From positions 56,967-120,966 of the forward strand of contig CAZBZS010000002.1 of the NCBI GenBank assembly GCA_964496475.1: a DNA stretch of 64,000 bases, read 5' to 3'. A program made the position numbers and the translations under genes. Origin of the DNA: an uncultured Chloroflexota bacterium (lineage in GTDB: Bacteria; Chloroflexota; UBA11872; VXNJ01). Of this stretch, positions 1-64,000 are shown piece by piece; within the stretch, counting starts at the first letter, position 1, and every line of letters starts with the position of its first letter. The notes under the pieces were generated by a model. It made no database searches. It saw only the letters and a program-made list of their open reading frames with translations, and was not told the origin of the DNA.

Positions 1-305
1 AGCAGGACCCTCTGCTCTGGGCTGAGCGCCCCGCATAATACCGGCGGCAGCGCTACCGCCAGGAAAATCCATCCTCCCAGCCAAAACGCCACGGCAAGTA
101 TGTGGATCACCCGCGACAAGGTCCAGATGAAGAGGTTTGGCGCCATCCCGGCAAGCTACAGGATGCCGGCCTCGGTCTTCAATCGACCTCTCGCATCCTA
201 GTGCGATATGCCGACGAGAAATTTACGATGGCTTACCCAGACCTCCGAGGTAGCGTCTTTGAGGAGTCTGCTGAGTCGAACCGTACCCCCAGCCAGCCTC
301 CGTCC

Positions 306-2231
306 TCAACCAGCATCGACTGACTCGCGCTGTTTCCTGATCCATAATGTCATTTCTGATTCGCCCCGGTTGCCCCAGGCAAAAAAAGGGATTGCCGTCA
401 GCGGTACCTGCTTTCGTCGCCGGCGTGGCGCGTCAATACTGCTGTACAAATCATTCCATGGATCTGTAGGAGCGCTTCCCTCACCCACCAGCGCCACTGC
501 GTCCTTCACAGGCCCTGTGAAGGAGACTTCACGCAGGAAAGCACCGCCCGCGCCGACCCGCAGACCCACGTCCCTGACCGCCACACCCGGGTTGTCCACA
601 CTTTCGAGGCAGTAGACAAGTGGACCTCTCTTCAACACCACCGACTCCCTCGCCTCAACAACCCGGGGATTAGCCACCAGCGCTTCCGGTGGCATACGTA
701 AACCGAGTTCTACCGAGTCGCTCGAAGACCAGCGCCGTCGCAGTTCCGCGTAACCTTTGCGTGGCGTGACAGTTATGTCTTGCCCATTAACCGACATTGT
801 CGGGTTCTGGCACCACCCGGGAATCCGGAAGAAAAGCGAGAATTCCCGGTGGTGCTCAGGCTCCACCTCGATTTTCACTTTCCCGTCCCACGGATACCGG
901 GTGGAGACCTTCAGCCGGACCGACATGCCGTCGTCTAAATACCAGTTAAGTTCATTTGCGGCATATTGATGAACCCATAGTCCCGCCTCACTCGATCCGT
1001 AGAAGTAGCCGGGTAATTGGGCCAGAGTTCGGGCCAGATTTGGCGGGCAGCAGGCCACCCGCTCGAAAAACCAAGGTTGTCGTACCCGGGATCCAAGAGT
1101 CGTGTGTCGGTCCTGTTCCGCCCAGGGGCCCGCTGTATTTCTGCCGTAACAAGCGTGTGGCACGTCATAAAAAAAGCTGTCACCGCTCAATCCGACGCCC
1201 GCGAGCACGCTGTTGTACATACACAATTCCATCAAATCAGCGAATCTGCCGTCGCCCTCGAATCCCAGCATCCTCCAATTCCACATCAACGAACCGATTG
1301 CAGCGCACGTCTCCGCGTAGGAGTTCTCGTGAGGCAGTTCGAACTTGCGCCCGAATGATTCCGTTCGCATGCGTCCGCCGACCGCCCCTGTGACGTACAT
1401 CTTGGATTCGACCATGCTGCGCCAGAGTCGTTCAAGCGCCTCCCGATAGGGATCCTCCCCGGTTTCCGCGTACAGGTCGGCCATCCCGGCGGCGAAGAAA
1501 GTCGCCTTGACAGCATGCCCGCTGATCGCGCTCATCTCGGCGCCGCCGGCTGCATCCACGAAGAACCGAGCGGTATCCAGGTAGAGTTGCTCGCCGGCTT
1601 CCCGATACATTTCCACGAGCGCCATTTCGATCTCCGGATGACCGGGACGGCCCTCGTTTCGGCCAGGGCCAAATTCGGTTGCCACCTGGTCGGCCAGACG
1701 TTGCGCCACCTCGAAAAGCCGCTTGCTGCCGGTCGCTCGGCGGTGCGCTATCGCTGCCTGGAACAGATGTCCGGCCGCAAACAACTCGTGCTTAATAACC
1801 GGGTCTTGCCATCGTTTTTCAGGACGATCGGGTCGTATCGTAAGGCCGATATATCCGTCGTCAAATTGCGCCTTTTCGATCAGGTCGATCGCGATCTCAA
1901 CCATCGTGGCGAGTTCGGGGGACTGCTTGCTCACCAGAGTTGTGACGGCAGCTTCGATCCACTTGTACAGTCGGGCTTCGCCCGCGAAGCGGACCTCGTT
2001 CGCGAACGCATCCGGGTCATGCGCTTTCTTGAAACGCTCGAACATACCCTCTCGTTCGAGCTGCGCGAACGTGTGCTCCAAGGTCACCTGCGCGTTTACG
2101 GATAACCGATCGTTCCAGAAGCCGGGCAGCAGGTTGACCGCACCCACCGCCACCGGTCGCAGCCGAACGTGCGGACTATTTCGTGTATCAACCACGATGC
2201 CGCGAGGGGTGGCATCTACCCCGGTCGGCAC
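306..2231 (-). CDS. Glycoside hydrolase family 127-like (DUF1680, beta-L-arabinofuranosidase-like) protein
   Basis: 641-aa ORF; GTG start preceded by aaggag; sequence character typical of DUF1680/GH127 (HypBA1-like) enzymes. Confidence 0.65.
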   Translation of the reverse strand: MPTGVDATPRGIVVDTRNSPHVRLRPVAVGAVNLLPGFWNDRLSVNAQVTLEHTFAQLEREGMFERFKKAHDPDAFANEVRFAGEARLYKWIEAAVTTLVSKQSPELATMVEIAIDLIEKAQFDDGYIGLTIRPDRPEKRWQDPVIKHELFAAGHLFQAAIAHRRATGSKRLFEVAQRLADQVATEFGPGRNEGRPGHPEIEMALVEMYREAGEQLYLDTARFFVDAAGGAEMSAISGHAVKATFFAAGMADLYAETGEDPYREALERLWRSMVESKMYVTGAVGGRMRTESFGRKFELPHENSYAETCAAIGSLMWNWRMLGFEGDGRFADLMELCMYNSVLAGVGLSGDSFFYDVPHACYGRNTAGPWAEQDRHTTLGSRVRQPWFFERVACCPPNLARTLAQLPGYFYGSSEAGLWVHQYAANELNWYLDDGMSVRLKVSTRYPWDGKVKIEVEPEHHREFSLFFRIPGWCQNPTMSVNGQDITVTPRKGYAELRRRWSSSDSVELGLRMPPEALVANPRVVEARESVVLKRGPLVYCLESVDNPGVAVRDVGLRVGAGGAFLREVSFTGPVKDAVALVGEGSAPTDPWNDLYSSIDAPRRRRKQVPLTAIPFFAWGNRGESEMTLWIRKQRESVDAG

Positions 2232-2393
2232 GGTTAATCTCCTTTCTCAGAGCTGCGTCGCCATCAAGCGTAGACGCCCGCCGCCACTAGTTCTAGCAAG
2301 CCTGTCCAACGCGAGCCCCCTTCAGGGCCCGATGCAGAACTCAACTGGATTTGTCACAATGGCTGTGATCTCCAGACTCCCGGAGCGCCTCGT

Positions 2394-3695
2394 ATGACGA
2401 ACGACTTCCCCAACATCGTCTTGATTCACTGCCACGACCTGGGTGATTTCTTCGGCTGCTACCCGGGAAACAGCGCCATCACGCCGGCGCTCGATACGCT
2501 CGCTTCGCAAGGTGCTGTACTCGACAATCATTTTGCCTCCGCGCCGCAGTGCAGTCCGTCGCGCGCCAGCATGATGACCGGCCTTGCACCGCATCGCCAC
2601 GGGCTGATGGGACTTCAAAATCGGGGCGTCTGGAATATGGATTCCAGCGTCCCAACCCTTGCCACCCTGTTGCGCGATCTCGGTTACCAAACGGCAAGTT
2701 TCGGCACCTGGCACATCAGCACCGATCTGAAGTCGCACGGCATCGATGAGTGGGATGAGACCGCAATTTGCGAAGAGGCTACCGCAACCACCCTTAATTT
2801 CTTACGTGACCGGGACTCCGCGTCGCCGTTGTTCCTCCTCGTCGGTTTCTTCGAACCACACAGGGAGTACACCGACCGCTGGGATGACCTACAAGACGCT
2901 TCAGGCCTCCGGATTCCGCCTTACCTGCCCGACATCCCCGAAACCCGTGAGGAGATGAGTCGCTTTTACGGAGATCTGAGCCGGTTAGATCGTTGCGTCG
3001 GCCAGATTCTCGCTTGCCTGGATGAGGACGGCATTCGGGATGACACAATCCTCATCTTCACCACGGACCACGGAATCGCGATGCCGCTGGCGAAGGGCAC
3101 ACTTTACGACCCCGGCATAAGGATCGGCGCCATCCTCCGCTGCCCTGGACGCATCGACGCTGGCTCGCACTTTTCACAGTTGACGAGCAACGTCGATATG
3201 CTCCCTACAATCATGGAGGCTGTCGGTGCCGGCACCCGGACCCCGGCCGATCTGGATGGAATCAGCTTCTGGGGCGCCCTGACCGGGGGCGACGGCCTCA
3301 AGCGCGACACCGTGCTCGCTGAGATGACCTGGCATGACTTTTACGAGCCCATGCGCGCTATTCGCACCGCTCGCCACAAGTTGATCCACAATTTCGAGGT
3401 TCGTGACGGCCTTCAGGTGGCCGCGGACATCCGGCGTTCACCGATTATCCCGCACATGCGCTGGCAGCTCCGCGACTGGAAGCGGCCGGAGTTGGAACTC
3501 TACGACCTCGAATCCGACCCGCAAGAGCGCCGCAACCTTGCCGGAGACCCGTCGGCCGCTGATATCGAAGCGGGGCTAAACGCGCGGCTGAACCAATATC
3601 TTCAGTCCACAGACGACCCTATCTTGGCAGGTCCCGTCGACATTTCCGACGCCTATCATGATTTCATCGTACGTGCGCCCGCCGGGCTACCGTAA
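2394..3695 (+). CDS. Formylglycine-dependent sulfatase (arylsulfatase family)
   Basis: 433 aa; N-terminal CSPSRASMMTG matches the sulfatase C-x-P-x-R signature; downstream metal-binding region (FTTDHG). Confidence 0.85.
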   Translation: MTNDFPNIVLIHCHDLGDFFGCYPGNSAITPALDTLASQGAVLDNHFASAPQCSPSRASMMTGLAPHRHGLMGLQNRGVWNMDSSVPTLATLLRDLGYQTASFGTWHISTDLKSHGIDEWDETAICEEATATTLNFLRDRDSASPLFLLVGFFEPHREYTDRWDDLQDASGLRIPPYLPDIPETREEMSRFYGDLSRLDRCVGQILACLDEDGIRDDTILIFTTDHGIAMPLAKGTLYDPGIRIGAILRCPGRIDAGSHFSQLTSNVDMLPTIMEAVGAGTRTPADLDGISFWGALTGGDGLKRDTVLAEMTWHDFYEPMRAIRTARHKLIHNFEVRDGLQVAADIRRSPIIPHMRWQLRDWKRPELELYDLESDPQERRNLAGDPSAADIEAGLNARLNQYLQSTDDPILAGPVDISDAYHDFIVRAPAGLP

Positions 3696-3735
3696 TCGCG
3701 GCTGTGTGTAAATCCGAGATGGAAAAGGTGACTCG

Positions 3736-3915
3736 ATGACAGCATTCAGATCCTGCACCGTTATCGGTGCGGGCTTCATGGGGCCACAGATCGCCGTCGC
3801 CCTGGCCGCCTGCGCCGAAAGGGTCCGGCTCTACGACACCGACTCCCCGCTTCTGGCGCTGATAAATCAGCCTACCGAATGCACACCTGTTCCACCCGCG
3901 GGCGTTTCCCCCTGA
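3736..3915 (+). pseudogene. Truncated 5' fragment of a 3-hydroxyacyl-CoA dehydrogenase paralog
   Basis: 59-codon ORF MTAFRSCTVIGAGFMGPQIAVALAACAERVRLYDTD... aligns with the N-terminus of the full-length gene at 6730 (MSVFRTSTVVGLGLVGPQIAVVLAQGSERLQVYDRD) and then stops; below the ORF-track length cutoff. Confidence 0.5.
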
Positions 3916-4111
3916 CCCGTTGCCTTCGACGTTCTGCCTCCACCGCTTGTCTCAATGCCGATCCGCCTTCTCCCCGCCCTGCCTTTCCAACCGTGCGTCG
4001 TTCCGCCGCCACCCTGAACTTGATGATCGCAAGCAGCAAGTCGGCCCGTTCACTAGTAGAACTCCGGGTTCAACAAGAAGGGGACATCGAAGGCGTGCGT
4101 TAGGCCATTCC

Positions 4112-4117
4112 TATAAT
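4112..4117 (+). promoter_or_regulatory. Candidate -10 element (TATAAT) upstream of the MDR dehydrogenase gene
   Basis: Perfect TATAAT about 48 nt upstream of the ATG at 4166; strong RBS GGGAGGG before the ATG; -35 not convincing. Confidence 0.2.
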
Positions 4118-4165
4118 CTCCACCAGTCACCGCGCTGCTGGCTTTGAGCCCATAGGGAGGGTGCC

Positions 4166-5236
4166 ATGGAGATCCGTCGGATACTCGTTCGTGCCAAGCG
4201 CGACGTTGTTTTGGAAACGGTCGAGATTCCAGAGCAGCCGCGACTAGGCGAGGTTCTCATCGAGACGGAAAAGACTTTCATCAGCGCTGGTACCGAGCTG
4301 GCGAATTACACAGCTCTCGACCCAACCGTCTCGACCCCTGGTTCCTGGAACTCATATCCTTGGCCTTCTGGGTACGCAAACGCGGGTCGGGTAGTGGCTA
4401 TTGGCGAGGAGATCGAGGGGTTGGAGGCGGGCGACCGCGTTTTCACCTTCGGCAAGCACGCGTCTCGCCATTACGCCAACCTGCTCGATCCCAGCGCCAT
4501 CGCGACGCAAGTTCAAGGAAATGAGCGCGGCGCGACCAGCGACATGGTCGTCAAGATCCCCGATGGCGTAAGCAGCGAGGATGCCGCCGCCGCGCGCATG
4601 GCAGGCGTCGCCATCACCGCCCTCCGCGTCAGCACCGCTCAGGCCGGGGATTGGGTCGTTGTATTCGGACTCGGGATGGTCGGCAATCTGGCGGCTCAGT
4701 ATTTCACGATCCAGGGCTGCAATGTGATCGGTGTCGATCCGATGCTGGCCAGGCGCTGTCTCGCCCAAGAAGTCGGTGTCGAGCACGTAGTCGGCGGCTC
4801 TCCCGAAGAAACACTGGCGGCGATCCTCGAACTGACCGCGGGCCGCGGAGCGGACACCGCCATCGACGCCGTCGGCGATTCCCTGGTGGTCAAGCAGGCC
4901 GGCCAGGTTGCGGCCCATGCAGGGGAGGTCATCATCCTGGGCTCGCCCAGGGAGCAGCATGACGGGAATCTAACCTCCCTGATCCGACCCGTACACTGGG
5001 ACTTCGTTCAATTCAAAGGCGCACTCGAGTGGCAGTTCCCCCGTTATCCGATTCGAGGACAGCGCCATTCAATCTACTCAAACATCCGCACTTATCTCGA
5101 GCTGATGGCGCGCGGAAAGTTGAACCTCGGCAAGCTGATCTCGCACAGGATGCGCCCCGATGAAATCGAATCCGCGTACGAAAATCTGCTTAACGACAAA
5201 GAGCATTACTGGGGCGTCATTCTCGATTGGACCTAG
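4166..5236 (+). CDS. Zinc-dependent medium-chain dehydrogenase/reductase (MDR) family oxidoreductase
   Basis: 356 aa; MDR-type catalytic and nucleotide-binding domains; GGGAGGG RBS. Confidence 0.75.
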   Translation: MEIRRILVRAKRDVVLETVEIPEQPRLGEVLIETEKTFISAGTELANYTALDPTVSTPGSWNSYPWPSGYANAGRVVAIGEEIEGLEAGDRVFTFGKHASRHYANLLDPSAIATQVQGNERGATSDMVVKIPDGVSSEDAAAARMAGVAITALRVSTAQAGDWVVVFGLGMVGNLAAQYFTIQGCNVIGVDPMLARRCLAQEVGVEHVVGGSPEETLAAILELTAGRGADTAIDAVGDSLVVKQAGQVAAHAGEVIILGSPREQHDGNLTSLIRPVHWDFVQFKGALEWQFPRYPIRGQRHSIYSNIRTYLELMARGKLNLGKLISHRMRPDEIESAYENLLNDKEHYWGVILDWT

Positions 5237-5298
5237 CCATCCACCGCCGTCGGGGTTGGCAGGGTATTTGGCAAGCGCATCGCCTGGAGGAAGGCAAT

Positions 5299-6408
5299 AT
5301 GGAAGTACAGCGGGTACTGGTACCGACAAAAAATGAAGTGTTCCTGGAAACCATCGAAGTCCCGGACGAGCCCGCGCCCGGCGCAGTGTTGATAAAAACC
5401 GCCGCGACCTTCATTAGTGCCGGCACCGAGCTGGCCAACTACACTGCGCTCAGCAGCACTGTCTGGGAGCCTGGGAACTGGAACTCGTATCCGTGGGACT
5501 CTGGCTACTCCAATGTCGGTCACATAATCGCCATAGGTGAGGGAGTCGAAGGCTTCGAAGTTGGCGATCACGTTTTTTGTTACGGCCGCCACGCTTCCCA
5601 CCTGCACGTACGTCCATTCGCACCCGGTGCCGGTGAGAACGATGTCGATCACCTCTTGGTAAAGGTTCCGGATGGCATCGACTCGGCTACCGCCGCTACA
5701 GCCCGGATGGCTGTTGTGGCCATGAATGGCTTGGTGCAAAGTTCCGTCCGACTCAACGACTGGGTAGCCGTCTTCGGACTTGGCTGCGTCGGCAATTTCT
5801 GCTCCCAGTTCTTCCAGTTGGCCGGCGCCCGGGTGATAGGCGTCGATCCGGTTGCCACCCGGCGCAATCTCGCGCGCAGGGTCGGAATCAAGACCGTACT
5901 TGGCGACGAACCAGATAGGGTTTCCGAGCAGATACTCGAGTTGACCGGCTCCGACCCGGTGATCGAAGTCGATTCGGTTGGGCTATCGAGTACAGTCCGC
6001 CGGATGATCCGCGGCCCCGGAGCGCGAATTACCGTGGACGCCGTCGGGCACTCGGGAGTCATCGACCAGGCCGCACAACTGACAGCGCCGTGGGGCCAGC
6101 TTGTCATCCTGGGCAGCCCGCGGGCCCCCTATGAAGGTAATTTCACGCCGTTAACCGAACGCATCCATTTCGCCCACATCGAAATTTGCGGCGCACTCGA
6201 GTGGTTAACTCCCACTCTCCCAGTACCCAGCGCAAGCTACTCAATCGTCGAAAACATCCACACAATCCATGACCTTATCAAGCGTGGCCTCCTCAACGTG
6301 GATGCACTTATCTCCCACCGAATAAACCCCGCCGATATCAAGCAGGCCTACGAAGGGCTGTTGAACGACAAGGAGACCTACCATGGCGTCATACTCGACT
6401 GGTCTTAG
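5299..6408 (+). CDS. MDR family zinc-dependent dehydrogenase, tandem paralog
   Basis: Start chosen at MEVQRVLVP (RBS GGAGGAAGG), parallel to MEIRRILVR of the upstream copy; the two are conserved along their length (FISAGTELANYTAL, SYPW, GVILDW). Confidence 0.75.
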   Translation: MEVQRVLVPTKNEVFLETIEVPDEPAPGAVLIKTAATFISAGTELANYTALSSTVWEPGNWNSYPWDSGYSNVGHIIAIGEGVEGFEVGDHVFCYGRHASHLHVRPFAPGAGENDVDHLLVKVPDGIDSATAATARMAVVAMNGLVQSSVRLNDWVAVFGLGCVGNFCSQFFQLAGARVIGVDPVATRRNLARRVGIKTVLGDEPDRVSEQILELTGSDPVIEVDSVGLSSTVRRMIRGPGARITVDAVGHSGVIDQAAQLTAPWGQLVILGSPRAPYEGNFTPLTERIHFAHIEICGALEWLTPTLPVPSASYSIVENIHTIHDLIKRGLLNVDALISHRINPADIKQAYEGLLNDKETYHGVILDWS

Positions 6409-6729
6409 GCAGGTCGCGATAGTGTATAAGGAGGGATCTCATTAAACGTGAGGCAGGCATTCATCCATGGGTTCGCCATTGCGGGACTTGGCGATGTTCA
6501 GGTTTTGGATCGTCCGGCTCGGAGCGAGCACTGGTGAAGATGGAATACCCCCTATTCGTCCACCGTCGGCCGCCTACGCGGGTCGGTTATGGGTACGAAG
6601 CGCTGGACCGTGACAAGAACCGCTATGTTGGTGCCGTCCTCGACAGGCACCACGAATCAGTTCTCCACCGGGGAGCTCAATTTCTGACCGCACAAGTTCA
6701 TCTGTCCAAGTGAATCTGAAGGACAGATA

Positions 6730-7719
6730 GTGAGCGTATTTAGGACATCTACGGTGGTGGGACTCGGACTGGTTGGTCCGCAGATCGCAGTGGTCTTGGC
6801 TCAGGGCAGCGAGCGCTTGCAAGTGTACGACCGGGATCCCGCAGTCGCGCAACGCGCCATCAACAACATGCGCGACTACGTGGCCGAAATCGCCCGACAC
6901 GATCTCCTGATCGGGAATCCAGATGATGTACTGGCACGGATCCAGGTAGCGTCCACGTTGGATGAAGCTGTCATCGGTACCGAGTTTGTGCTAGAGGCGA
7001 TCTCTGAGAATCTCGAAACCAAGCAGGAGCTTTATCGGGAACTCGATCGGATTAGTCCACCCGAGGTCACCATCGCCAGCAACACTTCCACCATTCCCAT
7101 CCGTCACATGGCGGAGGTCTGCGTTCATCCTGAGCGGGTCGTCGGTAGCCATTTCTATCTACCGGCGCATATTCTGCCCCTGGTGGAAGTCATCAAGCAT
7201 CCCCACGTCGACGAAGAGCATGTATCGCGTACATATGAAGCCTGGGTGGCGATGGGAAAAGTGCCCATTCTGGTCAACATCGATATCGTCGGATTTGTAG
7301 CCAATCGGCTGCAACATTCTCTCACCCGCCAGGCCATCGAATTGGCGGTCGATGGAGTGGCCAGCGTAGAGGATATCGACAATGCCGTGCGATTCAGTTT
7401 TGCCGCCCGGTTCCTTTCACTGGGCCCTCTCGCCAGTCGCGATCTGGGCGGTATCAAGAACCATGCCAAAGTGGCCAGTTACCTATACCACGAGCTCGAC
7501 TCAGACGGCGACACTGCCGTCCGTCGGCTGCAAGAAATGTCCGATCGGGGAGACGACGGCCTCCGCACGCTCAAAGGGTTTTACGATTGGGAGGGCGATC
7601 CCGAGGAGCTGCGCAGTTACCACTACGAGCGGATGATCGAGCAAACAAAACGTCTACGGGAAATTGGCGGTATCCGCACGAGTCTTGCGCCATCTAAGGA
7701 TGGCGCCGCAGATGATTAG
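6730..7719 (+). CDS. 3-hydroxyacyl-CoA dehydrogenase family protein (NAD-binding)
   Basis: 329 aa; N-terminal Rossmann GLGLVGPQIA; C-terminal 3HCDH domain character. Confidence 0.8.
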   Translation: MSVFRTSTVVGLGLVGPQIAVVLAQGSERLQVYDRDPAVAQRAINNMRDYVAEIARHDLLIGNPDDVLARIQVASTLDEAVIGTEFVLEAISENLETKQELYRELDRISPPEVTIASNTSTIPIRHMAEVCVHPERVVGSHFYLPAHILPLVEVIKHPHVDEEHVSRTYEAWVAMGKVPILVNIDIVGFVANRLQHSLTRQAIELAVDGVASVEDIDNAVRFSFAARFLSLGPLASRDLGGIKNHAKVASYLYHELDSDGDTAVRRLQEMSDRGDDGLRTLKGFYDWEGDPEELRSYHYERMIEQTKRLREIGGIRTSLAPSKDGAADD

Positions 7720-7767
7720 CGCTGGAGACCACCGCAATATGACAGGACTTACCAGGAACTGGCTTCC

Positions 7768-8712
7768 GTGAATCGACGCCAATTCGGAAATTCGGATCTA
7801 CAAATTTCGACGATCGGCCTCGGCTGTGTACCACTCGGAGACATCGAAAAGGTACCCACCGTTGATGATGCCGTCGCCATAATGCGAGCCGCCCTTGAAT
7901 CGGGCATCAACTTCTTTGATACCGCCCCGCTCTACGGCAACAGTGAGTCGGAGCGCCGGGTCGGGGCGGCGTTGCGCGAGTGCAAAGACGCGATCCCCAC
8001 GGATTTTGTATTGAATACCAAGGTCGGGTACCGGCCGGAACCGTTCGATTACGGGTCCGAGGAACAGACGCTAGCCTGCGTGGAGGAAAGCCTGCGTCTT
8101 CTCGGAGTAGATTATCTTCCCATGATTCACATCCATGACGTACAGCACTCGGATTTACCCACTGTCATGAAGGGGGCAAGAAAGGCGCTGCACCGGCTTC
8201 AAGCGGAAGGGGTGGTCGGAATGGTCGGTGTGGCGGCCGGACCGATTGCTATGATGATCGAGTACGTGGAAACCGGTGAGTTCGACTCCATCCTGACCCA
8301 CAACCGGTACACGTTGCTGGACCAGCCTGCTGATTCATTGATCGCCCGTGCTACCGAACTCGGACTCGGCGTAATCAACGGCGCGCCGTTCTCGTCAGGA
8401 CTCCTGGCTCGGCCTCTCGACCGGTCGGCAACCTACATCTACCGCGAGGCGGATCCCGGGGCGCTCGCCAGAGCTGCTCGAATTTATGAGATTTGCCAGC
8501 AGCATGGCGTTTCAACCGTCGCCGCGGCTATCCAGTTCTCTACCCGTGACGACCGTATTCACACAACGATCATGGGGGCGGCTTCCCCAGAACAGATTCG
8601 TCAGTCATCCACATCGCTCTCTGAGACTATGCCCGTCGAAATTTGGGCCGAGTTTCGACGGGATGCGCCGCCGAAGAAAACCGACGATATACGGGGGCTT
8701 CGCGATAAGTAG
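7768..8712 (+). CDS. Aldo/keto reductase
   Basis: 314 aa; FFDTAPLYGNSESE motif typical of the AKR family. Confidence 0.8.
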   Translation: MNRRQFGNSDLQISTIGLGCVPLGDIEKVPTVDDAVAIMRAALESGINFFDTAPLYGNSESERRVGAALRECKDAIPTDFVLNTKVGYRPEPFDYGSEEQTLACVEESLRLLGVDYLPMIHIHDVQHSDLPTVMKGARKALHRLQAEGVVGMVGVAAGPIAMMIEYVETGEFDSILTHNRYTLLDQPADSLIARATELGLGVINGAPFSSGLLARPLDRSATYIYREADPGALARAARIYEICQQHGVSTVAAAIQFSTRDDRIHTTIMGAASPEQIRQSSTSLSETMPVEIWAEFRRDAPPKKTDDIRGLRDK

Positions 8713-8764
8713 GCTCCCGGTCGGAGCGGAGGTCCCACTCGCGTGGGCGGTTCGCCCGGGACCC

Positions 8765-9496
8765 CTACGTGAGACTGAGCACAGCCACGCCGGCCACCGC
8801 CAAAAAGGTTCCGGACGCCGTCAGCCAACCCGGGCGTTGCTTAAGAAATGCGACTGCCAGCATCATCGCGAGTACTGGTGAACCCGCGCCGATCGCTCCG
8901 GCCCGTCCTGCGCCAAGCGTTTGGATCGCACTTAGAAAAAATATGCTTCCGGCACCCAGTCCGATCGCCCCAGAGAGCACTGCTATCGCGCGGTCGTGGT
9001 TTGTCATCGTCATGGGCACTAACCGGCCCGCCGACTTCCAGGCCAGTAGCCCGATTGCTATCGCCGCGGCTGGCATTCGAAAACTGTTGGCCACCACAGG
9101 CGGCAGGTCGCCAATCCCGGTCTTCAATAACGTGAAATCTAGCCCCCACATCATCGCTATTACGACCGCATAAACGAGACCGAACATCGGCGCGGTCGAT
9201 GCGATTGTGTACGACCGGGTCACCCCAATTAGACGCATGATCCCGAACAGCAGCGTCTCCCCCAGGCCAATACCAAGCACCACCGATCCCGCCATCGCTG
9301 CGAAGTTATGCCATCCGAGCTTCAGGAACTCGCCTTGCAAGCCGAACGCAAACATGCCTACGGGCATTATCACGGCGGGCGCCCAGAGGCGAATGGCATT
9401 CAATTGAAGCGAGGGAAACGATCCCGCGATTCCGCGGAGGGCGACAAATCCGGCGGCCCAGCACAGGGCTGCGGCAAGAGCGGCTAGCTCACCCAA
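8765..9496 (-). CDS. EamA/DMT-family transporter
   Basis: 243 aa, about 8 predicted TM helices, Gly/Ala-rich hydrophobic repeats. Confidence 0.6.
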   Translation of the reverse strand: MGELAALAAALCWAAGFVALRGIAGSFPSLQLNAIRLWAPAVIMPVGMFAFGLQGEFLKLGWHNFAAMAGSVVLGIGLGETLLFGIMRLIGVTRSYTIASTAPMFGLVYAVVIAMMWGLDFTLLKTGIGDLPPVVANSFRMPAAAIAIGLLAWKSAGRLVPMTMTNHDRAIAVLSGAIGLGAGSIFFLSAIQTLGAGRAGAIGAGSPVLAMMLAVAFLKQRPGWLTASGTFLAVAGVAVLSLT

Positions 9497-9529
9497 TGGC
9501 TGCCAGCCTTACGGCATGTCGGTGCGGCG

Positions 9530-10804
9530 TTAGCTGCGACTGATACCCGGCACCGAATACGACCGTGCCAGGTCCTCGACCTCCGACCTAACTCGGGAGA
9601 ACTCTTCTTCGTTGCCGCGGCCCGCATCATGCACCCGCTTTATCCACCCGGCTATCCGGCGCATCTCATCCGGCCCCATCCCACGAGTCGTCAAGGCCGG
9701 GGTCCCCAATCGGATTCCAGAAGTGACAGTCGCCTTGCGCGTCTCACGCGGAACCGTGTTCTTGTTGGCAGTTATCCCGGCCTTCTCCAGCCGGCTCTGC
9801 ATGGCCCGCCCGCTCGGGCCGTCAGACCCGAGATCCATCAACATCAGATGATTTTCAGTTCCACCGCTGACCAGGCGGAGACCTTCGCGGGTCAACGCCT
9901 CAGCCAGTGTTTTCGCATTTTCCACAACCCGAGCGGCGTAGTTGGCAAACTCGTCCGACAGAGCCTCCTTGAACGCCACGGCCTTGCCCGCGATAACGTG
10001 CATGAACGGCCCCCCCTGGGTCCCCGGAAACACAATGCTGTCGATAGCCTTAGCGTATTCTTCGCGGCAAATCGCGAATCCACCCCGGGGACCCCGCAGC
10101 GATTTATGCGTCGAGCTTGTCACAAAATCCGCGTAGGGCACTGGCGATGGGTGTGCTTTGCCCGCCACCAGTCCCGCGATATGAGCCATATCGCTCATAT
10201 GCATCGCCCCCACCTCGTCAGCGATCTCCGCGAACCGGGCGAAATCTATGATCCTCGGATACGCCGTCGAACCCGAAACGATCATTTTTGGCCGCGTGTC
10301 GCGCGCGATTCGCCGAATCTCGTCAAAGTCCATTAGTTCGGTATCGGGGTCAACCCCGTAAGAAACCACGTTGTAAAGCGACCCCGAAAAACTCCGAGGA
10401 TGCCCGTGGGTCAGATGACCGCCATGTTCCAGGCTCATCCCCATGATGGTATCGCCGGGCTCTAAGACCGCCATGTAGACGGCCATATTCGGGGCCGAGC
10501 CCGAATGAGGCTGAACGTTTACGTGGTCACCACCAAAAAGCTCTAGCGCCCGCGATTGGGCCAGCCGTTCCACCTCGTCCACGTTCACACATCCGCCGTA
10601 ATACCTTCTTCCCGGATACCCTTCGGCGTACTTATTGGTCAAGATCGAGCCCACCACCTCCAGGACGGCCTGGCTCGTGTAATTCTCAGATGCGATCATC
10701 TCCAACCCGTCGACCTGCCGGCCTTCCTCAGCCTGAAGAATCGCATAAATCTCGTAATCAGTATCGGCAAGTCTTACTGCGCTAGAGGGCTCGTGGATAG
10801 TCAT
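9530..10804 (-). CDS. glyA: Serine hydroxymethyltransferase
   Basis: 424 aa; the PLP-lysine motif [13 protein letters not shown] and GGHLTHGH are diagnostic for SHMT. Confidence 0.92.
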
Positions 10805-11063
10805 CTACTGGCTCTGGTGAGATCGGTTCCCATGGACATCATCGGGTCCAAGATTGGATGTTACCTGCTTTGCCGATTCGCCAACACTCAGTTGTTGAAA
10901 ATCCGCTCACGGGTGCTTGGCTGATCGTTGAGGCTAGGAGTCAGGATGTGCCTGTGCCGCCTTTTCAGAGTTGGCAAAAGACTTCCCGACAATGTTCCGA
11001 CGCTGCGTGGGCAGCCAGATTCTGTCCGCTACCAGATCGATCCGAGTCTCCTGAAGAAGGCGA

Positions 11064-11363
11064 TTAGCCGCCGGCGCGGTCGGTCAGTAGATCGTCTGCC
11101 GCCGCCAATCCCCGCAGCAGCTCCGGCAACAGTTCCTCGTGCACGTTGATGCCGTGGCGCGAGGGCTTCAGGTTATTTTCTTTGTCGCGGTAGTACACGC
11201 GCGCGGTGGCATAAGCCTGGCCTTTGAAATCCACGACCCCAATGAGCCATTCTTCTGTGTCGCTGCGCGGCAGCCGCCGAACTACGTCAATGTCTTCGGG
11301 TAAATCCTCGTCCGTGAGTGGCACTATTGTCGCCATTCGACCCCCATTTTCGTTCATTGCCAA
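11064..11363 (-). CDS. Hypothetical small protein
   Basis: 99-aa ORF with normal composition, flanked by AT-richer promoter-like DNA; no recognisable family. Confidence 0.4.
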   Translation of the reverse strand: MAMNENGGRMATIVPLTDEDLPEDIDVVRRLPRSDTEEWLIGVVDFKGQAYATARVYYRDKENNLKPSRHGINVHEELLPELLRGLAAADDLLTDRAGG

Positions 11364-11546
11364 TCGTTTGGAATCTTGAAAATAATAGCTCTAGTCAGCA
11401 TCCTGAGCTTGAGCAAGACGTAAATCTAGCGAATCTGTCAATACCCTCCGTACTGCGCGCTCTTCGGTTCTGGAACCCGGCTCAGCGCGTCCGCAGATGA
11501 AATTATCGATGTCTGACTCCACTATTACGACTCCCTACCTTCTCAG

Positions 11547-12881
11547 TTACTCCGGTCGGAGCTCCCAGACCTGAACCCGTCCGAACGGCGCCAACAGCGG
11601 TTCAATTGGGCGAACGGAGGCCGATGCCATTTTTGCTCCCCGCCCTAGTGCGGTGACAAATCGACCCTTCCGACCGGCCCGATAGATGATCTCGTCTTCC
11701 GGCGGGATGGCGAAAAGGTGGCTCTGCATCTCTGGCACCCATCCGCTTTCCCTGAAAAGGCGCAACGCCTGCCGCCTCGTGAGTGGGCCAAACGGGCCCA
11801 GATGAGGGTCAGGAGCCAGCGAATACTCAACCCCCTTGTGGCCGATCATGCCGCGCACTCGGTGCAGCGCCGAGTGGTAGGACCGGGCATTTACAAACGC
11901 GACTATGAGCCTTCCCCCCGGTGCCGTGAGTTCTCTCAACCTCACTAGCAGCCGGACCCGCTCCGGCGTGGGCAGGGACTCGAGCCGGAACATGCAAGTG
12001 ATCAGATCGTACGGCACGGGATCGTCTTCATACAGCGCCGGGTACTCCAGTTCGGTGATTTCCCGGGTTGTCCGCCCACGGACGAACTCCCTTACCTGTT
12101 CGGTCATCTCAACGATAGTCAGTTCGGCTTCCGGGTAATCCCGGGCAAAACTCTCTGTATACAGACCCGTGCAGGGAAGCACGTCAAGCCACCGCCTAAG
12201 ATCGGTTGGAACTGACTTGGCCACCGCCGCCTTCACCCGTTCGAATTCCGAAGGAATTGGTTTGTTGTAGTGGGCCCCGTTCCTGATCTTTGCCATCTGG
12301 AACGCAGCGATCTGCTCCATATTCCAATCATCGGGATCGTCGTTGAACGGCCATGCCGCTTCTCCCTCGTACCGATTCCAATGGAGGATCGAATCCACCC
12401 CGCGACGTCGCGGCGGCCTGAGATTTACGTCGTAGTAGCCGAATAGGGTGAGAGCCACGATTGTCTGCTCAGGGGGAAGACCCAGCAATCGCTTGAGATT
12501 GTTCACATTCCCCAGCGTGTCTACCCAACACCCTCCCAGGCCGAGACCGTGCGCCATCAGCATCATGTTCTGAATTGCCGCCGCTGCACTTTGGACCCAC
12601 GCGAAGTTCTCACGCGTGTATTCGTGCGAGTAGGTCGCGAATATCGCTACTGGTGCCAGATGAATATATCTCGTCTCTGCAGCGATGGCAGCCCGCAATT
12701 CGGGATCGTCGACCACCACAAATTCCCACAGCTGGAGGTTGCATGCACTTGGTGCCCAGCGGGCTGCGTCAACAAGATTCTCCACTATCTCTCTAGGAAC
12801 CGGCTTGTCCAGAAAACGGCGCACCGTCCTCCGGCCTGTCAGTGCTTCTTGAAGTTCCATCAGCCGATCAGATTCATCCAT
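11547..12881 (-). CDS. Fusion protein: N-terminal nitroreductase-like domain plus C-terminal class I SAM-dependent methyltransferase domain
   Basis: 444 aa; N-terminal LTGRRTVRRF...WAPSACNLQLWEFVVV (nitroreductase fold); C-terminal LTAPGGRLIVAF methyltransferase region. Confidence 0.65.
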   Translation of the reverse strand: MDESDRLMELQEALTGRRTVRRFLDKPVPREIVENLVDAARWAPSACNLQLWEFVVVDDPELRAAIAAETRYIHLAPVAIFATYSHEYTRENFAWVQSAAAAIQNMMLMAHGLGLGGCWVDTLGNVNNLKRLLGLPPEQTIVALTLFGYYDVNLRPPRRRGVDSILHWNRYEGEAAWPFNDDPDDWNMEQIAAFQMAKIRNGAHYNKPIPSEFERVKAAVAKSVPTDLRRWLDVLPCTGLYTESFARDYPEAELTIVEMTEQVREFVRGRTTREITELEYPALYEDDPVPYDLITCMFRLESLPTPERVRLLVRLRELTAPGGRLIVAFVNARSYHSALHRVRGMIGHKGVEYSLAPDPHLGPFGPLTRRQALRLFRESGWVPEMQSHLFAIPPEDEIIYRAGRKGRFVTALGRGAKMASASVRPIEPLLAPFGRVQVWELRPE

Positions 12882-12984
12882 GGCTCCTAATCAATCTCGA
12901 CTAATATAGTCCGGCCTTGGAGAAGAAGCGGCTAATACTTCCGGCTCGGGTCACCCGAGTCAACCAGTCGAACAGGGGTCTTTA

Positions 12985-13923
12985 TTGACCAGAGCGGTCG
13001 TGACCGGCGGAGCCGGGTTCATCGGATCGCACCTCGTCGACGCGCTGATAGACGGTGGTGTGGATGTACTTGTAGTCGACAATCTCTCCACCGGCAAGCG
13101 CGATAATCTGAACCGGGCGGCGGAATTTGTGGAAGGGGACGTCGCTGATCAATCGGAGGTCGAGGCCCCACTTCATGAGTTTATGCCAGACACCGTCTTC
13201 CACCTTGCCGCTCAGGCCGATCCCAAGCGTGCTTATCGCGAACCTGCCTTCGATGCCACCATCAACGTCCGCGGAACCATCAACGTGGCCCTGGCCGCGG
13301 CCCGCGCCGGTGCGATCAAAATCGTGTTCACTTCTACCGGCGGGGCGATGTACGGAAGCCCGGATGCTGGTGACCTGCCTGTCTCAGAGGATCGATTGCC
13401 CGCGCCGGCTTCTCCCTACGGACTTTCCAAATACTGTGCTGAGCTTTATCTGGATTTGATTCGCCGAGACCACGGATTGAACTTCACGATCCTGAGGCCG
13501 GCCAACGTCTACGGACCCCGTCAGGATCCCGCCTCCGAAGTAGGCGTCGTGCTCATATTCCTGGAGCAGATGCTTGCCGGAATAACCCCACAACTCCGTG
13601 GATTCGGCAAGGCCACTCGCGACTATGTCTACGTGAAGGATCTCGTCTCCGCAATTTTGGCTGCCGCCGAATTGGGCGGACCCCGCGCTTATCACGTCGG
13701 CACCGCCAAAGAGGTGGACGTGGAGACAATATTTCATTCTTTGCAACAACGCCTGGGATCGTCTTTTGATCCGGAGCGGGTGCCGCTAATACCAGGGGAA
13801 GTGCAGCGAATGGCGCTCGACCCAAACAGAGCCCGCCAAGATCTCGACTGGATGCCTCGCTACTCGATGGATCAAGGTCTGGACGAGACCGTCGCCTGGG
13901 CCCTCGCCAAGGTTTCCCGCTAA
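12985..13923 (+). CDS. NAD-dependent epimerase/dehydratase (GalE-like short-chain sugar epimerase)
   Basis: 312 aa; VVTGGAGFIGSHLVDAL Rossmann motif; extended-SDR catalytic region. Confidence 0.8.
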   Translation: MTRAVVTGGAGFIGSHLVDALIDGGVDVLVVDNLSTGKRDNLNRAAEFVEGDVADQSEVEAPLHEFMPDTVFHLAAQADPKRAYREPAFDATINVRGTINVALAAARAGAIKIVFTSTGGAMYGSPDAGDLPVSEDRLPAPASPYGLSKYCAELYLDLIRRDHGLNFTILRPANVYGPRQDPASEVGVVLIFLEQMLAGITPQLRGFGKATRDYVYVKDLVSAILAAAELGGPRAYHVGTAKEVDVETIFHSLQQRLGSSFDPERVPLIPGEVQRMALDPNRARQDLDWMPRYSMDQGLDETVAWALAKVSR

Positions 13924-14609
13924 CTCATCTCCACCCGGACTTCTGGCTCGGTGAGAAAATTCCGCACCTCAACTTCATCCTCCATGTGAACCAGGGCCAC
14001 AATCATGTCACCCGACTGCAGCTCGATGTCAGGCTCGGGAAATAACGTCTCTCGGCCTCGAATCAGCAGACAGACGTTGCATCCGCGCTTTGCCAGATCC
14101 AGCTCGCCCAGACGGCTCGACACGGCTGGTGATTCCTTGGCGAGCCTGAACTCCACCAGTTCAAGGTCACTTTCTTCCAGCCTCATTAGATGAATTACAG
14201 CGCCAGTCTCCTCAACGTCCTGCTCGATCATCGAGAGAATGAGGTCGGTTGCGCTGACCGTTTCGTCAACGCCAAGACGCCGGAATACGCTGGCGTTTTT
14301 CGGATTATTCACCCGAGCGATTGTGCGCGCTTTCCCCTTCGACAGGGCGCTCGCTAGCTGACAGATAATGAGGTTGTCCTCATCTTCGCCGGTCACCGCC
14401 AGGACCAGATCGGCCCGTTTTACTCCAGCTTCCAGTAACCATCGCCCTTCGCACCCATCATGGCCGATCACCAGGTTACCGAGTTCCGCTTTTAGCGATC
14501 GGGCGTGGACTGCGTCTTTCTCCATCAGCACCACTTCGTGGCCGATGTCGAGTAGCTCCGTAGTCATGTGGTAACCAACCTTGCCCCCACCAACCAGCAC
14601 GATGAACAT
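13920..14609 (-). CDS. TrkA-family K+ transport regulatory subunit (TrkA-N plus TrkA-C)
   Basis: 229 aa; IVLVGGGKVGYHMTTEL... NAD-binding TrkA-N followed by a TrkA-C domain. Confidence 0.8.
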   Translation of the reverse strand: MFIVLVGGGKVGYHMTTELLDIGHEVVLMEKDAVHARSLKAELGNLVIGHDGCEGRWLLEAGVKRADLVLAVTGEDEDNLIICQLASALSKGKARTIARVNNPKNASVFRRLGVDETVSATDLILSMIEQDVEETGAVIHLMRLEESDLELVEFRLAKESPAVSSRLGELDLAKRGCNVCLLIRGRETLFPEPDIELQSGDMIVALVHMEDEVEVRNFLTEPEVRVEMS

Positions 14610-15155
14610 CTACCCCCCACCCTTCAGAACAATGGCGTCATGGAGAAGCTCGGCGCCAACCGTAGTCGGGCAGATAGTATTGAGTCCCAACAGCTCGTAC
14701 GCGCTACTCCGTACCGGGTCGTTACATCTTGCAACTACCCGCTTCACTCCATACATTTCCTGGGCCATTTGAGCTGCCATGATGTTGGTATTGTCGCCGT
14801 TTGTCGCGGTCACCACCGCATCGGCGCGTTCGATCCCCGCGCCGCGCAGAACGTCCTCGTCAATCCCATTTCCGTGAATCGTTGATCCCGAAAATCCGGC
14901 CGCCAATCTATTGAAGGAATTGGCGTCACGATCGACTATCACGACCGCGTGTCCCTCTTCAGACAGCATGGTTGCGAGTTCCGCTCCAACCCGTCCGCAG
15001 CCGATCAGGATCACGTACAGACTTTCACCGTTTGTGTCGCTTTGTAAAGCTTCTCCGCCACCTGATGTTGTCGTCAAGATAACCCCATCTACTTCAACCG
15101 TATGTCCCTCGATTATTCGCGTGATTCCCGATAACGCGCATTCGCTTCTCGCCAC
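14610..15155 (-). CDS. TrkA-N domain protein (start possibly GTG at 15014)
   Basis: YVILIGCGRVGAELA TrkA-N motif; the first 47 codons overlap the upstream gene, so an internal GTG start at 15014 is plausible. Confidence 0.65.
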   Translation of the reverse strand: MARSECALSGITRIIEGHTVEVDGVILTTTSGGGEALQSDTNGESLYVILIGCGRVGAELATMLSEEGHAVVIVDRDANSFNRLAAGFSGSTIHGNGIDEDVLRGAGIERADAVVTATNGDNTNIMAAQMAQEMYGVKRVVARCNDPVRSSAYELLGLNTICPTTVGAELLHDAIVLKGGG

Positions 15156-16021
15156 TCCTTCATGCTATGCCGCATCCCGATTTGCGGCCACTCATACCCG
15201 AACGCAAAATCGAGCGGAGCCTTGCTGGGCAAGAGTCCATCCCGCTGCAGTACTTCGATCAATCGATCGAAATACCCACGCAATACCCGCACCCTGCGAA
15301 TGATATCCCCGACAGTATGTGACCGCACTGCCATTCCCTCCTCTAGCGTCGCCTCCAGGTTCCCTGCCGGATCCGGAAATCGAAGCAACAGCGGCACCCG
15401 CTTGTTGGGCCATGTAAGCCAGGTGCGGTGGTACGCGTATAGCAGCTCGACCAGGTAGTTGATTCCCGCGTTCACATGGGCGTGCGCGGCAATTGCTCCC
15501 GATCGTTCTAGCCAGCTCAACGCTTTGGTCTCATTCAGGTGATAGTCCACGTTGTAGACATTCCGTGCCACCAGATCCTGACGCCGGTCATCGGTGTATT
15601 TGGCCAGCCCGTCTAGCACGGGCTCAACGTCCCCATCGCGGTCGAAGACCAGCACGCCAATCGACAGTAGGTATCGCCAGAATTCTGGACAATGGCCCTT
15701 TCGGTACTCCGCTAGATTCACCCGATTTGTGTCGAAGTGGATCATGCCGCTCGTGTCCAGATTGTCCTTTTCGTGACGCGTCCGAAACCCGGAATCTCCT
15801 GGCGACCAGAGAAAATCCCCGGGAATGACATCGAGTCGAAGCGGCTCGAAAAGCACGATCATATCGATGTCCGAACTCGCTCGGGCATCACCCTGAGCTA
15901 CGCTTTCCGTGATCACCGCGCCTTTGAACGCCGGCTCTGGCTCAAGCTCCAGACCGATGAACCGCATCGCTTGCTCAACCTTTTGTCGGCTGTGCGGATT
16001 GTCCGGTACCGACTTATTCAC
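15113..16021 (-). CDS. Nucleotidyltransferase-fold domain protein
   Basis: 302 aa; GS...DIDMIVLF matches the Pol-beta-type nucleotidyltransferase motif. Confidence 0.5.
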   Translation of the reverse strand: MNKSVPDNPHSRQKVEQAMRFIGLELEPEPAFKGAVITESVAQGDARASSDIDMIVLFEPLRLDVIPGDFLWSPGDSGFRTRHEKDNLDTSGMIHFDTNRVNLAEYRKGHCPEFWRYLLSIGVLVFDRDGDVEPVLDGLAKYTDDRRQDLVARNVYNVDYHLNETKALSWLERSGAIAAHAHVNAGINYLVELLYAYHRTWLTWPNKRVPLLLRFPDPAGNLEATLEEGMAVRSHTVGDIIRRVRVLRGYFDRLIEVLQRDGLLPSKAPLDFAFGYEWPQIGMRHSMKEWREANARYRESRE

Positions 16022-16142
16022 CCTCTTCCTTCCGAACCTGGGGACAGGTTGACCTAGACCTCCGCAACTTGCACTTGGCTCCGACAGCCGCCATGGTTGC
16101 TTGAGCTATCCAGAATCCCTCCGCGAAGTGAGACATCTACAG

Positions 16143-16466
16143 ATGCTGTACGAACTGCGATCCTACTATGTCGTGCCCGGGCGTATGCCAGACATCCTCG
16201 CCCGCTTTCGGGACCACACTACGAAAATTTTCGACCGCCTCGGCATCGCAAACGTTGGCTACTGGATCGAAGCTGTCGGTCGCAACGACCGGCTTATTTA
16301 TTTGATTGCCTTCATTGACATGGCCGATCGCGAAGAGAAATGGGCAAAATTTATCAACGACCCCGAATGGTTGAGAATCAAGTCCGAAACTGAGGCCGAT
16401 GGGCAGATAGTCAGATTCGTGGAGAATCGGTTTCTCACGCCGACCGATTTTTCCGCGATTCAGTGA
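16143..16466 (+). CDS. NIPSNAP family protein
   Basis: MLYELRSYYVVPG...; length and motif pattern typical of NIPSNAP; start placed at the internal ATG. Confidence 0.65.
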   Translation: MLYELRSYYVVPGRMPDILARFRDHTTKIFDRLGIANVGYWIEAVGRNDRLIYLIAFIDMADREEKWAKFINDPEWLRIKSETEADGQIVRFVENRFLTPTDFSAIQ

Positions 16467-17251
16467 TGACGGACAGCAGGATGGTTTCCCACAGCGATCC
16501 ATTCGATCTCGGCGACAAGGTTGCTGTAGTGACTGGTGCCGGTCGCGGAATCGGCCGGGGCATCGCCCTCGGGCTTGCGAAGGCCGGGGCCAGCCTAGTG
16601 CTCGCTGCCCGATCCCAGGACGAGCTGGAAAAAGTAAAAAACGAGATCGTCGATCTCGGCACAGAAGCGCTGATCGTCCCGACGGACGTTAGCGACCTGA
16701 ACTCGCTGGCGAACCTTTTCACTGAAGCACACGGCAGGTTTGACGGCATCGACATTCTCGTTAACAACGCTGGTGTCGGACGTCGTAGCGACTTTCTGGA
16801 CATAACTCCAGAGATGTGGGACTTCGTTCAAGACATCAATCTGCGTTCCGTTTGTTTTGCTATGCAGCATGGTATTCGTAGCATGCTGGAGCGTGGCTAC
16901 GGCCGGGTCATCAACATTGCCTCGTTGACGAGTTACATCGGAATGGCTGGGAACGCTATCTACGGCGCCAGCAAAGGCGGCGTCGGGCAGCTGACGAAGG
17001 CCGTGGCGACAGAGTTTGCACCCACGGGTATTACCGTCAACGCCATCGCCCCCGGCTTTATTCACACCGACATCAACGACCGCATGTACCAAAAAGCTGA
17101 ATTCAACTCGTGGGTGCGAAGCCGAATCCCAATGGGCGATTGGGGCACTCCTCAGGATATCGCCGGGACTGCTGTGTTCCTGGCGTCACCCGCCTCCGCG
17201 TACGTGACCGGGCAAATCATCCCGGTTGACGGCGGCTGGCTCGGTGCCTGA
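16463..17251 (+). CDS. SDR family oxidoreductase
   Basis: 262 aa; VAVVTGAGRGIGRGIA glycine motif; YGASK catalytic tetrad region; ATGA overlap with the upstream gene. Confidence 0.85.
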   Translation: MMTDSRMVSHSDPFDLGDKVAVVTGAGRGIGRGIALGLAKAGASLVLAARSQDELEKVKNEIVDLGTEALIVPTDVSDLNSLANLFTEAHGRFDGIDILVNNAGVGRRSDFLDITPEMWDFVQDINLRSVCFAMQHGIRSMLERGYGRVINIASLTSYIGMAGNAIYGASKGGVGQLTKAVATEFAPTGITVNAIAPGFIHTDINDRMYQKAEFNSWVRSRIPMGDWGTPQDIAGTAVFLASPASAYVTGQIIPVDGGWLGA

Positions 17252-17277
17252 TCGCGATCACAGCCGGAGACGCCGAC

Positions 17278-18267
17278 ATGCAGAATCTTGAAGGGCGCAG
17301 GGACTCCAAGGGGCGCCCGCCCTGTCCCGTCTGTGAGGAGACCGCGACTGCTCCAACCGGCATCGTGCCCAGATCCCCTTACCTTCCCGACTTAGAGTTT
17401 CGGGTCGTCAGTTGCCGGAGATGCGGGCTGCTGCGAACCGATCCTTGGCCCACTCCGAACCAACTGCACGACGTGTACGAATCTGGTGACTACTACTCCA
17501 CAATTGAGGCTTCCGGGCCCGTAGCAGCCGATCTACCGCTCATCGAACGAGCGCGAAGGCATGTCCGCGCACTCGTTGTGCGCCACCATTACGCAGTCGG
17601 TGGGGCCGGGATTCTGGGCGCTGTCGCTTCAGCTATGTTTCGACGGCGGTTCGGCTGGGCGCCTAAAGGTATCCGTCCGGGCGACCTCCTTGACGTGGGC
17701 TGCGGAGACGGCACATTCTTGCTCGACGCCGAGAAGGCCGGCTGGAATGTGTACGGCCTTGAGACCTCCGAGACGGCCGTCAACAACGCCAGAGCGCTCG
17801 GGCTGACAGTCCTTCGTGGATCCTTACAGGATCGGCTCTTTGTCGATTTACATTTCGATATTGTGCGCATGTGGAGCGTGCTAGAACACGTGCAGGATGC
17901 CAACGCCGCCCTGCAGGAGGTAGCTCGGCTCCTGAAGCCGGGCGGGTGGGCGATACTGCAGGTACCCAACGCCGACTCCCTCGCCAGGCTCCTCACCCGC
18001 GCCCGCTGGGCTGGCTGGGATCTTCCCGCGCATTTGACCCACTTCACTCCCGAGACCCTGCGCTGGGCCGTCGCGAGGGTTGGTCTTGAGTCGGTTGAAC
18101 TAAGTCAGGCTTCAGTCGGCACCCTGGCGAACCGCCTTTCATGGACCTCCAGCCCCATAGGCCGCGCCGCCGTATTCGCTCTGGACCAGATTATGGACAT
18201 TCTCGGTCGAGGGGATTGTGTGGTCCTGTTCGCTCGCCGTCCCCACTCTGCTGTATCGGACAACTGA
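17278..18267 (+). CDS. Class I SAM-dependent methyltransferase with N-terminal CxxC...CxxC zinc ribbon
   Basis: 329 aa; CPVCEE...CRRCG ribbon; LDVGCGDGTFLL SAM-binding motif I. Confidence 0.7.
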   Translation: MQNLEGRRDSKGRPPCPVCEETATAPTGIVPRSPYLPDLEFRVVSCRRCGLLRTDPWPTPNQLHDVYESGDYYSTIEASGPVAADLPLIERARRHVRALVVRHHYAVGGAGILGAVASAMFRRRFGWAPKGIRPGDLLDVGCGDGTFLLDAEKAGWNVYGLETSETAVNNARALGLTVLRGSLQDRLFVDLHFDIVRMWSVLEHVQDANAALQEVARLLKPGGWAILQVPNADSLARLLTRARWAGWDLPAHLTHFTPETLRWAVARVGLESVELSQASVGTLANRLSWTSSPIGRAAVFALDQIMDILGRGDCVVLFARRPHSAVSDN

Positions 18268-18622
18268 TCTCAGCACCGCTCGTCCAGCTGGCTCGGCTCA
18301 TAGCGTAAAACGGGAATAACCTAGCGACTGAGCTGTTGGAGATCGAGCTGATCAGACTTGGACTCAGTTTCCCCTTCGCCCTGTGCATTCCGTCGACCCA
18401 CGGGGCAGTCAGCAGCGATAGAAAGCGCCCGTCGGAGAACCAGATATTCGCGTCGACCGAGCTCAGCCGAAGCTGGTTCCTTCCCGCCTGGCCGGGGAGC
18501 TCAGTAGCCCCGTCCCCGTAATGCACTCGGAGTTGGACACCCTCGGCTCCCGCATCGAAGTCGATGAGAAGCTCCGGCCCGATACGCGGAACCAGCGGTT
18601 TCACGTCGGTGAGCAGAAGCAT
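18191..18622 (-). CDS. Hypothetical protein (start uncertain)
   Basis: The ORF is open from 18823 but overlaps both neighbours; start placed at the internal Met; no family assignable. Confidence 0.25.
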   Translation of the reverse strand: MLLLTDVKPLVPRIGPELLIDFDAGAEGVQLRVHYGDGATELPGQAGRNQLRLSSVDANIWFSDGRFLSLLTAPWVDGMHRAKGKLSPSLISSISNSSVARLFPFYAMSRASWTSGAEISCPIQQSGDGERTGPHNPLDRECP

Positions 18623-18771
18623 GTGCTCGCCGCCGCGCTCATGCCAACGCAGGCCTGAGTGATCGGTAGTGGCTGAACTCGCGCCGAGCGGGTGGCGCAC
18701 AAATTTCAAAAACCGTGCGGCAGGTAAGTTCAATGTGGCCCAACAGTTCACCTCCTCAACCCGGCTTCCGC

Positions 18772-19962
18772 CTACCAAGCTGCCAACTGAGTAAAATCGC
18801 AATACTCGAACGGGGCCAGCCAAGCCAACGCTGTTTCAAGGTTGAGGTCCCCGGCTGCGAATTTGATCCGGCCTTCCGCAACCTCTTCCTGGAGATCGAG
18901 CGTGCCGAATAGGACCGGGATTATGCCGCCGTCATCGAAGGTCAACTTAGGGTCTTCGGGCAACGGATCCGCGATAGATACGTTGCCGGATGCGAACTCA
19001 ATCGTCGCCCTCTCACGTGGCGTGGCGATAGTTAGCCGGGCCATTTTGAGTCCCAGCGAGTGACCGCGAGTCCGGAGAAACGGCGCGAGCTGCCCAAGCA
19101 GCCGACGTAGGGATACGGTGTAAAACAAATTCTCTCCGCTGCGTTTCTCCCACCGAAAGTGGGGCGTCGCCCCGACCAGGTGTCCATGCGGGGAACCGTG
19201 CAGCTGGATAGACTTAACTTTCAGTTCCGTCGCGACGGCATCCGGGTAATACAGCGGATCGCTTTTCGTGTCGTACAGGAGAGACGCCAGGGTCCACCGG
19301 TCGTCTACCAACCGGACTGCGGCCGTGGCGACCGGCATCTCCTCATCGCGGACAACGTACCACTCGGTACCGTTCGACACGTCGGTGTTGCGATCCTCAA
19401 CGCCGGCGGTCGTGGTCGCAAATCTGCTTCGAAAATCGGATATGAGGCCTGTTTCATTTGCATTGGCCTTGCGAACGTTCAGACCTTTCCTGGAGCCTTG
19501 TATTTCCACGATCGCTGCCATTCGCCCCTGTACGATCTCGAAGCTACGGCGAAGATACATCTCGTATGCCGGGCCGCGGTCCGGATGTGCCACAAGCCAT
19601 ATTGCACAGATGTCGTTGCCGTCTGCGAATCTTAAGGTTCGCGCAAATAGTTCCGCCCCGATGCCCAGGCCACGGTATGTCTCTTCTACAAGGACCTGAC
19701 CAACATTTGCGATCTTGAGCCTCGCGTCGCCGTGGATCAATCTGCGAACGGCGGTCAGGCAATGGCCAACGATCTCGTCACCGATTTCCGCTACGACGAT
19801 GGAGTCTTCTAGGAGGCCGGCGTCATTAAATTTACCGGCGTAGCGGGACTCACTGAGCCAGCCGGCTGAATCGATCATTGGCCATAGCTGGTCGTCATCG
19901 CCGGGCCGCCAATAGCGGTACACAATATCGGGTCGGCGGGACTCCGCCCTGGTCGTGCTCAA
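18772..19962 (-). CDS. GNAT N-acetyltransferase with C-terminal SCP2-like region (Eis-like architecture)
   Basis: 396 aa; N-terminal GNAT motif (VGHCL...RGLGIG) and a C-terminal ~100-aa SCP2-like region. Confidence 0.55.
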   Translation of the reverse strand: MSTTRAESRRPDIVYRYWRPGDDDQLWPMIDSAGWLSESRYAGKFNDAGLLEDSIVVAEIGDEIVGHCLTAVRRLIHGDARLKIANVGQVLVEETYRGLGIGAELFARTLRFADGNDICAIWLVAHPDRGPAYEMYLRRSFEIVQGRMAAIVEIQGSRKGLNVRKANANETGLISDFRSRFATTTAGVEDRNTDVSNGTEWYVVRDEEMPVATAAVRLVDDRWTLASLLYDTKSDPLYYPDAVATELKVKSIQLHGSPHGHLVGATPHFRWEKRSGENLFYTVSLRRLLGQLAPFLRTRGHSLGLKMARLTIATPRERATIEFASGNVSIADPLPEDPKLTFDDGGIIPVLFGTLDLQEEVAEGRIKFAAGDLNLETALAWLAPFEYCDFTQLAAW

Positions 19963-20115
19963 TGGGACTTCCGCTTCGATCCAACTGCCGGACCGCTGCC
20001 TGGCTCGTGGAGGGAGGCACCGTTGACATATTCAGGAGTGGCGACATCAGTGTGTGGGCTCGCCGCCCAAAGCAAGTCGTCCATTGCCCTACAGGTTTCC
20101 GCGATACTCAGGGGC

Positions 20116-21093
20116 TCACCCGTACATACTTCGGCTGGCCTCCGCCCGATAGTAATTGATGGTCTTCGACAAGCCGTCATCCAGAGAGGTCGTCGCTGTC
20201 CAGCCAACGAGATCTCGAATGCGGCTGAGGTCCGGAACCCGGCGCGGAATATCTTCATAGCTGGTGCCGAATACCGATTCGTGGCTCACAAACTCGATTT
20301 CGGATTCAAATCCGCCAAGGCGTTTGAGCGCATGGGCAATTTCTAGAACCGTGATCTCCCGATCGGTGCCAATGTTCAAAATTGTGTTCGTTGCCGCCGG
20401 GGACATGGCGCTCCGCACCATCCCCTCCACCGCGTCTTCGACATAGCAGAACGTGCGTGTCTGCCTACCGTCGCCGTGGACCTGGACCGGCAACCCGTTC
20501 AAGAATCGGTGAAGGAAGATCGGGATCACTCGTCCTGCCCCGAGCGTGTCGAGCCTAGGCCCGTATATGTTAAACAGGCGGAAGATGACGAATTCAAGAG
20601 CATTTCGCTGTCGATGCGCAAGGATAAGATGCTCGATCGCAGCCTTGGACGTGGCGTAACACCAACGATTGACTGTTGTTGGGCCGAGAACCCGGTCGTC
20701 ATCCTCTCGCCACGGGACCTTTGGATTTTTGCCATAAACCTCTGATGTGGAGGTGAATACGATCTTCTTGCCGTAGCGAGATGCTGCTTCAACCACCTGC
20801 AAGCCAGCGACCAGATCCATTTCCATCGTCCTTAAAGGATCCTCCACGTACACTCGGGGATCTGCTATAGCCGCCAGATGGTAAATCACATCGCAAGCGC
20901 GGATTTCACGATCCATGAGCAATTCATCGGTGATCGATCCCTGGAGAAATCTGAATTCAGCGTTGTCCATGAGGTGGTCGATCTTGACGCCATCGGACAG
21001 ATCCAGGGCTATTACGGAATCGCCCCGCTCGAGGTGAGATTCGCAGATGAAGGAGCCGACGAAGCCGGCTCCGCCAGTCACCAGGATTTTCAA
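20116..21093 (-). CDS. NAD-dependent epimerase/dehydratase, ArnA-decarboxylase-like (UDP-glucuronate decarboxylase family)
   Basis: 325 aa; MKILVTGGAGFVGS; TSTSEVYG...YATSK...IFRLFNIYGPR collinear with the ArnA C-terminal/UXS family. Confidence 0.8.
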   Translation of the reverse strand: MKILVTGGAGFVGSFICESHLERGDSVIALDLSDGVKIDHLMDNAEFRFLQGSITDELLMDREIRACDVIYHLAAIADPRVYVEDPLRTMEMDLVAGLQVVEAASRYGKKIVFTSTSEVYGKNPKVPWREDDDRVLGPTTVNRWCYATSKAAIEHLILAHRQRNALEFVIFRLFNIYGPRLDTLGAGRVIPIFLHRFLNGLPVQVHGDGRQTRTFCYVEDAVEGMVRSAMSPAATNTILNIGTDREITVLEIAHALKRLGGFESEIEFVSHESVFGTSYEDIPRRVPDLSRIRDLVGWTATTSLDDGLSKTINYYRAEASRSMYG

Positions 21094-22622
21094 TTCTGTT
21101 TATCCTTGTCCGGAACGATTGTGAGAAGGCAGAAATTGCCTGATCGCAGCTTCACCTGAATCCTATCGAGACCGAGTTCTTCCGGTCGCACATAGTTTTC
21201 ATTTATCAGCAAGTGATCGATGTCCCATCTGCTGAATATGTCGGTTATCGGCACCTGCAATACCGGGAAGAAATCATCATAGTGATGAAGGTGTCCGAAC
21301 GAACTATCTGTACTAAGAACTTTAGCCGTGGAAAAATGCAACGCCGTATCCGCGAGCGAAAGTGGAATGGTCATGAGCTTTGCAGGATGTGCTTGCGAAT
21401 CGAGCTTCCGCATGATCCGCAAGAGATCCGGCGTCACCGAGCGGTCGACATCGTGGGCCACGACCCGGTACTGCAGGAACAACGCCGGGGCGAGCCCGCC
21501 GAATAGCGCCAGGGCAATGAAGGCGACCGCGAGTGCGGTTCCCCACGCTGAATCGGCCGTGGACACCAGACCGGCGATGATCAGAGCGGTCGGAAAGACA
21601 CCGTACTCGCCGTACCGCTCACCCTCGCCAATGAATTCCAACGACTTCACCTGCCGGATAAGGATCCCGGTGCCCAGAAGACTCAATGACAGCACGAGGA
21701 AGAAGTTGAATTCACGTTGCCAAGTGACCGCATCGGCGATCACGAAGTCGAAGAACTCATTGACTGCGGCCAGGATCGCAAGAACGACAAACACATTGGC
21801 GCTGAAGACCGCCAGAAACGGGGCCTTGCGGAGGTAACGATAGATCCTGAAAACGGGGTCGGCACTCTGCTCAGCCTCCCGGGTGAGGCCCCTCACCTGG
21901 TGGGCAAAGCGATTGTGAATGTTTCCTCGCCACCAATTGAGCATGGCGAGGTGCCCCTTGAACACCTGCCAGTAGAGCCCGCCGGAGACAACTATCGCAA
22001 GCATCCAACTGCCGAGGAAGACGAGGGGGTAATAAGGCGTCAGGAAGAAAATGCCGAGCACTATTGTTGCTGCGGCGAGAGCCTGCAGGGCCATCCGGTG
22101 GGTGAGGAACAATACCGTGCCCGCAACCAGCGATGCCGGAAACCAGACCCAATCGGCCGATGCGGTGAACGCGAGGTTCGTGAGCATCAGCGTGGTAAAC
22201 ATCAGGGACGCGAGTGGCCTTGTCGTCAGGCTTGAGTTTGCCATCACGACAATCGGCGCCAGGATATAGCCTGCCTGGGCCGCCGACGATGCCCAGACGT
22301 TGCCAGTAAACGAATAGGCCACGACAAATACGAGGAACGAATGCGCGAAATCGACAATCGGACTCACCAACCACTGTGATCTCTCTAGTAATCTCTTCGG
22401 AAAGAGCGACAGTAGCCAGCGCATCAACGGCGGGTAGTCGGATGGTTCGGGAATCAGGTAGCGATCGAAGCTCGCGGTGGAATCGTGGCGTTTCCGACGG
22501 TAGTAATCGGCCATCGCCAGATGCCGCCAGGTGTCAACACCGAAATAGCGATTGCCGATTCGGGGCCAAATTTGCAAAAGGAAAGAAGCGGCGGACAAGG
22601 TCAGGCCGACCAGGTAGATCAA
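21090..22622 (-). CDS. Polytopic integral membrane protein, putative GT-C-type glycosyltransferase
   Basis: 510 aa, about 12 TM helices; ATGA overlap with the upstream decarboxylase; divergent neighbour is a partner-family paralog. Confidence 0.55.
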   Translation of the reverse strand: MIYLVGLTLSAASFLLQIWPRIGNRYFGVDTWRHLAMADYYRRKRHDSTASFDRYLIPEPSDYPPLMRWLLSLFPKRLLERSQWLVSPIVDFAHSFLVFVVAYSFTGNVWASSAAQAGYILAPIVVMANSSLTTRPLASLMFTTLMLTNLAFTASADWVWFPASLVAGTVLFLTHRMALQALAAATIVLGIFFLTPYYPLVFLGSWMLAIVVSGGLYWQVFKGHLAMLNWWRGNIHNRFAHQVRGLTREAEQSADPVFRIYRYLRKAPFLAVFSANVFVVLAILAAVNEFFDFVIADAVTWQREFNFFLVLSLSLLGTGILIRQVKSLEFIGEGERYGEYGVFPTALIIAGLVSTADSAWGTALAVAFIALALFGGLAPALFLQYRVVAHDVDRSVTPDLLRIMRKLDSQAHPAKLMTIPLSLADTALHFSTAKVLSTDSSFGHLHHYDDFFPVLQVPITDIFSRWDIDHLLINENYVRPEELGLDRIQVKLRSGNFCLLTIVPDKDKQN

Positions 22623-22706
22623 GGCTTGCGTCTGCTGGCGTTCGAGACATTCTGAACCGGCATGGGTCCGCCATTCGGGCGAGCTTCTGTGTTCATCGGG
22701 CGGTAA

Positions 22707-23513
22707 ATGTTAGCCCAGCCTCAGTTCGAAACGCACCACCGTCATCGCCAGCGTAATCCGAAGGTGAGTGTAGTAGATCGAATCGTTGCTAGACTTCCGG
22801 TTATCGCCAGCCTAGCGGCGATGCTCATCGTGGGCTCGCTGTTTCTGAGGCAGGAACGGATGCTGCCGGTGACGTTCGCCGAGGAGGAATATGCGTTCCC
22901 CTACGGTCCGCTGGCTGGTGGAGTGGGGCAGACCTTCACTGCCCCGGCACCGTATCTAAGCCAGGTGGCGGTGACAATCGATGCGCGGGGGATTGCCACG
23001 GCCGGCTTCCCGCTGAACATGAGAATCCGCGACGGTCGGAGCGAACTGGTTGCAGAGGCCCGTCTGGTAGTGAACCATGGGGGCCTCTCTGACCAGGCGA
23101 TCTCGTTTGGTCCGATTGCTGATTCGGAAGGTCGGGCATTTGAAGTTGAGATCCAGCCGGCGGAGGGCGCCGAAGGCGACGTATACCTGCCAATGCGAAC
23201 TGGATCGGGGCTTTCAGGAGAGGCCTTCCGGGACCAGGAGGGTAAGCATAGTGTCGATTGGTCCAGCAATTACCGGCTTCATCAAACGGTTCGGCCGCTC
23301 ACTTTCATCCGGGGCATCTTTACTGCGGACTCACTTACCGTGCTGGGCATGTTAACCGCGATATCACTTCTGACCTTCGCGTTGGCAGCCGCGTCACGTG
23401 GCGTCGGTAGAGTCCTTGGCTTAAAGGTGAATCTGACTGCCGGTGCCTTTTTTAGTGGCGCTCTGACGCTGACCTTGGGTTGGGTGGCGTTCGCCACATA
23501 CCCTTTGGTGTGA
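22707..23513 (+). CDS. Bitopic membrane protein, paralog A of the recurring GT-C partner family
   Basis: N-terminal TM, extracytoplasmic domain (FPYGPLAGGVGQTF...FEVEIQP...), C-terminal TM segments; shares the motif set with the ORFs at 39719, 42517, 52094 and 60596. Confidence 0.55.
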   Translation: MLAQPQFETHHRHRQRNPKVSVVDRIVARLPVIASLAAMLIVGSLFLRQERMLPVTFAEEEYAFPYGPLAGGVGQTFTAPAPYLSQVAVTIDARGIATAGFPLNMRIRDGRSELVAEARLVVNHGGLSDQAISFGPIADSEGRAFEVEIQPAEGAEGDVYLPMRTGSGLSGEAFRDQEGKHSVDWSSNYRLHQTVRPLTFIRGIFTADSLTVLGMLTAISLLTFALAAASRGVGRVLGLKVNLTAGAFFSGALTLTLGWVAFATYPLV

Positions 23514-23638
23514 TCGGAGGTATCGACCGGCCCGGTGCGATTCGAAAACCGCACTCATGTCCAGATCAGACCGACCGCCGGCGACGAGATCTGCGACGAA
23601 TTCCCGTACCAATCCGCGCGGGAAACGTCCGCGGCGGG

Positions 23639-24958
23639 CTACTCGGAGGCAGTCCCTTCCATGCGGCCTGCGGCGGGCCGGAGGACCAGTAGGTACGTTT
23701 CGGCAGCGAGATAGCCGGCGGTGACGGCCAGCGTGATGGTGAGGATCGTGGCTAAGTCTTGTACGGTTTCGTGCCAATTGAACATCGCGGTCAGCATAGC
23801 TGCGACGGCGACCAACATGAAACTCCACGGGCGCAGATTGCCGGCGCCGATGTTCAGATGTGCCAGGGCATAGCTCAGCGAAAGCAGTGTTCCGGCCACT
23901 ATGTAGATCGACAGCAGGGTTGTATCGAGATAGTACTGGTCTGGGAAGGCGATCGCGAAGACGTAGGTCGGGAAGATGAGCACCGTCAGGCCGACAACGG
24001 TCACGATGGCTCCGATCAGGCCAACGCTTACGAGCAGGCTGGGTACGATCGACTTGCCGGACGAAAACCGCCGGATCACGTGTGGCATTAGAACGATGGA
24101 AACGGGTGACGTGGCGAAGAAGAGAGTTCTCCCGATGAGGGCGACAGCAGAATAGTTGGCTGCTTGGGTTTCAGTGAAGTACGCCTTCACAAACAAAATG
24201 TCCGCGTTCAACACAATGGCCAGGGCGAATGCAATTCCCACCACGCGCAGCTGGTCGCGACCACCCAATTCGGGTCGAGTTTCTACCTGTTCCGATCCGC
24301 GTACTCGACGCGTGACGCGAAAGAGAAAGACGGCTCCGCCCATCACGGCCACGGCGGCTCCGACCGAGGAACCGGCTACGGCGCCAGCAGCCGCCCAACC
24401 CAGCAACACCATTCCGGCGCCGGCGCCCAGGCGCGAAGCGCTTTCGGCCACACTGATGATGCCCAGAAAAAGGAATGAACTTGTGCCCGCCAGCGACGCC
24501 TTGACGACAATCGAGATCAGCGACAGAACGATTGCCGATCCGACAACCAGGATGCTGGCGACCCCCTCGAATTGCAGGAGGTCGCCGATCCAGCCGCTCA
24601 ATACGCCGAGTACGACAGCGATGACCAATCCAGCGGTGCCCACGCGGGCCGCGGTCTGCGCAAACCAGCGCCAAAGTTGGTGACCACGACCCTGCACGAA
24701 CAGATCTCCGGAGACTTTGATGACGAGCGAATTGAGCGCCGCGCCCGGGACGCTGAGCAGGGCTAGGAGCGAGATCGCGGCGATCATCTCTGCCCATGCC
24801 CCCGGCGTAAGGAGCCTTGCCATTACGAACTGGAAAGCGAATCCCAGGACGTTGACGACCATCGATAGGCCGAACAAGGTCAAGTTATCGCGGAAGATGC
24901 CTGGCCGAACGGCTGCCCGAACCACCGTCGAGAGGCGCCAGCTGGCCGCAATGTTCAC
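23639..24958 (-). CDS. Polysaccharide biosynthesis protein (Wzx-like MOP flippase)
   Basis: About 12-14 TM helices; start moved to the GTG just after the upstream stop to avoid a 128-bp overlap. Confidence 0.7.
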   Translation of the reverse strand: MNIAASWRLSTVVRAAVRPGIFRDNLTLFGLSMVVNVLGFAFQFVMARLLTPGAWAEMIAAISLLALLSVPGAALNSLVIKVSGDLFVQGRGHQLWRWFAQTAARVGTAGLVIAVVLGVLSGWIGDLLQFEGVASILVVGSAIVLSLISIVVKASLAGTSSFLFLGIISVAESASRLGAGAGMVLLGWAAAGAVAGSSVGAAVAVMGGAVFLFRVTRRVRGSEQVETRPELGGRDQLRVVGIAFALAIVLNADILFVKAYFTETQAANYSAVALIGRTLFFATSPVSIVLMPHVIRRFSSGKSIVPSLLVSVGLIGAIVTVVGLTVLIFPTYVFAIAFPDQYYLDTTLLSIYIVAGTLLSLSYALAHLNIGAGNLRPWSFMLVAVAAMLTAMFNWHETVQDLATILTITLAVTAGYLAAETYLLVLRPAAGRMEGTASE

Positions 24959-24965
24959 CTGATTG

Positions 24966-26036
24966 CTAGACGCCTTCGTACTCCCGATACAGATCCCAGA
25001 AATAGCGCAACGACACCGACACCTTCGCAATTTGCATGAGATCTCGATCGGATACCCGGCGAATATCCCTCTGCACACGCCGCCGGGCCGCAATAGTGTC
25101 TGGCAGAGTGCGGAAGTTCCAGAAGATCCCGCTCAGAATTGCTCGGGCCTTCGAAGGGTTGCCGCGCAGAGCGTACACGGTCGCAATCGCGAGACACAGT
25201 CCCACATGAACCGGCACGACCTTTAGAGCCTCCAGAAGGCCGAAATTCTTCAGCATCGAATGAATGCGGTTTTTGAACGAGTGGTAACTGATCAGGTAAG
25301 AGTCAGAGTTCCTTGAAGTCCCTGCCAGCAGATGATGTACAAGGGCGTCGGGCACGAAGTAGATCTTTCTTCCCGACAGCCAAACTCGCCAACACAAATC
25401 AGTCTCCTCAAAGTAGGCGAAGTATTTTTCGTCAAACACGCCGACTTCCCGCAAAACCGAAGCCCGGAACATCATGCACGCACCCTTCGCCGAGAATATT
25501 GGGAACGGCGAATCAAGATTCTCGTCGCGCGCCAGATAGCCATCGTGGTACAACATGCCCGTCCAGGTCAGATAATCTCCGATCGAATCCAACCGCGACG
25601 GGTCCTTCATCCAGAGGATTTTTGGCTCGCATCCGCCCGCGTTCGGGTGGGCCTCCATGAAATCGACTAGCTCTGACAGAAAATTGGGTTCAACCGTGGT
25701 GTCCGAATTCAGAAACAGAATGTATTCGCCGGTCGCCTCTCGATAGGCCAACAAGTTGGCTCCTACAAACCCCAGATTCTCCGACTGCTTGAATAGACGC
25801 ACCTCGGAAAACTCTTCGCCTATCATCGTCGCGGAACCATCGGTCGAACCGTTATCCACACAGAGCACTTCGAAGCTCGGGTAGGCGACCTCACGCAGGG
25901 ATTGCAGGCAATCCCGGATTAACGATCGGGTGTTGTAGTTGACGATCAGAATCGAGACAAGTGGGTGCCCGATGAAGAGCGGCTCCTGGCTGCCGATGGC
26001 CGTGGGTGAGATACCGGCAGATTCTATCCCCGCCAC
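24966..26036 (-). CDS. Glycosyltransferase family 2
   Basis: VSILIVNYNTRSL...LCVDNGSTDGS; the ORF opens at 26105, 2 bp from the divergent asnB start, so the internal GTG at 26036 is the more likely start. Confidence 0.8.
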   Translation of the reverse strand: MAGIESAGISPTAIGSQEPLFIGHPLVSILIVNYNTRSLIRDCLQSLREVAYPSFEVLCVDNGSTDGSATMIGEEFSEVRLFKQSENLGFVGANLLAYREATGEYILFLNSDTTVEPNFLSELVDFMEAHPNAGGCEPKILWMKDPSRLDSIGDYLTWTGMLYHDGYLARDENLDSPFPIFSAKGACMMFRASVLREVGVFDEKYFAYFEETDLCWRVWLSGRKIYFVPDALVHHLLAGTSRNSDSYLISYHSFKNRIHSMLKNFGLLEALKVVPVHVGLCLAIATVYALRGNPSKARAILSGIFWNFRTLPDTIAARRRVQRDIRRVSDRDLMQIAKVSVSLRYFWDLYREYEGV

Positions 26037-26107
26037 GAGCCTGAGTACGAACCGTCGGCAATTCCCGACAATCACACACCACGGATGAAAATGAGGCGGG
26101 TACACGT

Positions 26108-28009
26108 TTGTGTGGAATAGTGGGAGTCCTGTCCGGGTCCCGGGGCGAGCCTCCCGATCCCGTGATTCTCGAGGCCATGAAGGCGAGGCTCGTCCATCGG
26201 GGCCCAGACGACGACGGCGGCTATCTGGATGACCACGTAGCTCTTGGAATGCGCCGTCTCAGCATCATCGACCTTGAGGCCGGGCAACAACCGGTCGCCA
26301 ACGAGGACCGCTCAATTCAGGTAGTTCTCAACGGAGAAATTTACAACTACCGCGACTTGACAGACCGCCTCTTGGCGATGGGCCATGTATTTCGCTCCAG
26401 TTCGGACACAGAAGTGCTGGTGCACGCCTACGAGCAATGGGGCGACGCATTTCTCGATAAGCTCAACGGGATGTTCGCATTTGCGCTGTGGGACGTTCGA
26501 CGCCGCCGGTTGATGTTGGCTCGCGATCGCGCCGGCATCAAGCCCCTGTACTACTCCCGGATTGGAGCAACCCTTGTGTTCGGCTCCGAACTCAAGGCCC
26601 TCCTCGTGCACCCGCTGGTTGAACGCGATCTCGACGCCGAGTCTCTCGGTCACTACCTGTCATTCGAATACGTCCCCACCCCCCACGCCATCTTTCGCGG
26701 AGTTCGGAAGGTCAGGCCCGGCCACTACCTCATCGCCGAACGAGAGTCGATCAACGAGGTCCGCTACTGGGATTTTGAGATTCAACGCAGCGAGTCCATC
26801 CATGTTGACGAGCCGCACCTTCATGCGCAGAAATTCGCCCGGGTTCTTCAAGACTCGGTGGCTGCGGAAATGGTAAGCGATGTTCCGGTGGGCGTTCTGC
26901 TCAGCGGGGGCCTGGATTCCAGCGCCGTTGCCGCCATGATGGCGAAGGTGGCCGATAGTCCAATCAAGAGTTTCTCAGTGGGTTTCGCCGAAGGTTCGTT
27001 CGATGAGAGCTCCCATGCCCGGCGGGTCTCCCGCCACCTGCAAACCAAGCACCACGAGATGGTGCTAACCCCGAAAATGCTTCTGGATCTGTTGCCCCGT
27101 CTGGCCGCCCATATCGACGAGCCCTTCGCCGACCCCTCCGTGATGCCCACCTATCTCGTCTCGAAATTCGCCAGGGAACATGTAAAGGTCGCGCTTGGCG
27201 GCGATGGCGGCGACGAAATGCTCGCCGGCTATTCCACTTTGCAGGCCCACCGCGCCGCCACCTTCTACAACCGCCTTCCCGCCCCATTCCGACACCGCGT
27301 CGTCGAGCCGTTGGTCAGGTCGCTACCCGTCTCCCACGCCGACTTTTCTCTGGACTTCAAGGCGAATCGGTTCATCCGGGGTTCAGGCGAGCTTCCCGCC
27401 CTGCAACATCAGATGTGGTTGGGATCGTTCTTCGGAAGTCAAAAGTTGCAAATTCTGTCTCGCGATTTCGTCGAGCGAATCGCCGCCGCTCCGGGCGGCG
27501 AACTAGTCCGGCGCACCGTTCAACCCTGCCTGGCCGGCAAACAGCTCAACCGGATCCTGTACCAGGATATGAAGCTGTATCTCGAGGGGGGGGTCCTCCC
27601 CAAAGTCGATCGTGCCAGCATGGCCGTCTCGCTGGAAACGCGAGTTCCATTGCTCAACCGGGATGTCATGGAGTTCATGGCCGACACCCCGCTCTCATTG
27701 AAACTGCGTGGCTTCACACGAAAATGGCTTCTGCGGGAGGCTATGGCCGGTCAACTTCCAGACGAAATCATCAGGCGGCCAAAAAAGGGGTTCGGCATCC
27801 CTGTCGCCCGTTGGCTGTCCCGCGACCTCCGCCAGATGACACAGGATTACCTGAGCCCCGTTCGGCTCGATCGCCAGGGTATCTTCAACCCCGCGGCTGT
27901 CTCCAGAATCCTTTCCGAACATCTGGAACGACGTCGAAACAATCACAAGATGCTCTGGACGCTTCTAATGTTTCAGCTCTGGTGGGAAAACTGGATGGAG
28001 CCGGCCTAG
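26108..28009 (+). CDS. asnB: Asparagine synthase (glutamine-hydrolysing) family amidotransferase
   Basis: 633 aa; TTG start giving M-CGIVGVL (catalytic Cys2); SGGLDSS PP-loop. Confidence 0.9.
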   Translation: MCGIVGVLSGSRGEPPDPVILEAMKARLVHRGPDDDGGYLDDHVALGMRRLSIIDLEAGQQPVANEDRSIQVVLNGEIYNYRDLTDRLLAMGHVFRSSSDTEVLVHAYEQWGDAFLDKLNGMFAFALWDVRRRRLMLARDRAGIKPLYYSRIGATLVFGSELKALLVHPLVERDLDAESLGHYLSFEYVPTPHAIFRGVRKVRPGHYLIAERESINEVRYWDFEIQRSESIHVDEPHLHAQKFARVLQDSVAAEMVSDVPVGVLLSGGLDSSAVAAMMAKVADSPIKSFSVGFAEGSFDESSHARRVSRHLQTKHHEMVLTPKMLLDLLPRLAAHIDEPFADPSVMPTYLVSKFAREHVKVALGGDGGDEMLAGYSTLQAHRAATFYNRLPAPFRHRVVEPLVRSLPVSHADFSLDFKANRFIRGSGELPALQHQMWLGSFFGSQKLQILSRDFVERIAAAPGGELVRRTVQPCLAGKQLNRILYQDMKLYLEGGVLPKVDRASMAVSLETRVPLLNRDVMEFMADTPLSLKLRGFTRKWLLREAMAGQLPDEIIRRPKKGFGIPVARWLSRDLRQMTQDYLSPVRLDRQGIFNPAAVSRILSEHLERRRNNHKMLWTLLMFQLWWENWMEPA

Positions 28010-28866
28010 CTTCTTCGCCCCCGCGAAGCCTCGGCGATCAGCCCCTGACCGAAGATCAGCAGTCCGAAGAAGAGCCCCAGCAGGCCGACGATCAGGAGAC
28101 TGCCGCCGCCGGTAGCCGCCCATGTCACGATCAGCGCGAGTGCCAGCAGCCAGGCGAATGCCGCCAACAATGAAAAGATTTTGATGGGATTGTGGCGGAC
28201 TGCTGCCTGAACGATCACCTGCATCATTCTCAGCGCATCCCTCAACGGCCTGATCTTTGACTGGCCGGACCGAGATCGGTACTCACTTCGAACGAAGTGC
28301 ACACCCAACCCATCTCCCATCATCGCCAGCGTCAAGCCCGTGCTGAATGAAAAACCCGTGCTCAGGATGTCGAAGTACCGCAACACCAAATCCCGCCGGA
28401 AAACGCGCAATCCTGAATTCACATCCGGGATGTGGCGACCCGTCACAAACGAAGCCATCAGCACCAGAAGCCAGCGTGCCATCCGCCGCAACGGCCCTCC
28501 ATGGAAGTGTGGTCCGGTCCTGGCCGCCACCACCATGTCGTAGTGCTCGGCGATCTCTAAGAGCCGTGCCGCCGTGTCCGCCGGATACGTATTGTCAGCG
28601 TCAGTTATCAGTATCCATTTGTGACGCGCCGCCTGAATCCCGCGCCGTAGCGAGTGCCCATAACCCATGTTCGACGGCGGACCAATCACCTGTGCTCCGG
28701 CCTCCTCGGCTATCACCCGCGTGCCGTCCGTCGATCCATCGTCCACCACAATAATCTCGAAATCGCTCGGCAACGTCTGTAGCATCACCTCGTATTCTGT
28801 TACGACCGTGCCGACCGCCCCCGCCTCGTTATACGCGGGAATTACTACCGAGACTGACGGTGCCAT
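28006..28866 (-). CDS. GT2 polyprenyl-phosphate sugar synthase (DPM synthase/GtrB-like) with C-terminal TM helices
   Basis: SVVIPAYNEAGAV...IVVDDGSTDGT, plus two C-terminal TM helices; start placed at an internal ATG 5 nt after the upstream stop. Confidence 0.8.
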   Translation of the reverse strand: MAPSVSVVIPAYNEAGAVGTVVTEYEVMLQTLPSDFEIIVVDDGSTDGTRVIAEEAGAQVIGPPSNMGYGHSLRRGIQAARHKWILITDADNTYPADTAARLLEIAEHYDMVVAARTGPHFHGGPLRRMARWLLVLMASFVTGRHIPDVNSGLRVFRRDLVLRYFDILSTGFSFSTGLTLAMMGDGLGVHFVRSEYRSRSGQSKIRPLRDALRMMQVIVQAAVRHNPIKIFSLLAAFAWLLALALIVTWAATGGGSLLIVGLLGLFFGLLIFGQGLIAEASRGRRS

Positions 28867-28871
28867 CAAAC

Positions 28872-29858
28872 CTACCGCTCCAGAGATCGCGCCCAGAGGC
28901 CGCGCATGAAGCCCAAACCATAAACTGCGTGGGTCACCATTATGCCCGCCACCGAAACTGCCCCAAGAATCGGTTGCTTCGTGCGGCCGACGATACCAAG
29001 GAATGTTGCGAAAAGGGCGACGCCATAGACTGCGACTGCAACCCGGTACAACAACCACAATGGCGCAACACCGTGGAAAAGAAGCGGGCCGGCGACTACA
29101 CCGAGAACCCAGATCGCCGGTAGTAAATACGAAATGCGCAGCGACGTCCTTGGGTACTTCCTGGCGAAATGCCCCCTATGTACCCCGTACTGCACTATCT
29201 GGCGAAGGTGCGGTCCGAATAGCGGACGGCGATGGTGATAGACCAGCACGTTCGGGTCGTACCTGATCTTCCCTCCATTTTCCAGCAGATCGAGGCACAA
29301 TTTGGTGTCCTCACCCGGGTAGAAGTGAGTGTCAAACCCGCCCGCCTCGGCGAAAGCTTCACGCCGGACCAGGAAGTTCATAGATGGAAAGTCATCGACC
29401 CAGCGAGCCTCCTCGGGCTGAACTCGATAGCGATAATTCCCGCCACCAAGCCACGACCCGTACACCAATCCCGAGGCTTGCGCGAGAATCCCGTCTGCAG
29501 GCGGGGTGACGCCCGGCCCGCCCACCGCGACTACATCGGGATCTTCAAAAATCGCCACTGCCCGGTCCAGCCAGTCCGATCTCGGGTAGGCGTCGTCGTC
29601 AATAAACGCCAGGATTTCCCCGGCGGCGGCCCTGCTCCCCTGGTCACGCTTGAGAGCAGGGCCCACCGCTGCCGTAGGCAGGACGCTCACCCCGTCTAGC
29701 CCGTTCGGAATCGGCTCATCCGGGAGGACGATCGTTTCGATCCGGGGGTAGTCCAAATCCTCGATCGCGGCCAGGCATTCGTATAGAAGAGGACCCGGCC
29801 CCTTACAGGGCACGATGATGGTAACCAGTGGCGCGTCCCGCTGGTCACTCAACCCCAC
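28872..29858 (-). CDS. Glycosyltransferase family 2
   Basis: LVTIIVPCKGPG...; start placed at the GTG/TTG that overlaps the upstream stop (TTGA); C-terminal TM helices. Confidence 0.75.
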   Translation of the reverse strand: MGLSDQRDAPLVTIIVPCKGPGPLLYECLAAIEDLDYPRIETIVLPDEPIPNGLDGVSVLPTAAVGPALKRDQGSRAAAGEILAFIDDDAYPRSDWLDRAVAIFEDPDVVAVGGPGVTPPADGILAQASGLVYGSWLGGGNYRYRVQPEEARWVDDFPSMNFLVRREAFAEAGGFDTHFYPGEDTKLCLDLLENGGKIRYDPNVLVYHHRRPLFGPHLRQIVQYGVHRGHFARKYPRTSLRISYLLPAIWVLGVVAGPLLFHGVAPLWLLYRVAVAVYGVALFATFLGIVGRTKQPILGAVSVAGIMVTHAVYGLGFMRGLWARSLER

Positions 29859-30613
29859 AGGTCTCCTCTGGTCGGGTGCCCCGGATACAGGTCCAGCACC
29901 CTCATCTGCCAGAACACTCGCATCGTGTCTATGAGCATATGTCCGACGGTGCTCGCCCTCACCGAACTCTGGAAGTCCAAATTGATTCCTACTGGGCACT
30001 CAACAATTCGATCAAAGCCTCGCCGCACCGCCAGGGCGAGCAGCTCGATGTCAATGGAAAACCCATCCACCTTCAGATCGGTGAATAGACTCTGGGCGAG
30101 CTCACGGCGCATAAATTTCAAGCCAACTTGCGTGTCGTGAGCCTCCAGATCAAACATCATTTTGACGAGCGTCTGGTAACCAAAGCTATAAAGTCGCCGC
30201 CGAAGGGGATAGTTCACCTCAGAGTCAACATGACGCTTCGAACCGATCGCAATATCGGCCTCGCCATTTTCCACCAGATTGGATGCGACCGCGACCGCCG
30301 CCGGGTCGATGTCCATACCCGCGTCGAGGTATCCCACGATGTCGCCCGAAACCATTTGAAATCCCGCGCGCAGCGCATTGCCTTTCCCTCGATTATTCTC
30401 GATAAGGTGTACTGTCAATTCCTCAAAATTGAGTTCGGAAGCGACCGCCGCCGTCTCATCCATCTGGCCGTCCACTACCAGAACAATCTCGAAATCGTTG
30501 GCGAAACGTGACAGCGTCGATCGCATTCTCTTGAGATCGGCAGCGATGGTTTGCTCCTGCCCAAAGGCCGGTACAACAATCGAGAGGCTTGAATTTAATT
30601 TCTGTAGGACGAT
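29849..30613 (-). CDS. Glycosyltransferase family 2 with no canonical start codon (candidate ATC start at 30613; first ATG at 30526)
   Basis: The open frame extends 50 codons upstream of the first ATG and encodes the conserved GT2 N-terminus LSIVVPAFGQEQTI with no in-frame ATG, GTG or TTG; FEIVLVVDG downstream. Confidence 0.6.
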   Translation of the reverse strand: MVLQKLNSSLSIVVPAFGQEQTIAADLKRMRSTLSRFANDFEIVLVVDGQMDETAAVASELNFEELTVHLIENNRGKGNALRAGFQMVSGDIVGYLDAGMDIDPAAVAVASNLVENGEADIAIGSKRHVDSEVNYPLRRRLYSFGYQTLVKMMFDLEAHDTQVGLKFMRRELAQSLFTDLKVDGFSIDIELLALAVRRGFDRIVECPVGINLDFQSSVRASTVGHMLIDTMRVFWQMRVLDLYPGHPTRGDLWG

Positions 30614-30844
30614 TTCGCTCTCAGGAATTGGGGATTGAGATCTATCGATCGGGCGAGCACTCGGAAACTCTGCCAGTCTTCAAACCCTCGGCCTTGCCCT
30701 GCCAGCGGCCGAATGCCACCGCAATTTACACCACCCGATGAAGGCTGGCTCGGATCAAGTTAATCTTGTTCTAATCGGGTCGGTGCGACGCCCCCTTCCG
30801 ACAGTCTGATTCGAAGCCCGTCTTGGAGTAAACGAGAGAGTTTA

Positions 30845-31795
30845 TTGAAAAGAGCGCTGGTTGCCGGCGGTGCCGGTCTAATCGGTTCGCATCTTTGCGA
30901 GCGGCTTCTCGAACGGGGCTATGAGGTGGTCGGCTTGGACAATTTCCTCTCGTCTTCCCGCGACAATGTCGCCCCTCTGGTGAACCGGCCGGGGTTTACG
31001 TTTTTAGAGCACGATGTCCTTGCGCCACTTCCAGACACCGGCAAGCTCGATGAAATCTACCATCTGGCGAGTCCAGCCAGCCCGGTCTTCTTCGAATCTC
31101 TGGCCGAGGAGATTGCCATGGTCAACTCGGTCGGCACCTGGCAGCTGTTGCAGCATGCCCGGCAGCACAACGCTCGGTTCCTACTGGCGTCGACCTCCGA
31201 GGTTTACGGCAATCCTTTGGAGCATCCGCAGCGCGAGACCTACTTCGGCAATGTCAACACCATCGGGCCCCGCGCGCCTTATGACGAGAGCAAACGCTTC
31301 GCCGAGACACTGACCTATCTGGCCGCGACCCGGTATGGAGTCGACACCCGTATCGTGCGAATTTTCAATACTTACGGGCCGAGGATGAGGGTCGATGACG
31401 GACGTGCCGTTGTCGATTTCATAGGTCGGGCGCTACGAGGTGAGCCGCTAGTCATCTTCGGCGACGGTTCCCAAACCAGAAGCTGGTGTTACGTGACGGA
31501 TATGGCCCGGGGAATCCACCGGGCTATGACCTGCGATGTCGAACCGACGTTCCCGATCAATCTCGGTAACCCCGATGAAATGACGGTTCTTCAAATCGCC
31601 GAGATGGTGATCAAGATGGCCGGCGCTGGGTCCGCACTTGAGTTCGCTCCCCTACCGCCAGATGATCCTGTTCGCCGCCGTCCCGACATCGGCCGGGCTC
31701 GCGAATTGCTCGATTGGGAGCCGCGAGTCACGGTTGAAGATGGGCTCGGCGCTACCGTGGACTGGTATCGAATGCACGCTGGCACAAGCGCATGA
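30845..31795 (+). CDS. uxs: UDP-glucuronate decarboxylase (UDP-xylose synthase)
   Basis: 316 aa; LASTSEVYGNPLEHPQRETYFGNVNTIGPRAPYDESKR...IFNTYGPRM collinear with UXS. Confidence 0.88.
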   Translation: MKRALVAGGAGLIGSHLCERLLERGYEVVGLDNFLSSSRDNVAPLVNRPGFTFLEHDVLAPLPDTGKLDEIYHLASPASPVFFESLAEEIAMVNSVGTWQLLQHARQHNARFLLASTSEVYGNPLEHPQRETYFGNVNTIGPRAPYDESKRFAETLTYLAATRYGVDTRIVRIFNTYGPRMRVDDGRAVVDFIGRALRGEPLVIFGDGSQTRSWCYVTDMARGIHRAMTCDVEPTFPINLGNPDEMTVLQIAEMVIKMAGAGSALEFAPLPPDDPVRRRPDIGRARELLDWEPRVTVEDGLGATVDWYRMHAGTSA

Positions 31796-32033
31796 CCAGC
31801 CTTGGATTGGGAATTTTCGACCGGGACTCGGCGGGTTGGTCGAGGCATTTATTATTTCGTAGATTTGAGTTGTCCTCGTACTGTTGTCGAGGCGACTCTC
31901 TCACCCGGGGCGGATGTCGGAACCGATTCAGTCCGAAGATCCACCTCCTCCGAAATCCGCTGGTCGCGAAATCGGCGGAGACGTTACCGCCAGCCACATT
32001 CCATCTCGAGTCCAATACCCAGGAGCAGCCAGC

Positions 32034-33743
32034 TTGAAAGTCGCGATAAGTTTCCCCCCTTTTAAGAGCGACAAAGGGATTCCACTTCTGTCCCAAAACC
32101 GGCAGTACCAGGTGTTCTCGACCCGCGATAGCGGTGGGTCGGGTGTGGTGCGGCTCATGAACAAATTCGTAGGCGACAACGCGACTATTATTTTCCCGGT
32201 TTTACCGGCCCTGGCGGCGACATTGCTAAAGCAGAATGGCCACGAAGCCATTTGGATGGACGGGATAGCTGAAGGCTGGACTTGGGAAGAATATTGCCGG
32301 CAAATAGAGCTTGCCCGTCCTGAATTGATCGTGATCGAGACGAAGACCCCCAGCGCTCCTGAGATTTACGACTCAATCAGCGAACTAAAGCTGCGCTTCC
32401 CGGAGACGAAAATCGCGCTGCTCGGCGATCACGTCACCGCACTGCCGGAAGAGGCATTTCTCTTCTGCGATGTGGATTTCACCATTCGGGGCGGGCAATT
32501 TGATTTTGCCACCCTCAATCTCGCCAACCACCTGGATCGGGGGGAGGAGCTGGGCGGAGGTGTTTTCTGGCAAGACGGCGATCAGATCTTGAACTCCGGC
32601 CCGGAGCCGGCTCCGCCCGTGCCGGTTGCGTTGCGGCCCCACATCGACCGCGAACTCGTCAAGTGGGAGCTCTACGCGTTCCGAAACGGCAACTTCCTCA
32701 AGAAGGGCACATATGGTTGGGCTACAGGCACAACTGCCGCTGACTGCTGGTGGCGTCGCCGTGTGCCAGGCGGGCCGAAGCGTGGTGGAGGTGGCTGCAC
32801 ATTTTGCTCCTGGACCAGCATGCTTCCGGAATTTTCCGTCCGACCCGTAGACGATTATCTGGACGAACTCGAAAAAATGGCCGAACTAGGCGTCCAGGAA
32901 GTGTTCGACGATACCGGTACCTTCCCAACCGGATCCTGGTTGCGACGGTTCTGCCAGGGAGTCAAAGAGCGCCGTCTCGACAAGGTCCTGATGTTCGGCT
33001 GCAACATGCGGGCCGACGCTCTCACCCGCCAAGAGTACGAGATGCTCGCCGACTCCAATTTCCGGTTCATCCTTTACGGCATCGAGTCCGCAAATCAGCG
33101 GACGCTCGACATTTTGAACAAGGGAACCCTGGTTCAACAGCAGTGGGACTCTGTCCGCTGGGCTAGCGAGGCCGGTCTAGAACCGCACGCCACCTGCATG
33201 GTCGGATACCCCTGGGAGAGCCTTGAAGAAGCCCGTCGTACCGTGGATTACACACGGGAAACTTTTGAGCGGGGCTGGATAAATACCTTGCAGGGCACGA
33301 TCGTGATCCCCTATCCCGGAACCCAGCTTTACGCCCAGGCGCGAGAACGCGACTGGCTGCGGTTCGACGGCCCGGAGAACTGGGCCCGCTATGACATGCG
33401 AGAACCGGTGCTGAAATCCCCAATATCTAGAGGCGAAATTATGGGTCTAGTTCAGAGCCTGTACACGAGCTTTCTGAGTCCGCGATACATGGCTAGAACG
33501 GTCCGCCGGGCCACCCGTAGCAGAGACCATTTTCGTTACTATGTGGTGCGTGGCTCCAAATATCTCGTGGGCCATCTGCTCGATTTCCGGAAAAGCCAGG
33601 TAGAGACGGAATCTGCCAACGGGTCACTGCAAGAGGCTGACACGGGTGTGGCTGATTTGCCGGTCGAGCTATATACAGCAGGTGGGTCCACAGCCCCACT
33701 TCCAGAGGGCGTGAGGAGTTTGGTCAAGGTGGAGTCCAAATAG
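32034..33743 (+). CDS. B12-binding domain radical SAM protein (class B), with a non-canonical Cys spacing
   Basis: N-terminal cobalamin-binding Rossmann domain; core ...TTAADCWWRRRVPGGPKRGGGGCTFCSW (C-x16-C-x2-C); TTG start with AGGAG RBS; the ORF is open from 31884. Confidence 0.7.
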   Translation: MKVAISFPPFKSDKGIPLLSQNRQYQVFSTRDSGGSGVVRLMNKFVGDNATIIFPVLPALAATLLKQNGHEAIWMDGIAEGWTWEEYCRQIELARPELIVIETKTPSAPEIYDSISELKLRFPETKIALLGDHVTALPEEAFLFCDVDFTIRGGQFDFATLNLANHLDRGEELGGGVFWQDGDQILNSGPEPAPPVPVALRPHIDRELVKWELYAFRNGNFLKKGTYGWATGTTAADCWWRRRVPGGPKRGGGGCTFCSWTSMLPEFSVRPVDDYLDELEKMAELGVQEVFDDTGTFPTGSWLRRFCQGVKERRLDKVLMFGCNMRADALTRQEYEMLADSNFRFILYGIESANQRTLDILNKGTLVQQQWDSVRWASEAGLEPHATCMVGYPWESLEEARRTVDYTRETFERGWINTLQGTIVIPYPGTQLYAQARERDWLRFDGPENWARYDMREPVLKSPISRGEIMGLVQSLYTSFLSPRYMARTVRRATRSRDHFRYYVVRGSKYLVGHLLDFRKSQVETESANGSLQEADTGVADLPVELYTAGGSTAPLPEGVRSLVKVESK

Positions 33744-33882
33744 AGGTCGATAGCGCGAACTATTTCCCACCGGTCCGGAACGCCTGGCAGGCGGGGCGAG
33801 GTGACAGTGGCTCCCGAACATACCCGGTGACGCCACGAACAATGCGGCTCCCTGAGTCAGCGCACCCGATTGCGGATGTGGG

Positions 33883-35241
33883 CTACTGCAGACCGCCTAA
33901 CGGCGGACTATCCAATTCTCCGGCCTCAATGTCTTCTTTGCTGACCTGTAAATGGTGAAGGTAGATCTGTCGAAACAGCACCGCCGTCGCGACCGCTAGA
34001 AACGCCGCCATCACCGCTCCACTCGCCAGAAGCACCTGCGCGAATTCGATTGTCGACTCAGCCCAGTACAGATATGCTCCGGCCTGGGCTGCTGCGATCG
34101 GAACCAGTCCGACCCATATCCAATTCCAACCGGCGGCAATAAGAATGTACGTGAGGAACAACGATGTCGTCAGTAACGCAGTCCCCAGCAGATATACCTG
34201 CATGAGCCCCGCGTCGGCGGCGTAGCGATCTCCCACCAGTACGTTGTGCAGGAAGCCCGGAACGGCGAACCCCGCGATTATTGTCGGGATAGCGATCGCC
34301 GCCATCACACTTACGCTGTTGCGGATCAAGGGCCAGCGAAGGCGACGTGACGTGAACATATCGCGAAATCGCGGCAGGATTAGCAACCCCAGCACGAAGC
34401 CTGCATAAAAGATCACTCGCCCCGCCAGAGCCGCCGCCGAAAACGACTCCATGGCTTCCCCGGAAATCCGGTAGTTGGCGATCACGACATCTATCGCCTG
34501 CACGCCGAATATGGCGAACGTTGCCGGCACCGACCTAAGCTGAATGCGCAGCGTGTGCCAGAGGCTCTCCGAAACCGTGCTACGCCGGTCTCCGAATTTC
34601 CCTCCCTTTGGGAACAGGAGCCAGATTGCTAGCAGTGTCGAAACCAGATAACCAAATGCGAACCCAGACGTCGCACCCGACACACCAAATCCGATCGCCA
34701 CAAACACAATCGCCAACACAACCCGTGAGGCCGCCTCGATAAGCATCACCAGGCCAAGCGAACCGAATCGGTGGGCCCCCTGGAACGCGCCCCGGAACGC
34801 CGACAGTACGAGCGATAGGAGGAATGTGATAGCCAGCCAAACAAGGACACTGTTCTGGCTGAAATGAAACACGTTCTTCAGCGGACCTGCGAAGATCCCA
34901 AAGGCCGCGACCAGGACCAGTCCAACCAGCCCGGCCGTTAGCGCTGCTCGGAGCGCGAACGGCCATGTTTGTTGTGAACCGCCACGTCCAACCACGTGGC
35001 CGGTTCCCACAGCGACCGCCGCCTGAAATGAGTTGGCCGGGAACAGGATGATCGCTATGAACGACACAATCGCCAGCACGACTGGATACTCACTTGGTTC
35101 CATCAATCTGGCCATCGCCAACTGGTACACATACGACAGCGCGTTAGCCGTCATCGCCAGAGCCAGGAACACGATCGATTGCCGCGCCGCCCCGCGCAGC
35201 CGCGCACTCCCGGGGGAAGGCGGCACTGCTCGGGGGCTCAA
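33883..35241 (-). CDS. Polysaccharide biosynthesis protein (Wzx-like MOP flippase)
   Basis: 452 aa, about 12-14 TM helices. Confidence 0.7.
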   Translation of the reverse strand: MSPRAVPPSPGSARLRGAARQSIVFLALAMTANALSYVYQLAMARLMEPSEYPVVLAIVSFIAIILFPANSFQAAVAVGTGHVVGRGGSQQTWPFALRAALTAGLVGLVLVAAFGIFAGPLKNVFHFSQNSVLVWLAITFLLSLVLSAFRGAFQGAHRFGSLGLVMLIEAASRVVLAIVFVAIGFGVSGATSGFAFGYLVSTLLAIWLLFPKGGKFGDRRSTVSESLWHTLRIQLRSVPATFAIFGVQAIDVVIANYRISGEAMESFSAAALAGRVIFYAGFVLGLLILPRFRDMFTSRRLRWPLIRNSVSVMAAIAIPTIIAGFAVPGFLHNVLVGDRYAADAGLMQVYLLGTALLTTSLFLTYILIAAGWNWIWVGLVPIAAAQAGAYLYWAESTIEFAQVLLASGAVMAAFLAVATAVLFRQIYLHHLQVSKEDIEAGELDSPPLGGLQ

Positions 35242-35275
35242 AGTTTCAAGGCCGATCTAATCCGGCTGCCCCGAT

Positions 35276-35947
35276 CTAAAAAAATAAATCTCGAAGCCAG
35301 CAGTACACGTAACGTATCCATGTGCGCCGCAGTGATATCTTCGAGTGGCCGGCGCCGCGCTCGAATTCGTGGCTTGGCACCTCCCCTGCTCGATAGCCCA
35401 TCTTCAACACCTTCATCACCATTTCCTGCTCGATGGTGGGAAGGTTCTCCCTCAGGCCCAAATCGATCGCGACGTCCCGGCGTATCGCCCGAAATCCGTT
35501 CTGGGAATCGGTCAGACGAACATTGAACCGGTAGTTTATGCCCAGCATGATGATCTGCTGGCCAAGCCACCGCACGAAGCGGTCCATGTCGCCCGTCATC
35601 TCGTCGCTGCCACCCCGAGGACGGGATCCCACCACAAGATCGGCTTCATCGCTCAGTAATGGCGCAAGCAGCTTCGGTATGTCCTTTGGTACATGCGAAC
35701 CGTCGGCATCGACAAAAACCAAAACGTCCCCGGTGGCCTCTCTGATCGCCGTCCTCACCGCATCGCCCTTACCCATACCGCCGTCGTAGACGACCCGCGC
35801 TCCAAACTCCTTCGCGATCTCCGTCGTACCATCTTCCGAGTGACCGTCCACCACGATCAATTCATCAGCGTACTGTTTGACGGCGCCCAGAACCGAGCCG
35901 ATGGTTTCGGCTTCATTCTTGGCAGGGACCACCACGGTAATCTTCAT
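35276..35947 (-). CDS. GT2 glycosyltransferase (dolichyl/polyprenyl-phosphate glycosyltransferase-like)
   Basis: MKITVVVPAKNEAETI...LIVVDGHSEDGT; start placed at the internal ATG. Confidence 0.8.
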   Translation of the reverse strand: MKITVVVPAKNEAETIGSVLGAVKQYADELIVVDGHSEDGTTEIAKEFGARVVYDGGMGKGDAVRTAIREATGDVLVFVDADGSHVPKDIPKLLAPLLSDEADLVVGSRPRGGSDEMTGDMDRFVRWLGQQIIMLGINYRFNVRLTDSQNGFRAIRRDVAIDLGLRENLPTIEQEMVMKVLKMGYRAGEVPSHEFERGAGHSKISLRRTWIRYVYCWLRDLFF

Positions 35948-36105
35948 CGCCAAACCTGATCGTGGGCGCCGGATGCGGCATGCCGCCGAACTGCGGACAA
36001 ACACCGAGAGTTTATAGGCTGTACCAAATGCCACCAATTCTCGTCGCCCGCCAACCCCTTCCCCTCCGGCTTGATCGCACCGGGTAACGGCGCCGACATT
36101 GTTGA

Positions 36106-37164
<1,059 letters not shown>

Positions 37165-37204
37165 CCATCTGCCACGCTCTGCTTACGGTCGGAGGGCTGG
37201 CCCG

Positions 37205-37666
37205 GTGCTGATAGAGAAAAAGATTGAAGAAATGGGAGTTCAGCTCCCCGAAATCACCGCGAACACGCGGCTGGCTCTGATCCCCGGAGTCAAAGTCGAT
37301 AACCTTCTCGATTGTTCTGGGCGCGGGGCTGACGGCGATCCGGAGAAAATCTGGAAAGGCAAGGTTTGCCGGGAGTATTCGACCGAAGAGGGCTACGCGG
37401 CGGCCCGTTGGTGCGCTCTCGGTTTGCTTGCGCAGGCTAGGGCCGTACTTGGTGACCTGGATCGAATCACGCGGGTCGAAAAGGTCCTGGGAATGGTCCA
37501 CTGCACTCCAGATTTTGAGAGTCAGCCGCAGGTAATAAATGGCGCTTCCGACTTGTTTGTGGAGATTTTCGGAGAGAGCGGCCGGCATGCCCGATCCGCC
37601 GTCGGAATGTCGAGCCTGCCATCCGGAATACCGGTCGAAGGCGAGGTAATCTTCGAAGTAGACTAG
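37205..37666 (+). CDS. RidA/YjgF-family protein
   Basis: About 150 aa; the ORF overlaps the gmd 3' end; start placed at GTG 37205 (or ATG 37232); C-terminal VEVEVIFEV-type motif. Confidence 0.6.
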   Translation: MLIEKKIEEMGVQLPEITANTRLALIPGVKVDNLLDCSGRGADGDPEKIWKGKVCREYSTEEGYAAARWCALGLLAQARAVLGDLDRITRVEKVLGMVHCTPDFESQPQVINGASDLFVEIFGESGRHARSAVGMSSLPSGIPVEGEVIFEVD

Positions 37667-37728
37667 CTGGCCGCTTCCGAGGGATTCGAATGGGCCACCC
37701 GATCAAATACTCGTGATGGTGAGGTCCG

Positions 37729-39738
37729 TTGTTAGAATTCGCTGAGATCCTCCGCCTCTCGCTGGTCGAACTCCTTGCTTTGCTCGCGGGTGTCGGCATC
37801 GTCGCTTGGCTGCTGCGGCAAGAACGCCGGCTGCCCATTCTCCTGGGCGGCGGGTTGGCCGTAGGACACGCCCTCTCGATTTTCATCCTCATGGCTCTCC
37901 TGCGTTTGGCGCCAATTGGACTCGCTGTCCCCCTCGTATTCCTGATTGCTTTACCACCCGCCACGTTCGCGATCCTGAACCTGCGCAGGCGGCCTTACGT
38001 CTGGGGTATCTCCCTCGGATGGACCGTGCTCGCCCTCTCGATCCTCGCGCTGATTTCATTTGGGGCAGCGGTGGACCTGGCCGCCAGCGTTTGGAATGGC
38101 TCCACTCACGAGAATTTGGTTGTCCGGATGGCCATGGCCGCCCACGCCGCCGAGAGCCCGTGGCCGGTCATGGACCCATATTCGCCCGATCATCAGCGGC
38201 TCTATCGCCACGCCGCCCAGGTCTGGACGGCTGCCCTCATGCGCGTCTCCGGAGCCGGCCTCTATCCCGCGACCGTCGTTACAGTAGTGGCGTCCGTCTT
38301 AGCGATCGCTGGCGGACTGTTCGCCGCAGTCGCCCGGCTACGCTCACACCTGGCCGGCTTTCTCGGCGCTGCCCTTTTCCTCACCGCCACCCCCGCGAAT
38401 TTCCTTGGTGTTTGGAAAACCCCGTTTGGCTCCCTGAGCACCTCCAAAGCCTACGGCCTTGCCACCGTCAAAAGGGAACTCGCCCAGGGGTACGTGCTGG
38501 GCCACGGCCTAGCGCTCGCGCCGGGCAACGACTTCACGCTGATGGTTGGCCTGGGTGCCGGGTCCGGCGCGGTATTTCTGGCCTCAACGCTGGTTGACCC
38601 GACCACGCGACGCCGTACCGGCATCCTGGTCGCGGCAATGGCCCTTGCGGTCGCCGGCGCCGCCACGGAACAGATACTGCCGGTCGCCGTCGCCACGTTG
38701 CTTGCCGTGGCTGCCGTTCTCGCCGTTCGCCGCCGCCTGGCAGAGGCCTTGTCGTTCGCTGTTCTGGGTCTTCTTGCCTCCGTCCTCGTAGTTGTCCCCG
38801 AGGGAACTTACGCAGCCCTCGCGTTCGGGAGTGAGATCGGCCAGCGCGCGGGGTTCGCGTTTACGCCCGAGTACTTTCTCCGCCTGCCTACCGAATATCT
38901 CTTCTTCGCCGGCTCCGAGTCGAATTTCTTCGCCGTCCCTCCCGAAACCTTTCGGATCTGGCTATTCGAACCCATCGCGATCAAAGAAATTGGTTGGATT
39001 TACGTGGCCCTAGCGTCCTTGGTCCTCCTCTCCCGGAGACGATATTCTGCCTCGATATTGGCGTTCGCCGTAGCGCCGGCGATAGCTTTGCTAATTCCCG
39101 GTCTTGTGTCGGACCGGCTCTATGAAATCAATATCGCCAGATTTACGGTGCTTGGAATTTCGTTGGGTGGGCTGGCCGCCGGCGTCGCCGCGGCCGAACT
39201 GCTGGCAAAGCGTAAGGCCGGACTTGCCCGTGTGGGCGCAAGCGTCCTGGCCGGTGGGCTCATTGTCTTCGCCAGCGCCACCTGGATGCTTGCCGTGCCT
39301 TTCTGGCCGGCCAAGCTTTTCGAGCAGCCCTATCCCCATCTCGGGGAAGATCTTGAGTCCACTGACTACCTGCGCTCCCTCGATTACGGACGTCGAGCCC
39401 TGATCCTCCCCGGTCCCACCAACAAGGAGGAGGTGAACTCGGACGGCTGGGAAGGGATGCACCGGTTTGTCGTCTCCTTTGGCGCGACTGCCATACCGAT
39501 GGGTCTGGATCGCTGGGGAGCAGCCCACCTGTATCAGCCCTACTACCTGCCGGCCTACAACTCGCTAGATGAGGCCGCCATGGCGCAATTACGGATCGAC
39601 ACCATCTATGTCGTGCCCCATCTTCTCACCGACGACCAGGAACGAATGCTGGAGAACGCCGTCGCCGAAGGGCGGGCGAAGTTGTTGTTCGAATCCTCCG
39701 CCGGCAATCGACGGATTTATGAATACCAGTTCCGCTAA
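37729..39738 (+). CDS. Large polytopic membrane protein, GT-C-like, paralog 1 of 3
   Basis: 669 aa; about 12 TM helices plus a C-terminal soluble domain; loop motif ASVWNGSTHENLVVRMAMAAH...WPVMDPYSP shared with the genes at 40515 and 52818(-). Confidence 0.7.
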   Translation: MLEFAEILRLSLVELLALLAGVGIVAWLLRQERRLPILLGGGLAVGHALSIFILMALLRLAPIGLAVPLVFLIALPPATFAILNLRRRPYVWGISLGWTVLALSILALISFGAAVDLAASVWNGSTHENLVVRMAMAAHAAESPWPVMDPYSPDHQRLYRHAAQVWTAALMRVSGAGLYPATVVTVVASVLAIAGGLFAAVARLRSHLAGFLGAALFLTATPANFLGVWKTPFGSLSTSKAYGLATVKRELAQGYVLGHGLALAPGNDFTLMVGLGAGSGAVFLASTLVDPTTRRRTGILVAAMALAVAGAATEQILPVAVATLLAVAAVLAVRRRLAEALSFAVLGLLASVLVVVPEGTYAALAFGSEIGQRAGFAFTPEYFLRLPTEYLFFAGSESNFFAVPPETFRIWLFEPIAIKEIGWIYVALASLVLLSRRRYSASILAFAVAPAIALLIPGLVSDRLYEINIARFTVLGISLGGLAAGVAAAELLAKRKAGLARVGASVLAGGLIVFASATWMLAVPFWPAKLFEQPYPHLGEDLESTDYLRSLDYGRRALILPGPTNKEEVNSDGWEGMHRFVVSFGATAIPMGLDRWGAAHLYQPYYLPAYNSLDEAAMAQLRIDTIYVVPHLLTDDQERMLENAVAEGRAKLLFESSAGNRRIYEYQFR

Positions 39739-40471
39739 GTTCCACGCGCTTGCCCTAGCCGGGGTCTGGTTTCTCGGTGTCCTGAGCTGGGCCACAGCCC
39801 TTTTGCTACCTTTGGCCTGGCCGGTGTCCAGCATGCCCGCCCGGTCCGCCCTGTTCCCCATTGGTCCCGTCTCGGACTTCGTCGTGCCCGGGCAGTCGTT
39901 TGGCACCCCGGAAGAAATCTCCGCTATCGACATTTTGATTCGCGTCGGCGGACCGTTCGGCGCTTCCACCCCGGTGGGTATGGCCGTTTACGAGGATGTC
40001 GACCGCACGTCGCTCGTCGCGCGATCCGCGGCCGAGCCGGTCTCGGTCCCGGCAGGGCTGGCGGTTGTCCGCTTTGACCTGGACGTTCCAATCGACGGCA
40101 ACCAGCGTTTTTATCTGGAACTCGAAATCCCGCCCGACAATCCGTGGCCAATATTCGTGGGCGGTACCCGCAACGATCCCCAGCGCGCCGGCGATCGTCT
40201 ATATCTCGAACGCAAACCCGGCTGGTCGGATCAGGACATCGCCTACCAGTTTTTCCGGCGTCAGACCGGAGTCCAACGTTTCATATATACAGCTTCTGTG
40301 CGCCCGGAGATGGCCTGGGCCATCATCCCTCCCCTCGTGGCCGTGCTCGGAATGTCAGCCGGCCTATCGCTGCTTGTCCTGCGAAACTACGGCTGGATCA
40401 CAATCACTGGGTCGGCTGTGGCTCTCCCCGGCCTCGCCTTGCTCGCGCTCCTGGTATGGCTATTTCTTTGA
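39719..40471 (+). CDS. Bitopic membrane protein, partner-family paralog B
   Basis: ATG at 39719 overlaps the upstream stop by 20 bp; FPIGPVSDFVVPGQSF...IRVGGPFG...FYLELEIPPDNPWPIF...GWSDQDIAYQFFRRQ; N- and C-terminal TM helices. Confidence 0.6.
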   Translation: MNTSSAKFHALALAGVWFLGVLSWATALLLPLAWPVSSMPARSALFPIGPVSDFVVPGQSFGTPEEISAIDILIRVGGPFGASTPVGMAVYEDVDRTSLVARSAAEPVSVPAGLAVVRFDLDVPIDGNQRFYLELEIPPDNPWPIFVGGTRNDPQRAGDRLYLERKPGWSDQDIAYQFFRRQTGVQRFIYTASVRPEMAWAIIPPLVAVLGMSAGLSLLVLRNYGWITITGSAVALPGLALLALLVWLFL

Positions 40472-40514
40472 ATCATTTGTCTCCAACGCAAGGTCGGCCA
40501 ACAGGATCTAAATC

Positions 40515-42524
40515 GTGAGTCTCTTTGAACTGATCCTCGCCTTCGTCCTCGCGGGACTCCCTTGGCTCGCTGGTCTTCGACTTGTCGTGTGGCTGGTGCC
40601 CGGTGAGTCACGCCTGCCCATCCTGCTCGGGGCGGGGGGTGGCGTCGGTATAGGCGCCTTCCTCCTGGCCCTGATGACGTCGCTGCGTCTTTTGCCGGTG
40701 GAGGTTGTGGTCCGAGGAGTCTTCATACTTTCCGTTGCGCTGGCCATTTGGGCCACCACCGAGTTACGCCGCCGCCGCCTGCGCTGGGACATCTCAAGCG
40801 GCTGGAGCGTCCTCGTGTTTGGCTTCCTGGGAGTGGTGGTAGTTGGCGCCACCATGAATTTCGCTTCCGGGGTCTGGAATGGCGCGACCCACGAGAATCT
40901 CGCCGTGCGCATGGCGATGACCGCGCACATGGCCTCCGGTGATTGGCCCCCGGCCGACCCCTACGCGCCGGGAGTCGAGCGCCTTTATCGTTACACCGCG
41001 CAGGCCTGGGGCGCGTCCGTCATGCGCATCGGTGGGGTGGGCTTATTCGAGGCTGTTTTGGCCATTACCATCACTTCAGTTGTGGCGATCTTCGGCGCGA
41101 TATTCGCGACCGTGGCATCGCTCCGCAATTACTTGTTCGGCCTGTTCGCCGCCGCAGGATTTGTTACCGCCGCCCATGCCAGTTTTCTCGGTCTCTGGAA
41201 GGCCCCGTTTGGCGAATACAGCGTATCTCGCGGCGAGATTCTGGCCGGGCTCGATCGTGAATTAGTCCAGGGCTTTACCGGAAGCCACGGTTTCGCCCTA
41301 CTGCCGGGTAATGACTTCACCAACGTCGTCGCTATCGCCGCCGGGTTCGGCGGCGCTTTCCTGACCGTTCAATTACTCCGCGGTGCCTCGACCCGTATCC
41401 TGCTCGCGGCTCTGGCTGCCGTGTGTTTTGGGGCGATGGCCGCCGCCGCCGAGCAGACCCTCCCCATCGCGCTGGCGATCCTGATGATGCTCGCCCCCGG
41501 TTACGCGGTCAGGGGCGACTGGCGAGCCGCTCTTACCGTGGCGCTAATCGCAGTGACCGGTGTGGTCCTCGCTCTGGTTCCCCAGGGTTCGCTCTCGGCG
41601 ATCGCCTTCGGTTCGGAGGTCGGATCACGGGCAAGCTTTGGCTTTACACCGGAAAATTTCTTTACACTGCCGACCGACGCCATGCTGTATTCCGCCCGGA
41701 CATCCCCGTTCTTCTCCGTCCCCGCCGGGCAAGTGCGCGTTGGGTTCTTCAATCCGATCGTGCTTAAGGAACTACCCTGGGTCTTTCTGGCGTTCGGGTT
41801 GGGCGCATATTTCGTCTTTCGCGCACGACGGCTCTATCTCGTGCCATTCCTCGGCATGGCGCTGACCGCCTTCCTCATCCCGGGGCTGTTTACCGATCGC
41901 GTTTACCCGATTAACATCGCCCGCTTCACCTCCGTCGGCGTCTATCTGGCGGGTCTGTTCGCCGGGCTCGTCGCCGCCGAACTCTGGACCCGATCAGGGC
42001 GATATCGGGCCGCCTACCGTGCCGTTGGCGTGACTCTGATGATCCTCGTAATGGGGTCGTGGGTCGCCAGCGTCCCTCTCTGGCCAGCCCGTCTTTACGA
42101 CACCGCCAACGCCTCGTTAACCGAAGATCTCGAAGTCGCTGCCTTTTTGAGGGAGGGCCCCTACGGTCGCCGGGCGCTGGTTCTGCCAGGTCCAACCACC
42201 CTCGCTGACGTCATTACCGACGACTGGGAAGGTCAACATAAATTCGTCGTCGCTTTCGGCGCCACCTCGATACCGCTCGGACTCGACGCTTACAGCGAAG
42301 GCGGGTGGTACGGCGCCCACTACCTTCACGCCTACGAAACTCTCGATTCCGACGCCATGCAGGCGCTGGGCATAGACACCGTAGTTGTCGCCCCTCAGCT
42401 AATCAGCGCCCCTCAGGTCGAAATGCTGACCCGGGCCAGGGAAGAAGATCGTTTGGTGCTGGAATTCATGAGCTCTGGCGGCGTCCGGGCCGTCTACTCA
42501 TATTCTGGAGGCGACCGTGACTGA
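40515..42524 (+). CDS. Large polytopic membrane protein, GT-C-like, paralog 2 of 3
   Basis: 669 aa; ASGVWNGATHENLAVRMAMTAH...WPPADPYAP; collinear with paralog 1. Confidence 0.7.
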   Translation: MSLFELILAFVLAGLPWLAGLRLVVWLVPGESRLPILLGAGGGVGIGAFLLALMTSLRLLPVEVVVRGVFILSVALAIWATTELRRRRLRWDISSGWSVLVFGFLGVVVVGATMNFASGVWNGATHENLAVRMAMTAHMASGDWPPADPYAPGVERLYRYTAQAWGASVMRIGGVGLFEAVLAITITSVVAIFGAIFATVASLRNYLFGLFAAAGFVTAAHASFLGLWKAPFGEYSVSRGEILAGLDRELVQGFTGSHGFALLPGNDFTNVVAIAAGFGGAFLTVQLLRGASTRILLAALAAVCFGAMAAAAEQTLPIALAILMMLAPGYAVRGDWRAALTVALIAVTGVVLALVPQGSLSAIAFGSEVGSRASFGFTPENFFTLPTDAMLYSARTSPFFSVPAGQVRVGFFNPIVLKELPWVFLAFGLGAYFVFRARRLYLVPFLGMALTAFLIPGLFTDRVYPINIARFTSVGVYLAGLFAGLVAAELWTRSGRYRAAYRAVGVTLMILVMGSWVASVPLWPARLYDTANASLTEDLEVAAFLREGPYGRRALVLPGPTTLADVITDDWEGQHKFVVAFGATSIPLGLDAYSEGGWYGAHYLHAYETLDSDAMQALGIDTVVVAPQLISAPQVEMLTRAREEDRLVLEFMSSGGVRAVYSYSGGDRD

Positions 42525-43245
42525 TCGCCTTTCTATTGCCGGTTCCGCGATCGCCGCCGCCGTTCTCTGGATCGCGTTCCTACTAGTGCCCGTGGATTGG
42601 TCGGTGTCGTCCGTACCCGCCGCCGGCAGCCTCATCAACATCGGGCCTGTTTCGTCCTACGTGATCCCTAGCCAGACCATCTTGCCTACCGAGCCGGTCG
42701 ACAAAGTCGCAGTACCTATCCGCGTGGGCGGGCCATTTGGTTCCAGCGTGCCGGTCCGTCTGCTCGTCCTCACAGAGCCTGGGGGCGATGAACTCGCCGC
42801 CACCGCCGCGGCCGCCGTCTCCATTCCCGCCGGATTCGACCTTGTCGTATTCGAGCTCGACAACCCCTTGCCGACCTCTCGCTGGGCCTACCTGGAATTC
42901 GAAATTCCGTTCGAAACACAGTGGCCGATATTAATCGGCGGCAGCAAGTCGGACTTGGTTGAGTTCCCGGGACAGCTATTCCTTCGAGGGCAGGCCGGCT
43001 GGCCGGACCAGGACATATTCCACCAGCTACTCCGCCGTCAGAATCTTGCTTCGCGAATTCCGGTGATCTGGTCGCAGCATCGTGCGACTCTCCTAGGATA
43101 CTTGGCTCTCCTCCTTCTCATCGCGGCGATTTCGGCAGGTCTGGGACTCGTTGTCGGGCGCCGGCGCCGCGTTCTGCAGTGGCCGCTGGCCCTTCTTCCG
43201 CTCCCAGTCACGGTTGTAACCTATTACTTCTACGCCCTGCTCTAG
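42517..43245 (+). CDS. Bitopic membrane protein, partner-family paralog C
   Basis: GTG start overlaps the upstream stop by 8 bp; INIGPVSSYVIPSQTI...PIRVGGPFG...AYLEFEIPFETQWPIL...GWPDQDIFHQLLRRQ. Confidence 0.6.
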   Translation: MTDRLSIAGSAIAAAVLWIAFLLVPVDWSVSSVPAAGSLINIGPVSSYVIPSQTILPTEPVDKVAVPIRVGGPFGSSVPVRLLVLTEPGGDELAATAAAAVSIPAGFDLVVFELDNPLPTSRWAYLEFEIPFETQWPILIGGSKSDLVEFPGQLFLRGQAGWPDQDIFHQLLRRQNLASRIPVIWSQHRATLLGYLALLLLIAAISAGLGLVVGRRRRVLQWPLALLPLPVTVVTYYFYALL

Positions 43246-43254
43246 TCGCCGGTC

Positions 43255-44295
43255 TCAGCCAGGTAGGAAGTCTGCAACCTCTACCGTCTGGCCCTTCTTC
43301 CCGGCCTCCGCCGCAGCAAACACCATCGCCATACTTTTCACATTGTCGTCCAGCACCGTCTCCGGAGGATCGCCCCCTTCCAGCCAGTCCAGGAAGTCGC
43401 CGATGATCTGCTGGTGACCGTACAGGCGGGTTTCGGGAATGGGCACGATCTCGTCAGGCTCGCCTACCCGGTGCAGCCGCATGACGTCATCGTTGTCAAT
43501 ACTCAAGGCTCCCGACTCACACTCGGCCCGATAGTGCTCCTGGTGCCAGGTATTCTGGTGTCCCGCGCCGGACAGATTGCCTTCGTACAGCGCCCGCGTA
43601 TCGTTGTCCATGGAACACAGATAGAGCCCGCCGGATAAGCCCGCAAAGCTGCCCCACGACGGATTCCAGCCAAGACCACCGATCGTCCGACAGTCTCCCC
43701 CGGCAAGGTTCCTGATCATGTCGAAGTGGTGAATCGAGGCGTCGATCACGAGCGGATCGTCCATCTCATGACGGAAGTCACTCAGACCTAACTTCGATCC
43801 CCACGATCCGAACACCCGATAGTCGGCCTGAAACCGCGCTATGAGGTACTGCAATCGTCCCAACCGTTCCGATCTCAGCACGTCACGAAATCCCAGCATG
43901 CGCGGTGTAAACCTGTAATTCTGTATGATCGCCATTTTTACGCTGGCCTTTTTAACCGCCTGCACGATCTCCGTCACCTCCGATAGCTTGTCGGAAATCG
44001 GTTTTTCCGAAAGGACCGGCAACCCTCGCTCCACCGCCTTCAGGATGGCTTCTCGGTGATGCCATGGAGGAACTGCGACCACGCAGAAATCAACGGCCGC
44101 GTCAGCGAACGCATCGTCCATGGTGCTGTAGCGCTCGCTTTCTGGCAGATTGAGAAAATCACCGGCCTCCCGCAGCACCTCCGGCACGATGTCGACGATC
44201 GCCGAGATTTGGAGACGATCTCGATGCACCGCCACGAACCGGCGAATCCACGCCCCACCTATGCCTCCGGCTCCAATCAGAAGGCACCGCATCAT
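43255..44295 (-). CDS. Gfo/Idh/MocA-family NAD(P)-dependent oxidoreductase
   Basis: 346 aa; N-terminal LLIGAGGIGGAW Rossmann; EKP motif (VLSEKPIS). Confidence 0.8.
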   Translation of the reverse strand: MMRCLLIGAGGIGGAWIRRFVAVHRDRLQISAIVDIVPEVLREAGDFLNLPESERYSTMDDAFADAAVDFCVVAVPPWHHREAILKAVERGLPVLSEKPISDKLSEVTEIVQAVKKASVKMAIIQNYRFTPRMLGFRDVLRSERLGRLQYLIARFQADYRVFGSWGSKLGLSDFRHEMDDPLVIDASIHHFDMIRNLAGGDCRTIGGLGWNPSWGSFAGLSGGLYLCSMDNDTRALYEGNLSGAGHQNTWHQEHYRAECESGALSIDNDDVMRLHRVGEPDEIVPIPETRLYGHQQIIGDFLDWLEGGDPPETVLDDNVKSMAMVFAAAEAGKKGQTVEVADFLPG

Positions 44296-44399
44296 TGCTC
44301 TGACCTCCAGGAGATTGCCGGCGGCGAGCTGATCTTTAACCGACGCTGCAAGAACATGATTGTCAACAGACTCTCCCTCGATGATCCTTTTGCCAAATT

Positions 44400-44744
44400 T
44401 TGGACCGTAGAAGAAATTCTGACGAGTCAGAGTGCGCGGTGACGTGTAGGGACAGGCTCTGGCTCAACGGTTTGGCAAGGATGCTGACCGGCTCAGATTT
44501 CTCGACCAAACAGAGGCATCCAGTGGCACCAAGGGCCGTTGCGAAGGAAAGCAAAGCCCCGTTGATCAAGCGTCTCCGGCAAGCGATCCGGGACGATAGC
44601 TACGTGATTCCGTCTCGCGAAATAACTGCTGAATTTGCACGGTCCTACTATGCTCGGAATCGGCATCTCTCCATAGTGCGACGGCCATTGCCGGTCAACC
44701 TGGAGAACCGCTTTCCGCTCGACCAGGCCGAGGCCGACGTCTAA
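44400..44744 (+). CDS. Possible FlgM-like anti-sigma-28 factor (start uncertain; alternative ATG at 44481)
   Basis: The C-terminal region LIKRLRQAIRDDSYVIPSREITAEFA matches the FlgM signature (B. subtilis [26 protein letters not shown]); it lies in a 690-bp otherwise non-coding gap. Confidence 0.35.
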   Translation: MDRRRNSDESECAVTCRDRLWLNGLARMLTGSDFSTKQRHPVAPRAVAKESKAPLIKRLRQAIRDDSYVIPSREITAEFARSYYARNRHLSIVRRPLPVNLENRFPLDQAEADV

Positions 44745-44984
44745 CCTTCTGGCGACCTGACAATTGTCGGGCTCGCTCCCGGGCAATCCCAGCTTAAGCT
44801 GCACACTCGGCGCTTTCGCTAATATGTGCATTGTTCGGTACGGCTCAAACAACGCCGAAGGCCAAAAGGCCGTTCCAGTTTCTAACGAGCGGTCCGAATG
44901 TCGGCGGTCTCTGGTCTCCACTCGGCCGATTAGACTGTACGGTCTTCTTTGTGACCCCTCGCGTTCCACCTCTGACTGGACCGT

Positions 44985-47762
44985 ATGTACCCGGAAATCA
45001 TTGCCGGCGCAATCAAGGTGGCCGTTGCCCTACTCGCGTTCCTGAGCTTCGTCGGCTACGGTCCGGCCCGCCTCATGCTGAACGGCCCCTGGGCCCCTTA
45101 TCGGCTGGTGAGCGCACCCGTTGTCGGCTGGATCATCGTGGTGCCGATTTCGTACCTGCTCAACGCGAATCTACTGGGTATGAACCCTATCTTTTGGATT
45201 CTCGTAGGAGTGGGCGTCATCGGCAATGTAGTCGCGTTCCGGTGGCGCGAGCGAATCGCGGCCGTCCCTCAGGATCGCCGTGTACTGCTGGCCGCCGGAT
45301 TAGGTCTCGGCCTTTTCCTAGTGGCCCTGATCCCCCACGCCAACGACTCCAGCCTAGGCCTTCTCGCGCTCAATGTGGACGAGGAACTGTACTGGCCATA
45401 TGCCGAGCACGTGAAATATTTCCCTTCCACCATGGAAGGCGCCGCGCACTCCCCCTTCGGTGATCTCTTTGTCGCGGCCGACTTCCGCTCCCGGGGGCAG
45501 GGCTTCCCTTACCTCCTCTCCCTCGCAAGCATCGTTTCCGGTACAACCACGTTCCTCGCCTACATGCCTCTCGTATACACGCTGCTCGCCCTCAGTGTCA
45601 TCTCCACATTCCTCTTCGCCCGCGTGGGCCTGAACCTCGGCGGACGTACTTCACTCTTGGCAACCGCGTTATATACCACCAATGGATTGCCGCTGTGGTT
45701 CAGCGGTATGGGCTTCGGTCCTCACATGGTCGCCTTCGCTCTATTGCCGCTAGCCCTGGCCGCGTTGACTGTCGCCCTGAATCACGGCCGGACCGGTCCA
45801 ATCCTCTTCGCCGGGCTTGTCGGCGCCGTCCTTCTCGTTTCGTATTTCTGGGCGATTAGCGCCGTATTCCTCGTGTCCGCAACGTTCCTGACGTTCGGTC
45901 TCATCGTTTTCCAACCCCACCGCATCTTGAGAGTCCGCAGGCTTTTCGCTTTCAGCATCGTCGCGCTCGCCGCCGGATCGGTCGGCTTCTTCTGGTTGCT
46001 TCGCTGGGTAATACCCAGACTACATACCGTCGCATCCGATCTGGATGCATCCTTTGGCAACGCCTGGGGTGATCTGTCATTTCCCCCCTTCCAACTTGCG
46101 CCGGGGCTACAGACTTACCACATGGTCTTCGACAGATCGGGGATCATGGCCGCGATACCGAGCTCCCTGTGGGGATTCCTGATTGCCCTTGAGCAACCCG
46201 TGTGGATCGCCCTCTTGCTCTTGGCCGGGTTCGCACTCCTGAGAATGTCCGGTAATCGACTCGCAGCCACCCTGTTGGCCGTCGGTTTTGCCCTCTTCAT
46301 GTTCTGGGTGCTGCGTATAGCTGCCTATCAATATGGTCACTTCAAGAACTTGTCCTACGTATCCTTTTTCGTTGACACGCTCATCGCCGCCGGTCTCGCG
46401 ACTCTCTGGGTTACCGCACGCCAGCGCTTCGCCGACCTCGTCCCGACCGCCACCTGGCGTCGATGGTCAAATGTGCTCTTGCGGACGGCCGTAGCTCTCA
46501 CTCTGGCGGCCCTGTTGACGCTTACGCTGCGCAATAGTCTGCACACCTTCCGCTGGTACTGGCTCGGATTTTCATGGAACATGCCGCACAGCGTTGTCGC
46601 TGACGTGCAGAGAGTGGCCGATCTCATTCCCGCGGGCGCCAACGTCGCCGTTTCCCCCGACGCGGAATACCCGCTAGCTCGCGAGTCCATCAAGTTCCGG
46701 CCGATCACGCTCGCTTTCCATTACGAAAATAACGCCGTCGAACGCTGGTCCCGCCGGCTCTGGGCCTTACTTGCCACAGAACTCCCCGGCCGCGATGTCT
46801 TTCTGCCCGCCGGAACCACCGCCTTCGCCACCAATCCGGAACTCATCCCTGAAAACCCCGATTTTCTCGTGCTGGGCCAGGACGAAGATCCGCGTCTGCA
46901 CGGACTTGTTCAGGCGGAGAACCTGACTCCCGGCGCTGTCGTCGGCCTCTATCGCGTCCCCGGTCCGAATATTCTTTCCGGTGAAGAATTGATCGCGGCG
47001 GCCGGCGGTCGAGGGCCTCTCATTTCCGGCCGTCCACTGACCATCAGAATCGCATCCGACGGCCTCTTCCCGGGTTCCCCCGAAACCGGCTCCGCCGACC
47101 CGTCCGTCCTCCGCCAGGTCCAGTTAGGAATCGCAAATGTATCCACCGTTCCGGTCACCGTTCAGATCGCCTCCGGCGGCCCCCGCACCTCACTTCGCCT
47201 CGAACCCGGCCTTAACTGGATCATCACCGACCCGATTACGACCGGTTCGACGTTCACCCTTGACCCGGCCGAATCTAACTCAGTAATTCCGATCGTCGCT
47301 CGGTCCCTGGAGCCCGCCCTGGGCGTTCCCGCTAGCGTCACCACCGATTCCCGCGCGATCGTTTGGGTTCAAGCGTTCTCACTCGGGGGCACTATAGAAG
47401 CCCGGCTAACGTTCATCCAGCCCGACGACAAAGGACGCAACGTAGGTGTCAGTTACCGTGAAGATATTTCTCGCGGATTCTGGGTAAGCGCCGTGACCCT
47501 GCCGGCGTCGAGCCATCAAATCGAGCTTCTATATTCTGTTCCCGAGCGTCGCCTGAACGAAACCGTGGACGGCGCGTATGAGAAAATCGGAGTCGCCCGG
47601 GAGGCTCCGGCGGACGGCCGCCGTAAATTCGACCTTGTCTTCGCCCACGGTCAGGAAACCGACCGTCGCCTGTCGCTTTTCGAATACCAGTTCTCGGATC
47701 AGATCGTCCGCCTCATCTGGACCCCCTCGATCCCATACGTTTTCACACTCCGGGATCGCTAG
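44985..47762 (+). CDS. Large polytopic membrane protein, GT-C-like (YfhO/PMT-like architecture) with a ~370-aa C-terminal extracytoplasmic domain
   Basis: 925 aa; about 14 TM helices in the first 550 aa; acidic loop motif NVDEELYWPYAEH similar to the DE motif of PMT/ArnT-type GT-C enzymes. Confidence 0.65.
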   Translation: MYPEIIAGAIKVAVALLAFLSFVGYGPARLMLNGPWAPYRLVSAPVVGWIIVVPISYLLNANLLGMNPIFWILVGVGVIGNVVAFRWRERIAAVPQDRRVLLAAGLGLGLFLVALIPHANDSSLGLLALNVDEELYWPYAEHVKYFPSTMEGAAHSPFGDLFVAADFRSRGQGFPYLLSLASIVSGTTTFLAYMPLVYTLLALSVISTFLFARVGLNLGGRTSLLATALYTTNGLPLWFSGMGFGPHMVAFALLPLALAALTVALNHGRTGPILFAGLVGAVLLVSYFWAISAVFLVSATFLTFGLIVFQPHRILRVRRLFAFSIVALAAGSVGFFWLLRWVIPRLHTVASDLDASFGNAWGDLSFPPFQLAPGLQTYHMVFDRSGIMAAIPSSLWGFLIALEQPVWIALLLLAGFALLRMSGNRLAATLLAVGFALFMFWVLRIAAYQYGHFKNLSYVSFFVDTLIAAGLATLWVTARQRFADLVPTATWRRWSNVLLRTAVALTLAALLTLTLRNSLHTFRWYWLGFSWNMPHSVVADVQRVADLIPAGANVAVSPDAEYPLARESIKFRPITLAFHYENNAVERWSRRLWALLATELPGRDVFLPAGTTAFATNPELIPENPDFLVLGQDEDPRLHGLVQAENLTPGAVVGLYRVPGPNILSGEELIAAAGGRGPLISGRPLTIRIASDGLFPGSPETGSADPSVLRQVQLGIANVSTVPVTVQIASGGPRTSLRLEPGLNWIITDPITTGSTFTLDPAESNSVIPIVARSLEPALGVPASVTTDSRAIVWVQAFSLGGTIEARLTFIQPDDKGRNVGVSYREDISRGFWVSAVTLPASSHQIELLYSVPERRLNETVDGAYEKIGVAREAPADGRRKFDLVFAHGQETDRRLSLFEYQFSDQIVRLIWTPSIPYVFTLRDR

Positions 47763-47773
47763 TTAGTCGGAGG

Positions 47774-48634
47774 CTACCGAAGGCCTATTTCAAGGCTTGC
47801 CATCGGCAATTCGCCCGGCAACAACACCACCAGACTCACCGCAACGAGCGCCAGAGTGATCGCCACCACATCAGTGGCCCTGACCGGCAATCTCAGCTTC
47901 CGGGCTGCTAGGAACGCGCCGCCGGCCAGCACCGCCATCCCGGATACCATCAGAATGGCCAGAGCGATGGCCAGCACCGCCCTTGCCTCGGATTGTGCCG
48001 CCTGGGCTGCGGTTGCCAGCCGATCCCAGATCGCCTCCACCCAGGCAAAGGGTCGGGGCGCGCTGGTCACTCGGAACTGCTTGAAATAAAGATCTTGGCC
48101 GTGAATCTCTTCGTCCAGATCGTAGTGGTTACCGAACGGGTACTCATCGGTCCGTACATACCGGAAAAACAGCCTATCGCTAGATGAGCTCAAGATCGCC
48201 TCGGTCCGTAAATAAAACGGCTTGCCGGCGGGGACCACATCCGGCTGAAACCTCAGACTGGCCTGCCAATCGTCCCGACTATCTCGAAACACGACGATTC
48301 CCGATGCGTAGGTATCGGAGGCGTCTGGGTCCGGTTTCAACTCGAATTTCACCCGGATCCAGCCCTGCGGAGCAACATCCGTAGTCAGTCTCAGATCGAT
48401 CCGGGCCAGCCCATCGCCGGGATTGAGCATGGTTTGGCCCTTTACCCCGGTCAACGTCTGCGTCTGGAGGAGGAGTATTTCGCGAGAGAACTCCGCCACC
48501 GGGATAAAGACCGGCCGCAACGCGAAATATGCGATCACCACCATGCTCGTCACCACCATCATCAGGCTAACGCTCACTCGAAGCACGTCGCCTCCGAATA
48601 CGCGACCGGCCCCTCTAGCCAAAAGCAACGACAT
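47774..48634 (-). CDS. Bitopic membrane protein, divergent partner-family paralog D
   Basis: N-terminal TM, ~170-aa domain (TGVKGQTMLNPGDGLARIDLRL...WIRVKFELKPDP...LFFRY) with the same motif order as the other partners, C-terminal TM; 20-bp overlap with the upstream gene. Confidence 0.5.
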   Translation of the reverse strand: MSLLLARGAGRVFGGDVLRVSVSLMMVVTSMVVIAYFALRPVFIPVAEFSREILLLQTQTLTGVKGQTMLNPGDGLARIDLRLTTDVAPQGWIRVKFELKPDPDASDTYASGIVVFRDSRDDWQASLRFQPDVVPAGKPFYLRTEAILSSSSDRLFFRYVRTDEYPFGNHYDLDEEIHGQDLYFKQFRVTSAPRPFAWVEAIWDRLATAAQAAQSEARAVLAIALAILMVSGMAVLAGGAFLAARKLRLPVRATDVVAITLALVAVSLVVLLPGELPMASLEIGLR

Positions 48635-49889
48635 CCGGAATTAAGACAAGGAGAAGGTAGACCAGGTTGCCCGCAACCATCAGCGGAATCGTCGCTGCCA
48701 CTACCGGGCCGGCTCGCGGGGTCAACGGCGCGAACGCCGACAGTCCTATAGCCAGCAGCGCCACGAAGGGCAGGAATTCTGGAAAGAGGTACCGACCGTG
48801 CAGCGCCATGTCCACCGAATGGCTGCTCCATAGGCTCAGCGCCAGTAGTCCGAAGAACAGCATCGCCATCGCGGCAGGCAACCAGTCGGAGTCGGCTCTT
48901 GATCGGCGATCGCGAACCCACCCGACCAACCTCGCCAGCAACCCTGCCAAACCCAGTGCCGCGAGCCCCGCGAGCAGGACATACGCCGCCGCCGGAAGCT
49001 TAAGCTTTACCATCCCGTATCCACCCCAGAACGTTGCAAAGTTCTCGCTCACCCAATCGGTTTCCGTCAGGAAGCTCCAGAGGCTATATCCGCGCTCTCG
49101 GTGCGAAATCGGAGCCCCGCCCGACGCGTCCACCGCCGCCTGCGTCGTCGCCACTCCGAGCGGGTCACCGTAAACGATGATCATCCTCACGTACCACCAC
49201 AGCGAAATCGCCAGGCCAATAACGGCCACGATCCCGACCACTCTCAGAATCCGACGCGGATATCGGCGCAACGCCCAAACGACCGTCAGGCCCGCCACTG
49301 GGAAGATCATGAATCCGGTGAATTTGTGAAGCGCCACCAGTCCCAGCGCCACACCCAGGAGCACCGATTCTCGAGTTCCGAAATCCGCCTGATACGCCCG
49401 TACCAGCGCATAGACGCCAAAGGTCGATGCCGCGATCGCCGGCGAATCATTGGTCACGTAGCTGAAGACAAGAGTGAACTGCGGGGTAGTCGCCATCACC
49501 GCCAGCGGCCACACCCGCATCAAGGCGCTAGCAGGAAACAGGCAGCGCAGTGTCAGGTAGGCCAATGTCAGCGTGATTGGAAATAAAGCCACATTCACCA
49601 GTCGGGCCAGGTGGTTGTCAAAAGCCACCTCACCCGATCCGAGCGCACCGAGCAAGAGCGCCGCCGGGACCGCCGACAGGTTGGGCGTAAGTTCATACGC
49701 AACCTGAGCCCTGATCGGCAGTCCGGCGAACGCACCCTCCGCATAGCCCGTAAAGAGCGGCCAGCCTCCCGTGTTCACCATTTCCTGGATCAGGCGAAAG
49801 TGATTTTCTTCGTCTGGTCCCCCGAAGATCGGGGGCCGAACAACCGACCAGATGAATGCGTTCGCCGTTGCGTACACAATCAGCGCCAC
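48615..49889 (-). CDS. PMT_2/ArnT-like GT-C glycosyltransferase (GT39/GT83-like)
   Basis: FGGPDEENHFRLIQEM DE motif in the first loop, about 11 TM helices; the ORF is open to 50168, but that leaves only 2 bp before the divergent selB, so the GTG at 49889 (RBS GAGGGT) is preferred. Confidence 0.6.
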   Translation of the reverse strand: MALIVYATANAFIWSVVRPPIFGGPDEENHFRLIQEMVNTGGWPLFTGYAEGAFAGLPIRAQVAYELTPNLSAVPAALLLGALGSGEVAFDNHLARLVNVALFPITLTLAYLTLRCLFPASALMRVWPLAVMATTPQFTLVFSYVTNDSPAIAASTFGVYALVRAYQADFGTRESVLLGVALGLVALHKFTGFMIFPVAGLTVVWALRRYPRRILRVVGIVAVIGLAISLWWYVRMIIVYGDPLGVATTQAAVDASGGAPISHRERGYSLWSFLTETDWVSENFATFWGGYGMVKLKLPAAAYVLLAGLAALGLAGLLARLVGWVRDRRSRADSDWLPAAMAMLFFGLLALSLWSSHSVDMALHGRYLFPEFLPFVALLAIGLSAFAPLTPRAGPVVAATIPLMVAGNLVYLLLVLIPDVVAFG

Positions 49890-50170
49890 GACTAGTAGAC
49901 CCTCGCCATGACGCTCGAGAAAATGCTGGCCCGATTCCCGTTTCAAACCCAATCCGCGTACTCCTTGGAGACGGTATACGGGGGAACCGCTTCTCGCCCG
50001 ATCGGTAAGACGCGCCGAGCCTACTACAAGCCGATCACCCCTCCGATCTTCCTGTCCACCATCCCTGCCACCATCTTTACCGGCCGTCAGCGACGCTTCA
50101 ATCCGTTGGCGCCATCCCCGGGGCACTAATATCTTCATTTCAGTTTCCAGCTTCGACGGGACACCCACCC

Positions 50171-52054
50171 TTGTTCACGATAGGTACCGCTGGGCACATC
50201 GACCACGGCAAATCCTCGCTCGTAGAGGCCCTCACCGGCGTCCATCCGGATCGCCTGCCTGAGGAAAAGCAGCGCGGCATGACCATCGACCTCGGCTTCG
50301 CCTCATTGACCTTGCCTCGGGGCGATTTGATCGGGATTGTGGACGTACCCGGGCACGAGCGCTTCGTCCGCAACATGGTCGCCGGCGTTGGCGGCATCGA
50401 CGCCGCCCTTCTGGTTGTGGCGGCAGACGAAGGCGTAATGCCCCAAACCCGCGAACATCTGGACATCATCGATTTGATGGGTATTGATCGCGGGGTGGTC
50501 GCACTTACAAAAGCCGATCTCATCGACGACGAAGACTGGATCGAGCTGGTAACCGCCGACATCCTTGAGCTGCTGGACCACACGTCGCTTCGAAACTCCA
50601 CCGTAGTCCCGGTCTCCGCCGTCCGCCGCCGGGGTCTGGACAAGCTACTTACCGAACTGGATTCCGCCTTGGCCGGGATCGACCGCCCCAATCTCTCAGG
50701 GGTCCCTCGACTACCGGTGGATCGCTCCTTCTCCATCCCTGGTTTTGGCACCGTAGTCACCGGCACTCTGCAGGATGGGTTCCTTGAAGTCGGAGCCGAA
50801 CTAGAAATTCTGCCCGCCGGTGGCCGAACTAGAGTGAGAGGTATCCAAATGCACGGTCAAAGTGTGGAGCGCGCCGAACCTGGCGCCCGCACCGCCGTTA
50901 ATCTTGCCGGTGTATCCGCACTCGATCTTCCTCGGGGAACGGTTCTCGCCCTTCCCGGAACTATGACCCCCACCCGTCTCATGGATGTCCAATTCCAAAT
51001 GTCGCCTCACGCACCGTTCTCCTTGCACAGCGGCAGGGACATAGCTTTCCACACGGGAACGTCTGAAGTACTAGCGGCCGTTCGCCTCCTGGAGAGCGAT
51101 GTCCTTTACGCGGGCCAGACCGGCTGGGCGCAAATGCGCGCTAGGGCTCCGCTGGTTGTGTGCCCCGGCGATCACTTCATCGTCCGGCAGTTATCTCCGG
51201 CCATCACTCTGGGCGGAGGAGTCGTGGTGGCGCCCCGCGCCGCCCGGATTCGCCGCCATGATCAACGAGCCATCCAACTGCTTGAGCGGCTCACCGGGGG
51301 CAGCACCGTTGATTTGTTGCTGGCCACGCTCGATCCCCACGGCAAACTCGACCGCGACGATCTCGCCCGGCGAGCGGATCTATCGGAGTCGGAGTTCTCC
51401 GACGCACTGGATTCGGCGCTCGCCGAGAAGCGGATCGTCGAAGTCGACTCAACACTTTTTGCTGTCGAGGAAGTGCATCGCCTTAGCGAGAAACTGCTCT
51501 CAACCCTTAAACAATTTCACGCCGCCAACCCGTTACGCCCAGGCATACCGCGGGAAGAGCTGAGAAACCAGCTTGGGCTTTCCACCGACAATTTCGTCGG
51601 CGTTATGCAACGATTTATCGATGAAGGTATCGCCAGCGGAGGAGACACCTTCATCGCCCTCCCAGAACACACACCTGCGCTCACTCCCGAAATAGAGGCC
51701 AACGTCCGATATTTACTCGGCCAACTCTCCGGTTCCGGCCTGGAGGTGCCCCCACTGCGAGACATTGCGGCCAGTCTAGGAATCGGGGACGAAGTGCTGC
51801 AGGCCCTGGAGGATGACGGGCGGCTGATTCGGGTGACCCCCAACATCGGTTATGAACGCGCCGCCTTCAACAGCCTTGTGGAGCAGGTCAAGACTCTTAT
51901 CGACGAACGCGGCCGGATCGATGTTGCCGGACTACGTGATCAGTTCGGCAGCAGTAGGAAATACTGCCTCGCGCTGCTCGAGCACCTGGACTCGACCGGC
52001 GTGACAAGACGGGTCGGCGACGACCGAGTGCTGCGAGCCCGCCGAAACGCCTAG
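50171..52054 (+). CDS. selB: Selenocysteine-specific translation elongation factor
   Basis: 627 aa; TAGHIDHGKSSLVEALTGVHPDRLPEEKQRGMTIDLGFA is near-identical in pattern to E. coli SelB; C-terminal winged-helix region ...SRKYCLALLEHLDSTGVTRRVGDDRVLR. Confidence 0.9.
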   Translation: MFTIGTAGHIDHGKSSLVEALTGVHPDRLPEEKQRGMTIDLGFASLTLPRGDLIGIVDVPGHERFVRNMVAGVGGIDAALLVVAADEGVMPQTREHLDIIDLMGIDRGVVALTKADLIDDEDWIELVTADILELLDHTSLRNSTVVPVSAVRRRGLDKLLTELDSALAGIDRPNLSGVPRLPVDRSFSIPGFGTVVTGTLQDGFLEVGAELEILPAGGRTRVRGIQMHGQSVERAEPGARTAVNLAGVSALDLPRGTVLALPGTMTPTRLMDVQFQMSPHAPFSLHSGRDIAFHTGTSEVLAAVRLLESDVLYAGQTGWAQMRARAPLVVCPGDHFIVRQLSPAITLGGGVVVAPRAARIRRHDQRAIQLLERLTGGSTVDLLLATLDPHGKLDRDDLARRADLSESEFSDALDSALAEKRIVEVDSTLFAVEEVHRLSEKLLSTLKQFHAANPLRPGIPREELRNQLGLSTDNFVGVMQRFIDEGIASGGDTFIALPEHTPALTPEIEANVRYLLGQLSGSGLEVPPLRDIAASLGIGDEVLQALEDDGRLIRVTPNIGYERAAFNSLVEQVKTLIDERGRIDVAGLRDQFGSSRKYCLALLEHLDSTGVTRRVGDDRVLRARRNA

Positions 52055-52093
52055 CCAAACCAGTGACCGGGATCCCATCTGAACGGCTTTCGA

Positions 52094-52831
52094 CTACCTG
52101 AAAAACGCGATTACAAATATCGTCCCCAGCGATACGGCCACCGTTAATAGCGTCGCGACCGAGGGCCGGACGCTCCGCAGCCTGCGGCTCCCAGCCTCCG
52201 CCATCGCCATGAATATCGTGAAGACTGTCATATGGAGCAAGACCAGTAGAAAAGCTCCGCTCACGAGCATTGCTGGATACAGGGACCACCATGTGATCAG
52301 CCTCTCCACCAACGACTGTCGGCGCAGGAGCTGAAACACTAGATCTTGGTCGGTGAATCCGGGCGCTCTTTCCATGTACAGCCGCCCCTCGGGGATTTGA
52401 TCCGCATGCGTCGCGAGCGTATAGGTCGGCCACTCCGCTGTAGGCGAAACTTCAATTTCGAAGTACAACGGCCCCGCAACAGCTATCGGCTTCTCAAAAT
52501 CGAAAGTGACCTGCTCCGTCTCCTTCGCGGTCGACTTAATGTTTACGGTCCCCGAGCGAATCCTTTGCAAGCCATTCTGTCCTTCGTATTCGATCCGGAT
52601 ACTTAGCAGATTTGTTTTCCCGAACGGCCCTCCGACCCGCACCGGTACGCTGATCTCGTCAAATGGCTCCGCCGACCGAAAAGTCTGCCCGGCGGGGACA
52701 TCCGCCGAAATTGGACCCATCCGAAAAGGCGAGCGGCCTGGGTCCGATAGGGGCCACGACACCGGTACCAGCGCGATTGCGAGCCAGACCGCCAATCCCA
52801 ACATAACCAACCCCACCTCACGATGGAGCAT
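52094..52831 (-). CDS. Bitopic membrane protein, partner-family paralog E
   Basis: 14-bp overlap with the upstream 693-aa gene; FRMGPISADVPAGQTF...VPVRVGGPFG...LYFEIEVSPTAEWPTY...GFTDQDLVFQLLRRQ. Confidence 0.6.
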   Translation of the reverse strand: MLHREVGLVMLGLAVWLAIALVPVSWPLSDPGRSPFRMGPISADVPAGQTFRSAEPFDEISVPVRVGGPFGKTNLLSIRIEYEGQNGLQRIRSGTVNIKSTAKETEQVTFDFEKPIAVAGPLYFEIEVSPTAEWPTYTLATHADQIPEGRLYMERAPGFTDQDLVFQLLRRQSLVERLITWWSLYPAMLVSGAFLLVLLHMTVFTIFMAMAEAGSRRLRSVRPSVATLLTVAVSLGTIFVIAFFR

Positions 52832-54899
52832 TGGGGCCCCCAGTCACTACCTCTAAAATTCGCCTCACGTTGCCAGAGCTCGTGAACGCCTCCCGCAGGT
52901 AGCCGCCCTGGACGGCAGCCTCAAGAAGTCGACCCTGATCGGCGGAGATCTGATCCACCGCGACGTAAATCAAATCAATCCCCAGCTCCTGTAACCGCTC
53001 CGGAGCGAGAGTCTCCTGGGCTTCGGCATACGTCTCCTCGTAATCGGCCCGGTGTCCGAGATTGTCGAAGCCCATCGGCACCCGTAGCCGGCCAAACGTC
53101 ACCGCGTACTTGTGCATCCCGTCGCCAAAGTCACTATTCAACTCGGCGAACGTGCGCGGCCCTGGAAGAAGCAGCGCCCGTTGCGGATATGGCAGTGCGG
53201 CAGCGAACCGCGCCGCTTCCAGTTCGTCCGCAAGTACCGGGCTCTCATATTCCTGAAATTCCATGGGCAGCAGCGGCAGCGTCAGCAACCAGGTCCCACC
53301 CACCAACACCGCCAGACCCGAAGCAATAACTCTTCCGACCAATTTGCGCCGGCCCGACTGGCGCCAGAGAGCGACCACCACTATTCCCATGGACATGGCC
53401 GCCAGCACCATCGCCGTGACCAAGAAGCGTCCCGTGTTATGAGGATTCAACGAGTCGCGCAGAATTCCCGGGATCATCAGCGTGATAACTGCCGCCAGCG
53501 CCGGGACCGCGAACTCAGGTCGTCGCTTCCAGACCGCAATGACGAAGGCTCCCCCGATGCCCACCAGCAGCCAGCCGAACTGGTACCACATCAGCGGCCC
53601 AAGCAATTGGGCTCGCTCCACCGGCTCGGTCGGAAAGAATATTGAGGTGCTTCCCGGAGAGAGGATTTCCCTCGTCGGGAGCGTAAAAATATCAGCCGCG
53701 GTCAGCTGTAGGTAACTTGAAGACACTTCCGCCACACCGATAGTCGCCGCGTTTATTGGACCCGTCGGAACTACGCTTGCCAATGCGCCCAGGACCACGA
53801 TCGCGGTGAGGCTGGCAGCCGCAGCCAGCCTCTTCCGCACAAGTAGCGCCATCGTCACGATTCCGATCGTCCCCGCAAGCACCGGAAACAGATGTTCCGT
53901 GGTCAGGCTCGCCCCTCCGAACGCAGCGGCGGCCGCCAGTACCGCAACCGGCCGGATAGTTCGTTCCCGGGCTGTTACCACGCTTAACCCACCCAGTCCC
54001 AACGCCCCTGCGACTCCCACCAGCACCGTGAAATTAAACGACGCCAGCTGTTCAAACGCAGTCCCGAGAACGTAGCCTTGCTTAAATCGATTCAGATGTT
54101 CCGCCAGGGTGTATGCGACCGACGGCGAGTAGTCGGGGTAGCTGGCTACCAGCAGTGAGAGGAAATTCTGCGGGGCGCCCACCGTCACAAACACAGCCCC
54201 CACAATTGCAGCAGCCCGACCTGCGAGCAGGCTGATCACGGCGTACACGCCCAGCAACAGGAAGGCCGTGGCCACGAGCGTGGCAGACAGACCGGCTGCA
54301 AAGATGTTCGCCCGCGCAGTCACGGCGATCGCCGCCGTCCAGAGCTGCCCTCCAAACCTGTAAGCCTGCACATAATCCGGTTCCCATGGATTCACCGGCG
54401 GCCAGTTTCCGGCCGCCAGGTGGGAAGACAAGGCCAGTTGAATCAGCAGATTCTCATGGCTGTTTCCGTACCAGACACTCGATACGTACCCGACCGCTGT
54501 CACGAACAGTGCCAGAAGAAGAAAAGCCGCCAACGCCCGCAGTGCCCAGCTGTCGAATTCAATCTGCAAATCGCCTTTGCGAATCTTGTCTGCCGCCAGG
54601 ATCGCCAGGGCGATCGTCGTGATTTGTACGACTCTGACGACTATGTACAGAGGCAGAAACGCCACCAGTGCAGTCAGCGCAAACGTAACCAGGCCGATTC
54701 CCAGCGACCCACCAATGCCTAGGACTACCAACAGCCGCCGCTCTCTCGGAAGAATCCAACGCACGATCTGAACGCCGGCCATCGGCGCGGCCAGCCCGGC
54801 TAAGAACGTGGTGAAATATTCGTAACTAGGTACACCGATGTCCATCGTCACTATCAGATCCTGAATCTGCTCTGTCCAGGCCGCGCAGATATCCCGCAA
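52818..54899 (-). CDS. Large polytopic membrane protein, GT-C-like, paralog 3 of 3
   Basis: 693 aa; SSVWYGNSHENLLIQLALSSH...WPPVNPWEP; collinear with the genes at 37729 and 40515. Confidence 0.7.
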   Translation of the reverse strand: MRDICAAWTEQIQDLIVTMDIGVPSYEYFTTFLAGLAAPMAGVQIVRWILPRERRLLVVLGIGGSLGIGLVTFALTALVAFLPLYIVVRVVQITTIALAILAADKIRKGDLQIEFDSWALRALAAFLLLALFVTAVGYVSSVWYGNSHENLLIQLALSSHLAAGNWPPVNPWEPDYVQAYRFGGQLWTAAIAVTARANIFAAGLSATLVATAFLLLGVYAVISLLAGRAAAIVGAVFVTVGAPQNFLSLLVASYPDYSPSVAYTLAEHLNRFKQGYVLGTAFEQLASFNFTVLVGVAGALGLGGLSVVTARERTIRPVAVLAAAAAFGGASLTTEHLFPVLAGTIGIVTMALLVRKRLAAAASLTAIVVLGALASVVPTGPINAATIGVAEVSSSYLQLTAADIFTLPTREILSPGSTSIFFPTEPVERAQLLGPLMWYQFGWLLVGIGGAFVIAVWKRRPEFAVPALAAVITLMIPGILRDSLNPHNTGRFLVTAMVLAAMSMGIVVVALWRQSGRRKLVGRVIASGLAVLVGGTWLLTLPLLPMEFQEYESPVLADELEAARFAAALPYPQRALLLPGPRTFAELNSDFGDGMHKYAVTFGRLRVPMGFDNLGHRADYEETYAEAQETLAPERLQELGIDLIYVAVDQISADQGRLLEAAVQGGYLREAFTSSGNVRRILEVVTGGPNAPS

Positions 54900-55177
54900 T
54901 TACGCGAGGCCCTCGACTTTCCATTCCGACGGACCACAACATCGCGCGTCCATCCGAAGTCTAGGCCGATCTTGTTGGTGGCGAACGATCCCCGAGCAGA
55001 CACCCGACCAGATAGGCTCATCGCACCGTCGCCAATACCGGGCCCCATCCGTTTGCGATGTCTTGCACAGTCCTCCGCGCGACCAGGCCGCCGTTAAACT
55101 GTCACCAGCAACAGAGTTCACCCGGCGGCGCGCCCAGGGTTCGGAGCTCAGCCTTTCCAGTTCGACAAGGGGAAAAA

Positions 55178-57016
55178 TTGGCTCAAATCGGAAAATCGGT
55201 TGAAAACGGTAAAGACCCGACCTATGTTCTGGGCATCAGCGAGGCCCACAACTGCACGGCTGCCCTGCTCCGCGACGGTGAGATTATCGCGGTCGCGAGC
55301 GAGGAACGGTTCACTCGTTTCAAGAACGATACCGGTTACCCGAGACAGGCAGTTGAATACGTGCTTTCGCACGCGGGCATCCGATCCGATCAGGTCGATC
55401 TGGTCGTGCTGACCTATAACAATCCCTACCCTCATTTCGGTGTTGCCATCGACCACGTCGATCCCCGCGAGCAGGCCATGGAGACGGGTGCGCGCCGGGT
55501 CACTTCGCTGCGAAAGGTGGTCCATCGCAGCGCCCAATTCGTGTACGGGATGGGATCGTCCAATCGCGTCGCCTCGGGACTCCTCGATTTCCTCGAAAAA
55601 AATATCTACGATCGCGTATACACTCCCGCTGTGTGGCCGCGATTGCGACGAATTCAGTATCGGGACCTGGCCACGGAACTCGGGATTCCTGAATCGAAGA
55701 TTCACTCGGCGGACCATCACCTCTGCCACGCCGTGTCTGCCCATTACTTCGGCCCGGTGCCCGAGGGCCGGACGGTAGTTCTTACGCTGGACGGTGCTGG
55801 GGACGAAGGCTGCGCCACGGTGTCCGTGGCGGAAGACGGCGCCCTTAGACGACTAGTTCAGACACCAAATCTTTACTCCCTGGGAATTCTCTACACTCTG
55901 GTCACCCGTGCTCTGGGAATGAAGGCCGGCGAACACGAGTACAAGGTGATGGGCCTTGCTCCCTACGCCGATCGGGATGGGGTAGCGCGCGTTCTCCCGA
56001 TCCTCCAGGATCTCCTCCACGTCGATGGGCTCAGATTTCACGGACCGACCTCCACTCGCGCTGCCGGGCACCGTTTGGAGAAGGCCTTCCACCGACAGCG
56101 GTTCGACTGGATCGCCGGCGCCGCCCAGGAGCACTGCGAAAACCTGATGCGAGAATTTGCGCAGAACGCTCTGCAGGCCACCGACGCTGTGAACCTACTC
56201 GCTGCCGGAGGCGTCTTCATGAACGTGAAAGCGAACATGATTCTTAAAGACTTGCCCGGATTGCAATATTTCGGCGTCTGTCCCAGCGCCGGTGATGAGT
56301 CCACCCCCATCGGTGCCGCTTACCACGGTTACCAATTACTCACCGGAAAAAAACCCCTCCCCCTCTCCGATCTGTATCTCGGCCCCGACCTCGTCCCCGA
56401 CGAAATCGATGACGCCATCCGCGAATTCGGCCTCGCCAACTCCTGCGAAGTGCGCCGACCGGATGATGTCGATCTGGAAACCGCCAGAATGTTGTCCGAT
56501 GATCAGATCGTTGCCCGCTGCCAGGGTCGCATGGAATTCGGCGCCCGTGCGCTGGGCAATCGCTCCATCCTCGCCAATCCCTCCAACCCCGATGTCGTCC
56601 CGATCATCAACCATCAGATAAAGCAACGCGATTTCTGGATGCCCTTCGCCGGAACGCTGCTTGACGAGAGTCAACACCGATATATCAAAAATCTGACCAA
56701 CTTGCCGTCCCCTCACATGATGACGGCCTTCGATACCCTTCCCGACGCTCAGGCGGATTTAGCCGCGGCGATCCATCCGTTTGATAAAACTATGCGACCT
56801 CAGATTCTGCGGCAGACCGACAACCCCGCATACCACGCGCTGATTCGTTCCTTTGAAGACATTACCGGCATCGGTGCAGTTCTGAACACATCATTCAATC
56901 TGCACGGAGAGCCGGTCGTCTGCAACGCCAAGGACGCCGTGAAAACGTTCGTAGAGTCAGGGCTGCGGAATCTGTCCCTGGGCCCGTACATGATCTCGAA
57001 GAATCGAGAGGGCTAG
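55178..57016 (+). CDS. Carbamoyltransferase (NodU/CmcH family)
   Basis: YVLGISEAHNCTAALLRDGEIIAVASEERFTRFKNDTGYP N-terminal pattern; TTG start at 55178 with RBS AAGGGG (the ORF is open from 55058). Confidence 0.85.
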   Translation: MAQIGKSVENGKDPTYVLGISEAHNCTAALLRDGEIIAVASEERFTRFKNDTGYPRQAVEYVLSHAGIRSDQVDLVVLTYNNPYPHFGVAIDHVDPREQAMETGARRVTSLRKVVHRSAQFVYGMGSSNRVASGLLDFLEKNIYDRVYTPAVWPRLRRIQYRDLATELGIPESKIHSADHHLCHAVSAHYFGPVPEGRTVVLTLDGAGDEGCATVSVAEDGALRRLVQTPNLYSLGILYTLVTRALGMKAGEHEYKVMGLAPYADRDGVARVLPILQDLLHVDGLRFHGPTSTRAAGHRLEKAFHRQRFDWIAGAAQEHCENLMREFAQNALQATDAVNLLAAGGVFMNVKANMILKDLPGLQYFGVCPSAGDESTPIGAAYHGYQLLTGKKPLPLSDLYLGPDLVPDEIDDAIREFGLANSCEVRRPDDVDLETARMLSDDQIVARCQGRMEFGARALGNRSILANPSNPDVVPIINHQIKQRDFWMPFAGTLLDESQHRYIKNLTNLPSPHMMTAFDTLPDAQADLAAAIHPFDKTMRPQILRQTDNPAYHALIRSFEDITGIGAVLNTSFNLHGEPVVCNAKDAVKTFVESGLRNLSLGPYMISKNREG

Positions 57017-57023
57017 GCCAGCG

Positions 57024-60000
57024 GTGGTACCCCAACGCCGCTGGATCGCATTCGGCAGGCGATTCGTGCCGTGCCCGGCCCTGGCGGTCGTTCTGCTCGC
57101 TGGGTTCGCCCCGTTCTTCTGGGTGAAATTCGGCTATGTCGCAAAAGCCGAAGATTTCATCCTTCCCATGACCCTGGAGCAATGGTACGAGTTCTTCAGC
57201 ACCTGGCAAACCCGCGTCGGTTTCGGTTCGAGCCCCGATGATCGTCTGCCTGCGGTGTTCTTTCTCTTCTGGCCCGCCCTGTTCCGTGCCGTCGGTGCAT
57301 CCATCGAGCTTGCCCAGCGGCTCCAGTTCGTACTTTGGTTCTCGGCTATGGGGCTCTCCATGTACGTGCTCATGCGATACCTCACCAGTTCCCGAATAGC
57401 GTGGGCTGCCGCCAGCCTCGTTTACATGTTCAATTTCTATCAGGAACCAGTCTGGCAGGGCGTCAACATTGCCAACCTCAGCGCATTAATCGCGCTACCA
57501 CTTGCTCTGGCAGTGACCATTTCATTCACCCGGAATGATCGATTGCTGACCAGTGCGGCCCTTATAGCTTTGATTACCGTGGTCGGATCTGGTGTCGGAG
57601 CCAACCCGCCCATGGCACTGATTGCGATGATCCCCGTCCCGCTTTACATGATCATGTACATGATCCACCGATTCGCGACCGGCCGGGCCCTGCAAGCACG
57701 CCGAATGCTCATGATGGCGTCAATCGCCCTGGTTCTTATCGTGGCAGTCAACGCCTACTGGCTCGTACCGCAGTCCGTCGGACTCATTACCGGCGGACCG
57801 GGACAAAATTTTATCGGCCGCACGAAGGACGTTGGACTTTCCCAACTCACTCACCTCTCCAGCTTCACCACTCCGCTCAATGTCTGGCGGCTGCAGGGCG
57901 CCTGGGTCTGGTACGGCGGCTTCGAAGGCATCCCGTATGTTCCCTACGCGGAGGGGTACTTCAAGAATCCGCTACTTATCATCGGGAGTTTTCTGCTTCC
58001 AGTGGCTGCCCTTGGCGGTTTCGCCCTCCGGAGAGATCGCAAATTTCTGTATTTTGGCTTCGTGGCATTCCTCGGGCTAGTCCTGGGCAGTGGCACCAAC
58101 GGTCCGTTCGGTCCGATCTTCGCTTTGCTGTGGAAAAATGTGCCTCTTTTCTGGGTCCTGCGGAGCCCCTGGTACAAGGCCACCTCACTGACAATCCTTG
58201 GCTTTGCGCCATTGGCCGGCCTCTTCGTCGCCGCGACCACGGCATCCATAGGCCAATTCCTGGCCAGCTCGCGTTTCGGTCTCCGCTACGGGCGGACCGC
58301 CCGGACCCTGTCAGCGAGCTTCCCTTGTCTCTTGGCGGTGATCTATCTCCTGTACGCAATGCCCATCGTCCGGGGGCACTTCATGATCCAGCGCCCGCTG
58401 GACTCACCGCTGGGCACCCTTCAAGTCGCTATTCCGGACTACCTCGTCGAGGCAGCGAACTGGATGAATGAGCATCCGGGCGATTACCGCGTGCTCTCGT
58501 TCCCCCCTGCGCTGCGGCTTACGACCGATTGGGGCTATACCGGCTACATCCCACCGATCGGCGAGCTAACTACCGAGCCCTTCATCAATCTGGTCGAACC
58601 GTCTGAGATGCAAGCCTACCTGTATGCCCAGACGCTGGGCTCCCGGAATGGTCCCGTTGCCCGGGTCGCCGGGAGATCTGGCATCGGTTATTTCCTTCAC
58701 CAGCGCGATGTCGTCCGACCCGAGTTCCCGGACTATTTCGACGATTACATTGATACGGTCCTGGAATGGCAAGGGATCGATGAGGTGGCCCGTTTTGGTT
58801 CGCTGGTTTTTTACGCTGTCCCCGATGTTCGAGACCTCGTCTGGGGTTCGCCGCTTACAGTCCTCACGCTGACCGGGCTCGCGTCTCTCAGTCCGCTCAC
58901 GAACAGCCTGACTGACCCTGACCCTGCCATCGTCATGATCGACCCTTCCGGGGCAGATTCCGTTACCGCACAGTTTGCCAAAGATATACCTCATACGAGC
59001 ATCCTGCGCCTTGGGAATGGTTTCAACGAGTTTCTTGCGTTCAAGACCCATGAGAGCAGCCTGACTATTTCGCCGGGGTCCAAGTCCGTGGACATGGAGA
59101 TACCGGTTGACGGAACGTACGAGATTTGGGAGCTAGTCGGGAGGACGACCTCCTCCGCGCTTCCCGGGTTCGACTTTGTCAACCGTGAACTCCTGCGGCA
59201 TGATGTGTTTCCCACCCCCAAAGGCCCCAGGGCTCCGTCCATCGACGGCAAACCGCTAACCCTCTACCCGTTCGCCGACGTATTCGAGCTTCCCGATTCT
59301 TGGGTCTACTGGGGTAGTTTTGAAGGGGTTCGGGGTAGCAGCACACTCAAATTAGGATTCCCATCGCCGGCTCCTGACGGGCTTCGGCTCGTCCTTGTGC
59401 GCTCAGCCGACCGGATCGGCCTGGACAATAAGATGCTATTGGACAACGAATCTTCTTTTCAGTTTCCTGACGGCGCTGAGCTCGGTCTCCTCCCTGGACG
59501 ACGATTCCCAGGTCACATGTACCTTTTCGGCCGTGTCACTCCCAAAGATATTGTCGATCTCCCGGTCGAGATGCAGGTAAAGATCGCGATCAAAGATAAC
59601 TGGGACGAGCCCGAGATCGGAGTAGAGGGACTAAGCACGCGGCGCCTTCGAGCAGTTCAGAAATCCGCACCCCACCTGGAGATTTCCAACCTATCAGGGT
59701 CTGTACAAACAATCGCCATGGTTCTTCGGCCGACCCCGATTGGGACCATTCCTAGGTCTCTTTGGATTAACGTGGGAGGTTCCTTTCATTCGATCTTCCT
59801 CCTTCAGCCGTCGGTACCTCGGGAAGTATTGGTCCTCTCAATCGACGTTGAACCTGGGACAACCTATGTGAATCTCTACTCCCCTGAGGGAGACTCGCTT
59901 CTGCCGGACGGGAGCTTTGCCAGTTTCGAATACGAAATGCCGATCGTGATCGGGACGATCAAACGTGAGCGATCCTTCAACGTTGTACAGGGCGGCAACT

Positions 60001-60599
60001 ATCGTCTTGGGGTCCATCTGACGTACCAGACGTCTACCGGCCAGGGCCCTAACGCTCTGCTGAACGGTCTGACTATCGACGGACACGACTTGCTCCCCGT
60101 CCTCGCCAGTGACGATCAGTATCGGATCGCCACGACCACCATAAATCTCTCGGCCGGGATGCACACGATAATCATCGACCAGAAAATGGGTGCATCCATT
60201 CCCGTGACACTGGTTCCCGTCCGGCCGGAAGTCAACGACGATCAGGGCCTGGTCATCCGGCATGAATCCATTTCCCCCAGCCATGTCCGCGCGTCCGTGC
60301 GAACCGAGGATCCGATCATGCTCGTGCTCAACGAACTGTTCGACAGCCGTTGGGAAGCCACTGTCAATGGGGTCCCAGTTGGCCCCCATTTGCGAGTGAA
60401 TGGGTTTGCCAACGGCTTCTTTGTCAACCAAGTTGGAGAGTACGAAATCGAGTTCAAATTCCGCCTACAGCCTCTCGCTGACGCCACCAGAAATCTCTCC
60501 GCCGCTTGCATCGCCGCCCTCGCATCGCTATTACTAATGAGTCTTGCACGCGACCGGATGGCCCGTAAGACCCGTCCCCCAGAAGACACCGCGTCTTGA
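57024..60599 (+). CDS. Very large membrane protein: N-terminal polytopic GT-C-like domain plus ~700-aa extracytoplasmic region and C-terminal TM anchor (AftD/DUF3367-like architecture)
   Basis: 1191 aa; about 14 TM helices in the first 430 aa; a final TM helix near the C-terminus; paralogous to the partial gene at 61701. Confidence 0.65.
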   Translation: MVPQRRWIAFGRRFVPCPALAVVLLAGFAPFFWVKFGYVAKAEDFILPMTLEQWYEFFSTWQTRVGFGSSPDDRLPAVFFLFWPALFRAVGASIELAQRLQFVLWFSAMGLSMYVLMRYLTSSRIAWAAASLVYMFNFYQEPVWQGVNIANLSALIALPLALAVTISFTRNDRLLTSAALIALITVVGSGVGANPPMALIAMIPVPLYMIMYMIHRFATGRALQARRMLMMASIALVLIVAVNAYWLVPQSVGLITGGPGQNFIGRTKDVGLSQLTHLSSFTTPLNVWRLQGAWVWYGGFEGIPYVPYAEGYFKNPLLIIGSFLLPVAALGGFALRRDRKFLYFGFVAFLGLVLGSGTNGPFGPIFALLWKNVPLFWVLRSPWYKATSLTILGFAPLAGLFVAATTASIGQFLASSRFGLRYGRTARTLSASFPCLLAVIYLLYAMPIVRGHFMIQRPLDSPLGTLQVAIPDYLVEAANWMNEHPGDYRVLSFPPALRLTTDWGYTGYIPPIGELTTEPFINLVEPSEMQAYLYAQTLGSRNGPVARVAGRSGIGYFLHQRDVVRPEFPDYFDDYIDTVLEWQGIDEVARFGSLVFYAVPDVRDLVWGSPLTVLTLTGLASLSPLTNSLTDPDPAIVMIDPSGADSVTAQFAKDIPHTSILRLGNGFNEFLAFKTHESSLTISPGSKSVDMEIPVDGTYEIWELVGRTTSSALPGFDFVNRELLRHDVFPTPKGPRAPSIDGKPLTLYPFADVFELPDSWVYWGSFEGVRGSSTLKLGFPSPAPDGLRLVLVRSADRIGLDNKMLLDNESSFQFPDGAELGLLPGRRFPGHMYLFGRVTPKDIVDLPVEMQVKIAIKDNWDEPEIGVEGLSTRRLRAVQKSAPHLEISNLSGSVQTIAMVLRPTPIGTIPRSLWINVGGSFHSIFLLQPSVPREVLVLSIDVEPGTTYVNLYSPEGDSLLPDGSFASFEYEMPIVIGTIKRERSFNVVQGGNYRLGVHLTYQTSTGQGPNALLNGLTIDGHDLLPVLASDDQYRIATTTINLSAGMHTIIIDQKMGASIPVTLVPVRPEVNDDQGLVIRHESISPSHVRASVRTEDPIMLVLNELFDSRWEATVNGVPVGPHLRVNGFANGFFVNQVGEYEIEFKFRLQPLADATRNLSAACIAALASLLLMSLARDRMARKTRPPEDTAS

Positions 60600-61693
60600 C
60601 CGGGCGCCGTTGGGTATTCACCCTGGCAGCTTGGGCCGGTGTAGCTCTTCTCGCCGCAATCGCAGTTGCGAGTCAACTCACCATTCGTCGCAACGTACAA
60701 CTTTGGGAGATCGATCAGCCCTATCAAGAAGTGGTGTACCTGGAGCCCAGCGGCAGCGTGAGCCAGCGTATCGACACGCAAATTGGGGATGTAGCCGGTT
60801 TTGTAGCCCTCGTGCGACCTTCTGATTCTCGGCGGCCAGCGTCAGTAAACATGCGAATTCGGCGGCCGGGGGCCGACCGCCCAATCGTTCGACAGTCAAA
60901 TCAGCTCACCAACAGCCCTAACCATCAGAGACTGGCCGCGATTCCTCTGCCGCCGATCCCTTCCAGCGACGGAAGGTCCTTTGAATTCGAGATAGAGGTT
61001 GCCGCCGATTCTCCTGGAGGCCTCGTCATCCTTGGCAGCATCGATCTCGATGAGATCCCACCGCGCCAGCTAACCATCAACGGTGCCCAAACGTTACCCA
61101 ACCTAAGAGCGCTCGTTTCACCGATAATATCCGTGAGCACCTGGTCGCTGGTCAAGGGGACGTTCGGTTTCAACGCCACGCGCTCGGCACTGTACTTGCT
61201 GGCGATCGCCGTCTTGAGCGCTACCGGGATCGCATTCGGCCGACTCGCCCTCCGGTGCGTGAGCGGAGCCTCCACCCGCGCCCTCCCGTTTATCGTTCTC
61301 CTCCCTATCGCGGTGGCCCTGATCCTGGCCGCAGCAACTGCCAACTTCACCGAGGAATTCGGGAGGGACTATCGTTTGGCCCTGACAGAAGCCTACTGGA
61401 ACACCGGCCTTGCCTATTCTTGGCTTCTCAGCGTTTCAATCGTCGCCGCCTGGCTGCTCGTCATGTGGGCGCAGCGGCGCCCTTCCCCCGACCCCACATG
61501 GCGAGCGCGGCTGCGCCCTGCGAATCTGTGGCAGCCGCTGGTTGCTGTCACCATGGCCGCCCTGGCGTTCTCAGTCGGATTTGCCCTGCTCGGATTGGAC
61601 GGTGTAGGAAACGCGACGGGCGCTCTAGCCGAGATCCTGTTTGGCCTAGCTCTGATCCTCGGCATAGGCGGCTCGGTTCGGTCTTCGGAATAG
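60596..61693 (+). CDS. Bitopic/polytopic membrane protein, partner-family paralog F
   Basis: TTG start overlaps the upstream stop (TTGA); N-terminal TM, domain with SFEFEIEVAADSPGGLVILGS, then about 5 C-terminal TM helices. Confidence 0.55.
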   Translation: MTGRRWVFTLAAWAGVALLAAIAVASQLTIRRNVQLWEIDQPYQEVVYLEPSGSVSQRIDTQIGDVAGFVALVRPSDSRRPASVNMRIRRPGADRPIVRQSNQLTNSPNHQRLAAIPLPPIPSSDGRSFEFEIEVAADSPGGLVILGSIDLDEIPPRQLTINGAQTLPNLRALVSPIISVSTWSLVKGTFGFNATRSALYLLAIAVLSATGIAFGRLALRCVSGASTRALPFIVLLPIAVALILAAATANFTEEFGRDYRLALTEAYWNTGLAYSWLLSVSIVAAWLLVMWAQRRPSPDPTWRARLRPANLWQPLVAVTMAALAFSVGFALLGLDGVGNATGALAEILFGLALILGIGGSVRSSE

Positions 61694-61700
61694 CTCCGCC

Positions 61701-64000
61701 GTGATTCTTCTTTCTCGACTCCAGAAACTCCTGAATTCACCAGGGCGCTCCGGTCTCGCGGTCCCGATCCTGATCATCGCGCTCGGATTCATGCCTGCCA
61801 TCTGGGCCCCTTGGGACGTCGTTCTCATATCCGAGGACCTCGCCCTTCCTCGCACACCCCAGCAGTTCTTCCTCACTCTCCATTCCTGGAACCCGATCCT
61901 CAACACCGGCACCCCTTACAACGTCGCCCATACCGCCATCCTCACCTTTGCCCAGCAAGCCGGGTTACAGGAGGTCGGGCTCAGCCCGGCCGTCACCCAA
62001 CGCCTGATCATGATCGTGTGGATGACGTTGTCCGGCCTGGGCATGTACGTACTGGTCCGAGCACTGTTCGCGTCCCGACTGTCCCGCAGTCAATGGCAGA
62101 CCGCCGCCGCCGTCGCGGCAAGCTTCTACATGTTCAATCTCTACATCGAGCACGCCTGGCGCGGGTTCAACATCGGCGTCCTCACGGCCCAGACCACCCT
62201 GCCGCTGCTGCTGACCCTGCTCTACCTTGGGTTCAAGGGCCGTATATCCGCTACCCGCCTGGCCCTCTACACCGTTCCCGTCGCGCTGTGGTCCTCGGGC
62301 GTTGGCGTAAACCCGCCGCTGATGCTGATCTTTGTCGCCACGATAGTCGCCTTCCCTCTGGCCTACCTGATGTTTTCCCACAGCGGCCGTTTGTCCGCCC
62401 GCCTGTTCCCGGTGCTGCGCACGGTGGGAATTCTGAGCGCCGTGTCGATCCTGACCAACGCGTTCTGGATTATCCCTTTCGTCGGCCAGATCCAGGCGAC
62501 CACGACCGGCGAACTGACCACCTCAAGCGAGTTGGCGTCCAACTGGCTCGGCGGCATCTCCGCCAATGCGTCCTTCACCAAGGTGCTGCGATTTCAGGGC
62601 GACTGGACCTGGTACCAGGGTTGGAACGAGCCCTACCGTCCCTATGCCAGCTCCTATGAGGACTCCACCGGCCTGGCGATGCTCTCCTGGGTGGCCCCGG
62701 CCCTGGTCATAATCGGCTTGGCGGGACCGAAGCGACGGCTCCGCCTCTTCTTCGGCGTCATCACCGCCCTCGCCCTGCTCCTCAGCATGGGCACCCACCC
62801 GCCGATGGACCGAATCTATCTGTGGCTGGTTGGGAACGCACCCCTCTTCTGGATCATCCGCAGCCCCTGGTTCAAATTCGCCCTGGTCACCAGCCTCGGA
62901 TTCGCCGTTCTCGGCGGACTTGGCGCGGCGAACCTTGCCGGCTGGCTGCGCCAGGTCTCCCGCGGATCCCGAGTCGGCCGGCAAGTTGGCAGTAGAACCA
63001 CCGCCATTGTTGTGATCGGTGCCGTCGCCATCAACCTCATCTATGCCTACCCGGTGACCACCGGCCAGATGTTCCCGGCGGCAGAGACCCTTCCTCCCAA
63101 CCAGATGCGGATCCCCGACTACATCGCCGACGCCTCCTCGTGGTTTGACGAGAACGTGGGCGACGGGCGGGTCGCGGCCCTGCCCGAGACCACCGTCTGG
63201 GCCGACCAGAGCGGCTTCGTCAGCTTTTCTCCGGTACTGACCCAGATTGGCACAGCAGCAATCGTCTACCCTTTCCAGACCGTCCACGGCTCCCTGGTGT
63301 CGGCCACGAACGGGATGCTGAACGACATCGCCTACGAGGCCCTCTACCGGGCATCCACACGACGCGCCGACGAAATCCTCCGGTTGATGAGCGTCCGCTA
63401 CTTGAACCACGAGACCGGCATCAAATACTGGCTGTACGCTGGCGATGTCGACTCCGCCGACTGGGTTCGGCTCCGGCTGGAGAAGCAGCTCGGCATCGAG
63501 CCGGTCGCGACATTCGGCGCCTGGGAGGTCTACGCCGTTGATGACCCTTTGCCCGAGTTCTATCTGGCCCCGGGGCTGTCCATTGTCGCCGGTGGCGTAG
63601 AGGCCCTGCCGACGATGGTCGGGATGGACCTGCTCTCCACCCCGGCGATTCTGTTCTCGGATCAGCAAACTCCCGAGGGCCTGTCCCGGGCTTTGGACTC
63701 GCCCCTGCTCAGGGATATTCTGTTCTTCGCCAGCGGGCCCGAAGAATTGGCGCTCGACCTCATACCGGCCCGCCATCGCCACCCAGTACCGCGGAGCGGC
63801 CTCCCGGTAGAGTTCACCGTCGACGAAACCGCCGAGTACCGAATCTGGCTGCGATCCCCCGATAGGACCCGCTTTCCCTCGGGTGACCTCGCCGTAGACG
63901 GACAGCCGCTCGATCTCAGTTCCAGCCCGGCCCCATCGACGCCATTCTGGATACCGCTCGGCGTCCATCGGCTCGCCACCGGACCTCACCTCCTCACCGG
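61701..64000 (+). CDS. Partial (3'-truncated by the window end) paralog of the 1191-aa GT-C-like membrane protein
   Basis: Frame open from GTG 61701 to the window end (>766 codons, checked codon by codon); EDLALPRTPQQFF...LSGLGMYVLVRAL and APLFWIIRSPWFKFALVTSLGFA align with EDFILPMTLEQWY...SAMGLSMYVLMRYL and VPLFWVLRSPWYKATSLTILGFA of the gene at 57024; absent from the ORF track because it has no stop in the window. Confidence 0.65.
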   Translation, partial: MILLSRLQKLLNSPGRSGLAVPILIIALGFMPAIWAPWDVVLISEDLALPRTPQQFFLTLHSWNPILNTGTPYNVAHTAILTFAQQAGLQEVGLSPAVTQRLIMIVWMTLSGLGMYVLVRALFASRLSRSQWQTAAAVAASFYMFNLYIEHAWRGFNIGVLTAQTTLPLLLTLLYLGFKGRISATRLALYTVPVALWSSGVGVNPPLMLIFVATIVAFPLAYLMFSHSGRLSARLFPVLRTVGILSAVSILTNAFWIIPFVGQIQATTTGELTTSSELASNWLGGISANASFTKVLRFQGDWTWYQGWNEPYRPYASSYEDSTGLAMLSWVAPALVIIGLAGPKRRLRLFFGVITALALLLSMGTHPPMDRIYLWLVGNAPLFWIIRSPWFKFALVTSLGFAVLGGLGAANLAGWLRQVSRGSRVGRQVGSRTTAIVVIGAVAINLIYAYPVTTGQMFPAAETLPPNQMRIPDYIADASSWFDENVGDGRVAALPETTVWADQSGFVSFSPVLTQIGTAAIVYPFQTVHGSLVSATNGMLNDIAYEALYRASTRRADEILRLMSVRYLNHETGIKYWLYAGDVDSADWVRLRLEKQLGIEPVATFGAWEVYAVDDPLPEFYLAPGLSIVAGGVEALPTMVGMDLLSTPAILFSDQQTPEGLSRALDSPLLRDILFFASGPEELALDLIPARHRHPVPRSGLPVEFTVDETAEYRIWLRSPDRTRFPSGDLAVDGQPLDLSSSPAPSTPFWIPLGVHRLATGPHLLT

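Follow-up and report, generated by a model that had tools for sequence, protein, structure and literature searches.

The window analysed here, a 64,000-nt stretch of DNA from an uncultured marine Chloroflexota bacterium, runs at its end into a conserved operon unit, F-f-G-H. Its large genes F, G and H encode glycosyltransferases with the GT-C fold that belong to the AftD/DUF3367 superfamily; the three diverged long ago and are not redundant with one another. In each protein, an N-terminal core of ~11 transmembrane (TM) helices precedes a soluble alpha/beta GT-C domain, which is followed by several outward-facing beta-sandwich modules and a single TM anchor at the C-terminus. They represent a divergent form of an enzyme class already known rather than a new kind of system, their relationship to AftD is distant and they are not AftD proper. 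Most likely, the operon builds a cell-surface glycan, and we consider it rather probable that the three enzymes act on this glycan with a lipid-linked sugar while f serves as a non-catalytic partner of F.

The putative operon opens with the gene for a NodU/CmcH-type carbamoyltransferase of 652 aa (positions 55058–57016, forward strand like all features described here; Pfam Carbam_trans_N, 3.8e-34; Carbam_trans_C, 2.6e-57). It is separated by 7 nt from the listed open reading frame F (57024–60599), which starts with GTG and translates into 1191 aa without a stop. The overlap between the 3′ end of F and a partner gene that the sequence-only reading had described amounts to 4 nt: f (60596–61693, 365 aa) begins at a TTG within cTTGAc that covers the F stop codon TGA. 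After a further 7 nt follows G (61701–64000), which is cut by the window edge. This tight spacing is consistent with a single transcript for carbamoyltransferase, F, f and G; as promoter and terminator scans gave scores at background level only, the assignment to one operon is based on gene spacing and conserved gene order.

G is missing from the supplied list of open reading frames because the list leaves out those that overrun an end, and the earlier claim of a frame open to the window's last base proved correct: from GTG 61701, 766 codons without a stop extend to base 64000. The nearest in-frame stop upstream is a TAG at 61665, and GTG 61701 is the sole start codon ahead of ATG 61791. Given the stop-trinucleotide frequency of 0.022 in this window, 766 codons would stay open by chance with a probability of ~3e-8, and the other five frames contain 3 to 32 stops over the same stretch. 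The downstream sequence that had been sought to complete the gene is supplied by a near-identical metagenome contig (L002), in which G has an intact frame of 1161 aa.

The proposed paralogy of F and G is borne out by BLASTP, which aligns F with the G fragment at 30% identity over 661 columns (E 8e-62) from residues 11 and 15 onward, respectively. With the completed G, the alignment covers 1243 columns at 26.6% identity (residues 11–1184 against 15–1158; E 6e-71). What had been taken for a tandem pair is in fact a triple, as a third paralog, H (1025 aa), is encoded next on L002, just past the window. It is followed by a gene for a GT2-family polyprenyl-phosphate sugar synthase of the ArnC/GtrB type, which aligns with ArnC from end to end (9hwj, E 2.6e-44) and also with GtrB (5ekp, E 1e-35), including within the aligned span a hydrophobic C-terminal region of ~80 aa. 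The order carbamoyltransferase-F-f-G-H recurs across marine Chloroflexota metagenome-assembled genomes (MAGs), where the orthologs of F, of G and of H each group in a clade of their own. Since F orthologs in these MAGs are only 35–40% identical, the triplication is old and all three copies have been retained. The flanking genes are conserved as well: the GT2 gene follows H in four loci (L001, L002, L005, L012), and the carbamoyltransferase adjoins these GT-C genes in two phyla, lying directly upstream of F in six loci (L001, L002, L007, L008, L010, L014) and immediately ahead of the middle paralog in two Omnitrophota loci (L017, L019). The surrounding 40 kb form an island of glycan biosynthesis that encodes GT2s, epimerases/dehydratases, a flippase-like protein and a PMT-like GT-C.

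The AF2 model of F (pLDDT 78.7, pTM 0.77) has a soluble region between 11 TM helices and one last TM helix, and in both F and G the TM core leads into the soluble GT-C domain, the beta-sandwich region and the C-terminal TM helix, in this order. The model and the colinearity with AftD thus revise the earlier estimate of ~14 N-terminal helices to ~11, while the extracytoplasmic region of ~700 aa and the C-terminal anchor stand. Within the PDB, AftD ranks first in the fold search as well as in the profile searches. In Foldseek, F matches AftD (6w98_A) over its full length with E 1.9e-22, followed by STT3 (1e-6), PglB (7e-5) and EmbB (6x0o, 1.2e-2). A profile of 19 sequences (A1) finds AftD with E 3e-5, and a profile of 41 diverse sequences built without any true AftD sequence (A6) finds it with E 1.4e-22 in three colinear stretches. 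On the Pfam model PF11847, F scores 22.9 bits, below the gathering cut-off of 26, and 23 of the 41 sampled relatives match this model; the Pfam scan returned no match for the G fragment, full-length G or H.

The next-best fold matches raise the question of whether F, G and H could be protein glycosyltransferases of the STT3, PglB or PMT kind, which would modify S-layer or other envelope proteins instead of elongating a polysaccharide. Such enzymes share the GT-C TM core (E 1e-6 to 1e-4), and the PMT-like GT-C is encoded in the same island. This reading is nevertheless unlikely: the fold match to AftD surpasses those to the oligosaccharyltransferases by 16 orders of magnitude, the WWD(Y/W)G motif (WWDYG in STT3/PglB) was found in none of F, G and H, and their outer-domain architecture differs, the large region of multiple beta-sandwiches resembling the glycan-binding region of AftD.

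Several motifs are kept across F, G and H. At the start of the first outward-facing loop, all three have the acidic motif (A/S)-E-D, which is invariant and reads AED in F (residues 42–44, positions 57147–57155) and SED in G (residues 44–46, positions 61830–61838). D44 of F, a predicted catalytic or metal-binding residue, is invariant in both the 19-sequence and the 41-sequence alignments and lies 0–3 residues from AftD D37/K39/D41, its register relative to K39/D41 being uncertain by 2–3 residues. WVWY of F (residues 294–297, positions 57903–57914), with W294, W296 and Y297 invariant among the 19 sequences, lies in a long loop that corresponds to EL4 of AftD; W294 aligns with AftD W272, which is 100% conserved according to the AftD paper. 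RSPWYK of F (residues 380–385, positions 58161–58178), with an invariant R380 and a nearly invariant K385 among the 41 diverse relatives, aligns with the AftD-type motif LRN..K/R that includes the essential K361, so that K385 approximately corresponds to K361; the aligned motif in G is RSPWFK (residues 387–392, positions 62859–62876). G also keeps NPP at residue 204 and WTWY at residue 302. R289, W503 and G504 of F are nearly invariant across the same 41 relatives, the latter two corresponding to AftD W469/G470. Finally, the last beta-sandwich domain of F bears the signature NGFANG (residues 1126–1131, positions 60399–60416), aligned to VNGWQQGW in AftD and to NGFANGW in two AftD-type proteins (P0020, P0021), in keeping with a shared NG(F/Y/W)xxG(W/F) pattern ahead of a TM helix. 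In the AF2 model of F, this helix spans residues 1148–1183 (positions 60465–60572) and aligns with the TM12 region of AftD; F ends 8 residues later.

AftD itself (Mycobacterium tuberculosis Rv0236c; structures 6W98, 6WBX and 6WBY from Mycobacterium abscessus; Pfam PF11847, GT-C_AftD/DUF3367) provides the closest comparison. F, G and H share with it the GT-C fold, the N-terminal core of 11 TM helices, the acidic residue opening the first outer loop, the conserved tryptophan in the EL4-like loop, the LR(N/S)..K motif, a colinear soluble alpha/beta GT-C domain and an outer region rich in beta-sandwiches. The sequence-only assignment to AftD-type arabinofuranosyltransferases holds for homology and domain order, not in the strict sense. 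True orthologs would be alpha-(1->3)/(1->5) arabinofuranosyltransferases that form arabinan from decaprenyl-phospho-D-arabinose, and AftD, the only significant sequence relative in the PDB, together with the sub-threshold Pfam match of F speaks for this possibility. We regard it as very improbable: identity to AftD is only 13–14%, AftD D474/E475 align with the non-conserved F Y508/I509, and AftD E251 falls in an unconserved loop of the family. As neither E251 nor D474 has a conserved counterpart, the chemistry may differ. In addition, F, G and H are ~250 aa shorter than AftD and come from Chloroflexota instead of Actinobacteria; they stop right after the single C-terminal TM helix and thus lack the TM13–16 bundle where AftD binds an acyl carrier protein, and no match to an F5/8-type-C carbohydrate-binding module (CBM) was obtained with Pfam. 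Decaprenyl-phospho-arabinose is made from PRPP via a UbiA-type enzyme and DprE1/E2. No UbiA-type or DprE1-type Pfam match occurs among the scanned window ORFs of at least 200 aa, and the donor is probably not decaprenyl-phospho-arabinose because the donor synthase conserved in this neighbourhood belongs to the ArnC/GtrB-type GT2s, which use nucleotide sugars.

The loss of D474 and E251, along with the large share of the proteins taken up by beta-sandwich modules, could also suggest glycan-binding scaffolds or exporters that retain only the GT-C fold. We give this little credence, as the residues at GT-C active-site positions, D44, R380 and K385, are invariant or nearly so in thousands of relatives and a lipid-phosphate sugar synthase is conserved beside H. 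That G is a decaying or redundant copy of F in a tandem of no functional meaning, as might be supposed from the short life of many tandem duplicates and from its unusual GC3 (0.79–0.82 vs 0.65–0.73 in neighbouring genes), is scarcely credible and already largely refuted by its frame, intact over 1161 codons on L002, its retention of all family-invariant motifs and its orthologs, which hold the same position in at least seven divergent Chloroflexota MAGs and form a clade of their own.

For the favoured role of F, G and H in assembling a cell-surface glycan, we propose that the GT2 encoded after H would transfer sugar from a nucleotide sugar to polyprenyl phosphate at the cytoplasmic face, and that the carbamoyltransferase may O-carbamoylate this sugar. 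The lipid-linked sugar would then be flipped to the outer face; neither a flippase for a lipid-linked monosaccharide nor a GtrA-like flippase was identified. There, F, G and H would add it to the growing glycan, each enzyme at its own position or stage. A synthase of polyprenyl-phosphate monosaccharide feeding a GT-C is likewise found in the ArnC-ArnT and GtrA/GtrB/GtrC systems, although ArnT and GtrC are GT-Cs of ~550 aa without giant outer domains. The arrangement of F, G and H is analogous to that of EmbA/EmbB/EmbC, tandem large GT-C paralogs of mycobacteria that each carry out a distinct step on one envelope glycan. In contrast to F-f-G-H, the Emb proteins belong to a different GT-C family with only a weak fold match and are not accompanied by a small partner gene of the f type.

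As a putative non-catalytic membrane subunit, f probably uses its jelly-roll beta-sandwich of ~150 aa to bind the glycan acceptor or to position it for F. This domain lies between an N-terminal TM helix and a C-terminal helical region which, according to the model, probably comprises 4–5 TM helices. The AF2 model (pLDDT 62.9) is of low confidence outside the beta-sandwich, with a helix at residues 3–29, strands at 31–181 (pLDDT 75–90) and low-confidence helices at 194–364; CBM-like matches are weak (E 1e-4 to 1e-3). Homologs of 353–452 aa are encoded directly downstream of the F-type gene in 13 related loci outside the window. The F-f pair is comparable in idea to TmaT-AftD, where AftD and another integral membrane protein associate at a 1:1 ratio (bioRxiv 10.64898/2026.07.31.741936), but TmaT is a polytopic acyltransferase, unlike f with its single N-terminal TM helix, beta-sandwich and C-terminal helical bundle. 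The earlier description of f as a partner-family gene stands with regard to its position directly behind F; its link to the other small partner genes of the island, a, b and e, is weakly suggested by one hhalign match (83% probability, E 8.9e-6, 129 columns).

The AftD-like gene F (57024..60599, +) begins with GTG and encodes 1191 aa, and its TGA stop codon is overlapped by 4 nt ("cTTGAc") by the TTG start of f (60596..61693, +), a small membrane partner gene of 365 aa; the sequence-only reading had likewise described an overlap at the 3' end of F. Both genes are contained in the supplied ORF list. Seven nucleotides separate the f stop from GTG 61701, the sole start codon ahead of ATG 61791 in a frame whose nearest upstream in-frame stop is TAG 61665. 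Translation from this GTG yields 766 codons without a stop up to the window end (61701-64000, +). At the stop-trinucleotide frequency of the window (0.022), an open run of this length is expected by chance at ~3e-8, and the remaining five frames over the same stretch carry 3-32 stops. This + strand ORF, termed G, is absent from the supplied list because ORFs running off the window are not listed, in agreement with the earlier claim of a second, invisible copy open to the window end. F and the G fragment share 30% identity in an alignment of 661 columns (E 8e-62) that starts at residue 11 of F and residue 15 of G. A 488-aa minus-strand ORF (62523-63989) lies wholly within G and is most likely a shadow ORF and no gene, given the homology of G to F and the high GC content. 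The third-position GC of G (window 61701-64000; contig L002 14678-18163) reaches 0.79-0.82, compared to 0.65-0.73 in F, f, H (see below) and all other genes checked; the elevation is also present in the close relatives L008 and L007 and absent in distant ones.

The exact F protein is held in a public collection as P0001, located on a 121-kb NCBI contig, and a member of its cluster, P0022, is encoded by two contigs from marine metagenomes (L002, L003), which served as the source of flanking DNA. Across 16 kb, L002 and the window are distinguished by 2 substitutions and one 9-nt in-frame indel within G (window 63078-63104), where three codons ("REH") of L002 are absent from the window. The indel is located in a loop past the last core TM helix, and the 911 nt following it show 0 mismatches. 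The downstream sequence called for by the sequence-only reading is thereby available, and G is complete on L002 with 1161 aa, which means that the ORF list missed a real gene solely through its running off the window. The alignment of full-length F with full-length G spans both proteins end to end (26.6% identity, 1243 columns, E 6e-71), and the two are paralogous as had been proposed. Directly 3' of G, L002 encodes a third paralog, H, of 1025 aa, which shares 30% identity with G across 666 aa (E 6e-79). The proposed tandem pair therefore holds for F and G as adjacent paralogs but has to be extended to a tandem triple. Beyond H, a GT2 gene and then a methyltransferase gene are located on the opposite strand.

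A scan using one genome per species identified 17 related loci, nine of which belong to Chloroflexota MAGs from marine samples such as Tara (two of these being near-identical relatives at 86%), while the others belong to Omnitrophota, Patescibacteria and one actinomycete MAG. The order F-f-G-H is found in L002/L003, L007, L008, L009, L010, L012 and L013, and partially in L014. In a neighbour-joining tree, the genes fall into an F-type, a G-type and an H-type clade with one member per genome in each. F orthologs are only 35-40% identical to one another, so the triplication is old, with all three copies kept. Upstream, a NodU/CmcH-type carbamoyltransferase gene ends 7 nt ahead of F. The same neighbor is found ahead of F in six Chloroflexota loci and, in two loci of Omnitrophota, ahead of the middle paralog; Omnitrophota have a tandem triple of their own, which lacks f. 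The real unit is not the F/G pair of the sequence-only reading but a conserved carbamoyltransferase-F-f-G-H putative operon; promoter and terminator scans remained at the level of the shuffled background.

L001, a relative with 72% identity, carries an IS3-type transposase pair (rve, HTH_Tnp_1; 14826-15979) directly after f, at the expected place of G. No G-type or H-type gene was found in this locus, which instead contains unrelated minus-strand genes of 1072 aa and 672 aa followed by an ArnC-like GT2. In one Chloroflexota genome, the G position (L005 14632-15984, also L006) holds a protein called at 450 aa, which is homologous only to the C-terminal ~240 aa of G (43% identity) and could represent either a G shortened by truncation or frameshift or an independent protein made of sandwich and TM helix. 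The Patescibacteria versions (L021 35-5443 and L022 3779-9661, from Saccharibacteria and Berkelbacteria MAGs) comprise 1800-1960 aa, and the representatives found by profile search include proteins as long as 1932 aa whose GT-C module begins only past residue 900 or 1140.

F, G and H are divergent members of a broad AftD-like GT-C clade, an assignment based on Pfam, profile, fold and family-size results. F matches PF11847 (GT-C_AftD, DUF3367) over residues 60-594 and profile positions 36-542 of 661 with 22.9 bits (E 2.4e-5), which is under the gathering threshold of 26 bits, and the Pfam search returned no match for the G fragment, full-length G or H. The same model is matched by 23 of 41 sampled relatives at E 1e-3 or better. 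Single-sequence PDB searches with F and G gave a spurious designed-repeat match or nothing, so profiles were needed. A profile of 19 family members (A1) has AftD as its sole PDB match (6wbx/6w98, E 3e-5); the colinear stretches fall in the soluble GT-C domain and in the C-terminal sandwich plus TM helix. A second profile built from 41 diverse relatives (A6), none of them a true AftD sequence, retrieves AftD at E 1.4e-22 over three colinear stretches, one each in the TM core, in the soluble GT-C domain and in the final sandwich with its TM helix. Consistently, the best PDB entry for the AlphaFold2 model of F (pLDDT 78.7, pTM 0.77) in Foldseek is AftD (6w98_A, E 1.9e-22, whole length), with STT3 (1e-6), PglB (7e-5) and EmbB (1e-2) far weaker. 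The AftD comparison suggested by the sequence-only reading hence gives AftD as top PDB match for both profiles and the model, while the ~14 N-terminal TM helices counted there are reduced to ~11 in the model. The F family exhibits both the polytopic core fold and the invariant acidic residue (D44) in the first outer loop that characterize the GT-C superfamily. In contrast to the STT3/PglB/AglB oligosaccharyltransferases, whose outer domain carries a WWD(Y/W)G motif, a regular-expression search found no such motif in F, G or H. An exhaustive profile search matched 11,159 representative clusters (50% identity) at E <=1e-3 and 1,916 at <=1e-30, indicating that the AftD-like GT-C module is widespread (~11,000 clusters).

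The AftD paper describes 16 TM helices, where TM1-11 are followed by the soluble GT-C domain, the carbohydrate-binding modules CBM1-3, a beta-sandwich, TM12 and finally TM13-16, which bind ACP. It further reports five essential residues (K39, D41, E251, K361 and D474) and a W272 that is 100% conserved. Across the 41 relatives of A6, D44 and R380 of F are invariant and K385, R289, W503 and G504 nearly so, whereas W294, W296 and Y297 are invariant in the 19 sequences of A1. Three agreeing mappings equate W294 with W272, R289 with R267, and W503/G504 with W469/G470 of AftD. The segment R380...K385 (RSPWYK, 380-385) aligns, with one gap, to the AftD-type "LRN..(K/R)" motif holding K361 ("LRNVHK"); counterparts of K361 and W272 are accordingly present in F as K385 and W294. 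E43-D44 occupies the place of D37-T38-K39-L40-D41, in a register uncertain by 2-3 residues: HMM alignments set D44 opposite K39 and MAFFT sets E43 opposite the aspartate of the "DTK" motif (D37), and no lysine counterpart is seen. AftD E251 falls on an unconserved F loop of low pLDDT (residues ~258-270) and lacks a conserved counterpart. D474, together with E475, is lost, as "WGLTRDEPL" of AftD aligns to "WGYTGYIPPI" of F with Y508/I509 at these positions, and G reads "SGFVSFSPV" in the D474 region.

The outer region of AftD carries three carbohydrate-binding modules. The F model contains several beta-sandwich segments (residues 600-1146), and the Pfam scan of F detected no CBM and no F5/8-type-C domain. 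The terminal beta-sandwich followed by a TM helix is shared with AftD, since stretches 1077-1151 (A1) and 967-1057 (A6) align with AftD ~1192-1311 including the NGxxxGW motif, and an NG(F/Y)ANG signature ahead of the last TM helix is common to the F family and AftD-type proteins. F, G and H end 8-20 residues past this single C-terminal TM helix and are therefore missing the ACP-binding TM13-16 bundle. The AftD-type reading consequently stands at the superfamily level, but not as strict membership, given the sub-threshold Pfam score, the unmatched residues D474 and E251 and the missing ACP module. All three proteins look catalytically competent, as G and H keep the motifs (A/S)ED, WxWY and RSPW(Y/F)K. 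Previous work on AftD has treated it as a drug target in mycobacteria, and our literature search found no paper discussing AftD relatives outside Actinobacteria. The existence of a "minimal" AftD without the ACP-binding bundle provides a comparative frame for distinguishing the core parts of AftD from mycobacterial add-ons. Defining this core is, together with Chloroflexota envelope biology, the main value of these findings.

Along its entire length, the GT2 located after H aligns with ArnC (9hwj, E 2.6e-44); it also matches GtrB (E 1e-35), and its hydrophobic C-terminal region of ~80 aa lies inside the aligned span. Based on these features, it is a predicted polyprenyl-phosphate monosaccharide synthase. 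It is listed as following H in L001, L002, L005 and L012, L001 itself being without an H-type gene. This neighbor suggests that F, G and H use a lipid-linked donor. In the best-supported reading, they would transfer sugar from a polyprenyl-phosphate donor onto a cell-surface glycan at the outer face, each possibly acting at a different step, and f would serve F as an accessory subunit; what kind of donor is used, what accepts the sugar and what f does are inferences. The genomic setting is a glycan island (window ~13-64 kb) comprising five GT2 genes, four epimerase/dehydratase genes, a GDP-mannose-4,6-dehydratase-type enzyme, an asparagine-synthase-like amidotransferase, a radical-SAM/B12 protein, a flippase-like protein, a PMT-like GT-C and several unannotated polytopic proteins. 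An arabinan function, meaning arabinofuranosyl transfer from decaprenyl-phospho-arabinose, is unlikely because the scanned window ORFs contain no UbiA-type or DprE1-type Pfam match, the neighboring donor synthase is of ArnC/GtrB type and D474 is lost. At the window start, a GH127 beta-L-arabinofuranosidase gene (306-2231, -) and a sulfatase gene (2394-3695) are catabolic and, despite the "arabinofuranose" name, unrelated to the AftD-like genes. In marine Chloroflexota, the module occurs as an anciently triplicated putative operon that also includes a dedicated membrane partner, a carbamoyltransferase and a donor synthase of the ArnC/GtrB type. These findings provide concrete candidate genes for the so far unknown glycans in the envelopes of abundant, uncultured bacteria of the ocean.

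For the partner f, an indexed search of 5.8 billion proteins yielded only seven detectable relatives, and no sequence relative was found in Pfam, NCBIfam or PDB. Genes of 353-452 aa with 22-29% identity to f nevertheless follow F in every Chloroflexota locus reaching that far. The f model, built on a shallow alignment (A5; pLDDT 62.9), consists of an N-terminal TM helix, a beta-sandwich (31-181, pLDDT 75-90) and 4-5 low-confidence helices, and its Foldseek matches, to jelly-roll and CBM4/CBM22-like folds, are only weak (E 1e-4 to 1e-3). Two origins for f were rejected. Neither the f sandwich nor the small island proteins a, b and e are copies of one of the outer domains of F, as hhalign probabilities stay under 9% for all four segments. 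Nor is f a split-off TM13-16/ACP-binding domain, as its family profile finds no AftD in PDB and hhalign against the C-termini of the AftD-type proteins P0020 and P0021 gives 0.2% probability.

Three further pairs of a large polytopic and a small partner protein are encoded in the island, namely A/a (37729-39738/39569-40471), B/b (40515-42524/42517-43245) and, on the minus strand, E/e (52818-54899/52094-52831). A, B and E are paralogous membrane proteins of 669-693 aa (32-46% identical), and a, b and e are paralogs of 242-300 aa, each overlapping the end of its large gene. Neither group has a meaningful Pfam match at E up to 5, the lone match of A (Sdh_cyt, E 0.0055) being under the cut-off and at chance level. 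A, B and E have no sequence relative in PDB, and hhalign relates their family to the F core at only 20% probability; NCBIfam holds no model for F, G, f, E, e or D. The pairs look like further GT-C-plus-partner modules, which is as yet unproven. Like f, the proteins a, b and e follow a large polytopic protein and combine an N-terminal TM helix, a beta domain and C-terminal TM helices. The earlier placement of f in a partner family retains this common layout and a single hhalign match between the alignments (A2 versus A3; 83% probability, E 8.9e-6, 129 columns), but BLASTP of f against a, b and e returned nothing. A fourth small protein, d (47774-48634, -, 286 aa), overlaps the preceding PMT-like GT-C gene (48615-50168, -; PF02366, E 1.2e-7). 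It has the layout of a, b and e and shares a "QDL(V/Y)F" pattern with e; beyond that, no profile similarity of d to a/b/e or f was detectable (hhalign <1%).

A more far-reaching proposal, which we regard as rather improbable, is that F-f-G-H form one membrane-embedded assembly line for a possibly carbamoylated glycopolymer of the Chloroflexota envelope. Here, f and the small proteins a, b, e and d, which follow other large unannotated polytopic proteins, would belong to a so far undescribed class of obligate accessory subunits for GT-C enzymes, each combining a TM-anchored jelly-roll sandwich with a helical bundle and supplying in trans the CBMs and the extra membrane domain that AftD carries in cis.

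The PMT-like pair is adjoined by C (44985-47762), a 925-aa polytopic membrane protein with ~12 TM helices and no Pfam match, and this neighborhood is conserved in L001 and L002. Mid-island, between the PMT-like pair and the E/e pair, lies a gene for the selenocysteine elongation factor SelB (50171-52054). ARAGORN detected no tRNA anywhere in the window and thus no tRNA-Sec. The position of SelB is likewise conserved in L001 and L002.
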